Assembly (NCBI RefSeq): GCF_026210795.1
Contig: NC_089435.1
Coordinates: 1,488,001 to 1,552,000, forward strand
Reading direction: 5' to 3'
DNA from: Rhizophagus irregularis
Lineage: Eukaryota
DNA: 64,000 bases
Under the pieces are notes generated by a model. That model was given only the letters and a program-made list of their open reading frames with translations. It made no database searches and was not told where the DNA came from. The position numbers were made by a program, and so were the translations under genes. This document shows, piece by piece, positions 1 through 64,000 of this stretch. How positions within the stretch are numbered: the first letter of the stretch is position 1; every line of letters starts with the position of its first letter.

Positions 1-63
1 GCATGTGACTGATATATCTATTATCTAATAGTTAATATATTTTACATAGTTAATATATTTTAC

Positions 64-1681
64 CTCCCAATGCCGACTCCCCAATATTTCTTTTAAAGGA
101 TCAACTATTTTCTTCCCGTCATCAACCAAAAGTGAAGCGATGGGTTTCTTGATTGCGTTAATAGTCTCTCCTTTCAACCGCAAGATTACTATCTATACCG
201 ATTCGGCCAACTGTATAACAACTTATTACCATCGACTACACTCTCCCGTCGTTAGTCCACGACGCAAATTGAAACAAAATAATTTTTTGATATGGGATTT
301 AATTTTTTACCTTATAGAGTCAAAGAACTTACATGTCTTCTTACAAAAGTCAAAGGACATAGTAATAATTTTTTTAACGATCAAGCTGATGAACTAGCTA
401 ATGCGGGGACGCACGCATATCAAAGATCCTATAATTATCAACCACAAATTTTTCCACAATACGAGCTTAGATCTCTTTAAATGGAACAACAATTACGTTA
501 TAGATCGAAACGTGAGAAAATGGAGTAACAACACGATTGACCCTTTAATTTTCTCTTTCGCCTGCTGTCAAAGAACAAATCACCAACGGCGACATTGATT
601 GGACTTTCACTAAAGAATGGATCAATTATAACCCTTAGATTCTGTTACTGACTTTAAGTTATCAAAGATGCAAGGATCTAAACTTAAGAAATATAACTTT
701 CTTTATCATACCGCAGGCATTCAGCAAAGAAACTACCCTAGATTGTACCCAACTAGTGCCATCCCCTGCGTGCAATGTAATAGTCACTTGGATAATAACA
801 AACACGTCGGACTTTGTTCCGCACACAAAGACATTTGTATAGGTATACTAAAATGTCATTCGACGACTCTTTTTGATATCATTAAAGATTACGCCAAAAG
901 TTTAACTTATGGATTATTGGAAACCATACAATCCTCCCCATTGATCAACACCTCCTTTGATTGAAGCAACACCCGCTTTACCTTTTGATACACCATTTGC
1001 TGATCTTACTATGATTTTTTACAATTATTTACCAAAGAAAACACGATTCCAGACATTCTTGACTTTTATGGATAATATAATGCCCGACATTAACTCGCTT
1101 ATTTGAAACAAGCGAAGTACATTGTTTAAAGAATGGGTGCTTTTTTAAACATTACAAAGAAGAAAAAAAATTTTATTACAAAAAACATCGTACACAAATT
1201 AGGCGTGCAACTGAGGATGCACTTTCTGCTTCGACACACACACAATATCGAGAATGACAAAGATTTACTCATAATTTCAACCCCATTGATTCCATATGGC
1301 CATATTGGTGGTTTTTACGATGCTACGGCGCATATTCGATGGACTTCAAGTAACTTCTTACATTAGGGTTCTTGGGAATCCCATAGAGATAACATTTTGT
1401 TCAATAATATAGATTTATTCTCTTTTTATAATTATCACGTTTTATTCAAGTCATATAATTAATTTTTTATAATCACTCATTTCTTTTTCTTTCCTCGGCT
1501 TGCGAGTCCCGGTAGTGCTCTTGGAGCTCTCCCATTGCTCGTTTTTATTTCCAAGGCCAAGGTATCATCGTCTCCTTCGGGTTTCGATTTGGTTGTTAGT
1601 GTTAGAATTATTTTAAACTTTTTTTTAACTGTCTGTATAGTTCGTACTATGGCTTTGTGTACTTTGCGACATAAAAAAAAA
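64..1681 (+). mobile_element. 5'-truncated, frameshifted non-LTR retrotransposon (LINE-like) 3' part with RNase H and CCHC remnants
   Basis: Broken ORFs give RNase HI motifs (ITIYTDSANCI; KVKGHSNNFFNDQADELA) and a zinc-knuckle-like CVQCNSHLDNNKHVGLC. It ends in an A-tract at ~1673-1681. Both flanks are copies of ATAGTTAATATATTTTAC. Confidence 0.8.
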
Positions 1682-2699
1682 CCATAGCTGATAGTTAATA
1701 TATTTTATATAGTTAATATACTTTACAATATTTATATAGTGCATATACTATGGCATATATTTAATATGTTGTAATTAGTATAGAATTTATTATAAAAAGA
1801 GTCAATGTTAAGATCATCGACGGTTAAGATATTCAATAAAGTTTGATTTTTATCCTTTTACACTCTAGTCACTCTATCCTTATTTATTAGTATAAATCCT
1901 TTATTTACGTCTGATCGTATAGGCTTATTGGGAAGCTATACTATTGTAATGGCGTAGTATACCTAGTAAATTTATTAATTGTGGGGCGCAGTATTATATT
2001 TAATCTTAGTGTATAAATTTTTTATTTAAAATTGTATTTTTAATTGGTCCGAAAAGACGTTAAACTATTAGTCATGTGAATTAAGGATAATTGGTCCGCA
2101 ATGACGTTAAACTATTGGTTACGAGATTCGGGAATAATTAGCGTCCGAAATTGACGTTAAACTAGTATCAAGTGATTTGGAATATCAAGTGATTAATTCG
2201 TAGATCATGACGTCAATATTAAAATTATTATAAATCATAATTAAGGAGGTAATGACGATCATTATGGATAGAATTATAAAGATAATCTTATGGATAGGTT
2301 GGATTTAATCTTATGGAAATTTTGAAGTTAAAATCTATGAAATCAAATTATGAATTTGGTGAAACATAAACAAATATAAAAGGGAGAATAATGTGACTTC
2401 CCCAAAAACAAGTTACGATTCTAGAGTTATAATTTTGGAAAATGAAGTTTTAATAGAATCTATTTATTTATTATTTAACATTATTAAACCAAGCATATTA
2501 TTGTATTTATTTATATTATTAATAAAGAGTTATTTTGTTAATATCTAAGGTGGCAACGTGATTTATCACGGGCTTAGATGTTACACTATCTGTGGTTTTT
2601 AGATAAGATCTACGTCGATCAAATCCGATTTCCAACCTTCTGATAAATATAATTTTAAGTTATACATCGCTTAATATCAAAGCAATTAAAGAACTGACG

Positions 2700-2945
2700 A
2701 TAACAATAGTTAAATAAAGGTCGCTGATGAGTTTCTGTTATAAGATTTTTAAGATTAATTCTTCGATTACTCTTCATAGTATAATGCTTGACTTGAAGTT
2801 ATAACTATCCCAAGGATTTCTCCACCGCTACTACAAACCAAGTTCTATTAATTAAAAGGCATAAATAAAGCGTCTTTTTATCATTTTTTATTCCTTCAAA
2901 TATTAGGGAAAGTATATCTTTGTCTGTTTGTCAAGGTAACCACAT
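2700..2945 (-). pseudogene. Truncated F-box/LRR-like gene fragment (N-terminal part), paralogue of 3511..4932
   Basis: Close match to ~4670-4932 (e.g. GACTTGAAGTTATAACTATCCCAAGGATT, AAAGTATATCTTTGTC), with deletions and frameshifts. Confidence 0.8.
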
Positions 2946-3510
2946 TTGTTTTTAAAAAAAATGAGTTTTCAATGTGTTTTGTGTAACGAATATAATAAAA
3001 AGTGATATCATAATGATATGCATCATTGCATCATTCTGTTTGTTCATGTGATCGTCAACTCATGAAATAGAAAACTATAGTTTATATTTTTTGCTCCGGA
3101 CTCGCAATTCCTAACATTAAATTGTTTATGAATATTACCTCTTTCCGAAATGATAATTTAATTTACTTAATTTATATATTTAAGATACTTAATTTTTACT
3201 TTTGTTTTTCTTGATAAATGTGAAATGAATTATAAATAAAACAATAATTTTTCGTAAAAATAAGAATTTTATTGACAAGAATCAATATATTGATGAAATT
3301 ATTGAACTGAACCTACATATTTGGAATAAATATATATAAATCATAACTATTAATGAAAAAAAATAAAATAAAATGCGTTTAATTAGACAGTAACGAAAAA
3401 AAAAATGATTTCTTTCTTTAACTTCAATATTAACTATCTGTGATAATAAATAAAAATTAATTTTTGTAATTCCTATAATAAATACAATCATTTTATACGT
3501 AAAAAATCTT

Positions 3511-4932
3511 TTAAGCCCAATCAAAATTTTGATAACCAATAAAATTACGATCAATGGAACATTTTTTAATTGTTCCTCTTACTTTATATTGTTTGATTAA
3601 ATCTTCCATTTGCATTTTACTACATTGAAGGTTATTTATTGTTAATAGCATAGGATTTCTGTCTTCCCATTTATCAAAAAATAATTTTAAGTCTTCTAGT
3701 TTAACTGTACCACTAAAAATAAATTTAAACCTAAACAGGCTTACTGGTGATGATCTAGCCAAAATCATAAAGAATTGATCCCATCTAAATACTGCAAAGC
3801 ATGTGTTAATAATTAATCCTTTCAAACATTGACAATTAACTAATAAATTTTCAATTTCTAAGATAAATAAATTACTATCAGCCAATGAATTATTATTAGC
3901 CAATGATAGATGAAGATATTTTAGTTTTGAACAATTTTGATAAATTACTTGAATAACCATTTTATTATCAACACTGGATATACTGATTTCAGTAAGTTGT
4001 CCTATTGTATTTTTAACTAGATTTGCCAAAATTTTAGGTGGAACTTGATTTACATTTAGGATTTTTAAATTAGGTGATGATAAATTCTCAAAATAATTGA
4101 TATCATTCCACCCATTGCAAATTTCTAAACTTGATAAATTTACAAGATATGAAAGAAATCCTGTAATAGGAATCCAGTCAATTTTCAAATACTGGATAGT
4201 ACCTGCATGTTTGATTAAAGATTCTTCAAGAGATTTATAAAATGATTCATCATTTATCTTCTTTTGTGAACTGTCATAATGAATACCAATGAAACCAACG
4301 TCATGTAGGTTTTTTTGTACTTCAATTAATTTAATGATTCCAGAATTATCAGCACAGTAATATATATCAACTTTAAGTGTTTTGATTGATTTGCATATGC
4401 TAGCTAAATCTTTTAAAACATTTTGATCAACATTACAATGAAGAAATTCAAGTTCTGAAAGGCAACGTTCAGCTCCTGTAATGAGATGTAATTGATAATT
4501 ACTGATATTTCGTGGGATTGAAAGATGAATAAACGTCGCATTACTATTACAAAATAATTTTAATATCTCATTTTTTATAATAACCTGTTTGGACTCTTCT
4601 ATCTTAAACGAAGAAATAATCTTTTCCAAGAAATTTAAATCCAAATATTTTAAGAAATCAATATAGTTAAATAAAGGTTGCTGATAAGTTTCTGCAATAA
4701 GATTATTGATTCCTTGATTCTTCAAAATATTTCTCGATTCTTCTGATAAATATGAAAGTATTACATCGAGTAGTGACTTGAAGTTATAACTATCCCAAGG
4801 ATTCCTCCATAAAAGAGGAACCGCTGCTACACACCAGGTTCTGTTAACTAAAAGACATGAATAAAGCGTTTTTTTATCATTGTTTATTTCTTCAAGTATT
4901 AGGAAAAGTATATCTTTGTCAAGGTACCACAT
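3511..4932 (-). CDS. F-box/LRR(RNI)-like protein, 473 aa, intronless
   Basis: N-terminal F-box-like motif LDKDILFLILEEI..DKKTLYSCLLVNRTWC..AVPLLWRNP, followed by Leu-rich LxxLxL segments. Paralogous to four other loci in the window. Confidence 0.85.
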   Translation of the reverse strand: MWYLDKDILFLILEEINNDKKTLYSCLLVNRTWCVAAVPLLWRNPWDSYNFKSLLDVILSYLSEESRNILKNQGINNLIAETYQQPLFNYIDFLKYLDLNFLEKIISSFKIEESKQVIIKNEILKLFCNSNATFIHLSIPRNISNYQLHLITGAERCLSELEFLHCNVDQNVLKDLASICKSIKTLKVDIYYCADNSGIIKLIEVQKNLHDVGFIGIHYDSSQKKINDESFYKSLEESLIKHAGTIQYLKIDWIPITGFLSYLVNLSSLEICNGWNDINYFENLSSPNLKILNVNQVPPKILANLVKNTIGQLTEISISSVDNKMVIQVIYQNCSKLKYLHLSLANNNSLADSNLFILEIENLLVNCQCLKGLIINTCFAVFRWDQFFMILARSSPVSLFRFKFIFSGTVKLEDLKLFFDKWEDRNPMLLTINNLQCSKMQMEDLIKQYKVRGTIKKCSIDRNFIGYQNFDWA

Positions 4933-5100
4933 TTTAATTTTTTAAAAAAAAGAAAAAAAAAAAGAGAAATTTAAAAATTTTGCCTTTTTATTTTATATTT
5001 GGTTTGTTTTGTGCAACGAATATAAAAAGTGATATCATAATTATCATCATAGTGTGTATGACGATGCATGAAGATCTATGCATCATGATTTGTTGCGAGC

Positions 5101-5417
5101 GCACATCTGAAATGTGTGTCAGGTTGACGGCGCAGTGTGGCGTAGCGATTTTTCCAAAAAAAATTAAATTGCAATTTTTTTTATTTAAAATAAAACCTTT
5201 AAATTACTGCACTAGATGTATTTTCGTCCGCTCTACAAATTTACTTAGAGTATATACGGGCGGTCTTCCGTTTATAAGTGAATTTTGTAAAACAGATGAA
5301 AATACATCTAATATGTAAATTTGAAAGCATTGCATTAAAAAGAAAATCTTCAACTTAGATTTTTTTGAATTACTGCGCCACACTGCGCCGTCAACCTGAC
5401 ACACATTTCAGACGTGC
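5101..5417. mobile_element. MITE, Mutator(MULE)-like
   Basis: ~45-bp TIR (GCACATCTGAAATGTGTGTCAGGTTGACGGCGCAGTGTGGCG and its reverse complement). Perfect 9-bp TSD GTTGCGAGC at 5092-5100 and 5418-5426. Confidence 0.9.
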
Positions 5418-5486
5418 GTTGCGAGCGAATTTCTAACAGGTGATTTCCATCAATTCACGTGATCAAATTTTAGTTTTTGCTCCGGA

Positions 5487-5805
5487 TAGGGATTGGAATC
5501 GATCATCAAATGTAGATTCAATTGTTTGTTCCTTAAAAAATAATCCATTTTAAGCTTTAATAATTAATTCCATGATCAGTAAATATATAGATTCTGAATT
5601 AAAATTGTAAAATCTACTATATCGTCAGCTATAACATCGTTGCCGATCATTTGCCGATCATTTCCTCATCGATCAATTTTTCTTTTTTGAAAATATTTAA
5701 ATCATGCATTTAATTTTTGGATGTAATGTTGAATTAATTTTTTTGTTTAATTTCAATTTTCTCTTCAAAATTCGATTTTATTTCGATTATCGATTCCAAC
5801 CCCTA
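5487..5805. mobile_element. MITE, hAT-like
   Basis: TIR TAGGGATTGGAATCGAT / ATCGATTCCAACCCCTA. 8-bp TSD GCTCCGGA at 5479-5486 and 5806-5813. A paralogous empty site lies at ~3093. Confidence 0.9.
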
Positions 5806-6327
5806 GCTCCGGACGCAATTCCCTAGTGTTAATTTGTTACTTTTTTTTTGAAATGATAATAATTATAACTTAATTTACTTAATTTATGTATTTAAGCTAC
5901 TTAATTTTTTACTTTTGTTTTCTAAATAAAACAATAATTTTTCGTAAAAATAAGCAATTTATTGACAAGAGTCTAAGATTTTAGGGATCGAATCTAATTT
6001 TTTTTAAATGTTTCATCGAAATATTGATGAAGCTATTGAACTTAACATAATAAATTATTGGTTTTTATCTTTTTTGATATTTGGATCAAAGATAAATAAA
6101 GTAGAGAGCTGCGAAATTTAACTCATCATCTAAAATCAATTCTGCGTCACAAAATTTTTAGTTTGGCTGTTATATTATCGTCACAAATTTTGTTTAATTT
6201 TTAACACTTATTTTAAAAAAAAATTTAAATAATAAATATTAAATACTTAAGTTTTAAAATACCTGAGTTTCGAATAATAGCGATAGAACTGTAAAAACAT
6301 CCAACCTAGGACTGGGCAAGTGTATAG

Positions 6328-6438
6328 TAATATCTCATTTCTTAAGATAAATTTTTTAGTCTTTTTAAAGCATATTGAAAGAAATTATCTTTTCCCAGGA
6401 ATATAAATTTAAATATTTAAGAAATCAATATAGTTTAA
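6328..6438 (-). pseudogene. Internal fragment of an F-box/LRR-like gene
   Basis: Matches ~4561-4670 (TAATATCTCATTT...AAATATTTAAGAAATCAATATAGTT). Ends at the adjacent Helitron-like element. Confidence 0.6.
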
Positions 6439-6439
6439 C

Positions 6440-6993
6440 TGAAAAAAAAAAAGATACTACCTTTTTGTCCGAAGCGTAAGCGTAGGACACTTCCATTCTA
6501 CTCCATACCATGCATGTTGGTGTCTGTCCGCACGCGTGTATGGCCAATAAAATCTAAGGATCAGGTGTAACCTTAGATTTGTTTACGTGCATCTTTATGC
6601 CCCTGATTCTAAAAATATCTTTATAAAGTCACATGACTACTGTTTATACGTTAAATTTAAAAATTTTTTTATCCCTGATTTAAATTTTCTTATTTCTTAA
6701 AAGTTTTTTATGGCATTCAAATAATAAATTAATTTTTTTTTACTCATAATTTTTACATTTTGTATTTTTTTTAATTAAATGTTAACTTTTATTTTTTTTT
6801 TTGACAATCATGAGAATAAATTAAAAATTTGCAGTACAGTACAAAGTATGAAAGTATGATAATAAAATGACATTTTTTAGTGATACTATTACTTTTTTTA
6901 GCATTTTTAGTGTTATATTTTTAGTGTTCAGTTTAAATTTATGAACATGTAATTTATGATGCTTCGGACGCACCAACGGTTACCGTTTCCTAG
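6440..6993 (+). mobile_element. Non-autonomous Helitron/Helentron-like element
   Basis: Subterminal inverted repeat GTCCGAAGC (6467) / GCTTCGGAC (6961), a short palindrome AACGGTTACCGTT and a terminal CTAG. No TSD seen. The 5' boundary is approximate. Confidence 0.55.
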
Positions 6994-8587
6994 TTATATT
7001 TAATTGTTATTGCGTATTCTGTGTAACAATTATTGCAATAGTAGTCAATGTTTTATTGGTTGGTTAATCTTGACTGTAGATCCATTCATTGGATCTAACT
7101 TTCTAGCCTAATGACGCAATGCAGTTAAATGAAGATCTATGAAACCTAGAATGTATCTTGTGAAAATAACTAATGAGATATCGTAAGTTCAAATATTTAA
7201 CGAGCTGTCTAAAAATTTATTGTTTGGTAAAGGTTAGTTTAGTACTTACATAAGGTTACAACGTACATTTTTCTTTCAGAAGCAAGGTTACGAAAACGAT
7301 TATGTTTAATGATCTTTTAACAACCTTACCATAATTATATTTATAAAATGGTTGCAGTAATTCAAGTTTACGATGCAAAAGATTATTCAGCAATTCTACA
7401 CGTTCGTTCTACATGCATTAAAGTACATTTATAATAAGCTAAATGGATTACAAAAAGAATAAAATAGAATGAAATGACCATGTTTGAAAAAATTATTCTC
7501 TTCTAAATACATTTTACACGAATAAACTTGAAAAAATATATCCAGATGAAAATATTCTATCTTGGACTTTTAGCCAAATACTTTGGACTGCTACTTGAAG
7601 AATCATCTAGTCCAATATTATTCTTGAACTTTATTCTCACCATTCTTCACCATTCATACGAGTTGCAAAAAAAACCTACTTGTATAGATTCGTAACGATT
7701 TATCATTTCAATTATTTCAAAAATAATTCTTTTTAAATAAGATATTCTCTTGCACATTTAAGATTATTTGGAATTGTAATTTTTTAAAATAACAATAGTG
7801 AGTATTATAAATTTAACGTAGATTGCAACAATAGTACTTATACAGTTGAGAAGATTGAAATATTTAAACTATTTTTTATTTTTATTAAAAATATATATAT
7901 ATATATTGGCTTGTTTTAAATGAATTAATTTATTCATAATTTAAATTTTAAAAGCAGTTATTAAGGTTTAATTTTAATAAATGTTATTTATAGAAAATGT
8001 CTAACGTTAAAATATATTTTACGAAAGGTAAAATAAATAGCATCATTATATTTTGCACATATCATAAATTTGATCGGAGTAAAAAATTACAAGCGACTTA
8101 CGATTTGATAGCGATAGCAAGGGCTAAAAGTTATGACTTGAGCTATCCATAAGAGTACTACTGATAGTTTATGTTATTTATATTACAAAATATTTAAACT
8201 TAACAACGTCGATCCCTCAACAAAAATTTTTGGGGAAGAAAAATATAATTTTTCATATATAAAAGATGGAGACGGACTTGCCTAAATAAAAACGTTAAAT
8301 TTTTAGAAAACACAAAGCCTTATTTGTTGTGTGAGTTTAAAGATATGGGGAAACTATCAAAAAAAACTTTCTTTTAATAATAATACTATCTCGATTCATT
8401 GTTTCGGTAAGATGTCGGTAGATATGTATTCACATTTCAAATGTGTAACAGTGTAAGTAAGGCAAAAAAGTGTTTACGAAACATAGCGCCTTCGTTAAAG
8501 TTAAACTATGAAATGGTGAAGCTTCTGCAAAACTAGCATTCAAAATATACAAAAAGGATATAGAGCTTATTGTTATAGGTCGTCAAA

Positions 8588-8786
8588 CCCTATAAAAAAA
8601 TTTTATCCGAATATTTCCATTATTTCTCCGTGTCTTCCGTAAAAATTCCGTGAAAATAATACATTCACGGATATCCGTGTTAGCGAGATGAAAATTTCCA
8701 TGATTTAAGGTTATTAATTCCATGAAAATGATACATTCACGGAAAAAACATGGAAAGATAAAACACGGATCAGATTTTTTACAGGG
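8588..8786. mobile_element. MITE with CCCT...AGGG termini (CACTA/CMC-like)
   Basis: TIR CCCTATAAAAAAA / TTTTTTACAGGG, internal TTCCGTG/CACGGA repeats, flanked by AAA on both sides (possible 3-bp TSD). Confidence 0.65.
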
Positions 8787-9539
8787 AAAGCGAACGTCTA
8801 AAAGGTTGTTAAAAGAAAAGGAAATTGTAATACGCGAACAAGAAAAATATGAAAGCGGGGAGGTGAGGAGTTAAGGAGAAGATCAAACCAGAAAGTTTGT
8901 CAGAAGAATTCCAACATAAAAGGCAATAAAAGACGTCAAGAAAAGAATGTTCTCGACGGAAAAGCTTACGATATATATTTTTATTACAACATACAAACGT
9001 TGAAATAATGAAACCTTGATAAATAATTTTTAAAAGTACAATAGGCTTAGTTAAGAAGATCAAAGTCAAGAAATTATTTAAACATCAGAAGGTAAGGACT
9101 GACATCGTACTTAAAAAAGAATATGCAGAATCTTTTAGAAGTGGAGATTTTGCTACAAAAGTAGAAGATCTATATGTCGGATGGTATAAAGGAGATACAT
9201 CCACCATTCAATGTGCTGAAAGAGACTAATAATGACAGTTAATATTATGGTTAGACGAATGTTTAAATAAAGAAAATCAAGAAGAAGCTGAAAGAGAAAT
9301 TATCAAGAAATATACGGGATTTATATAATGCGAAATACGTTAATATTTGTATTATACACGGAATTCGCAAGTTAATTTTATTTATTGATAATGAAGGATC
9401 GGTAAACACGGCCATCGTACAAGGTCACAAGGAAGATCAAGAAACGATGAACGACTGTCACATAAGTTCAAATAATTATCCGAGACAATTTGAGATAAAC
9501 TAAAAACATAAAAAGTCAGTCAATTATGAATCTCGTGAA

Positions 9540-9812
9540 AATATCCAAAAGAACATCTACTATGACAATCATAGTAATCTATATCGTGTTTTTAATATTC
9601 CTTTAGCTTTATACCTTTTGATTAAATCACGAAATTCTGCTTCCACGTATGGAGATTTAATAATATAGGGTGTTTATCGCAGGATTTTTCCGTAAATTGG
9701 TACGTTATTTCACACCAAGTTCTGTTAATTAAAAGGCATGAATAAAGGGAATTTCTATCATGTTGTAATTCTTCAAACATTAGGGAAGTACGTTTTTGTT
9801 GAGTTTCACCAT
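9540..9812 (-). pseudogene. Internally deleted F-box/LRR-like pseudogene
   Basis: The minus strand reads MVKLNKNVL.. / FEELQHDRNSLYSCLLINRTWCEI and then jumps to the family C-terminal motif DLIKRYKAKGI. Frameshifted. Confidence 0.75.
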
Positions 9813-11126
9813 TTATTTTTTTAAAGCAAGATATTAAAGAGTAATAGCCCTATTAATATTTACTAATGAAACATATTTGTTATAGCAGAATGAGCAGCTG
9901 TTGTGTAAATTATTAAAATTGGCGTTCCGTAGGAAATGTTACTAATGTCATTCATTCTACACAAACTATTTACCTTTACATACGTACGGTGAAACCCAAT
10001 GGAATTACTTGTTTAAGAATAATTATTCGTAACCATATTTTTATAAGAAAATTTTATCGTTAATATGCTATTTCATCTCTATCCCAGAATTTGAGAATTT
10101 GTTAACTAGTTGTCAACTATTAATTGGATTAATTATTATTGAGACAGATTAAAATATTAATAATGAATGAATTTAGTTGGGATAAATCTTTTATTAAATT
10201 GCTCTAAATCATCAGATGTCATCAGTTATATTATTTATCGCCGTTTTCAAAATGGTGTACAAAGTTTATTTTGTGATTGTATATTTGAATACCAATATTC
10301 GTCCGGTTTTCATCCGTTTTCTGTCCATATTTCGTCCGGTTTTCGTCCGGTTTTCGGTTTTCTTTTTTTATTCAAATTTAACTGCGTATATCATTTTTAA
10401 AACGGCGATAAGTTTAATCCTTTAAAATAAGAAAATATAAAATTATTTTTTGATAATTAGAAAAATATGAATTCTATATTTGAAATAAGTAGCAGTAGTT
10501 ATTATGACATGAATTGAAGTAGTAATTAGAAGGTTTAATCAAAAAATATACTTTTTATTGAATTTAATACTCACATATTGTTATAAATAATTAGATAATA
10601 GTATTCTTTATTCGAAATTTTATTTAGTAAATTATTGTATATATTTTACGGAAATATTTATACAACCCGGTCCGGGAAACCAAAAAAAATCGGCCAACTT
10701 AATTTTGGTCAGTTTAATTCCGGCCGGAATTAAGGCGATTTTGGCCAGAATTACGAAAATCAGGAAAATCATGTGCGGATCCGGTCCGGGTTTCCGGGTT
10801 CGTCCCGTTTGCAGGCCTCTAGTCAGATAATTGAAGCACATCACGTTTATTATTTTTACTAAAGTTGGTTCAATATTTAAAGTAATTGGCCATCCCAATA
10901 GTAAATTTATACTAAATACGTATTAAATCTTTTCACATGCGAAACAACAAATAATTATTAGTACTATTAAACTAGAATGGGATCGTCATGCATTCATATG
11001 TCAATTGCATTATCCCAGTTTAATTGTACAAAAGCGGTCGCACAAAACATGATGTAATATTTATCATAAATAAATAAAGAAAATAAGGTGAGGTTTCCGA
11101 TTTTTTTCTTGAAAAAAAAAAAAACA

Positions 11127-12590
11127 ATGTCGAGTTTTAACAGAGATGTACTTGTGCTTATACTTGAAGAATTAAAAAGTGATAAAAATTCACTTTTTTC
11201 ATGCCTTTTAGTTAACAGAACTTGGTGTTTAATAGCAGTGAGAATATTATGGAGAAATCCTTGGCAATATTTTACAACCATTAATTCTAAGATTATCATG
11301 TTATTTAATGTATTATTTTTACATTTATCAAAAGAATCAAGAGATATTTTGAAGGGTCAGGGAATTGATAATCATATTACAGAATCACATGAATGCCCCT
11401 TATTTGATTATATTAATTTTATAAAATATTTAGACTTCTTTTTTATAAGATGTATGATACCACGAAAGACTAAAAAAACAAAAATATCTATTGTAAAATC
11501 TGAGATATTTAAATTATTTATTAATAATAATACAAAATTTATTCATCTTTCTATTCCACAAAATTTTTATAATCAAATACATCTTATTCCAGGAGCTGAA
11601 CATTGCTTTTCAGAACTTGAATCCTTTCATTGTAATATGGATATATCTCAAAATATTTTAGAGTGGTTGGTTAGATGCAAATCAATTAAAAAAGTAATAA
11701 TTGAGAATATGTTCTTCAATTATAGTGTTAAATGTTTAGAAATCATTAAATTAATTGAAGCACAAGAAAGCCTAAATGACGTTAAATTCATCAATTTATC
11801 AGAAAGTTATGAATCATTTGATAAGTCTCTTGAAAAATCTTTAATTAAGCATGCAACTACTATCCAATATTTGAGGTTTGACTGGACACCTATTACAAAA
11901 TTTCTTTTACATTTTGTAAATTTGTCATGTTTAGAAATTTTTCTACCTGGGTATAGCGTATGGAAGGATTTAAATTATTTTGAAAATATCTCATTGCCTA
12001 ATTTAAAGATTTTAAGAACAAGCAGAGTTCGACCTATAATTTTGACAAATTTAATTGAAAATATAAAAGGAAATCTTACTGAAATTAGTGTACTTTATGA
12101 TTATCATGGTGATGATAGTAAAATGTTTATTCAAGCAATTTATCGAAAGTGTCCAAATCTAAGATATCTTAGACTATCATTGCTATTGTTTCGTAATATT
12201 GAGTTATTAATCTCAGAATATGAAAGTTTATTAAGTAATAGTCGATATTTAAATGGATTAATTATTGACATATATACTGGATATAATACTGAATTTAAAT
12301 GGAATGAATTTTTTATGATATTAGCTAAATCATCACCAATTAGTTTGTTTAAATTTAAATTTTCTTCTAATAAATTAATTCAATTAAAGGATATAAAATT
12401 ATTTTTTGATAATTGGGAAAATAGGAATTCTATAATTCTAGAAATAAGTAACAAAGATTATAATGTTAATATTAAAGCGAAGCAACAATTAGAAGATCTA
12501 ATCAAAAAATATAAAGTAAAAGGAATAGTTGATAGATATTCCATTGGTTTTAACACAGTATATCATGAAAATGAGTTTGAATGGAATTAA
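11127..12590 (+). CDS. F-box/LRR(RNI)-like protein, 487 aa, intronless
   Basis: The start is most likely the ATG at 11127 (MSSFNRDVLVLILEELKSDKNSLFSCLLVNRTWC), which follows an A-tract as in the paralogues. The ORF-track start at 11088 is a GTG. Confidence 0.85.
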   Translation: MSSFNRDVLVLILEELKSDKNSLFSCLLVNRTWCLIAVRILWRNPWQYFTTINSKIIMLFNVLFLHLSKESRDILKGQGIDNHITESHECPLFDYINFIKYLDFFFIRCMIPRKTKKTKISIVKSEIFKLFINNNTKFIHLSIPQNFYNQIHLIPGAEHCFSELESFHCNMDISQNILEWLVRCKSIKKVIIENMFFNYSVKCLEIIKLIEAQESLNDVKFINLSESYESFDKSLEKSLIKHATTIQYLRFDWTPITKFLLHFVNLSCLEIFLPGYSVWKDLNYFENISLPNLKILRTSRVRPIILTNLIENIKGNLTEISVLYDYHGDDSKMFIQAIYRKCPNLRYLRLSLLLFRNIELLISEYESLLSNSRYLNGLIIDIYTGYNTEFKWNEFFMILAKSSPISLFKFKFSSNKLIQLKDIKLFFDNWENRNSIILEISNKDYNVNIKAKQQLEDLIKKYKVKGIVDRYSIGFNTVYHENEFEWN

Positions 12591-13181
12591 AAAAAAATCC
12601 TTATATATACAATTATGCATAAATTAGTACAAAAAAAAAAACGATTTTATATTATTGTTTTATATACGCATATAAATATCTTCATACTATCTTTATTTTA
12701 AAATTTTTATCGAAATTATTATATTTTCCATGAAAAAAACATTAAAGTGTATCACAATTATTAATATCGTTAAATATGATCCTGTAAAAATGTTAATCTG
12801 TGTTTTATATTTTAATTGATGAATATAAAAAATTTTAAAAATAATGCCCGCAAAACTTGTAACCTTTTACTATGTTCACGACTCTACCGGGCGTCTACAA
12901 GAACCGATGATGTTGATGTCATCAAATAAATCAAGAATTTAGTATCAGACACGTATTAAACTATTCGTAAAACTATCGATAACATGTCGTAACATAAAAA
13001 ATAGGTGGTAAACAAGTGTTATATATATATGTCATTAAAAAAAAAATAAATACTATTTGACGATAAATCTATCAATTGTTATTTATTAATACTGTAAATG
13101 TAGTAAAATCTATTATGAAATTCATACAAGAATCTAGAGGCAATCTATATAAGTGCAGTGCGGTACGTTGCTGATTTTCTT

Positions 13182-14594
13182 TTAAATCCATTTAAAATTT
13201 TCATAATCATCACCACAATCGATAATACTAAAAATATAATTTTCAATTATTCCTTTTGCTTTATATTGTTCAATTAAACTTACTAACTGCTGATCTACTT
13301 TAAAACTAGGATAAATTATTTTTAGTAACATAGCCCTCCTATTTTTCCAATTATCAAAAAATAATTTTAAATCTTTCAGTTTAAATTCCTTAGAATAAAA
13401 TTTAAATTTAAATAAACTAATTGGTGATGATTTAGCTAATATTTGGAATAACTTATTCCACCTAAAGTTATAATCATTTCTCACGTGAATAATTAATCCA
13501 ATTAAAAATTGACAATTAATCAATAAATTTTTAAATTCTGGAATCAATAACTTTATATCAAATGATAATTTAAGATACCTAATATTTGGACAATTTTGAT
13601 AAATTGCCTGAATAAGCATTTTACAACCAACATCACGTAAGGCCTTATCACAATGTATACTAATTTCAGAAAGATTTCCTGTTGTGCTTTCAATTAAATT
13701 TACTGTAGCAATCAATGGAACACGATTAATCTTTAAAATTTTTAAAATAGGTAATAAGATATTCTTTAAATTATTTGGATTATACTTCTTTATGAAAAAT
13801 GATTTCTCGATTTCTAAATATACTAAGTTCACAAAGTACGAAAGAAATCTTGTATTAGGACTCCAATCAATTTTCAAATATTGGATAGTATCTGCATGTT
13901 TAATTAATGATTCTTCAAGATATTTGTAAAATGGTTCAAGTCTGTTAAAAGCATCGGTTAAATAGAATTCATTTAAATTTTTTTGTACTTCAATTAATTT
14001 AAAGATCCCATGACTATCAGTATTTTCATAGCTATCAAAATTTATTTCAATTTTTTTAATTGATTTGCATATTTTAGCTAATCCTACTAGAACGTTTGGA
14101 TCAATTTTACTATTATAATAAAAGATTTCAAGTCCTGATAAGCAACATTCAGCCCCTGGAATAAGATGTACTTGATAATCAAAATATTCTGTAATTGTAA
14201 GTTGAATAAACTTTGTATTTTTATTAATAAACAATTTGAATAACTCGTTTCTTAAAATAGGTGCATTTGATTCTCCAACTATATTCGAAAAAATTTCATG
14301 TCTTAGGATAGGCAATTTTAAATGTAATTAAATAAAGGACGCCGATGTGTTGTCTCTGTTATAAAATTATTCATTCCTTGATTCTTCAAAATTTCTTTTG
14401 ATTCTTCCGATAAAAGTAAAAGTATTACGTTGAATAGTTTCTTTTGAATACCAAAATAAGAAAATAGACTAGGATTTCTCCATAAAATTGATACACCAAG
14501 TTCTATTAACCAAAAGACATGAATAAAGAGATTTTTTATCATTTCCTAATTCTTCAAATATTAGAAAAAGCAAATCTTCATTGGATCGCCAAAT
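13182..14594 (-). pseudogene. F-box/LRR-like pseudogene, inverted paralogue of 39790..41232
   Basis: Start codon changed to ATT (ATT TGG CGA TCC AAT GAA GAT TTG vs ATG TGG CGA TTC AAT GAA GAT TTG). Frameshifting deletions near 14490 and 14318. The 3' 377 codons are still open. Confidence 0.8.
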
Positions 14595-17500
14595 TCTTTT
14601 TTTTTTTAAAAAAATAAAAAGGAGAAATTTTTTATCGGGTTGATTTGTCCCATTATTTTAATAGATTTTTAGTCTTATTGTGTAACAAATATTACGTTTA
14701 TATTTCTGATGCATGAAGATCTGTCACTGCATGATTTTTGTCCTAATTACATTTGATTCTGAAAAATAAAATTATTTTCGATAATATATAGGAAATGGCA
14801 TTTTCAATAGGAGAAGAGCTCCGTATACGCCATTGTGTTAATTAGCAATCCATGAACTTATGGAACATAACAATAATAAATCCTATGAAATACAATAGTC
14901 ATTTTTTTTTTAATAGTAAAATTGACAATTTATGATTAATTTCATTGTTGATTTATTATTAACGCCGTACAGTTCCAAAATTAAGAAACCTAGTCCGGGT
15001 AACCATAGTAAAGACACAAGGCCACATGAACTGGAAGGGTATTAAACAAAAAGGAAACTGATGCAACCACTAAAGGACAAATAATATTAGAGCAAAATGA
15101 GAAAATAGAAAGATACGAACGGAAGATAACAGATTTGGAAAATCGAATAAGAGAATTAGAAACTGATGTAACGGTGAAAAAGCGAATAAAATTAGAGAAA
15201 GAGGAAAAAGCGAAAATACTTACCGGAAAAGTTAAAGAGCTAGAGCAGAAGAAGAATCAAGACATGAGTTCACTGACCACAAACAAGTAAGGTAAATTCG
15301 GGTCAAACAAAGAAAAAATCTGGAGTCGTAAAAATCGGAAAAATTCGGATACACAAAACTATCCAAATGGAAAGATCACTGAATTTCCGGTTAAAACAAT
15401 TACCGACGACGATAATAATTTTGCAGATGAGTCACGTGATATTACGTTCTACGATTTTCCGTGGATGAAGTAATATATGCAATAAATGTAGGATACGTCG
15501 AACGCCTAAGAAGCTATAAATACAAGATGATTAAGGCCAGACTTTGTTTCACCAAAGCTTATGAAGATATAAATATAAACGAGGTGGCATTAATATATCT
15601 ATTACAAAAAATGGCCGTAATTATTTCTTCAGAATTTTTGACTCAAGACTAATGCCGCGCCAAATTAAAGAAAAATACAGCTGGCAAGCATGTAAATAAC
15701 TTGAAACTGTTAATGACGAACAAGATGGTACAATCATCCATGACCATATCGACAAATATGGCGGGTGGATCAACAAATTAAATAAAAAATTTGTCTGACG
15801 TTTGGATTAGTCTCCGTATAAATAATTTGAATTGTGTAACTTGAAATCCCATGCCATATAATTAAAACCCGCCTGGTCAAAAACTAAATGATTTTTTATC
15901 AAACCAAAAAAAATTGTTTTTTCTCATTCTTTTCCCATTTAGGTTTGATTTTTTTTCCCAAACTGAAACCTTTTTTTTTTTATTAAATAATCCTATTGTT
16001 TCGGTCTTTTAAAACGGATCAAAATTTTTTTTGGTATGATACTTAATTTTTTTTTCGGATTCCTAAAACCGATTTCTTTCTTTATCCTTTTTCTTTTCCC
16101 CCAAATTTCTTTTTCGATTTTTTTCCGAATTTTTTTTCCTTTTCGGTTTCTTTTTCAAATTTTTTTTTTCGTTCTTATTTTTTGAATTTTTTTTTTTTAT
16201 TTTTTTTCTGTTTTTTTTCCTATCACCAATCCGAAATTTTTCCCCTTTTCCTTTTTCGGTTTAGCTCTTTTTTTTTCAAACCAAATTTTTATTTTCCCGA
16301 ATATATTCTTTCACCATTTAGGTTTGGTTCGATGCTGCGGCACCACGGCAATTACTTTTTTTTTATAATTGTTTCAATCATTTTAGTATCAGAAGGGTAA
16401 TGATTACAACAAAAATTTTTTTACAATTCCAGATTCTTAATAATAATAAGAATAATAATATTTTTTAGGCGTATCAAGCTTAATAATAATTAATTATTTA
16501 TTTATTTTTTGTAACAATAGATTGTTAATTAATATTTCTGGGGAATTTTTTTTTTTCATGACAATAGATCGTTGATATAAAAGTTATTTAAAAATCCATT
16601 CACGCTTGCTGAAAAAATATACTAACATCAAAATCTGCATTTTTATAGGATCTTGAGTAATTTGCTTCAAAGAAATTTGGTTTAAAAATTCAATGACCAT
16701 ATAATAAATTAATTTAATTTAATTAAGCTTTAACATTACTTTTGTTGCAAAAAATATATATCATAAGTTATAATACTAATAAATATATTTTATACTTTAA
16801 CTATTGAATATTTGTCAGATTATTTTATAATGTTTAGAAGAATCAAAGTTTACCTTTGGATTTTTGTTGATAAATATGATACAGTAAATACTAGTAAATT
16901 TAAAATCATAATGATGTTACATTTCGCCATTCTGATCGGGTACTCGGGTACTCTTTATAAAATATTTACCTGAGTTAAACTCAATAACTATTACATACTA
17001 AAAGTAACCATGGTAAACGCTGTTTAATCATCATAAAATTACACGACAATCTATGCTTGAGCCGGGACTGGGTGTTTGGAAATTAAGAATGCAACTATTG
17101 CGACAATACTATAATTTTATTGAATTTATCAAAAATGAAAAGACAAAAAAATTTTATTTGAACGTCAATGGTTGTTTGATACCTTTATAATTCTATAAAT
17201 TTTTTTTCAATATTATAATCGTGCAGTAAAATGTTTTTCATATTAACTAAATTCGATTTTTTGTTTTAAAACCCAATTATTTTTAAGAGTGTGCATGGGA
17301 GGTTAAAAGGCAGAATATATTGAATTAAGAAAAGCAAATAAAAGTAATGATCATATGTTTCAATAAATATGTTGATTGTTACATTTTTGAATTAAATTAT
17401 AATAATTAAGACAACAATAATCTTACCTTAAATGTCAACCTCAAAACCATCACTTTTGACATTTATTTATTTTAGAGTAATACATGATGTTGTACCTTCG

Positions 17501-17804
17501 TTCTGTCATCATGTTAAAATAAAAAAAAATAAAAATTATTTGCGCAAAAAAATACTACTCTGGACTACAATGAATCAGAGAAATAAATTAACAAACAGGA
17601 AGACACTATACCAAACCCAATGGAAAACTGAAGACAAACTAATTAGTAAGTAAGAAAATCACCTCCAAGAATTGAACTTGGACACAGAAATTGTGGAACC
17701 AACGGTGATGGATAATTGTTGAGTTAATAAGTTATTAAGGAAAGAACTCAACAAAGGAATAAAATAAAGGGTATCACATGTGAAGAATGAAATCACATGA
17801 GATA

Positions 17805-18015
17805 GATCAAATGATCAAAGAAAGATAAATTTTTACAAGACAAAGGATCTCTCTGACACCAATTAAGGGCGATGCAAACGATCCCCTTGTAAAATTTATC
17901 TATCTAAAAATGGTCAAATGATCAAGAAAGGGTAAATTTTTACAAGACAAAGGATCTCTCTGACACCAATTAAGGGCGATGCAAACGATCCCCTTGTAAA
18001 AATTATCTATCTAAG
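17805..18015. repeat. Tandem duplication of a ~110-bp unit
   Basis: TTTTACAAGACAAAGGATCTCTCTGACACCAATTAAGGGCGATGCAAACGATCCCCTTGTAAAA occurs twice. Each unit has inverted ends (TTTTACAAG/CTTGTAAAA). Confidence 0.85.
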
Positions 18016-21000
18016 AATGGCCAAGTAATCCCAAGTTGACCAAAGGGTAAAGATTATGTCTCCATGCTATATTTGGTAAGCAATGGACCTAGCTACATAA
18101 TATAAGATAATTTTGGAAAATATGTCAATTGAAAATAATGAAAGAAAAAGAAGACTAAACTACTGTGGGATTAAAAGTAGAATAGTATTTATAAAATAGA
18201 TAAGAAAAAAGAAGAATATAAATTATGCAATTGAGAAAATAAAGAAAATGGAGAAGGATTGATAATAATATAGATAATAAATAAAGGAGAAGTGATAATA
18301 ATAGAGAGAATAATAAATGTTCAAAAGAATGTAATACATTGGGAAATGAAAGAAGTCGGGTAAGAAGGAAGATTGTAACAGCACAAGAGAGTTTTAATGA
18401 AAGAAGAATTAGGATAATTATATACTTGATAATATCAGTAGACATGAGTAAAATAATAAAAAGAATGTAAATATATATGGCAAATGATGGTAGATATTGG
18501 AAGGTTGATTCAGTTGGTTGATAATGGTGGTAGCATTTGTTGAGGGGAATTTCATTGAGAACAGTATTGATAATGTTAGGACACAATTGATAAGACATTT
18601 TTGAATTGAAATTTTACAATTGAATTAAAAATTTGGATTTGATATAGAAAATTTGATATAGAAAATTCAGATTTAATGTTTGATTGAAACTTGTTTGGAA
18701 AATATTTGATTGAAACTTGTGTTTGAAAAATATTTGATACAGAAAATTTGGATTTAATATTTGAGAAAATTTGATTTTTCCTTGAGAAAATTTAAGGGTA
18801 TATATACTTGTAAAAATCTCATGTGACTAATAATAATTTATTATGATTCATAAAAAAAATCAAGATCATGATGTATGAGTCACATTTATTACATCAATTA
18901 ATTTATAAGTTACTTAATCTAAAACTAGTAATATGAGTTAACTTAACAACATGTAAATAAATGGGAGTAAATCATATTGATCATGATTATAAGCCATTAT
19001 TAGTCATCATTATCTTAACTGGAATAGATGCCACCAGTTTTGTATAAACAAAAATAAAATATAGGGTAAATTAAAAGGTTTTATTACAAAATATATTTCT
19101 GGAATTGTCTGTCAGTACTGCTTTCTTGGTGCACCTGTAGCGACAAATTCACAACAAAAATACACAAAGAACAATTAGTAAAATATCAGTCTTTATTAAT
19201 AAATTATAGTACTATCTATCTATCATCATGTGAAGCTACTTTTATCATCTATAGATCGGTGAAATCTAGATCTCTAATTGTGACTCATCAATAACAATTG
19301 GCAATAACTATTGCATCGCCTTTACCGTAAAATGTTGATAATCTGGTAATCTGGTCATGATATCAAATGAGATTAGTTTTACAGAATACAGATTCAAAAA
19401 ACAACACGGGACAATATAGTCTTATATAGTATTTCGTAATTCATGAGAATAGAGACTATGTATTATATTAATGACAGTAAGGCTATGTATGGCATAAATA
19501 AAGTCTATCATTGGCTTCATTTCAAATTCGGGTATGGGAACAAATAATATGTCTATATCTTAATAATTCAACATGACATAAACGTTTCTAAATTGTGATT
19601 TTGAATGAGTTACCAGCAGCTTCCAACATTATATTCGTTGATGTGTAGAAAAATGTATTTTGCAGCCTTTGAGTCCGAATATGGAAATTATGTGTAGCCT
19701 ATATAAGTTGTATAGCTTCAACATAATCAACGCCACATATTTTTTCATTGTAAGAATATAACACAACACATGTTTCTGGGAATCAATATATCATATACGA
19801 AAATTTTGGAAGTACGGTGATTGTGACGATACTTGCATGTTTTTCTGATATCGTGTTTGTAGTTTGCTGTTTGCTTCAGTTTTCGCATGACTTAAACCTT
19901 AATTTCCTAGAAAAATCGTGATCACTGAAATAATTCTTGATGGAATACAAAGAATTTCGCATTAGTTATAAGGACAAAGAAATCATTCTCAATATTCAAC
20001 AGAAATGTCAACAATCTTTGGACATACTCTTTTCATATAAATTATCACCTCTTGCCCGGTCTGTACATAACATTATTCAAAAATATTTTTGCTAGCTTCT
20101 TGCAGCAACAAGTTTGTTGTTAAGTAGGCAATCTTTTTTTGGTATTAGTTTTATCTTACATATGCAAACAAAGAAGATTTTTTGAAGGAATACTAGACGG
20201 TTTCTGGAATAAAAACAAATAAGTACTTCATGGTCATCCAGCAGAATAAAGTGTTGTAGGTCCGTGAAACTTTGCAATTGTTAAGGTCTACAAACTTTAT
20301 TTCTTATGAAAGTACCAAAATGGATATGATTCTCTATAATATTAACCGTAGTGACTAACTTGGAAAGTGGAAGTTTTGAAAATCAGAATATAAATATGTA
20401 GCTTTTATTAATTATGGGTAACAAGTACAGAATCATGGAGAACATTGAGTTGACTTGCCATCTTCATACAAGACCGGGAAAGAATGTCATTCGAGTGAAT
20501 ACTGGGAATGATGTTAACTTCCTCATAGGGTAAGATATAGTCCTATGGAAAACTGAGATGCCCAACGAACTGGAGGATGCTATTATAAACCTCATTCTTG
20601 CTGAGGCGATAACCTGACAAATTCACAGCAGGAGAATTAAATAAATTCTGGGAGGAGATTTGGGTCGTCCTCTTGAAGATTATACTCACATCATTATAGA
20701 TTCACCTCATTTGGTCTTGAAGCAAGAATTAACAGGAGTATTGGCGCGTTAAGAATTACTGGATCAAGGTAGAAGTCCATTCTTTGTGTCTAGGGTCTAG
20801 AAATGCATTTTTTTTGTATATGATATAAACTATATTATAACATTTTTAGAAGAGCATGATGAACAGGTGCCTGATGAAGATAATTAGGTTGATGATGGTG
20901 AAGATAATTAGGGTGAAGGACATGTCACGTAAACGGAATAGTTATAAGCATTATCATCGGCGGCTGCAGGATAACACGATTAGGGGTGTTAACCGAACTG

Positions 21001-21547
21001 CTTTTCGGATGATATTTTAACACCCCTAATAAAAGATGACCAGGAAACAGGTTCAACTTTGGGCAATTCTTTTTTACTACCCTTGCTCTCTTAAAAACTC
21101 AGTAATCAATTGTTTTGTAGACATAGATCCTCTAGAACAGCTGTTCAATGATAGTTATACCATACGGGAAGATATACTAATTTACGAGAAAATTGTCCAA
21201 GGAACACGTTTTAGTTATTGATGCGAAGTTTGCATTGTTTCTATCCTTATTCAAGGCTTCATTAGCGTAATCTTTTTAACTTCACTTGGTATACATTATC
21301 AAAAATTCTAAATTGCGTTTACTAGATTGAAATTACTTTTATTTAATCATTAAATTTAATATGGAGCAGAAGTAGAATAATAGAACTCATCATTAATATT
21401 AAGGGTAAAATTCAATTTTCTCTCTATATAAATACTGCACCCATTCTGTATTAGTTGCTAAAGGATTTTGTGATTTATATCGTAAATTTATATGAATGAG
21501 ATTATAAGATGGAAAATACATTTATTTCTATAGCACCATCATATATA

Positions 21548-21706
21548 CAGTCTAACCTCGATATACCGATATTCGATATACCGATATACTATTAAAACTT
21601 GATATACCGATAAAATTTTATTTTCCCATTATATGTGAGGACATATAAATATCAGTCTAAAATTTTCATATATGTCCCGACATATTGTTATATAAAGGTT
21701 TGACTG
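21548..21706. mobile_element. Tc1/mariner (pogo-like) MITE
   Basis: TA|CAGTCTAACCTCGATATA ... TATATAAAGGTTTGACTG|TA, with internal GATATACCGATA repeats. Confidence 0.75.
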
Positions 21707-21711
21707 TAATC

Positions 21712-22101
21712 AATATATATGTATTTCTTTTCAACAAATGATGTAATTTTTTTTAGTGCTACAATGAAATTTTTTTAAGATAAAAAAATATATATTTTTT
21801 TGTTAACAATGTAACAATAAATCACTAATACAAAATTATCTTTGTAATGAATTTGTAAATATATAAACAAATCATAAATTTCACAGTACTACAACATTCG
21901 TTTCGTGTGATAAGTAAATTTGATAATATTTCATATACTGTATAACACTTGCACAGAATTCATTGTTATTTGTATAATCATATAAATTGTGTAATTTATT
22001 ACATTATTTCCTACTAATACCATCATAATAATAGTAAAAAGCTAGACCAGTGTGTTTATTATTACTCTCATCCCCGGCGGAACGCGACGGGTTACGCCTA
22101 G
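21712..22101 (+). mobile_element. Helitron-like 3' fragment
   Basis: Homologous to ~26320-26689. Ends with a GC-rich hairpin CCCGGCGGAACGCGACGGG followed by TTACGCCTAG|T. Confidence 0.7.
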
Positions 22102-24160
22102 TAAATACTATATGACATTACAGATAGTAAAAGACGTAACAATTTTTGTACCATAATTTCAATTTTTATTTCTTAGGGAAATTGTAAAATTAGGGTTCCG
22201 AAAAAGGAATACTTGCACCAATCATTTAATTTTGGGCGAAATTATGGTAAATTAAAAAAGTAGTTGTAAAAATATCACAAAACATAAGAAAAAATGATCA
22301 ATTCAAAAAGAAAATTTATTGAAAGCTTTATATTGAAATTAAATTTAGAAATATTTTTTGTGAGATTTGGGATTTGTCTGGGATGGTAAAGTATAATCAT
22401 ATTGGAAATGATCAGTGAACGTCATCACATGCGAGAGTACATTAGCGTAACACGAAATTTTTTAAAAAATGATGATATCAAAAAGTAAATAAATATAAAA
22501 CTTTGCAATTTCTTATAACTTTACTGCGCGTTAATAAACTTTTAAAGAACAAAATTATTATATTTAATATGAAATTTTGGTTCTACCTATAAAAGTAAAA
22601 CCTATTGAAACCTTAAAAACCCATCATTAACTTTCGCGTTAATTACGTTACTTACGAAACGTATTTTTTTATTACAAAAGTGAAAATTCATTTTTTATCA
22701 GTCAGCATAAATAATTTTATAATCCTTAATTTATCTCAATTCTGTAAATTAGCGGATATGGCAATTTTATATCATCTAAAATCTAGATTATTGGAGTAAA
22801 AACTTAAAATTACAATTCCTATTAAATATTTATTATTATAATTGGTTTACTTATTTTATTTTTTAAAAAAAATTGCCTAAGTGCAAGAAATTTACAAATT
22901 TTGTGATAATTATGAAATATTTATTTATTTGATAATTAGAAACAAATGTAAAGTATATGTATAAAAAATAATCTACTATAGCGGATAGCCATAGATAATT
23001 TATCATGAAGTGAAATTATCTGACATTCGTATTGTATTAGATTGCACTATTCGTAGTATATTTGTTGACGGAACGTCGGAACGTCGGTGCTGGCCGACAT
23101 TAAAATCACGTGACATCGCATTGCGATTTTTGTAACAGTATTAAACAGTATTTTCTCTTACTTTAGACCAACTATATATATACGTGTCTACATCTAAAAT
23201 TAATCCCGTTTCACATTGTCTATACTTCAATTTGGTATATGTCGCCTTATATATTCCTTATTTTATTTTGGGTCATCCTTGAATTTGCTCTATTTAGTCA
23301 ATTACGTTTTGTATTTGCCTCACTTTGAGTTTAGCCTACCTTGTTTTTGCCTTGCTTCGGTAATTTGACATAGTATATCTATGATCGGGCAAGAATTTAA
23401 CGCCAACCTATGGGATATTCGGTACGACGAAAGATTGACTTTAATTGGTTTTTCTCAGAAAAAAATTCAGAATTTTTTGAAAATAATTCCAAACGAAAGT
23501 AGAAGATAATTATATTTTAAATTAATCCAGGAAAAGTACTGTTAATTGTATACTAAATAGCATTAGTTTTTGTTGCATTAAGAAAATTTGGTATGTCAAA
23601 TTGAAAAAAAGTAAAATAAAATAATAATAATATTTTCTTACACTTTTATCGGGCGAAATAATTTCTTTTTCGAGGTATCGAACATAACCGAACATGAAGA
23701 AAGAAAATATTTTAAAAATAGACTTGTAAAAAAAAATATATTTATAATTGAAACAAAGAATCAAATTCTTGGAATATATAATCCATAATAAACAAAACTA
23801 CGGTATACCAAACCATTAAATTTGTTCTTCTTACAATGAACATTAAGGATTTCTGGCGTAATTTGGTTGAATTCAGCGTCTTTTTTGAAGGATAAATTAG
23901 GATAAAATCATTGTTATTTTGGGTCTAGGTATGATGGTAACTAAATATACTGTATATTGTCGATTTACAAATTTTTTTGTTGAATAATTATCTAAAGTTG
24001 CTTTACCCAATTGTAATTTACTGAATGTCTGTATATCATAATTAAAGTTACATAAAGAAAGAAAACTTACAAAGTTATTTAATGATTTACAATTCTCTTG
24101 ATCTAAGAAATGTCGTTCTCTAAACGTAGACATGCTTTTTTAAGTATTTTCAGAATTAGC

Positions 24161-24243
24161 TATTCATGCATTTTATTTAATAAAACTTGGTGCACAATAG
24201 CGATAGTGATGGCAATTTTGTGGAGAAATCCTAGCCAATATTT
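24161..24243 (+). pseudogene. Short F-box fragment
   Basis: Translates YSCILFNKTWCTIAIVMAILWRNPSQYF, the family F-box motif. No continuation. Confidence 0.65.
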
Positions 24244-24774
24244 CATAGGGTCAAATCATCCAAAAATGGGCTTTTTGATATGCAAGTCACAGATATGAAT
24301 AAATGAATGAATTTAAATTATTATATAATCCTTATATAATTAAGAAAAACTTGTTAACAAATATTATGTCGTTAGTATCTATTGTAAAAATATGTATATA
24401 TATCCGGCTCAATTTAGTTTCATATTTTTTTAATAACGAAGATCATCAAATTGTAATATAATCCATTGCAGGTAATTAAATTACGCAAAGATGATAATTC
24501 AAATAAAAAAGTTAATAATGGTTAATAGTATTTAAATACATTTTAAAAAAGAAGGGTAATCTTGCCACCTTTTTGATGCATTTTAACAATATTAATTTTG
24601 GCTTAGGATGAGATACGATGAAATTGTAAATTTTTCTGGACGTATGAGTCATCTTAAACTTTTTTTTTTTAATCGTTTTTTTATAATTTTAATTTTTATT
24701 GTTTTTATTTATTCAGTTAATTACTTAGATCTACAGATAAATTTTAATTTTGAACCACTATGAAATCGCATTAT

Positions 24775-25112
24775 ATAGTTTTAATAAATTGTAGTTATTA
24801 CGTAGATGTTTACTTTGTAGTTTTTACTATATAATCATTACTTTGTATAATATTATAATCACCACTTTAGATGTGGTAATTATGTAGAGATATCTGACTG
24901 TATATAAAAGATTGTCTTTGTCGATCATTTCCAAGGCGATTTTAACGGAAAAATTAAAAAGGTGATATTCAAAACTACCTTTCCACTCAAGTAAACCTGC
25001 AAAGTAGCCAAAGATGCATCTATGTAATATCTTTTAGAAGTTTATATATTGTGTATTAAGAAAATTTTCTGTCTTCGCAAACAATGAGGCTTACAAAATT
25101 TATTTGTCATAC
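24775..25112 (+). repeat. Dispersed duplicate of the region upstream of the microexon kinase gene (31077-31412)
   Basis: Shared AATAAATTGTAGTTATTACGTAGATGTTTACTTTGTA ... AAAAAGGTGATATTCAAAACTACCTTTCCAC ... TACAAAATTTATTTGTCATACATGCAA. Confidence 0.85.
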
Positions 25113-25559
25113 ATGCAAATCTTCCCAGTAAAAAAGCTCTGACATGTGATTTTTGAGCATGTGATTTACATACGGCGCAATTTGTGGCATAACGTATTAT
25201 TATTTAAGCTTTCTTTTCGTGTCTTAGTCCTATTTATAAATTAGGTGAAGACGTTGAACATTATCAAAATAAGTGAACCATGCCATTAACATGGAAGTGG
25301 CATACCGATAGCACTCATTATTTACAATAATTTATTTTAAATTAACGTATTTAATAAATTGAAAAATTGTTAAATTAATATTACATTCTATTTTAATAAA
25401 ATAATTATTCTAATTTTATTAATTTAAAAGAATTTTGTTTTACTCTTATAAATTAACATCTAAAAAATTTCATTATATTCTCAAGCAATCATCTTTGGAG
25501 TGGAGTATCTTAGGGTAAAGAAAGTTAGTTTAGGCGAAAATACTTATCCTTGAAGATAA

Positions 25560-26689
25560 CGTAGACGTTGGAGTATCTTTAGATTAGTTTGTATAAATTA
25601 ATTTTGAATTGCTAATCCGTATTCTTTATAGCTAAGACCCGCTTGATCAGCAAGTCATCTAATAATCCAATTCCGGTTAATGAAATTTTTTCCCCCAAAT
25701 TTTATTTTTTGTTTTTTTTTCAAATTTTCTTTATTGTTATTTTTTTTTCTGTTTTTTTTCGAATTCTTTAAAACCTTTTTTTTTCGAGTTGGTTTTTTTT
25801 TTAATCCGAAAATTCTTTTTTCACTTTTCTTTTTTCGGGTTGGCTTTTGACTTTTTTCCCAATCTGAAAGACTTTTTTTCACCTTTCTTTTTCGGTTTGG
25901 CTTTTTTTTCAAATCGAATTTTTTTTTCCCGAACCACATTCTTAAACTATTTTGATTTGGAATCGGCGATCAGATTGACGCTGTGGCATCACGGACTCAC
26001 GGTAATTGTCTTTTTTCCCGATTCTTCTTATTATTATTAATAATAATATTTTCCCTAATTATTTTTTAGGCTCAATAATAGACTGACATATAATTTACTT
26101 ATTTATTTTTTGTAACAATAGATCGGTATAGTAAATTTTATAGGAAATTGTTTAGATCGTTATAATTAATTTTTCTGAGGAATATTTTTTTTTTCGTAAC
26201 AATGGATTATTATAATTGATTTTTGGGGGATTTTTTTTTTCATATTAGTAATTAGTGAGATATTTTATTTTCTATAACAATAGATTGCTATAATGAATTT
26301 CTTTGAGATATGGTAACAATATATATGTATGTTTTTCACAGAGGATGTAATTTTTTTTAATGATACAATAAAATTTTTTTAAGATAAAAAAAAAGGATTT
26401 TTTTGTAACAACAATGTAACAATAAACTATTTATACAAAATTGTTTTGTAATGAATTTATAAATAAATCATAAATAAAATTTGCGTTTAATAATAATATT
26501 TCACATACTGTATAACACTTGCACACAACTCATTGTTATTTGTATAATCATATAAATTGTGTAATTTATTACATTTATTTCTTACTATAATAATAGTAAA
26601 AAACCAGACCTATTCAAAATAAAATATGTGTATTTATTATTACTCTCTTACTTTATCGTCTCTGGCGCAACGTGACAGGTTACGCCTAG
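25560..26689 (+). mobile_element. Non-autonomous Helitron-like element
   Basis: The 5' part resembles ~15795-16570 (T-rich tract, AACAATAGAT repeats). The 3' part matches 21712-22101 and ends GGTTACGCCTAG|T. Confidence 0.6.
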
Positions 26690-27465
26690 TATTAACTGAA
26701 AAAAATATTAAATGGCGTGCCAACTTGATTCCTGACGCCACCCTAGTTTATTTATTATTTATTCGTTGTTTCAAAATGATACTAATACATATTAAGGCAA
26801 ATGGTAATTCAAATATTTATCTTAAAATAGTAGAATTTTATTGTACATGTACATCTTATTAAAATTCCGTAATGTAACACAAAAAAATTATTTCAATTCA
26901 ACCTAAGCCAGAATCAGTTAGATTAGGCGCTTTAAAAGATGCGATTTTTTTTATTTATTTTATAGAATTTTCTTAAGAAATTTTCAAACAAAATTTAGAG
27001 AAGCAATAGCAGATAGCAAATTTGCCTATAATTTACAAAATTTACAGGATTCTTTAATGTTGATTCTTTTTAATGAATATTTATTTAACTTTTAATTATT
27101 TATAATGATGGTATTAATTTGTCATATTATTACATATATATATATATATTATTTACTCTCATAGGGATCGATATTTTATTTATAGTAATTAGTCTACGTA
27201 TTCATAAACATAAACCTTTAAAATACCCCACTCGACCAGAAAATGTTCCCGATGAACTTGTTATATTATTATACAAAATTGGGATTTTTTATACTGTACA
27301 TAAATATAATATTTATTATTTATATATTGAAGTCGTTTAATAATAATCTTGATTGTTATTTCTAAAATAAAAAAAAGGTTTTAATGAGGAAATAAAACAT
27401 GATTATCGTGTCGCAAAAAAAAAAAAAAAGATAAAATTATTTTATACCGTATATGTAGAGCTCAT

Positions 27466-28374
27466 CTATTGATTATAGGAACCCGAAGAATTAGCCGATC
27501 TCAGAAGATTAGCATAATTATTACTTTCATATGAATTAGTATTCCTCACAGATGGCATTGAAATCTCAGTATTGTTGAAAGGGGGTGTGTTGTTAAATGG
27601 AGGCGTATTATCAGGTTGAGGTGTATATATGTAATTGGAAGGAGGAGTTTTAGGCAATTTCTCATCATCGATAATAATTGAATAGTCCTCGTTCGATGCA
27701 AGAAGTCTCTCAAGTTCCTCTTGCTGTTTAGTAATTCTTCTAAGTTTATTATTTTTATAAAGGTGCAAACGGATGGTACATTCAGTAATTTCAGCGAGGC
27801 CGTCATTTATTTCTAGCTCTATTTCAGCTTCCTCAGCATACTTTGGCGTTATCTTTCCCTTGCTTTTTAAACCATTATTATCAAGGGTATAATTCATTTC
27901 TACTTTATAATGAGTGAGAACGTTACGCCACTTGAGTTTCCAATTGGCAGTTGGGTTATCAGTGGCATTATATTTATCGAACAATTGTTTAAAAGCTTCA
28001 GAAAATCTTTCTGAACGACGTTTTGCTTCTTCCTCGATCAAATAATTACCCACCAAGTAACTGATGGTATTAATAATTGTTATAATGGAAGGAGCAAGAA
28101 CACCGCCTAAAAGTGAAACGGCTAAGATAATAAACAGAATCAAAATAAGGGTAATAGCGGCGAAAGCATATAAAAGACCCTTTTTCGCTCTTTCACTCAG
28201 TAGTGGGTTTGCAGTGACTATTCTATTAATTTCTTCAAGACGAACATCTAATTCCTCCCTGTCAATATAACCATGCATGTCAAGACACCATTCTGTTTCA
28301 AAATAAAACCTTGGCGTAAAATAATTACAGTCAAAAGTACCTTCTTCTCTAAGACGATTTAATAATATTTTCAT
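27466..28374 (-). CDS. Uncharacterised membrane protein, 302 aa, two adjacent hydrophobic helices, Pro/Asn/Ser-rich tail
   Basis: Long ORF with higher GC than its flanks. Hydrophobic hairpin GLLYAFAAITLILILFIILAVSLLGGVLAPSIITIINTISYLV flanked by GYIDREELDVRLEEIN and FDKYN..WKLKW. Only loosely reminiscent of ERF4/CHIC-type proteins. Confidence 0.75.
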   Translation of the reverse strand: MKILLNRLREEGTFDCNYFTPRFYFETEWCLDMHGYIDREELDVRLEEINRIVTANPLLSERAKKGLLYAFAAITLILILFIILAVSLLGGVLAPSIITIINTISYLVGNYLIEEEAKRRSERFSEAFKQLFDKYNATDNPTANWKLKWRNVLTHYKVEMNYTLDNNGLKSKGKITPKYAEEAEIELEINDGLAEITECTIRLHLYKNNKLRRITKQQEELERLLASNEDYSIIIDDEKLPKTPPSNYIYTPQPDNTPPFNNTPPFNNTEISMPSVRNTNSYESNNYANLLRSANSSGSYNQ

Positions 28375-29939
28375 ATTGAAGTATGACTTTCTGGTAAATT
28401 TATTATTTGTGGAAAGATATTTTTAATAAATTCAAATAGAATGAAAGTATTATTTTGTAATGAAATATTCGAATTGCAGGAAAAAAAAAAAAAAAAATTT
28501 TATATTATTTGATTTATTTTTTTGTAATTTCATACCTTTTAAAATAAGTCTTTATATAATTGGTAAAAATAAATCACGTGAATTATTGTACAACAATGTA
28601 TGCAAATCGAACGATTTTTGTTTATTTGATTGACATCATACGATGAAACAATTGAAACATCCAATTATTAACGATAGAATGAAATTGACTAAAATGGATA
28701 TAAGAAAAAAAATCATACCACTTTTTCTTTAGAATTTACAAATAAGTACTTACATCATTAATATTAAAATTCGCTGAACGCCGTACAAACTATTCGGATT
28801 AAACGCTTCGAACTATTCAAAGACTATGACTCAAAAAACGTTTAGGCTTCTTAACAATATTCCTTAAAATATAAAAATAAACGCAAATTAAAACTTTAAT
28901 TAAAATGATAAGAATTATTTTAATGGTGATTTTGATTTATTATTTTATTAAAACATTTTTTCGTTCAAAAACACAAATAAAATGGATCCCATTATCTCAA
29001 ATAAAATATTTAAAAGAAATGGCAAGATGAAATTTCAGCATTATACTATATATCAAGCTATTTGGAAAGATAAAACGGCTGTGTAAAGAAATTTTCAAAT
29101 TCAAAGGATTTCTTTAATTAAGGTGTGTACTGTACTGCTGTAATTATTATTTTTCTTGTAAATGTATTATTAAACTAGGAAACAAACGGTAGAGTCCGGA
29201 GTGCACAAGCAGACTTCTCACGTGATCTTATTAATGATTACTATGTGTAGTCCCTTCGTTACACTCCAGACAAAACATTACCGTCTAGCATTGCGTATAG
29301 TATCTTCCTCTTCACTTTAAAAGATCCAGTATTTTATTAGATACTTATGCATAATTCTGGTTAAATTATATTGCACCCTCATATAATACCCAGATTCTTA
29401 CAAGATATCTCAATTTTAAACCAGATTTTTTGTATGAATCTGGATATTTTAACTATTTTATGCGGTGCTAAGTGAGTAACGTAAAATTACTATTTTAGGT
29501 CCCCTTATATAAAATACAGAAAATAATATAATGAGATTGCTAAATGTCACCTGGGCGATCATCGGCCTGGGTTTTTTTTTTCAAGTATGTCACAATTGTC
29601 ACATGATGCACAATATATAGAGTAAATTTATTAATCGGCTGATGGCTGATTGTTTTAACTTAGCTAATTTTTGATCGGTTAAACTTAAAATTTTATTGCG
29701 ATGTTTTTAAAAAATTTTTTGCAAACATATTTTAACTCAAAATAATCTTATTTAATGAAATTTTATTTGCAAATTTAAGTCACACATTTTCGATTTTAAA
29801 GAAAAAAATCACCATATTTATTTTTAATGAAGATATAAATAAAAAAAACAACAATAAATAAAAAAGATAAGTAAATTATAATGATCAAAGAGTAAGATGC
29901 TAATAAAAATGAAATAACAATGGAGTAATGGAAAGTAAT

Positions 29940-30430
29940 AGAAGATGAGAAGTGATAGGAAACAAAAAGGAGAAATAGGACATGATGGGAGATAAAAAGG
30001 AGTGATAGGAAACGAAAAGAAGTGATGGGAGACGAAGAGGAGTGATGGGAGATGAAAGGAGTGATGAGAGACGAAAAGAAGTGATGGGAGACAAAAAGAA
30101 GTGATGATAGACAAAAAGTAATGATGGGAGACGAAAAGGAGTGATGAGAGACGAAAAGAAGTGATTGGAGACGAAAAGGAGTGATGGGAGACGTAAAGGA
30201 GTGATGAGAGACGAAAAGAAGTGGTGGGAGACGAAAAGGAGTGATGAGAGACGAAAAGGAGTAATGGGAGACGAAAAGGAGTGATGGGAGACGAAAGAAG
30301 TGATGAGGAGTGATGGGAGACGAAAGGAAGTGATGAGAGACAAAAAGAAATGATGGGAAGTAAACAGGAGAGAAAAAGAAATAATGTAAAATGAAAAGAT
30401 GTAATAGAAATAATGGGAGACGAATAATGA
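29940..30430 (+). repeat. Purine-rich minisatellite, ~20-21-bp unit (GGGAGACGAAAAGGAGTGAT)
   Basis: About 20 tandem degenerate copies. It explains the three overlapping low-complexity minus-strand ORFs. Confidence 0.9.
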
Positions 30431-30871
30431 GAAGTAATATGAGGTGAAAAATGATGTGAGATAAAAGAATAAAAAAATGATCATGATAGGAGGTTGGGTA
30501 ATGATAGGAAACCAAGTAAAAAATAAACCATAAAGTAAAAAAAAATGAAGTTAGTAAGAAACGAAATATAAGATAAAAACGAAATAAAAAAAACAAATAA
30601 AAAATAAAAAAGCATACCTTTATTAATTTTAGAACTGAAAGAACTAAAATATCTAAAAAAAAATGAAATAAAATTAGTTTATTGTAGAACCGAAAGGAAC
30701 CGAGGAAATGAACCTATACTGAAAACGAGATTCGATAAACAAATAAATATGACGCGATCATGTGGTAAATATAAGGAGTAATGTGAAGTATTTACCAAAA
30801 AAATTTACGTTCCGTACCTTATATAAGTGAAGTAACGTAATAGATCATGTGACTATAGTTTCAATAAATTG

Positions 30872-31076
30872 GCATATCTAAAATCTGTGACAGGTTAGTG
30901 TCGATCACGATGACAAATAACGGTGACAAATAAATTTTTGGCACTAAAAAAATTCCAAGTCCCTCAGATACTTAGTGTTTTTGAACTCGTGGCTGCACGT
31001 GATCAGTGACGCGTAAACATCACTCCTTCCTATTATAGCAAAATCGACACTAAACTGTCACAGATTTGAGATAAGC
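30872..31076. mobile_element. MITE, Mutator(MULE)-like
   Basis: ~34-bp TIR GCATATCTAAAATCTGTGACAGGTTAGTGTCGAT. 9-bp TSD AATAAATTG at 30863-30871 and 31077-31085. Empty site in the duplicate at ~24783. Confidence 0.9.
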
Positions 31077-31521
31077 AATAAATTGTAGTTATTACGTAGA
31101 TGTTTACTTTGTACTGTATAATCATTACTCTGTAAATATTATAATAACCACTTTAGATGTAGTAATTATTGACTGTATATAAAAGATTGTTTTTGCCAAA
31201 CGGTTTTAACGGAAAAATCAAAAAGGTGATATTCAAAACTACCTTTCCACCCAAATAAACCTGCAAAGTAGCATTTACGCATTATCTTTTAGAAGTTTAT
31301 ATATTATGTATTAAGAAATTTTTCTGTTTTCGCAAAGACACAAATAATGAGGCTTGACAATTGACAATTGTCAACACATTCCGGACGTACAAAATTTATT
31401 TGTCATACATGCAATGCTTGTACTTGTGATTATCACCGTATATATATATCCAAACATTTAATAATAATATTTACATTATTTTTTTTTTATTTTTTCCAGA
31501 TTTTAATGCAATTATATAGTA

Positions 31522-34500
31522 ATGGCTCACAGTAATGATAAAGGTAAAAATCAATGTAAATATTTAATATATTTAATACAAATTCTAAAATTTTTAAACA
31601 AATTTGCAATATAATAAAACTAGTTTCCAGTAATACTGAAGAATTTGAAAGAAATAGTACTAAAGAATTAGAAGGAAGTAGTATCAAGGAATTTAAAGAA
31701 AGTAGCACTAACGAATTCGAAGGTAAATATAATATATTATATTTATTTGTTTAATATTTTATAACTCAACTAATTATATTTTTAATATAAATAACTAGAT
31801 TGTAAGTGATACATTTAATTTACAGAGAATACTTTTGTATTATGTCTATATTTAACTAATTAATATTTAATAATACTACAGGGTGTAAGTTATATGTTAT
31901 TTACATTTCTACTATTTATATAATTTAAACTAACTAAATTCTTTATTTAAAAAATTATTTGTAATTTCTTTTAGTTAGTAAGTTATAAGTTACTTATTTA
32001 ATTCTATTATTTGCTTATTGTTATAATATTTACATATAATTAAACTAACTAAATTTTTTATTTAAAAATTATTAAATAATATAGCTTGTAAGTTATTTAT
32101 TTAATTCTATTATTATAATATTTATATGTAATTTAAACTAGCTAAATTCTTTATTTATTGTAATTTCTTTTAGATGGTAAGTTATAAGTTATTTATTTAA
32201 TTCTATTATTACCTATTGTTATAATGTTTACATATAATTTAAACTAACTAATTTCTTTATTTAAAAAATTATTTTATAGATAGTAAGTTATTTATTTAAT
32301 TCTATTATTACTTATTGTTATAATATTTACATGTAATTTAAATTAACTAAATTCTTTATTTATAGATCGTAAGTTATAAGTTATTTAGTTATTTATTATT
32401 ACTTATTGTTACATATAATTTAAACTAAATAATTTCTTTATTAAATATTATTAAATTATAGAGAGTAAGTTATTTATTTAATTTTATATTACTTATTGTT
32501 ATAACATTTACATTTAATTTAAACTAACTAAATTCTTTATTAAAAAATTAATTAAATCATATAGGGAGTAAGTTATTTATTTAATTTCATCATATAATAT
32601 TTACATATAATTTAAACTAACTAAATTCTTTATTTAAAAAAATTATTTAAATAATATAGAGTGTAAGTTATTTATTAATTCTATTATTATTACTTATATT
32701 TACATACTGTATAATTTAAACTAACTAAATTCTGTTTTTAAAAAATTATTTAAATAATATAGTGTGTAAGTTATTTATTTAATTCTATTATTACTACTTA
32801 TTGTTATAATATTTACATACCATATAATTTAAATTAACTAAATTTTTTATTTAAACAATTATTTTGTAATTTCTTTTAGTTAGTAAGTTATAAGTTATTT
32901 GTTTAATTCTATTATTACTTATTGTTATAAAATTTACATATAATTAAACTAACTAAATTCTTTATTTAAAATTATTTTGTAATTTCTTTTAGTTAGTAAG
33001 TTATAAGTTATTTATTTAATTCTATTATTACTTATTGTTATAATATTTACATATAATTTAAACTAACTAAATTCTTTATTTAAAAAATTATTTTATAGGT
33101 GGTAAGTTATTTATTTAATTCTATTATTACTTATTGTTACTATAATATTTACATATAGTAATTTAAACTAAATTCTTTATTTAAAAAATTATTTTATAGG
33201 TGGTAAGTTATTTATTTAATTATATTATTACTTATTGTTATAATATTTACATATAATTTAAACTAACTAAATTCTTTATTAAAAAATCAATTAAATAATA
33301 TAGGGAGTAAGTTTTTTATTTAATTTCATCATTACTTATTGTTATAATATTTATATATAATTTAATCATTACTTATTGTTATAATATTTATATATAATTT
33401 AAACTAACTAAATTCTTTATTTAAAAAATTATTTAAATAATATAGAGTGTAAGTTATTTATTAATTCTATTATACTTATTGTTATAATATTTACATATAA
33501 TTTCAACTAACTAAATTCTGTATTTAAAAAATTATTTAAATAATATAGTTGGTAAGTTATTTATTTAATTCTATTATTACTTATTGTTATAATATTTACA
33601 TACCATATAATTTAAATTAACTAAATTTTTTATTTAAACAATTATTTTGTAATTTCTTTTAGTTAGTAAGATATAAGTTATTTATTTAATTCTATTATTA
33701 CTTATTGTTATAATATTTACATATAATTTAAACTAACTAAATTTTTTATTTACAAAATTATTTTATAGATAGTAAGTTATTTATTTAATTCTATTATTAC
33801 TTATTGTTATAATATTTACATATAATTTAAATTAACTAAATTCTTTATTTACAAAATTATTTTATAGATGGTAAGTTGTTTATATAATTCTATTATTACT
33901 TATTGTTATAATATTTACATACAATTTAAATTAACCAAATTTTTTATTTAAAAAATTATTTTATAGATGGTAAGTTATTTATTTAATTCTATTATTACTT
34001 ATAATTTAAATTAATAAATTCTTTATTTATAGATCGTAAGTTATAAGTTATTTAGTTATTTATTATTACTTTATTGTTATAATATTTACATATAATTTAA
34101 ATTAACTAAATTCTTTATTTAAAAAATTATTTAAATAATATAGGGAGTAAGTTATTTATTTAATTCTATTATTACTTATTGTTATAATATTTACATACCA
34201 TATAATTTAAATTAACTAAATTCTGTATTTAAAAAATTATTTAAATAATATAGGATGTAAGTTATTTATTTAATTCTATTATTACTTATTGTTATAATAT
34301 TTATATATAATTTAAACTAACTAAATTCTTTATTTAAAAAATTATTTAAATAATATAGGGAGTAAGTTATTTATTTAATTCTATTATTACTTATTGTTAT
34401 AATATTTACATATCATATAATTTAAATTAACTAAATTCTTTATTTAAAAAATTATTTAAATAATATAGAGAGTAAGTTATTTATTTAATTCCATCATTAC

Positions 34501-36665
34501 TTATTGTTATAAAATTTACATATAATTTAAACTAACTAAATTCTTTATTTAAATTATTTTGTAATTTCTTTTAGTTGGTAAGTTATAAGTTATTTAATTC
34601 TATTATTACTTATTGTTATAATATTTACATATAATTTGAACTAAATAAATTCTGTATTTAGCATGTAAGTTATTTATTTAATTCTATTATTATATACATA
34701 TAATTTAAACTAATCTAAATTCTTTATTTAATAGATCGTTAGTTACAAGTTATTTACTTAATTCTATTATTACTTATTGTTATATAATTTAAACTAACTA
34801 AATTCTTTATTTGAAAAATTATTTAATAATATAGCTTGTAAGTTATTTGTTATTTCTATTGTATATGTTTATAATATTTATTTGTTAGCTGTATTCTTGA
34901 TTTAAAAATTTCTATTATTTTAGTTGGTAAGTTGAGAAATATAGCTTATTATTATATATATTTATGCAAAAACTAAGACATATATTATCTTAACTTTCTT
35001 ATTTAAATTTTAGAGTAAGTGTTAATTTTAATCATAAATTTTAGTGTAAATTTTATTATAAACTACGATATAATTTTAAGGAATATGTTTTTTTTTGCAC
35101 CTGCGATATGTCACATCTCCCTTTTTTGGTAATTTCTATGTATTAATTATGTCTGATATTTTAATCACATGACTTTGTTAAGATTTTACATTTTTCAAAA
35201 ATCTTGGCTTGAGGCCTTATGCACTTATTACGTACTATAAGAAACCTTATACTATGCGTATTTTTGACCGCTCTACAAGTTTTCTTAATATATCAAAAAG
35301 GATTTAGAATGTCATTTTTGACTTTTATATGTAACATATTATAGGGGTGCGACATAACGCAGGTTAAAAAACAAAACCCTAATTTTAATTATTTAAATTT
35401 ATAGATTTGGAAAAAGTGGAAATACAATTATAGATGAATTTATTCTTGAAAAAAAGTTAAAATGGATTCCTTATAATAAGTTTAAAAATGTTGAATATCT
35501 TAATGAAGGAGGATTTAGTACTATATACAAAGCTATTTGGTTAAAGGATCATGAAGATAAAGAAGTAATTCTTAAATGTCATAATGATTTAAATGGAAAT
35601 TTAATTGAATTTTTAAACGAAGTATGATGATATATTATTTATTTTTTTTAATTTAATTTATAATTTATTAATGTTAATACATTATTATTTTTTATAGTGG
35701 AAATATCATAATAGTTGTTTAGATTCAAACTATATTATTGATTTGTTTGGATTTACAAAGAATCCAGTTACTTTGAAATATATTGTAGTAATGGATTACG
35801 CAAACAAAGGTGATTTAAGAGGAAACTTAACAAGAATAATTGAAAGTGGTTGGAAACAAAAATTAAATATGTTGTATAGTATTATTTCTGGACTTAACAC
35901 TGTACATAAACAAAATCTTATTCATTGTGATTTTCATGATGGCAATATTTTAAATCATGATGAGAGTAAAATTTATGTTAGTGATTTAGGATTATGTCGA
36001 CCTGTAAAATCATTTTTGAAAAAATATGATATTTATGGTGTTGTACCATTTATGGCACCTGAAGTTTCAAGAGGCAAAGCTTATACACCAGCTAGTGATA
36101 TATACAGTTTTTCTATGATTATGTGGGAATTTTCATCTGGAATATCCCCATTTAATAATAGAGCACATGATATTCAACTTAGTTTAAGTATTTGTAGAGG
36201 TGAACGTCCTGAAGTTATTGAAAATACTCCACAATTCTATGTAGATTTGATGAAAAAATGTTGGGATGAAGATTCATTAAAAAGGCCATCTTCTGAGGAA
36301 GTTTTAAACATTATTGGTGGATGGATTTTTCTTCCTTGTATTGAGAAAATTAAAGATATTAATGAAGAATTAAAATGCAATGTTATGGAATTTATAAATG
36401 CACCAATTAGACATAACAATCCTGCTACTGAACCTCACTCACAGGCTTGCTATACAAGTCGCTTACTTGATTTTACTAGTAAAAAATTGAATGAAATTCT
36501 TGAAAGCGAGGATTCACAAGATTTGAATGATTGTATAATCAATGATTTGAAGTCATTAGGTAGTATGTAATATAGAACATAAAAAAAATTAATTTTGCAA
36601 ATTATTTACATGAAATCAATTTTTATTTGTTTAATTATTTAGATATTAAAACGGATGAAAGTTAA
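31522..36665 (+). CDS. TKL-type protein kinase with a microexon-encoded N-terminal region (predicted 38 coding exons)
   Basis: Model: 31522-31543 (MAHSNDK), 31624-31722, 32 x 3-nt exons between 31799 and 34926, a 1-nt exon at 35014, then 35405-35621, 35698-36559 and 36643-36665. All introns are GT-AG and the frame is open throughout. Kinase motifs: EGGFSTIYKA, VILK, HCDFHDGN, SDLG, APE, SDIYSF. The kinase exons are secure; the microexon part is predicted from splice signals. Confidence 0.8.
31723..35014 (+). repeat. Tandem array of ~63-139-nt introns, each followed by a microexon
   Basis: Unit: GTAAGTTATTTATTTAATTCTATTATTACTTATTGTTATAATATTTACATATAATTTAAACTAACTAAATTCTTTATTTAAAAAATTATT..TAG-NNN. 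It contains the donor GTAAGT, the branch point ACTAAC and the acceptor TAG. Confidence 0.92.
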
Positions 36666-37270
36666 CTAATTATTTGTGTTTTTAAAAAGATTTATAGTAT
36701 TTTTTGTGTTATTACATTCAACAGAAATCGTTTTTAGTTTAGATTTATTTAAACACTAAGGCTAGAGTAGTAAAATAATTTACAAGATTCTTAGTTTGTA
36801 ATTTAAATAATTCATTTTTTAAGTATATTTTATCTAAATTTACACATATGTATTCTTTATTATTAGAATTATTTAAACATTAAGGCAGAGCAGTAAATAT
36901 TTTACAAATTTCTTAGTTTGTAATTTAAATAAATCTTTTTTTTATAACTTTTCTAATTATTAAATATAAATCATCAAAACAACATAAGTATATAAACTAT
37001 TTATAATATGTAAAATATAAAAATAAATATGTAAAATTTTTTATATTTATTTCAAGAGCTGATGATATTAATTTTAAAGTAATTGAAATTTCATTAGTAA
37101 ATATATAAATAACAGCATTATATGGGTTAACTTTTATAAATGTAAATCTAAAAAATATTGAATTTAATAGTAGCGACTAAAACGACTAATTGCATGCAAT
37201 TTGTATACATGATTCAATTTTTTTTTGATATTCGAAATATAAAGTTATGCAAAATATTCCGTGTATTGCA

Positions 37271-37535
37271 TAGTGTTCCAAAATGGTGGGTCAAACCCGG
37301 TTATTGACCCGACTCGTATTTAGGGGTTGGGTTGGGTCGCACGATTTGATGACCCATAACCCGCATGAACTCAACCCAACCCGTAGAGTTGGGTTATACC
37401 TTTACTTTGACCCGGCGACCCAAATCTTTTTTTATATTTTTAACTAAAAATTTAATTTTTTTTATATTAAATATAACTTGACGGGTCTAACCCAGGTTAT
37501 CTGAGTCAGACTATAATTGAATCCGGGGAACACAA
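37271..37535. mobile_element. hAT-like MITE related to 42688..44957
   Basis: Starts TAGTGTTCC...GGGTCAAACCCGG, carries GACCCG/AACCC subterminal repeats and ends ~GGAACACAA. TATTGCA lies near both flanks. Confidence 0.6.
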
Positions 37536-39789
37536 GACTATTGCATAATTAAATTATAACAAAATAATTCATTTATTTTTATATACCAATTAATTACAGA
37601 CCCCGGCGAAAAGAAAAAAATTCTTATGTTTCCATTATTTCTCCGTGGCTTTCATAAAAATTCCGCGGAATGATACATTAAAAAATTCCATGATTTAAAT
37701 CTATAAACTCCATAAAAATGATACTTAAACAAACGTAAAATTCTTTCTTTTTTCATCTTAATAAAAATTTCTAAATTTCTCATCCTACGTATATTGTATA
37801 AGAACTTTCATTTATTCTTTCTCAGGCTAAATAATATATTTTTTTTGTACTATTCGCTTTTTTTTTCCTAAACTAAAATAACTAACTGTAATATCTTTTT
37901 TATGATTTTATAAATATATTGTACAAGTTATTTTCGTATAAATAATTATGAAGAGGTTACAAATTATTTACGTAATTTGCGAATAAGGATCAAACGCGGA
38001 AAGTTCTTTACGCGTGAGATATTTATTTCGCACCAGAAAATATTACGTAGGTATCTCATGTGAGAGAGCTCCATTGTATCATGTTTTGATCATAATAAAA
38101 TTTTAAAAATTCTAATTTTTTTCCATAAAGACGTCACTGATTTAGTCGATCTTATCATATGATACCAAAATTTGTTTACAAAATTTTTTTTAATATATAA
38201 ATAAGATACGAATTTGTAAGGAGGGTGGGTGGTCGCTACTTTATAATCGAATCGATTAGGCTCTATAACCATATTTTTTTCCGGAAAAGGCTCATATTTC
38301 TGGAATTAATAACCTTACGGAACTTATCGAATAATTTACATTTTTCATGAATGGATCCGTTAAAGGCTCATTTTTACGGAGTTTCTACAGAAATAATAAT
38401 TTTACGACTATTTTTTTCCCAAATTTGTCTAACCAGAAAAAAAGTATACCTGGCAAGTGTTTTGATAATCACAGGAATTATACCTTTTTTATTAAAAATA
38501 CTTTATCATTTTACAACGCACAAACCATTCATAATGGGAAAAAAATAGTAGCTATTTACGATAATTAATGCGGCGAGTGACGCCATCAAATATCAAATCT
38601 ACATCTGACGCATGACAAACGTAAACTATTTTCTATAAAATAAACAAATTATTTATTAAATCAAGTACTGTAACTGAAAATTTTTTAAGATATAACTTTT
38701 CCAAGAAACTATTATCACTTGTAAAATTTAGTTATAATGTCATTATACTATTCATTTTAATGTCTGTGTCTGAAATATACCATCAACTTGTTTTTGCTTT
38801 CGTAGAAAATATAAGCTACTCTATAATTTTAGTTCTTCATTTAGAGGAAAGTATCTGAAGATTAAATATAACAAAAGAAAATAATTATAGAACTTTGCTT
38901 ATAAGAATTTAAAAGTTTAAATGTTATCTTTAATGATTGAGCATTACTGTGTGTATCATCTTTGGCTCATTTAATGTTTTTAGTATTGAACGCCATTTGT
39001 CTTGGGCGTCATTTTGCGTGTGATTTGAATATGATTAGGATTGGGATATGAGTGGGATGAGATATGGACTTTTTCATTCCATTTAATATGAGTGCAAGTA
39101 TAATGATTCCGATAGATCAACTCTGCAGATCAATGGATATTGGAAATCTTTCCTTTCATCTGTTTGTTAGTAAATGTATTCATGTGGAAGAAAATTATTT
39201 GCAAAATCCTTTCACATTTATTAAACAAAGTAAAAGAGATAGATATTAATACGTTACGATCTTTTCTACACTTAATTCTAGGGATGATAAGTTTAATGTA
39301 CAGTAGGTAAAGGTCGTAATCCTCGCCGGAGTACCTTAAGTTTGAAACTGTACGGCGTTAATAATAAATCAACATCGAATTTAATCATTGTCAATTTTAC
39401 TATGAAAATTATTACTTATATTTTATATGTTTCATAAGTTCGTGAATTGCTAATTAAATAATGCCATTTCCTATATATTATTTATATCAATGCTTGAAAA
39501 TAATTTTATTTGCCATAAGCTTTAACTTCCTATTAAATTGCCACGTATTCGTCATACAAAAAAAAAATAGTATTTGGTTACTAAATCATGCAGAGACAGA
39601 TCTTCATGCATCAAATTGCAACACAAAGTAAAAAAATAAAATATAAACGTAATATTTGTTACACAATAAGGCTAATCTTCATTAAAATAATGACAAATCC
39701 TTCTAAAACCTAAATTAAATAAAAAATTTCTCCTTTTTTTTATTTTTTATTTTTTATTTATTTATTTATTTATTTTTTAAAAAAAAAGA

Positions 39790-41232
39790 ATGTGGCGATT
39801 CAATGAAGATTTGCTTTTTCTAATATTTGAAAAATTAAAAAATGATAAAAAATCACTTTATTCATGTCTTTTAGTTAATAGAACTTGGTGTGTAACAGCG
39901 GTGCCATTTTTATGGAGAAATCCTAGTCAATTTTATTATGCGACTGATAATTCAAAGAATATACTATATAACGTAATACTTTTACATTTATCGGAAGAAT
40001 CAAGAGTAATTTTGAAGAATCAAGGAATGAATAATCTTATTACGGAGACAACATATCAGCGTCCTTTATTTGATTATATTAGTTTTTGGAAATATTTAGA
40101 ATTGTATATCCTAGAAGATGTAATTTCTTCGAAAATGATTGAAAAATCAAATGCACCTATTTTAAGAAACGAGATATTAAAATTATTTATTAATAAAAAT
40201 ACTAAGTTTATTCAACTTTCAATCCCACGTTACTTTGATTATCAGCTACATCTTATTCCGGAGGCTAAATGTTGCTTTTCAGAACTTGGATTCTTTCATT
40301 GTGATGTTAAAATTGATCAAAATATTTTAGAAGGATTGGCTAAAATATGCAAATCAATTAAAAAAATTACATTATATATTACGGCTTATGATAATACTGA
40401 TAATTATGGGATCTTTAAATTAATTGAAGTACAAAAAAGTTTAAATGAATTCTGTTTATTCGATATTTCAAGCTCTAAACATGAATCATTTTATAAATCT
40501 CTTGAAGAATCATTAATTAAACATGCAGATACTGTCCAATATTTGAGAATTAGTTGGAATCCTACTACAAGATTTCTTTCGTACTTTGTGAATTTACTAT
40601 ATTTAGAAATTCATAAACCATATTTCAGAAATTGGAATGATCCAAATAATTTAAAGAATTTGTCATTACCTAATTTAAAAATTTTAAAGGTTGATTATGT
40701 TCCATTAATTGCTACAGTAAATTTAATTGAAAATACAACAGGAAATCTTTCTGAAATTAGTATACATTGTGATAATGTCATACATTATGTTGATTGTAAA
40801 ATACTTATTCAAGCAATTTATCAAAATTGTCCAAATATTAGGTATCTTAAATTATCATTAGATAGAAATTTATTGATTCCAGAATTTGAAAATTTATTAA
40901 TTAGTTGTCAATTTTTAAATGGATTAATTATTAACGTGTGCAAAGATTATGAATTTAGTTGGGATAAGTTATTTCAAATATTAGCCAAATCTTCACCAAT
41001 TAGTTTATTTAAATTTAAATTTTATTTTAAGATATTTAAATTGAAAGATATTGAATCATTTTTTTCTAGTTGGACAAATAGGAATCCTATATTGTTAAAA
41101 ATAAATCATTCCGGAATAAAAGTGGATCAGAAATTGGTAAATTTAATCGAAGAATATAAAGCGAAAGGAGTGATTAAAAAATATTCATTTGGTTGTGGAA
41201 TGAATCTTAATGAAGATTTTGAATGGATTTAA
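39790..41232 (+). CDS. F-box/LRR(RNI)-like protein, 480 aa, intronless
   Basis: FNEDLLFLIFEKLKNDKKSLYSCLLVNRTWCVTAVPFLWRNP F-box-like motif plus Leu-rich repeats. Intact. Confidence 0.88.
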   Translation: MWRFNEDLLFLIFEKLKNDKKSLYSCLLVNRTWCVTAVPFLWRNPSQFYYATDNSKNILYNVILLHLSEESRVILKNQGMNNLITETTYQRPLFDYISFWKYLELYILEDVISSKMIEKSNAPILRNEILKLFINKNTKFIQLSIPRYFDYQLHLIPEAKCCFSELGFFHCDVKIDQNILEGLAKICKSIKKITLYITAYDNTDNYGIFKLIEVQKSLNEFCLFDISSSKHESFYKSLEESLIKHADTVQYLRISWNPTTRFLSYFVNLLYLEIHKPYFRNWNDPNNLKNLSLPNLKILKVDYVPLIATVNLIENTTGNLSEISIHCDNVIHYVDCKILIQAIYQNCPNIRYLKLSLDRNLLIPEFENLLISCQFLNGLIINVCKDYEFSWDKLFQILAKSSPISLFKFKFYFKIFKLKDIESFFSSWTNRNPILLKINHSGIKVDQKLVNLIEEYKAKGVIKKYSFGCGMNLNEDFEWI

Positions 41233-41748
41233 AAGAAATCAGCAACGTACCGCACTGTACAAGTTACCTTTTAGTACCTCTAAATATATCAAATTCATAA
41301 ATTTAAATTTTCATATATATATTAATTCTTTATAATACTCTCAGGATGGAAGTATGTGTTGGTACGTAATAAATATAAAAATAAATTTTATGCAGAAATA
41401 ATTATTCGCTTCCATTAGTAAATTATTTTTTTATACATTTACTTTGCTTATTTTTTTTAAAAAAAAATTGCTAAATCGCAAGAAATCTAAAAATTTTGTC
41501 ATAATTATGAAGTATTTATTTATTTGATAAGAAATAAATGTAAATTAATTATAATAATAATAGTTTAGAGGATAGTTATAACAATATTTGGACATTTAGC
41601 AATAAAATATAAATTTAATTCCAAAAACTTCATGTTTATAATCTAGATTTAGATGATATATAATTATCATAATTGGCCCAAATTATTTTTTTTTACATTA
41701 AGATTGTAAGTCAATTTATTAAAGTAGTACAAAACAATTGATACAAAA

Positions 41749-41753
<5 letters not shown>

Positions 41754-41779
<26 letters not shown>
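41754..41779. repeat. (TA)n microsatellite
   Basis: About 13 TA units. Confidence 0.9.
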
Positions 41780-42687
41780 CAAACTAAAAGAACTAGTACT
41801 AGCTTCCCTATCTATCATAGTAAACTACCCAGACAGACGAACCCAACCTTTCCAGCATAAAAAAGCAAAAAATGTTGCATTTTTTTCGTTCAATTTGGTT
41901 AGATAATGTGCGAATTATCAAGATTTCATATATTTTTTGATTAAATCAGGAAAGGCGTCATACAAACATTTTTCAATTTTTTATATAATATATTCTGTAT
42001 GTATGTAAATTGCATATCGTATATAGCATAAAGCATATTTTAATTGCATCCTTTTAATATCATTATAATAAAATTTGATTTTGAGCTCTCCTGTGACATT
42101 CTGAAGGATTTCACAGAAAGGTATAATTTTGATTGATCAGCAAGAATTTCCAAGCAAGGTTTGGCCAGGCGGATTGATGGTTTTCAATGATATCAAGAAT
42201 TCAAGATATTCATCCGGTCAAAATAGACTTTTTTTAATAGGACTAAATAGGTCAATTAATAATTACAGTAAAAACAAAAAAATAAAAATAAAGGATTAAT
42301 TTTAACTGAAAACAAATGATATCTATTGATCCCTTTAACCGAAAATGAAATATATTTTTTTCTTTTAATAAAAGCAATTAATAATTTATTTTTTATAAAA
42401 ATAAATATTTTTTTAATAAGGGAGAATTAATTAAAGAAAAAAAATTAAAATTGAAAGCCTCAGCCAGACCGGTTGACGGAGTTTGACCAACTTTAGATCG
42501 GTTAATTGGGTCGATAATACACACTTTGTACCAAGATACCGAGAGCTTGAAAAATAAACTGGTATTTTCACACTTTGAAATCACACATGAATCAAAACCA
42601 TTACACTGGAATCACAATAAAACCACACTAAATAAAGTGTTCTCAGGTCTCTCAGATCTCTTTAAAGCAATAAAATGGTATTTCAAG

Positions 42688-44957
42688 TAGTGTTCCGAAA
42701 GGGTCGGGTCAAACCCGGGTCATTTGACCCGACTCGTGTTTAAAATCCGAATCGGGTTCATCATTATTTGACACTAGTCCTGTATTCAACCCGACTCGTC
42801 GGGTCAGGGTCATGCCTTTGTTTGACCCAGGTTGACCCGGTTTGACCCGGGTTTAATAAGATATTTAAGATATTTTAGAGTAATATGTCCACGTTATGAG
42901 TCTTGTGTATAAAACGAGAAAACATGGTAGATTCTCCCTATGAAAAAAGTCTGTGTGATTTTTGTTGAAAAATCATTCAATTAAATTCACTACAATTTCT
43001 GTATATTTGACCATACAATAATTGTGCTAAAAATTGCAATAAATCACACAATTATTGCATGGTAATTTATTCAATAATTATCCTATTTTTGACCTGAATT
43101 TATACAATTATTGTGTGATTTTTGAGCCAAATTTTAGGCCATATTTTAGGAATTATAGGTTAAATTTTACAGTAATAACAGGCAATTTATAAAGTGAAAT
43201 TATGAATTTTTTTTATTGACGTAAAATATAAAAAATATACACAATATTTCATAAATAAAATACTAAATTTGATATAATCATAAATATAAAAATTTGTAAG
43301 AAAATAAAATAAAATAAAGTATGTTAATAACATGAAAGTAAATTAGTAGTATCAAAGAAGAAAGTAAATTATTAGTGTAAGTAAATTATTAGTATTAAAT
43401 AAAAAAGTATGAAGTTAGTGAAGAAAGCAAATTAGTAGTGTTAAAAAGTAAATTATTAGTGTTAGTAATAAAAAAGTATGAAGTTAGTGAAGAAAGCAAA
43501 TTAGTAGTGTTAAAAAGTAAATTATTAGTATTAGTAATAAAAAAAAGTATGAAGTTAGTGAAGAAAGCAAGTTAGTAACATTAAAATGTAAAAAGTTAGG
43601 AAAATAAAAAGATAAAGAACACAAGTTTTTTTTACCTGATATTTTAAAAGAAAGTTGAAGAAAAGTTAAAAGGTTAAAAAAACAAACAAAAACATTACGC
43701 GTCATCATATTTATTTTGACGATCAGATCACGTGACTAACATATATAATTTTAAGAGTTGATTTTTACCGCATAATTCTGGCCAAATTATAATTCCGGTC
43801 AGAACTAATTGTGTAACCTAATAAAAAGTTTTTGACTTTTTTTTAGTTACAAGATAATACAAAAATTTCACCAATGGGTCTAGAAGATGCCCGTTTATAA
43901 GCAAATATGCGGTTGAATTTTGTGTAACCTTACTGCATAAATCACTTTACTTAGGAAAATCTATTTGTAATGGTTAAAAGTGGTCTATTCGACCCTAAAA
44001 GTGGTCAAATGTAACCATACAGGTAAGATGGAAAGTAGTATAATAGGATTACCCAAAAATTGCTTTCTGTATCCTAAATTTAAGTCTATTTTCAAGTTGT
44101 ACAATAATCACAATTTTTATTGTACAAAAATTGAATGTTTTCTGTATCCTAAATTTAAGTTGTATAAAAATCACACAAAAATTGAACATTTTCTATATCC
44201 TAAATTTAAGTTGTACAAAAATTGCATACTTTTAATATGCTTTGAAAAACTTCATAACTATTTTTATCCAAAAATCTGCAATAATTGTACAATTTCCACA
44301 CGGACTTGAACAAATATTGTACAAAAATTGGATGATTTTTTTTCATAGGGTCTTAGATCATGTTTTTGATTATATTTAAAAATCCTTGAAACCAAGATGC
44401 TCTACTGTGTAAGAAATTATATTATTTAATCTTACTAATTTATTAATAACACATATAGCTAAATGATTCATAACTAGCAGCAGTGGCAGGTAAAAAATAA
44501 TTTAGCTATTTTTAATATTGCTAAATATTAACTAATTAAATGATTTTGCCAATAGAAGGGATCTTTTCCGATGGAGCTGATTTGATAACAGCAGTAACAG
44601 CAGCAAAAAGAAGCAATCTCAAAACAAATACAATTTGTACTTGTATGAGTTTGAAATCATGGTGGGAGTAAGGAAGAATTATGTATTTTATAATTTTATA
44701 ATAAAAATTTAAATAAAACTTATCAAAATCGTTTTTTTGTAAAAGTTGTGCGACATACATTATTATTGTCTTGCAATCATGAACAAATTTGTTAAAAATT
44801 TTATTTGACCCGGGTCATCCGGGGGTTAAACTATAACGGGTCAGAGGTCGGGTTATATAAATATTAACCCGGGTATTTGTGCGGGTTGATTTTTATAGTC
44901 GGGTCGAGTTCGAATATATCCTCAAACCCGACCCGATTCGACCCTTTCAGAACACCA
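42688..44957. mobile_element. Non-autonomous hAT-like element containing a nested insertion
   Basis: TIR TAGTGTTCCGAAAGGGTCG / CGACCCTTTCAGAACACCA. 8-bp TSD ATTTCAAG at 42680-42687 and 44958-44965. Many GACCCG subterminal motifs. Confidence 0.88.
42936..44350. mobile_element. Nested non-autonomous CACTA/CMC-like element
   Basis: TIR CCCTATGAAAAAA / TTTTTTCATAGGG, 3-bp TSD TCT, subterminal TGTACAA/CACAATT repeats, internal tandem repeat at ~43340-43575. Confidence 0.75.
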
Positions 44958-45428
44958 ATTTCAAGTCACCTTATTACGTATATGACGGAAATATTTAATT
45001 TTATTGAATTTCTCTATTAAACCAATTTTTTTATTTTTACAGTTACACATACAGTATAAAAAAATCCAATTATAAATAAAATGCTTTTTGTTTGTTATGT
45101 GGTAGTTTTAATGATTTATTCAATTAATTTACACAATTTCGATCTTGGACGTTATTTAATCTGAACAAATATTATTTAAAACAACATATTGAGTTATTTA
45201 TTCATCTCATATACTAATTTTTGCTCCTAGTTTCATTGATTCTGGCTGGTGAACCAGTGTAATCATTTGTAATCATCTGGACCCATATCTTCCGTAGTCA
45301 TTACATGGAATCCAAGCTAATTCCACATAGGATCCAACTGGCGAAAACTATACATAATATGGTTTGTCCAGGTCAACCAGAATCACATAAGGAGTATACA
45401 CGTGATTGCTGCCACGCCCAATAAACTC

Positions 45429-46948
45429 CCCCAGCGTAACCAACAAACAAGCTCGGGCACGTGATATAAAGTGTGGCGTCTAAATTTTGATTGGTCGGGC
45501 TTGTGTAACATTTAACTTTGAATTTTTTCAATTTTTTTGTAAATGTTTTGTTTTTTTTTCAAAGACTTTTGTAAAAAAGTCAATAGAAATAAAATAAATT
45601 TTAGTTTTAATATTTTTATTATATTGTTTTTGAATGATACTGTAAACAATACAGAAAAATTTTTACTTGATATATTTATGAAATAAAAATTTTTTTTTTT
45701 TTGTTTTTAAAATTCTCTGTATAACTGATAAAGTAAAGTAACATATACCTGACTAAAAATATACAAGTTTATGCTATTTATACAAAAAAGTCAAAATATA
45801 TAAAATTAATGTATATATAAATACTTTAATACTTGCTAAAACAAACTTTAAAAATTTCTCAGGGGAGAGATCGATTGGTCAACAACATTACGATTTATTA
45901 ATAATCGTAATGAATTTTCCTTTATCAATGTGGTACGAACGATACGAAGGATAGATCATATAAAATAAAAAATTTAATCAAGGAGCTTCCAACATACGCA
46001 GTTCTGATGAAACGAAAAATTAATGGTATAGAAACGGATATATGTCCAAGATGTAAAAAATTTAGTGAAGATTGGGAGCATATATGGATATGTAAAGCGA
46101 ATGAATTGGAGATAAATGAATTGATTAGATGATCGTTATGTGAATACGAACAAATACTCGTGGATAAGAACAAGAACGAAGATATAGATGTTATGAAAGA
46201 TGTATCATCAAAATAATGGACCAACCATCTTTAGTTTTAATTGGTAAAAAACGCATTTGGAAATTTTTGAGAGGAGCGTATAACTTTAATAAAATATCTA
46301 ACAAACAAAAAACAAAGAAAGTAATAGAAGATATGTGGATATTTTGTTACAATCAGTTCAGACTAAAGATATGGAATCAAAGATGCGAGATAGTATCAGA
46401 AATAGAAAAAGATCAAGGATTAACGAAAAAAGATCTACGGTTGAAAAGAAAAGCATATGATGTTATTGATGATGTGGACGCGACTAGAAAAATGAACGAA
46501 AATGGAAAAACAAATAAAAATGATAAAAACATACAAAAAAAATTAATTAAAAAAATTAAATTAGTAATGAAAGATCGTTTGATAGGTAAGATCACGGAAG
46601 AAGACTCGATTAAAAATAATTGGTATACAATGACGAAATTAGCTCAATAAATTATAGTTTAGTAATTTATAGCTAGGATTAATTGTAATTATTTTTTAGA
46701 CTAGATTACTTTAGTTATAGAGGATATTATATTTTATATAATGTTTTCTAGGTGTTTTGATATTTTGTAATTCATTTAATTTTACTAAATTAATAAACGC
46801 GTTACTAATTTTAAAAATAAAATGTATAAAGAAATAGGTGAACGGGCAAGTTAATATGACGCGAGAAAAAAAAATATTTATTTATATCGCATCAAAACAC
46901 AGCCACATCACGGATCACGTGCCCGAGCTTTTTTTGGTTACGCTAGGG
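45429..46948. mobile_element. Non-autonomous TIR element carrying a LINE fragment
   Basis: Inverted ends CCAGCGTAACCAACAAACAAGCTCGGGCACGTGAT / ATCACGTGCCCGAGCTTTTTTTGGTTACGCTAGG. TSD not resolved. Confidence 0.7.
45930..46650 (+). mobile_element. Non-LTR retrotransposon ORF2 C-terminal remnant
   Basis: KIKNLIKELPT...CPRCKKFSEDWEHIWICKAN (CCHC knuckle) and KIWNQRC motif. Contains a stop and a frameshift. Confidence 0.7.
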
Positions 46949-47310
46949 AATATCGGAATATCACGTCAATCGCATTTAAACATTTTACATACACTTCAAT
47001 AAGATAACGTGATTAAAATAGGATGTGGCGTTCGCGTTGTTTATATTTATCTCTGCGACTTTTTTTTGAGTGGTCTGATTCTTATTCGTCACCCCTGTAA
47101 GTGTACAAATTGTTTGAATGCACGCCAATCAGTTCCCATCTGCGGATGAGCGGATGATCAGATTGATCAGTGTCAATTACGTTGTGAATATCATGTGATC
47201 GCAGATCCTTTGTGTTTCCTGTGTGACGTTGATTTTTCGGAAAACCCCTTCTATTACACCGACTTGTTGATTTAACCTATCTTAGTTAAAAATAATTTCT
47301 TTATTAAAAA

Positions 47311-50300
47311 ATGTCTGATTTTGAAAACAATGAAAATAAATTATTTTACCAGTATAAAATAGCAGCAGAAATTGGTGATAAAGTTGCAATGTTTAATTTA
47401 GCAATATGTTATGAAAATGGAGAAGGAATAAAAAAGAATTTAGAAAAAGCCTTTTATTGGTATCAGAAAGCAGCTAAAAATGGTAATGAATATGCAATGA
47501 ATAATTTAGCCATATGTTATGAAAATGGAGAAGGAATAGAAAAGAATTTAGAAAAAGCCTTTTATTGGTATCAAAAAGCAGAAGAAAATGGTAATAAAGA
47601 TGCAATATCTAATTTAGCCTTATGTTATGGAGAAGGAATTGGTATTGAAAAGGATGAAGTCAAAGCCTTTTATTGGTATCAAAAAGCAGCAGAGAATGGT
47701 AATGAATATGCAATGAATTATTTAGCTATATATTATGAAAATGGAAAAGGAAAAGAAAAGAATTTAGAAAAAGCCTTTTATTGGTATCAAAAAGCAGCAG
47801 AAAATGGTAATGAAGATGCAATGAACAATTTGGCCATATGTTATAAAAATGGAAAAGGAACAGAAAAGAATTTTAAAAAAGCTTTTTATTGGTATCAAAA
47901 ATCAGCAGAAAATGGGAAAAATGAAGCAATGAATAATTTAGCAATATTCTATGAAAATGGAGAAGGAACAGAAAAAAAATTAGAAAAAGCCTTTTATTGG
48001 TATCAAAAAGCAGCAGAAAATGATAATAAAGTTGCAATGTATAATTTAGCCTTATGTCATAAAAATGGAAAAGGAACAGAAAAGAATTTAGAAAAAGCTT
48101 TTTATTGGTATCAAAAAGCAGCAGAAATAGATTATATTAAAGCAATGAATAGTTTAGCTATATGCTATGGAAATGGGGAGGGAACAGAAAAGAATTCAGA
48201 AAAAGCCTTTTATTGGTATAATAAAGCAGCAGAAAATGGTAATGAAGCTGCAATGAATAATTTAGCCTTTTGTTATAAAATTGGAAAAGGAATAGAAATG
48301 GATTTAGAAAAAGCCTTCTATTGGTATCAAAAAGCAGCAGAAATAGATTATATTAAAGCAATGTTTAATTTGGCCGTATGTTATGAAAGTGGGAAAGGAA
48401 TAGAAAAGAATTTTAAAAAAGCTTTTCATTGGTATCAAAAAGCAGCAGAAAATGGAAAAAATGAAGCAATGAATAATTTAGCAATATGCTATGAAAATGG
48501 AGAAGGAACAGAAAAAAATTTAGAAAAAGCCTTTTATTGGTATCAAAAAGCAGAAGAAAATGGTAATAAAGATGCAATATCTAATTTAGCCTTATGTTAT
48601 GGAGAAGGAATTGGTATTGAAAAGGATGAAGTCAAAGCCTTTTATTGGTATCAAAAAGCAGCAGAGAATGGTAATGAATATGCAATGAATTATTTAGCTA
48701 TATATTATGAAAATGGAAAAGGAAAAGAAAAGAATTTAGAAAAAGCCTTTTATTGGTATCAAAAAGCAGCAGAAAATGGTAATGAAGATGCAATGAACAA
48801 TTTGGCCATATGTTATAAAAATGGAAAAGGAACAGAAAAGAATTTTAAAAAAGCTTTTTATTGGTATCAAAAATCAGCAGAAAATGGGAAAAATGAAGCA
48901 ATGAATAATTTAGCAATATTCTATGAAAATGGAGAAGGAACAGAAAAAAAATTAGAAAAAGCCTTTTATTGGTATCAAAAAGCAGCAGAAAATTATAATA
49001 AAGTTGCAATGTATAATTTAGCCTTATGTTATAAAAATGGAAAAGGAACAGAAAAGAATTTAGAAAAAGCTTTTTATTGGTATCAAAAAGCAGCAGAAAT
49101 AGATTATATTAAAGCAATGAATAGTTTAGCTATATGCTATGGAAATGGGGAGGGAACAGAAAAGAATTCAGAAAAGGCCTTTTATTGGTATAATAAAGCA
49201 GCAGAAAATGGTAATGAAGCTGCAATGAATAATTTAGCCTTTTGTTATAAAATTGGAAAAGGAATAGAAATGGATTTAGAAAAAGCCTTCTATTGGTATC
49301 AAAAAGCAGCAGAAATAGATTATATTAAAGCAATGTTTAATTTGGCCGTATGTTATGAAAGTGGGAAAGGAATAGAAAAGAATTTTAAAAAAGCTTTTCA
49401 TTGGTATCAAAAAGCAGCAGAAAATGGAAAAAATGAAGCAATGAATAATTTAGCAATATGCTATGAAAATGGAGAAGGAACAGAAAAAAATTTAGAAAAA
49501 GCCTTTTATTGGTATCAAAAAGCAGCAGAAAATGGTAATAAAGTTGCAATGTATAATTTAGCCTTATGTTATGAGGAAGGAATTGGTACTGAAAAAAATG
49601 AAGTTGAGGCCCTTTATTGGTATCAAAAAGCAGCAGAAAATGGTAATGAAGTTGCAATGAACAATTTAGCCATATGTTATAAAAATGGAAAAGGAACAGA
49701 AAAGAATTTAAAAAAAGCCTTTTGTTGGTATCAAAAAGCAGCAGAAAATGGTAGTAAAGTTGCAATGAAAAGTTTAGCCATATGTTATGAATATGGAAAA
49801 GGTACAGAAAAGAATTTAGAGAAAGCCATTTACTGGTATCAAGAAGTAGAAAATGGTAATGAAATTGCAATGAATAGTTTAGCAATATGCTATAAAAATG
49901 GAGAAGAAACAAAAAGGAAATTAGAAAAAGCCTTTTATTGGTATCAAAAAGCAGCAGAAAATGGTAATATAGATGCAATGTCTAAATTGGCCTTGTGTTT
50001 TGGAGAAGGAATTGGTATTGAAAAAGATGAAGCCAAAGCATTTTATTGGTATCAAAAAGCAGCAGAAAATGGTAATGAAGTTGCAATGAATAATTTAGCC
50101 ATATATTATAAAAATGGAGAAGGAACAAAAAAAAGTTTAGGAAAATCCTTTTATTGGTATCAAAAAGCAGCAGTAAATGGTAATGAAATTGCAATGAATA
50201 GTTTAGCCATATGCTATAAAAATGGAGAAGGAACAAAAAGGAAATTAAAAAAAGCCTTTTATTGGTATCAAAAAGCAGCAGAAAATGGTAATATAGATGC

Positions 50301-52377
50301 AATGTTTAGTTTGGCTTTATTTTTTGGAGAAGGAATTGGTATTGAAAAAGATGAAGCCAAAGCATTTTATTGGTATCAAAAAGCAGCAGAAAATGGTAAT
50401 GAAGTTGCAATGAATAGTTTAGCAACATGCTATGAAAATGGAAAAGGAACAGAAAAAAAATTAGAAAAAGCCTTTTATTGGTATCAGAAAGCAGCAGAAA
50501 ATGGTAGTAAAGTTGCAATGAAAAGTTTAGCCATATGTTATGAATATGGAAAAGGTACAGAAAAGAATTTAGAGAATGCCTTTTGTTGGTATCAAAAAGC
50601 AGTAAAAAATGGTAATGATGATGCAATGAAAAATTTAGCCATGTGTTATGAAAATGGAAATGGAACAGAAAAGAATTTAGAAAAAGCCTCTTATTGGTAT
50701 CAAAAAGCAGCTCAGCAAGGGATTAGTAATGTTCAGTATAAACCTGGATTTCTTTATAGAATTGGTAAAGTGAAAAAAGTATTAGAAAAGCATGTTTATT
50801 GGTCTAAAAATGCAGAAAAAGAAAGTTTAAGTGCAAATAAATGGATTGAAAATGCTCTAAAATATGGAAAAGTTAAATTTATATCTTATAAAGAGCTAAA
50901 AAATACAGAAAGACTTTATGCGGGAGGATTTGGAACAATATCAAAAGCAATTTGGACTAAAACTAATAATTATGTTATTTGTAAAAAATTGACTAATACA
51001 ACTTATATTAAGAATGATCTATTAGATGCATTTATTCATGAACTAAAAGTGCATCTGCACCTTAATTATAGTGACAGAATTATACGTTGTTTTGGTATTA
51101 GTTTAGGTAATTTGATTATTTATCTACATTGCATTTTTATTTTTTATTTTTTTTTAAAAATTTCTTATAAATTTTTTCTTTAGATCCAAAAACAAATGAA
51201 TATTTTCTTATTATGCAGTACGCTAATGACGGAGATCTTCAAAATTATCTCAAAAATACTTTTAAGGATTTGACATGGGATGATAAGAAAAAATTAGCAT
51301 TTCAAATTGCAGATGGATTAAATTATTTGCATAATGAAAATATTTTACATAGAGATCTTGTAAGTATTATTATTTTTATCTAATATCATTATAGTACTAA
51401 ATAAATGATAATGTTCTACTTTATTTTTTTTATTTTAGCATTCTAAGAATATAGTTATTCATGAAAATAATGCTAAAATTATGGACTTTGGTATTTCAAA
51501 AAATCAAGATAATCAAACTTCAACAGCCTATGTTGGTAATTTTGGTGTTGTTGCTTATATGGAACCAAGACGTTTTGTAGATCCAAATTTTCTATATATT
51601 AATGCTTCAGACGTCTATAGCTTTGGTGTATTAATGTGGGAGATTTCTAGTGGATATCCTCCATTTAAAGATAATGATAATAAAGTTGCACTTGCTGTTT
51701 CTATTAGTAATGGTGCTCGTGAGGTTACAATTCTAGGTACCCCTAAAGAATATGAAAATCTTTATAAAAATTGTTGGAACCAAGAACCTGAAGAAAGATC
51801 AACTATTAATGAAATATTGGATGAATTTGAAAGAATGGGTTTTGGAAATATTGCTACTAACGAAGGTATTTATTTATTATTCACATCCGTATATTTGTTG
51901 TAGGCCAAACTTGACCATGCCTTGCCATCGGCTTAAATTATCGGCCAATCTAATAATGTCTCAAGACTGTACCAGATAATGGTGTAATTAGCCGAAAAAC
52001 GGAGCCGAATACCTGATTCCGGACCGGTTTAATTGCAGAAAATCCCTGGAACTCCACGACGATCTAGACCTGAACGGGTCCGGATCACGTTGCGGCTAAT
52101 TATTTTTCGGCTAACTACACCATTATCTAATTTAGGTCGATGGTAAGGTTTGGGACATGGTCTACAACATATATTTACTAATATATTGATGAAAATAAAA
52201 TAAATCTGTTTATTAAAGGTAGTGACAATTTAACTCCAGAATTACAAGTTAGTGATAATTCTGCTCAATTCTCTTCAAATTTACACAGTAAGTTTATAAC
52301 TCTGCTTATTAAGATTTGATATTGAACTAATATTTTTAAATATTTTGTTAAATTTAGTTGACCTGGACAATGTATAA
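47311..52377 (+). CDS. Sel1-like repeat (about 31 x 36 aa) protein with C-terminal TKL-type kinase domain
   Basis: Repeats of AMNNLAICYENGEGTEKNLEKAFYWYQKAAENGN. Exons 47311-51106, 51184-51359, 51439-51865, 52219-52287, 52358-52377 (GT-AG, in frame). Motifs GGFG, VICK, HRDLHSKN, DFG, YMEP, SDVYSFG. Confidence 0.9.
51896..52169. mobile_element. Foldback MITE inside intron 3 of the Sel1-kinase gene
   Basis: Nested inverted repeats: TGTTGTAGGCC/GGTCTACAACA, CCTTGCCATCGGCTTAAATTA/TAATTTAGGTCGATGGTAAGG, AGATAATGGTGTAATTAGCCGAAAAA/TTTTTCGGCTAACTACACCATTATCT. Confidence 0.85.
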
Positions 52378-52644
52378 TTTTCGTCATAACAACATTCAAA
52401 GCAATTAGATTTGCGAAGTAAAAAAATATAAAAATAGACGTGTTTTCCATTTTAAAGGCTGACAAATAAATAAAATTAAAATTGAACATTCATTTAATTT
52501 AAGATACTAACCAAATCGCCAATAAATACTATTCTGCAATATTTTTTAAATAATAGAACCTTAGATTAATTAATATTTATTTAACCATTTTGCTCATACA
52601 TTAAAAGGAATTTACTAATTGTAAGATAAGGAATACAAGCTTCT

Positions 52645-53525
52645 TTTTTTGATTCTTTTTTTTTTTTTGGTAAATGATATACTTTATTATTTATATGATG
52701 AAAACAATAAAATACATCTGGAGTTTGGACTCAAGAATAAGCCTATTCCCTCCGGTGAAGTTGTAGTACCATTACCTACTACATGAAATTTGAAGGATCA
52801 ATATAGTAAATTCTTCAAAAATACTAAATAATAAAAATACATATAAAGAAAGTCCTTAACGCGTTGGAAATATTTTTAACGTGAAATCACGTGACTTCGA
52901 CACGATTATAATCTAACCTATCCTAATATACTCACTTTTCACTCACCATCTTTTCTTGAACTATTTCTCTTTTGGACTCTTCAGTCTTCACAGCCCGCTT
53001 GTTATTATATTTGTCTCGTCTCGTTCCCTGTTCTCTTCCAGTCTTCCTTAACTCTCTTTTCAAAATCCACATTAATAAGCTGCGTATACTTTTGTATCAC
53101 ACCATGTGATTACTCCTCTTTAATCAATTTTTCTCAAAGCTTAATCAAGGATTCTAGAGATTTAATCATCATTGCCACCTCTTCCGCATTCATCTGATTT
53201 TTGATATTTTCCCATTTCATTTGTTCTCCTGCCATAATAAACATCATTTTGTCTATCGAACTTCGAGATGGTGAAGCAACGTATGGTTGTTATGGAACTA
53301 ACGATTTTTGTTCCTTCCCTTGTTCGTTGATGATATTCACCACTTCTTCCGTTGAGAAATTATCTTTCTTCAACGCTTCTTTTACCGATTTTTCTTTAAA
53401 GTCGTTTACATCCAAACCTCTCCTGAACTGGTTAATTGTATCTACCACTTTATCCTCAGATACTGTCGTTGATCATTCCACATCATTCGCTGGACCTCCA
53501 TCCTTGAATTTATCTCTTTCCTGAT
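52645..53525 (-). mobile_element. Probable degenerate LINE 3' end
   Basis: Purine-rich coding-like minus strand with stops, and a T-tract at 52645-52668 consistent with a poly(A) tail. No catalytic motif recognised. Confidence 0.4.
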
Positions 53526-53619
53526 ACTTACTAATTCCATTTAAGTTTCTTTTTTTGTTTAACTATTTGTATTTCATAAACTACTATGTATCCATCTTTA
53601 ATATACAGTACAACATTAC

Positions 53620-54190
53620 GGTTACGGTACATTTCGCCGAAATCCATTTCACCGAAACCTGAAGGGAAGTTTCACCGAAAAGACGTTTCGCTGAAAGTGC
53701 ATTTTATCGAATCCATCTCACCGATTCGTCCATTTCGCCAAATTCCATTTCACCGAATGGACGTTTCACTGAAAATGGTAGCGATTAATATTTTTATAAA
53801 AAATATTCATCACGCAATGAATAAAATTTAAATTATTTTTAAGGATTTTTCTTTTCAGCATATTGTCACTTTAACATTCAAGTAACTGATATTAATTGTT
53901 AAATAACTTATTTTTTCGCGAATAAATGTTTTCGGGAAAATAAAGTAAAGTAAAAAAAGATTAATATATTATAAACAACAAGATAATAAACTTAATAAAA
54001 ATCAGCTAATTCAAAAATTTTTCTAGAAAAGATTTCTTTATGCATTTAGTATAAAAATGATAAAAATAAATGGTATGTTGAAGAAACTTCCTTTTGGCGA
54101 AATACCCTTTCGGTGAAATATCCCTTCGGAGAAATGGCTTCGGCAAAATTGGTTTTAGTGAAATAGACTTCAGCGAAAAGTCCGGATACC
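53620..54190. mobile_element. MULE-like non-autonomous element with repeat-rich inverted ends
   Basis: 9-bp TSD CAACATTAC at 53611-53619 and 54191-54199. TTTCGCCGAA/TTTCACCGAA arrays on the left and their reverse complements on the right. Confidence 0.85.
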
Positions 54191-55140
54191 CAACATTACA
54201 ATAATAGAATTTTTTTAAATAAATACTCTGATGTTTTTATAACAAAGGCCGTAATATAAAAATAGCATTATATATAAAGCGCATCTTATTAGGGCTTGTT
54301 CAATTCTGATCGTTCAGGTTTGTTGATATTAACCAATCCTATCATGTGATCAAAATCAAAAATTTAGTACTTTGATCGGCTTATTGATAGTTAGCCTTGG
54401 TCACCTTATTTTTCGTATAATAAAATATTTTCTTTTTTAAAATGGCAATAAGCAATACCATTAAACTTTTTAAGGGCGTGTATTAAAACTTTATTAGACG
54501 TTAAAAAAGAGCGATCAAAAATGATACCACATTTTTGTTGTTTGGAAATTTCGGGTTGTTGATCACACACAATTTATCAGCCGATAATTATCAATTCAAA
54601 ACCCGATCAAAATTCCGACCGATCAATGGAGACTCTTAAAATCAAATGTTCTATATTTAATATATATTTCTCCAATGTCTACGTCTTACCAGAGTTTTCC
54701 TAGTTACAATTACTATTAATCAAAACTAAGAAAAAAATAAAATATGATATTTAAGAAAATTCTGGCAAATTTTATAATTTTAGTCCGAATTAAGCATTAT
54801 AATTATGCATCTCATGTTAAGTTAATTCTGGTAATTTTTAACTTTAAAAGCACATATTTACAGACCCCGACGAAAGTAATGGCAGCCAGCTTTTTAATAA
54901 TATGTGCGCAATTTTACAATAAAACACCAAAAAATTTTTTATTTTCCGAAAGATGGGCAAAATTACAGTAATTAATATTTGGTATGGCCTCCTTCTGCGT
55001 CTAATGAAGTGCTGATCCGATAAATCGGCACAATCACTATATATAAATTTGGGGTAAATTTATATGTAATTTTTATATGTTCTAAAATCTATAGACAAGT
55101 AGTAATAAATATTAAAATATATTATAGAATAAATTCATAA

Positions 55141-58100
55141 CATCGGGAAATTTTTTTTGGGGATAAATATCGATAATTATCACTTTATCGATAATTATCA
55201 CATTTTATCGTACTAAATAAATCGATAATTAACGTATTATGATGATCATCGATAAACAACTGGAAAAATATAACGATATTTAACATTAATGTTATTTATT
55301 GATAATTATCTGAAAGATATTTAATGGTATTAAGTGTTAAAAATTTTATCGATGAATTTCTATAAGATATTTAACATTAATGATATTTATTGACAATAAT
55401 CTGAAAAATAAATAATGATATTAAGTGTTAAAAGATTTTATCAATAAATTTCTGTAAGTTATTTAATGTTAATGATATTTATTGATAATTATCTGAAAGA
55501 TAAATAATGATATTAAATGCATGTTTAATTTTATCAATAAATTTCTGTAGTGATAATTTATCAATCCTGTATAGATTTGTGTTATGTAACATGATATTTT
55601 AATTAATTAAAAATAAGTTACGAGATTATTTAACAATCACGTGTATTATATCATGTGACATGACTTTCCGTTAGTTAAACTACTAAGACGCGACGATAAG
55701 TTTATTTTAAACTTTTTTTTTAGTTTAATTAACCATTTCCTTCGCCCATTCCATTTACACTCTTCTACCCTTCTTTTCCCCTTCCACTCTCACCCGTCTC
55801 TTTCGCACTTTCCCTTCACCCACTTCACCCTTTTTTACGCTTTCTTTTTTCTTTTTTTTTCTTTTTCACCTTTCGTTCATTTTTTTCCATTTTTTTCATT
55901 TTCCCCTTCATTTTATCTCGTTTATTTCGTTATTGTCATTTCTTTCTTTTATTTTGCATTTTTTTTTACGCATTTTTTGGTTATTTATTTCCTTTTTTAT
56001 CCCTTTCCGTTCTTCCGTCTTTTTTAAATGATACCGTCTTTCTCTTTCCCTTTTTTCATTCTTTCCTTTTTCCTCTTTCCTCTATTTTTCCCTTTTCCCT
56101 TTTCCCTTTTTTTGTTTTCCTCTCTCTCCCTCTCTTTGTCCTTCCTCTCTTTCACACTTCCCTTTCACTTAAATTAAACGCTTTTCACAACATGAAAAAA
56201 ATTATAAATTTATTTTTTAGGTCACGTTTTTGTTTTGGTAGATCTCTTGTGAAATGATTTTCGTCTATAGTACTAATCCTTTTTTTTTAGGTTTTGTCTC
56301 ATTTTGACCTTCGGATGCCTGGGAACTTGTTTCTTTTTAGACGGCCAAAAAACACGTTAAAATTCGGTAGGAAAGGAAGGGGGAGGATGTATTCTTTCGT
56401 CTTTTTCATTGATGAAATGGTTTTCTGGATTTTTTTGGATTTAGCTCAGGATTTAGGTAAGAATTTTTTTTATCAATTTTTTTATTTTATTTTTAACGAA
56501 CTTTACTAAAAGTTCATTTCTTTTTCTTTTTTTAGATCTTTCAGGTCAGACATTAGTGAATTTTTTTTTTTAAATATTTATTTTAACGAAACTTCTACTA
56601 ACATTTCATTTTTTTTCTTTTGTAGATGGCCAGTTCTTCAGTGTTTGGACGCGTGGGAAACTCAGAAGGTTTCTCAGTTAAATTTTTTTTGTGCTGATTT
56701 TTTTTTATAAATCATCCATATGATTAAAAAATGTTTCTTTTTTTTTAGGTCCATAACGCTCATTTCGAAGGCTGGACTCCTGATTTTCTTTTTTTAGATG
56801 GCAGGATCTCTAAACGTGTGAAAAATTCGGTATGAATGAATTTCAATCAGGTTTTTTTTATTTTTTAATGAAACGTTTATTAACGTTTCCTTTTTTTTAG
56901 GCAGTTCTTCAGCCACTTCAAATTCTCAGGTTTAGTATATATGTTTTAAATGTTTAAACAATTATCCTCGAGTCTTTTTTGGACGTGTGAAATTTTGGTA
57001 TGTATTTTTATTCATTGATTTATTTAATTTATCGAAATGGCTTCTAACGTTTCGTTGTCTTCCTTTTTTTAGACGACTTGCTCTTCAGGTTTAGACGCAT
57101 TAGATCTAGGTAGAAATTGGTTCTTATATCAAAACATTAACTAATGTTCTGTTTTTTCTTTTATTTAGGTGGTTGTTCAGTTTTTTTTTTATTTTTATCG
57201 AAACTTTGATAACATTTCAATTTCTTTCTTTTATTTAGGGAGCTTTTTGGTCTCACTAATCGGCTCGTGGGTTTCAGTTTATTTACTCAAAAATCTTGCC
57301 TTCTTTATTTTATTGAAACGTTACTAGTTAACGTATCGATTTTTCTTTTTTTTTAGACGGTTATATTCTCAAGTCTCTTAGACATGCGAAATTTCGGTAT
57401 GTATTTTTTTAGCATATTTAATTTATTTAACGAAATATTTGCTAACATTTCATTTTTTTTTCCTTTTTCAGGTGGCTCTTTGGTTCTTTTGGAAGTTGAC
57501 TTAGTTTTTTTAAATTTAATCTAATTTTTTAACGAAATGTTTGTTAACGTTTCGATTTTTTTTTTGTAGGTTCTAGTTTCAACTTTAGGTATTAGACTGA
57601 GTTTCAACGTAACTTTGAAACTTAATTTTTTTATTTTTATATAATGAGAAATGTCAACTCACATTTCTTTCTTTATTTTCGTAGGTTATAGACTTTAGAT
57701 TGAATGGGGAAAGTGAAGACGGTAAAGTTTCGCAATACCTGTTGCGGGACTTGATTTATTTTATTTTATTAGAAAGAAATGCTTTCTAACGCGTCTTTCA
57801 TTTTCAGATATGGTAAATTCCATAATTTACAAGATTGCTAATATATTTTTTTTATTTGAAACGTTTTCTAACGTCTTTTTCGTAGGTTTTTGGATTTTGT
57901 TGGGATACTGGGTGATATGATCAGTTTCAAAGGTACTATTCGAAACTTTTTTTTTAATTTATCTCTTTTAGAAATCTTTAATTAATGTTTATTTTCATTT
58001 GTAGATTCTTAAATGGCTCTTTGGATGGAAAGTTTCGTTTTTTGTCTTTTATTATTAATGAAACATTACTTTTGGCTTTAGTCAATAGTTTGGATGGGAG

Positions 58101-58419
58101 TTTATTGTAGAATTTTTGAATTTTTAGTTTTCTTTTTTTCTTTTCAATATTTGCATATTATTTAGTAATAAAATGATGTATTTGCTTAAAAAACAATATA
58201 TCGTATAATTATCAAATGAATATATTTTGATATTTATTGTTTAGGTTATAGTCCGATAATTATTTGTTTGGTTAAATATCGATGATTATCATTTAAGTTT
58301 AAATATGATAATTTATCACTCTTTATCCCTATCGATATCACTCGACGAGTCCGATTAATATCGATGTATGTCATGTGACCTTTTCATCGACATATATCCC
58401 CTAGAAAAATTTCCCGATG
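55141..58419. mobile_element. 3.3-kb non-autonomous TIR element with an internal array of intron-like units
   Basis: TIR CATCGGGAAATTTTTTTTGGGGATA / TATCCCCTAGAAAAATTTCCCGATG, ATCGATAA subterminal repeats at both ends, pyrimidine tract at ~55735-56170. TSD unclear. Confidence 0.75.
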
Positions 58420-60096
58420 AAATATGAATACATATACCAATTAGGTATCTTTATTTTCTAAAAAAATTTTCGAAACTCTGCCAAAAGATACTTTCCTGTA
58501 AGCTCAAAAAAATCAATTCTTAAAAATTTACCCATCAGATTTGAACCCCTGAAATATTTGAGATTTCTCGCCATCTATCAGCTCTAGTGAGATAAAATTA
58601 TTACCATTCAATTCGTTTCAGTAAAATGATTATAATGAGCTATATTACAATCATTAGATGCTGAGTTATAAATGGATGTTTTACTATCGGAGCAATAGGC
58701 GTAGTGTACAAGAAGGTATCAAAACATTTGAAGTGTAGTTTCATTGGAAAATACCACTTTTTTCCAACTATAATTCACATGATCATGGGCGCAAGATAAT
58801 CGGTTCTCTTTTGCTTTTTGTGTCGAAAGAGAAACCTTTCTGGGACGAACGGATACAAGACCAAGATTTTATAGCTCACGACAAATGATCCGTTCACTAA
58901 CTCAAGTTCTGGATTTTTTTCTTTAAGCCGAGCCTTCATTTATTTCACTTGCTGTAGTGAAATGATTTGCGCTTGACGATCATTCCAATTTGGCGGCGTT
59001 TTTTAGAAGTCAAAGACCACTAACTATAGTAATCTTTACCAGTTTTTTTAATGAACTGACATAACGTTCACAGGAGCGTAAGGGAATAACTGTTCTTTGT
59101 GAAATTTCTCTTGCATTTCGGATTTTTTGCTGCCAAAGGAGTTAACGTCATTTCAGTTTTTTTTGAGCGTAGTGCCGTTGTTAACGCCATTTTAAACGGG
59201 AAAACATGAAGAAATTTATTTTTTTCTATAATTTTTTTTGTTCGCTCCTATCACATAATAAAAAAGAAAATATTCATCATGATAAATCAAAATCTCTACA
59301 AAATTTTTTATTATAATAAATAAATTTAATTGTTAATAAAAAAGACGTTACATTCCTTTTTTTTCGATTAGGAATTAAATTAGATGTGCTTGAATAAAAA
59401 TTGTTTTGATGTTTTTTTTTCTTACGCTAAAGAATAAGAAAATAGAATTTTTTTCGTGTTTTGCCACAAATGTTTTTTAATTACGTTAAAAGTCTTTGAG
59501 AATAATTACTGTATAGTATCTTTAGACTTTTTTAATAGAAATATTATTAACCAGTTTTATTTTAATCTATAAATTAGGAAATATTAGAAATACAAATATC
59601 GATTAAATGTGTGTATAATTTTTTTCAAATGGGTCTACGATAATTCGTCATGTGAGGATTTACAACAATAAAAACCTTTTCGGACTTAATGGAATGATCA
59701 GCAATTATTTTATTATTTCCACCGATCAACAAAGGATATAACCTAAACACTTGAGACATGAAATGTAAGGTGATTATTTCATAGTCTAAATTAATTGCTC
59801 TATAATCATTTCCTTAACAAGTATTGATGATCCAACGCCCCAGCCTTTATAATAAAGGCTTTATTACATGCATGTGCATATACTATTAATTAAATTAAGT
59901 TTAAATTCTTTGAAAAAGAAAATTATTAGAAAAAATGCCAAATTATTTTGTGCTCAACCTATAGATAATTTTGAATAATAATGGAAAAAAAGAAACGGAA
60001 CTGTCGATCATCATGATGTTTATTTATTACACAGATACGCCACTCCCAAATTATTTAACAATTTTTCTTTCTTAAAAAAATAAATAAAAAAAAAAA

Positions 60097-61569
60097 ATGT
60101 TCGTTAAAGACGTACTTTTCCTAATATTAGAAGAATTAAAAGATGATAGAAAATCTCTCCACTCATGCCTTTTTGTTAATAAAACTTGGTGTGAAATAAT
60201 AGTACCAATATTATGGAAAATTCCTGGAAAGTATACTCTAACTAATAACGCAAAGAATGCTTTATTTAATGTAATACTTTTACATTTATCAGAAGAATCA
60301 AGAAATATTTTGAAGAATAATGGAATTAATCCTTTTATAGAAGAATATCGACGACTATTATTTAATTATATCAGTTTCTGGAGATATTTAAATTTATTTC
60401 TTTTAGAAAGTATGATCGTTTCTATAAAAAATATTGAAAAGTACAACATTTCTATTATAAGAAAAGAAGTATTAAAATTATTTATTAATAAAAATACAAA
60501 GTATATTTATCTTGATATTCCGGAACAATTTAGTTATCAATTACATCAAATTCCAGGTGCTGAATATTGTTTTTCAAAACTTGAATGTCTTCATTGTGAT
60601 GATAATACCGATCAAAATATTTTTAAAGGATTGGCTAGAATAAGCAAGTCAATTAAAAAATTAAAGTTTTATATTATGCAATGTAACAATAATGATAATT
60701 CCGGAATTATTAAATTAATTGAAGCTCAAAAAAAGTTGGTTGATGTTCATTTAGTTTATTTTTATACTAATATGAGAAATGAACCATATTGTAAAACTCT
60801 TGAAGAATCATTAATTAAAAATTCGGATACAATCCAATATTTAAGAATTGGTTGGAAACCAACTACGAAAATTCTTACAAGTCTCGTAAATTTGATAAGT
60901 TTAGATATAAATTTGAATTTATTAGGCAATACCAATTGGAATCATTTGGGAAAAGCATCTTTACCACTCTTAAAATACTTAAGAGCTCAACAAGTTCCAT
61001 CTAAAATTTTGACGAGATTAATTGAAAATACAAAAGGATATCTTATCGAAATAAGTATACTTTACGAAGGTACTGATAATAGAGAACTAATTCGAGCAAT
61101 TTATCATAATTGTCAAAATCTTAAATATCTTAAATTATCATTTAATAATGATAATATTTCAGAATTAGAAAATTTATTAATTAAATGTCAATATTTGAAT
61201 GGATTGGTTATTTTTACTGATGAAATAAATGAACCTGATTGGGATGATTTATTTGAAATATTAACTAAATCATCACCAATTAGTTTGTATAAGTTCAAAC
61301 TTTCATTTATTTGGTCATTTAAATTATTGGAATCTTTAAAGTTATTTTTTAAAGGTTGGGAAAGTAGACATCCTATGCTATTACACACTATTCCTATTGA
61401 TAAATATTACACAAACATAAAGCAACCACTGCAACAATTGCAACAACAAATGGAGAATTTAATCAGAAAATACGAAGCAAGAGGGATCATTAAAAAATAT
61501 GATACCGATTTGTATGAATCTATATTTGAGGAATTCGAATGGATTCAAAAGAAGTTGCTTTTTGTCTAA
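60097..61569 (+). CDS. F-box/LRR(RNI)-like protein, 490 aa, intronless
   Basis: MFVKDVLFLILEELKDDRKSLHSCLFVNKTWCEIIVPILWKIP F-box-like motif plus Leu-rich repeats. Intact. Confidence 0.88.
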   Translation: MFVKDVLFLILEELKDDRKSLHSCLFVNKTWCEIIVPILWKIPGKYTLTNNAKNALFNVILLHLSEESRNILKNNGINPFIEEYRRLLFNYISFWRYLNLFLLESMIVSIKNIEKYNISIIRKEVLKLFINKNTKYIYLDIPEQFSYQLHQIPGAEYCFSKLECLHCDDNTDQNIFKGLARISKSIKKLKFYIMQCNNNDNSGIIKLIEAQKKLVDVHLVYFYTNMRNEPYCKTLEESLIKNSDTIQYLRIGWKPTTKILTSLVNLISLDINLNLLGNTNWNHLGKASLPLLKYLRAQQVPSKILTRLIENTKGYLIEISILYEGTDNRELIRAIYHNCQNLKYLKLSFNNDNISELENLLIKCQYLNGLVIFTDEINEPDWDDLFEILTKSSPISLYKFKLSFIWSFKLLESLKLFFKGWESRHPMLLHTIPIDKYYTNIKQPLQQLQQQMENLIRKYEARGIIKKYDTDLYESIFEEFEWIQKKLLFV

Positions 61570-63529
61570 GTGATCATTAGTATATGTAATATTTTATTTA
61601 TTTTTTTTTTCATTCTTTAATAATTCATGTATAGTTAAACCGTTAATGATTTTAATTTTTAATAAATGAATATAACATACATATTTATTAATCGAGTACG
61701 TCGGTTCATAATTTGTAAGGATTTAGGATTATTAACGTCGGGTTTGTATTAACAGGATTCTGATCGTTGAGATTTCGTAGCAAATCCATTTAAATTTGAA
61801 GGTTTATTATACAAACCATATATAAAGTCCATATAATTAAAAAATGACTCTATGTGCCCCCTCTAATAATCTAAAACTAATCTTTGAAAGGATTGCTGTA
61901 ATAAGTTATTTTTATTAGTACGAAAGCCACGCTTCGAAGAACGCGAGCTAAATAAAATGTATTGGTGAATGACAAGATAATTCGTTACTTTGACTCTCAA
62001 GAATATAATAAATTTTCTACTGGAAGATTATTTGCGGTTCATGCCGCAATTGCCGCATATTCGTGATTAAGAAATTTAATAAAGTTATAAGAGAAATCAA
62101 TTGATTCAACTCTGTTATTATTAATAATATCTTTATTATAGTTTCGGGTGAAACTATTTTTTCAAAATCTGAAATATTTCGCCGAAAGTATCTGAAACTT
62201 CTGAACCCAAATTAAACCAAAATTATAAAAATCTAACTTTATAAACTATAAATCGGTAATTCTACAATTTGCTGTATATTTGATTGATGACTCAACTGGG
62301 TATTATATTAAAAAATTACTCATCTATATACTCTGTGCAAAGGTCACACGTATGTTCGTCCGGTGTACAATATATGAGGTTAAATACAATTACTCACATC
62401 GGTCATATGAATAAAATGTTACTCACGCGAAAAAAAATCAAAAAAATTGCTTTCTTATGGTGAGTTTCGTCATGAGTAAATGATTACATAATTTAAATAA
62501 TATAAATATATCTCAATATCTTTATTCTTTTCTTTAGGTTTTCTTTATTTTCTTTTTTTTTTAGGTCTATCTTCTAGGTCTTCTCTTTATCACCTTTTAG
62601 GCCCTTTTTCTTTACGTCTTCCCTCAGGTACTTGTATGTGGGTTGGGAGTGTGGGTTTGTGTGTAGGTGGTGTGTGTATATTTGTGTATTTCCTCGCTCT
62701 TTCCCTTCTGTCGCTTTCTCTTTCCCTTTCTGGATCTTGCAATGATTAAAAAACAAATCCAATTTTTGTTACATTCGGTTATTTGACATTTGGATTATTG
62801 CAAGACGAAATTGCCAAATGATTATGGACGATATTTTGATCAAAAAACTCCCAGCCTCCGAGATTAAAAAATGATCAGGTTATTCCAAACACTGTAAAAG
62901 TATTCAATCATTTTGTACTTGGATTGTTTAAATCAAATTAAATAAAATGGTCACTAAAACAAAACATAATAAAATTTCTAATATTTATCTTAATTTATAT
63001 GATTTGATCATTAATTTTGATTGTTATAATTTTTATGCCATGGATATTTGCAATTTGGATTGGCCTCGTGTAATCAAGTCAAAATTTTTTTATCCTGTAC
63101 TTTGACTTGAATTCTGGTTTAAGTGATCGTTCTCACTCTATTAACTCATGTCTCTTCATATAATTAAAAACAAAGCTTACAATTACTATGGCCATATAAA
63201 TTTTACTTGTACATAAATGTTTCAGCTATATATATTCAATATAAAAAAAATATTATACCAAATCAAAAAATTGTTTACATACAATTGAAAATAGGATATG
63301 TCTATTACCTATACTGTGGCGCAGTAGTCACGTGAAAATCTAGGTGATCGCAACTTGGAAAACGGTAACCGTTAAAGTCTGTCGCGTTTATTTACTCACG
63401 AAAAATAGCAAATTCAGTGTTACAAAAAAAAAGGAATATGATTGAAAGGGTTTTAGAAAATAATTGTTTAAATTTGAATGTTAAAAATTTCTTCAACGTG
63501 CTAATCCTAAGAATGTTATTATGGAAAAC

Positions 63530-63676
63530 TTTGTCCGGAGCGAAGCGAAGGACAATATATGTCTACGCACTATGAAAAAAAAAAATCGATTACGTGAATT
63601 TCTCTGTCCGCCACGTGATCGTCGCCCAATGAAATTGACAAATTTTAGTTTTTCGCTCCGGGTTCCCGTTTCCTAG
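63530..63676 (+). mobile_element. Short Helitron/Helentron-like element related to 6440..6993
   Basis: CCGGAGCGAA / TTCGCTCCGG inverted pair, GCGAAGCGAAGGAC motif, ends CCGTTTCCTAG|T. Confidence 0.5.
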
Positions 63677-64000
63677 TTTAGTTATGTTTATATGAAATCA
63701 ATTAATAAATTAATAAAGTGAACAAACCGATTTATAACTTATAACTTATGTAATATTTGTTGCTGACCTAGCAAAGTCTTTTAAATAAAACTTGTTGTCA
63801 CCTGATCACCACGTTGAGGTGCAGCAAGGGGTGAAGGGAAACGAAAGGGAAAGGGGAAAACGAGTAAGAAATAACAAATAATACTATCAATTATAATATT
63901 TTCTATTCTTAGTAAATGTATATTTATCCCCACACACATGATACCTTATAGAATCCTTACTATAAAACGCCGCACCACAATACCTTAGGTTATTACAAAA

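What the first reader, a model, noticed from the sequence alone, without database searches (positions are those of the whole stretch)
31522..36665. Kinase gene whose N-terminal segment is spelled by 32 consecutive 3-nt microexons hidden in an apparent satellite
Seen in sequence: every ~100-bp repeat unit reads branch point (ACTAAC-like) ... YAG|NNN|GTAAG (one GTTAGT), with exactly 3 nt between acceptor and donor. Exons by start: ATT 31799, GGT 31882, TTA 31975, CTT 32085, ATG 32174, ATA 32280, ATC 32366, AGA 32462, GGA 32565, AGT 32660, TGT 32763, TTA 32880, TTA 32993, GTG 33099, GTG 33200, GGA 33304, AGT 33446, TTG 33549, TTA 33663, ATA 33769, ATG 33868, ATG 33967, ATC 34033, GGA 34144, GAT 34254, GGA 34359, AGA 34469, TTG 34575, CAT 34662, ATC 34735, CTT 34835, TTG 34924. 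They lie between two conventional exons (31522-31543, 31624-31722) and the kinase exons. Full inclusion gives ...STNEFE-DWFTYDNQRKLFISGGKFVNNDDRRWKIAYPFE-FGKSGNTIIDEFI... with no stop. Established: micro-exon genes exist (e.g. Schistosoma MEGs), but I know of no array of single-codon-length exons feeding a kinase. Inference: this is a system for generating a variable N-terminal specificity peptide, by alternative splicing and/or by gain and loss of repeat units. ORF finders and repeat maskers would miss it.
Basis: partly seen in the sequence, partly recalled or inferred. Interest (0 to 1): 0.97.

Follow-up and report, generated by a model that had tools for sequence, protein, structure and literature searches.

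The report
Kinases spelled in three-base exons
In a root-symbiotic fungus, a stretch that looks like junk satellite DNA holds 32 three-base pieces between splice signals, and related kinase genes show the same layout; the pieces are likely spliced in order into a fast-changing front end of the protein that would let the fungus alter a recognition peptide one amino acid at a time.

Summary
Confirmed and extended. The window is from Rhizophagus irregularis (kinase exon 100% identical to a DAOM 197198 protein). All 32 triplets sit between YAG and GT(A/T)AG. A 1-nt exon at 35014 completes an open 439-aa kinase frame. The layout is family-wide: 33 of 80 related kinase loci from metagenomes carry triplet units upstream, up to 29 per contig. 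Strongest evidence of use: stop codons formed across neighbouring triplets, about 100 bases apart in DNA, are avoided (1 of 173 pairs, 10.7 expected), but not between next-but-one triplets (8 of 144, 8.7 expected). So selection acts on in-order, full inclusion, and alternative skipping gets no support. PolyA reads from paralogs end and begin with the predicted triplets at both edges. Repeat units duplicate around the exon, and triplets differ about five times more than flanking intron. The array stands where other relatives have a CxxC zinc-finger-like motif. Not shown: a read across this gene's own array, expression of this copy, or any function. No report was found in ten literature searches. 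Closest systems are schistosome micro-exon genes and brown-algal LRR exon shuffling.

The parts
31522..31543 (+). Coding part of exon 1 (ATG to phase-1 donor); an acceptor at 31499 points to a 5'-UTR intron further up
   Evidence: Sequence. Depth of paralog RNA reads falls from 10-22 per direction to under 1 at 31544.
31624..31722 (+). Exon 2, 99 nt, acidic Glu/Ser-rich linker with a 24-nt internal repeat, phase 1 at both ends
   Evidence: Similar segments in public proteins P0021, P0037, P0117. Paralog reads show an exon1-exon2 join; no read covers its 3' end.
31723..34926 (+). Array of 32 introns and 32 three-base exons (starts 31799, 31882, 31975, 32085, 32174, 32280, 32366, 32462, 32565, 32660, 32763, 32880, 32993, 33099, 33200, 33304, 33446, 33549, 33663, 33769, 33868, 33967, 34033, 34144, 34254, 34359, 34469, 34575, 34662, 34735, 34835, 34924); every codon is split over two exons (phase 1)
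   Evidence: pattern; selection on the spliced order in the family; paralog mRNA edges.
35014..35014 (+). One-base exon (A) that supplies the middle base of a Glu codon and restores the kinase frame
   Evidence: Needed for frame. A 1-nt unit lies before the offset-1 acceptor in L001-L004, L006, L007. Paralog RNA ends in this A.
35015..35404 (+). Last intron before the kinase, 390 nt against 72-96 nt in six relatives; carries an insertion of about 320 nt (about 35061-35380) and a second AG-T-GT site at 35045
   Evidence: contigs of run X1 skip 35061-35379; one search shows the 31-nt duplication that made the 35045 site.
35405..35621 (+). Kinase exon A: juxta-kinase segment, Gly-rich loop, catalytic Lys, helix C
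35698..36559 (+). Kinase exon B: TKL-type catalytic core with HCD (non-RD) loop, DLG, APE
   Evidence: PF07714 E=1.2e-31; 100% to P0001, GBC45418.2; motifs.
36643..36665 (+). Last coding exon with stop
   Evidence: Gives the same C-terminus as P0001.

Best explanation
The array is 32 three-base pieces between ordinary spliceosomal introns, plus one single base, that are likely all spliced in order to write a 33-residue segment in front of a TKL-type kinase, and this segment likely acts as a fast-evolving recognition or partner-binding peptide. How it works: (1) Each roughly 100-nt AT-rich intron has its own donor, branch-like site and acceptor (shown), and is inferred to be removed one after another, so each triplet becomes the end of the growing upstream exon before the next donor is used. 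(2) Each unit adds exactly three bases, so gain or loss of a unit never shifts the frame (shown by arithmetic; 191 of 199 array units in relatives are 3 nt). (3) The near-identical introns are inferred to drive unequal crossing-over or slippage with breakpoints inside introns, which copies, deletes or swaps single codon-sized exons. (4) The triplets change several times faster than their flanks, most at positions that alter the amino acid (shown; diversifying selection is inferred). Variety therefore arises mainly between gene copies and strains at DNA level, not by alternative splicing. (5) The segment stands where other family members have a CxxC..WCxxC motif, and it is rich in W, Y, F and charged residues. 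A sensing role in self/non-self or parasite recognition is the most likely function but is untested. Odds: real in-order exons about 0.9; DNA-level diversifier under selection about 0.65; immune-like sensing about 0.35.
For: Pattern far above chance. Family-wide: of 80 metagenome loci, 33 have triplet units directly upstream of the kinase exon and 2 more have only the 1-nt unit. Unit lengths in arrays: 191 of 3 nt, 5 of 1 nt, 3 of 2 nt, none other. Frame agrees: loci whose next acceptor leaves 2 nt have no terminal 1-nt exon (27); the window and six loci whose acceptor leaves 1 nt have one. L021 and L011 give open frames from ATG through exons 1-2 and the triplets into the kinase. Cross-junction stops in the kinase frame: 1 of 173 neighbour pairs against 10.7 expected (P<1e-4, 26 loci), 8 of 144 at distance two against 8.7, and no deficit in the other phase (31 of 173 against 27.2). 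After a T-ending triplet the next starts AA/AG/GA in 1 of 45 cases, after others in 37 of 125 (Fisher P=3e-5; unique pairs 2e-4; window left out 1.6e-3). RNA: 14, 22 and 36 polyA reads in three runs run off the acceptor at 35405; their consensus ends in the predicted last ten letters (ATC, CTT, TTG, A), matching neither exon 2 nor the intron. 26, 27 and 32 reads run off the exon-1 donor with a consensus starting ATTGG, the first five letters of the triplet chain. Flanks on both sides of one exon co-vary (Mantel r=0.48, P=0.0005); the two ends of one intron do not (r=-0.07). Triplets differ at 46 of 96 bases in 32 close pairs against a mean of 0.089 for held-out intron windows; relatives 27 of 69 against 0.129. 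W+Y+F are 42 of 191 junction codons.
Against: No read spans this gene's own array. Reads are from paralogs or another strain (mostly 90-99% alike); depth on 35686-35874 is under 0.4 in about a quarter of each of three RNA runs (two samples, one study), so expression of this copy is not shown. Loose-end consensuses are mixtures (agreement 0.67-0.82), and the 5' ones follow exon 1, not exon 2. Some polyA reads are unspliced: 4 and 2 reads lie on the first array intron, and depth up to 7 lies on intron 1. Some arrays are broken: L038 has an in-frame junction stop, L045 reads into a stop unless a degenerate unit is counted, L022, L060 and L061 have a frame-shifting 1- or 2-nt unit mid-array, and L007, L022, L042, L063 have stops in kinase exons. 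Pair counts for the fast-triplet result are not independent, and the outermost held-out windows reach 0.37 (window) and 0.30 (loci). Non-RD loops also mark most zinc-finger-type relatives (13 of 15 readable), so non-RD is not special to the array clade; only HCD is (29 of 31 against 0 of 15). No function was tested.
Confidence: 0.75

Rival explanations
1. The triplets are spliced in, but the peptide is only a tolerant linker: the array is a self-expanding intron repeat, kept in frame and stop-free by purifying selection, with triplets drifting faster only because the introns are homogenised and constrained by splicing.
For: Explains the stop avoidance and the 3-nt length equally well. Peptides share no conserved motif between loci. 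G/C-richer triplets in 12%-GC DNA may mutate faster (inference). Broken arrays are common.
Against: Triplet positions 1 and 3, which change the amino acid, differ twice as often as position 2, the third codon base (28/13/26 in 47 pairs); drift predicts the reverse or equality. Units with identical 62-nt flanks differ at all three exon bases (units 18 and 25). The segment takes the place of a conserved CxxC motif.
Confidence: 0.3
2. The array is a combinatorial alternative-splicing cassette, as the first reader proposed and as in schistosome micro-exon genes: each transcript uses a different subset of triplets.
For: Every skip keeps the frame; 30 of 32 single skips and 528 of 561 possible joins in the window are stop-free. 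Loose-end consensuses are heterogeneous. Paralog reads join exon 1 straight to triplets, which may be exon-2 skipping.
Against: Stop avoidance is confined to direct neighbours; distances 2-5 are at chance (8/144, 6/121, 4/103, 5/88 against 8.7, 7.0, 6.1, 5.1). Heterogeneous reads are expected from many paralogs alone.
Confidence: 0.12
3. The array is a non-coding satellite in one long intron or upstream of the true start, as public gene models have it; at most one unit is used (for example through the GT four bases into a donor) to join exon 2 to the kinase.
For: Public models of this gene start in or after the last intron (P0001, P0167, P0168). None of the 86 stored models with the FGxS motif checked, or the 29, shows the phase-1 segment. 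A few unspliced reads exist.
Against: Cannot explain stop avoidance between bases 100 nt apart, fixed 3-nt spacing with invariant AG and GT around a variable core, the 1-nt exon tracking acceptor phase, or the RNA edges.
Confidence: 0.05
4. The repeats are recursive-splicing ratchet points or introner-type mobile introns rather than duplicated exons.
For: Near-identical introns with acceptor and donor almost abutting resemble both (recalled from memory).
Against: No 0-nt unit among 199 array units, so bases are left in the mRNA at each step. The duplicated unit is centred on the exon, not the intron. No other such run in the window, and all arrays found lie at one site of one gene family, though loci were found through the kinase, so copies elsewhere were not searched for.
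Confidence: 0.03

Closest known systems
Schistosoma micro-exon genes (MEGs) (10.1101/2023.06.21.545858, part 1 of 3 read; PMC4350168, passages)
   Same: Runs of very short, mostly symmetric exons that annotation misses; multi-copy families; accelerated evolution.
   Different: MEG exons are 3-81 bp, mostly 15 bp, 10-20 per gene, with introns of 0.1-5 kb, and encode secreted proteins. Here exons are uniformly 3 nt, up to 32 in a row, introns are about 100-nt tandem repeats of each other, the product is a kinase with no signal peptide seen, and skipping is not under detectable selection.
Exon shuffling of LRR exons in brown-algal ROCO genes (PMC11378527, passages)
   Same: Tandem same-phase exons in front of a signalling domain, turned over by duplication, under diversifying selection, proposed as immune receptors.
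   Different: There each exon is a 72-bp structural repeat. Here the exon is one codon's worth, the protein segment has no repeat, and the repeated part is the intron.
Isolated fungal exons of 1-3 nt: Coprinopsis cinerea (PMC12230235, passages: 27 three-base exons in 26 genes) and Fusarium CYP621A (PMC12940212, abstract)
   Same: Fungal spliceosomes can include 1- to 3-nt exons; the 1-nt exon at 35014 is of this kind.
   Different: Known cases are about one per gene and supply conserved residues; here dozens in a row build a hypervariable segment.
Expanded TKL-type kinases of arbuscular mycorrhizal fungi (2,533 kinases in R. irregularis, PMC10234402, passages)
   Same: The catalytic domain is an ordinary member (PF07714; 707 relatives at E<=1e-60).
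   Different: The passages seen do not mention microexons, and public models of this subfamily omit the segment or appear to read it in the wrong frame.

Membership tests
TKL-type protein kinase (PF07714) of Glomeromycota | Kinase domain above the Pfam cut-off | tested here: met
   110.4 bits against 23.1.
TKL-type protein kinase (PF07714) of Glomeromycota | Catalytic Lys, catalytic-loop Asp and Asn, DFG-like and APE motifs in an open frame | tested here: met
   VILK, HCDFHDGN, DLG, APE in the 439-aa model. Activity not tested.
Non-RD kinases linked to immune sensing | Uncharged residue (C or G) in place of Arg before the catalytic Asp | tested here: met
   HCD here, in 111 of 120 closest proteins and in 29 of 31 readable array loci; definition from PMC3411088 passages.
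Non-RD kinases linked to immune sensing | Acts in or with a pattern-recognition receptor | not testable with these tools
   The link is a plant and animal correlation; no fungal data were seen.
Schistosome micro-exon genes (MEGs) | Most of the coding region in symmetric micro-exons | tested here: not met
   97 of 1320 coding bases are in micro-exons; the triplets are symmetric.
Schistosome micro-exon genes (MEGs) | Long introns up to 5 kb, exons mostly 15 bp | tested here: not met
   Introns 63-139 nt, exons 3 nt.
Schistosome micro-exon genes (MEGs) | Secreted product | not tested
   No predictor was run; the N-terminus is acidic and polar by eye.
Schistosome micro-exon genes (MEGs) | Isoform variety by exon skipping | tested here: inconclusive
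   No stop avoidance at distances 2-5; single-locus reads were not available.
Symmetric-exon shuffling arrays (ROCO LRR type) | Tandem exons of one length and one phase, duplicated as exon-centred units | tested here: met
Symmetric-exon shuffling arrays (ROCO LRR type) | Each exon encodes one structural repeat | tested here: not met
   Each exon is 3 nt and splits two codons.
Recursive-splicing ratchet points (recalled definition) | Zero-length exon, AG directly followed by GT | tested here: not met
   0 of 32 in the window, 0 of 199 array units in relatives.
Introner-like mobile introns (recalled definition) | The intron is the copied unit | tested here: not met
   Ends of one intron do not co-vary; flanks of one exon do.
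Introner-like mobile introns (recalled definition) | Copies dispersed in unrelated genes | not testable with these tools
   No genome was held; no second run in the 64-kb window.

The most novel reading that the evidence does not exclude
Arbuscular mycorrhizal fungi own a codon-resolution diversity generator: a large kinase subfamily whose sensing peptide is stored one codon per repeat in a satellite of introns, so that ordinary repeat recombination inserts, deletes and swaps single residues without frameshift, and selection drives a repertoire of self/non-self or anti-parasite receptors that differs between copies, nuclei and strains. It replaced an ancestral zinc-finger-like module and is missed or misread by the public gene models examined.
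Probability: 0.35. Interest if true: 0.97.

Novelty: new variant of a known kind. Interest (0 to 1): 0.9.

Why it matters
First, it sets an extreme for gene structure: 33 exons of 1-3 nt in a row, coding information at 3% density inside a satellite, every codon split over two exons. That is a natural test case for how a spliceosome handles donors three bases from an acceptor and in what order introns go. Second, it is a route to protein variation at single-codon resolution without frameshifts, in fungi whose thousands of kinases have no assigned role and whose means of generating variation is a standing question (my knowledge). It makes a concrete, testable proposal: compare arrays between strains and nuclei. 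Third, it is an annotation blind spot: the public models of this gene lack the N-terminus, and ten related models carry Ile/Gly/Met/Leu-rich stretches that look like triplets read in the wrong frame (inference).

Tried and rejected
No whole genome was held, so no genome-wide count of arrays. The run search listed no indexed RNA holder of this gene (no evidence either way); three raw RNA runs of the same species label were laid instead. Only the two flanks (34930-36800; 31440-31800) were laid, so joints across the array itself were not observed. A pattern for the repeat unit found 0 matches in viral contigs and 0 in prokaryote genomes. Three protein searches and one profile search gave no transcript-derived protein with the phase-1 segment among the N-termini printed (in one search only 29 of 150 hits were inspected). 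Pfam names no family for the CxxC motif of three array-less relatives (best E=0.003, all under cut-off), so 'zinc-finger-like' rests on the Cys spacing alone. A tree of 68 short rows shows the array label clustered (6 changes against 22.6 shuffled) but cannot show one origin or which N-terminus is ancestral. The Atlas search gave only unnamed Mucoromycota kinase clusters. Earlier scan findings: none on this system. Reading the triplets as whole codons (phase 0) was rejected: ATG-anchored and kinase-anchored frames are both phase 1, and RNA shows the 1-nt exon, not a 5-nt one; L060 upstream of its internal 1-nt unit may be an exception. The first flank-versus-triplet ratio (0.019 against 0.53) was biased by pair selection and is replaced by the held-out control. 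No structure or complex was predicted. Dardick and Ronald 2006 was not held and is cited only through PMC3411088. The annotation files and supplements of PMC10234402 were not seen and could contain some of these exons.
Full report
Source and setting. The kinase exon at 35698-36567 is 100% identical to P0001, a Rhizophagus irregularis DAOM 197198 protein (GBC45418.2), and its 120 best relatives are named Rhizophagus proteins or unnamed JGI kinase entries. The window also holds F-box/LRR genes and a 31-copy Sel1 gene, as is usual for this fungus. No whole genome was available.

All 32 triplets lie at the stated places between TAG (31) or CAG (1) and GTAAGT (30), GTAAGA or GTTAGT. In the array the acceptor-donor distance is 3 in 32 cases, 1 in one case and never 0, 2 or 4-12. 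TAGNNNGTAAGT has 29 matches in the window against 0.22 by chance. The AG and GT are invariant while the three bases between them are the most variable positions near the junction (commonest base 0.41, 0.62, 0.38). The frame needs a 1-nt exon at 35014: skipping everything or using only the 96 triplet bases runs into stops, 97 nt opens a 439-aa kinase. A branch-like site is in 18-24 of 32 introns, not all. The absence of stops in this array alone proves little (P=0.19).

It is a family trait. A metagenome scan with the first kinase exon returned 80 loci. 33 have one or more triplet units directly upstream, 2 have only the 1-nt unit, 23 have an in-frame CxxC motif instead, 13 have under 120 nt upstream and 9 fit neither. 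Two pairs are identical copies (L036/L045, L061/L062) and two more are 95-97% alike. L038 has 29 units, L045 28, L060 24, L061 16. Of 199 units inside arrays, 191 are 3 nt, 5 are 1 nt, 3 are 2 nt. Phase is constant: in 27 loci the natural acceptor of the kinase exon (picked by eye among nearby AGs) leaves two bases and there is no terminal 1-nt unit; in the window and six loci it leaves one base and a 1-nt unit precedes it. L021 and L011 hold the 5' end, and read open from ATG through a short exon 1, an acidic exon 2 and the triplets into the kinase, all phase 1. These loci were found through the kinase, so arrays at other genes were not looked for.

Selection acts on the spliced order. In phase 1 a stop needs the last base of one triplet and the first two of the next, about 100 bases away. 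Among 173 neighbour pairs in 26 loci there is 1 stop against 10.7 in within-locus permutations (P<1e-4). At distances 2, 3, 4, 5 the counts are 8, 6, 4, 5 against 8.7, 7.0, 6.1, 5.1. In phase 2 there is no deficit (31 against 27.2). Left out before this count: L036 and L062, single-unit loci, triplets upstream of a 1- or 2-nt unit, and pairs across introns over 140 nt; with the upstream triplets and both copies kept and the window out, the count was 2 of 160 against 10.3. As a 2x2 table with L039 also dropped: 1 of 45 against 37 of 125 (P=3e-5); unique triplet pairs P=2e-4; without the window P=1.6e-3. A skipped satellite cannot give this. It also says that neighbours are joined to neighbours: skipping leaves no trace of selection.

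RNA agrees at both edges, from paralogs. In three polyA runs (two samples, one study, about a quarter of each read) 14, 22 and 36 reads match the kinase exon and run off at exactly 35405. Their consensus ends in ATC, CTT, TTG, A, the last ten letters predicted here, and not in exon-2 or intron sequence; the rest parses into triplets of the same vocabulary, two units longer than here before a shared motif. At the 5' side depth drops to near zero at the exon-1 donor, and 26, 27 and 32 reads run on with a consensus starting ATTGG, the start of this array's chain; other reads show an exon1-exon2 join. Limits: reads are mostly 90-99% alike and so from other copies; consensus agreement is 0.67-0.82; no read covers the end of exon 2; the window's own exon B has almost no coverage over 35686-35874; 4 and 2 reads are unspliced in the first array intron.

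How the array evolves. The flanks either side of one exon co-vary (Mantel r=0.48, P=0.0005), the two ends of one intron do not (r=-0.07), so the copied unit is half-intron, triplet, half-intron. In close pairs the triplets differ at 46 of 96 bases, held-out 3-nt intron windows at 0.089 on average (highest 0.37, at the outer edge); in 12 related loci 27 of 69 against 0.129. Triplet bases 1 and 3 (codon positions 2 and 1) differ about twice as often as base 2 (28, 13, 26 in 47 pairs). Pairs share units, so these are descriptive. Long introns in relatives hold either foreign insertions with intact ends or units with a mutated AG or GT; losing a unit in this way removes three bases and keeps the frame. 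Some loci are broken (L038, L045, L022, L060, L061, L007, L042, L063), as expected in a family with birth and death.

What it likely does. Array-less relatives have CxxC..WCxxC directly before the conserved FQQ-x-F-x-x-WTSGN motif; array loci have their acceptor at that point and no such motif in frame. The junction codons are rich in N, D, R, K and in W, Y, F (42 of 191). Array kinases have HCD in 29 of 31 readable loops; the CxxC type has it in 0 of 15, though 13 of those are also non-RD. In plants non-RD kinases with Cys or Gly are tied to microbe sensing (PMC3411088, passages). I therefore read the segment as a variable recognition peptide that took the place of a fixed module. This step is inference; a tolerant linker is the main rival, and the tree cannot say which N-terminus came first. 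Sequential intron removal is also inference: a donor three bases from an acceptor should be usable once the upstream intron is gone.

Relation to what is known. Schistosome MEGs have short symmetric exons but of 3-81 bp, mostly 15, with long introns (bioRxiv 10.1101/2023.06.21.545858, part 1 of 3; PMC4350168, passages). Brown-algal ROCO genes shuffle 72-bp LRR exons under diversifying selection (PMC11378527, passages). Fungi have isolated 1-3 nt exons, about one per gene (PMC12230235, passages; PMC12940212, abstract). The system works like symmetric-exon shuffling but belongs to none of these families. Ten searches of open-access full text (listings only unless stated) showed no report of triplet-exon arrays or of microexons in AM-fungal kinases; the genome paper PMC10234402 (12 of 13 passages) does not mention them in those passages. 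Subscription journals and annotation supplements were not seen. Public models of this gene start after the array. Ten of 131 stored proteins with an N-terminal part score above any kinase-core window for phase-0 triplet vocabulary, which suggests that predictors sometimes call the triplets in the wrong frame; contiguous exons in those paralogs cannot be excluded.

Verdict. Real, family-wide and apparently undescribed. In-order 3-nt exons: about 0.9. Selected DNA-level diversifier: about 0.65. Immune-like sensing: about 0.35. Interest 0.9.

Noticed in passing
window 35045: A second AG-T-GT site 31 nt after the 1-nt exon, from a small duplication, also present in L001 and in paralog contigs of X1. 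It could be an alternative 1-nt exon; the RNA consensus shows only the A.
   Followed up: partly
window about 35061-35380: Insertion of about 320 nt in the last intron; part of it is high-copy in run X1 and paralog contigs lack it. Possibly a small non-autonomous mobile element.
   Followed up: partly
L059 1373 and 1547-1548: A 1-nt and a 2-nt unit either side of one triplet add up to six bases, restoring the frame: possible compensating changes of exon length.
   Followed up: no
L060 1258: A 1-nt unit in mid-array; upstream of it the triplets are stop-free in phase 0 but not in phase 1, so part of this array may be read in another phase.
   Followed up: partly
L038 1470-1735, L045 520-813 and 2244-2684, L011 925-1087, L061 after 1428: Foreign insertions inside array introns that leave the flanking GT and AG intact.
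   Followed up: partly
Public proteins P0056, P0080, P0003, P0103, P0036, P0179, P0092, P0190, P0177, P0224: N-terminal Ile/Gly/Met/Leu/Arg-rich stretches that match triplets read as whole codons; P0103 suggests an array of about 60 units.
   Followed up: partly
Public proteins P0036, P0045: Some paralog models start Met-Gly-Gln-Cys/Tyr, a possible lipidation signal (recalled motif); the window's gene does not.
   Followed up: no
window 47308-51903 (+): Gene with 31 Sel1 repeats followed by an RD-type kinase domain.
   Followed up: no
window 3511-4941, 11070-12590, 13182-14327, 39781-41232, 60088-61569: Five related F-box/LRR-like reading frames (F-box-like hit for 39781-41229).
   Followed up: no
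window 29953-30363 and 43336-43616: Purine-rich tandem repeats of 20 nt and of 21-69 nt; not triplet-exon arrays.
   Followed up: no
L034, L046: CxxC-type kinase modules repeated in tandem within one gene; the profile search also returned many 600-1600 aa proteins with 4-12 such stretches.
   Followed up: no
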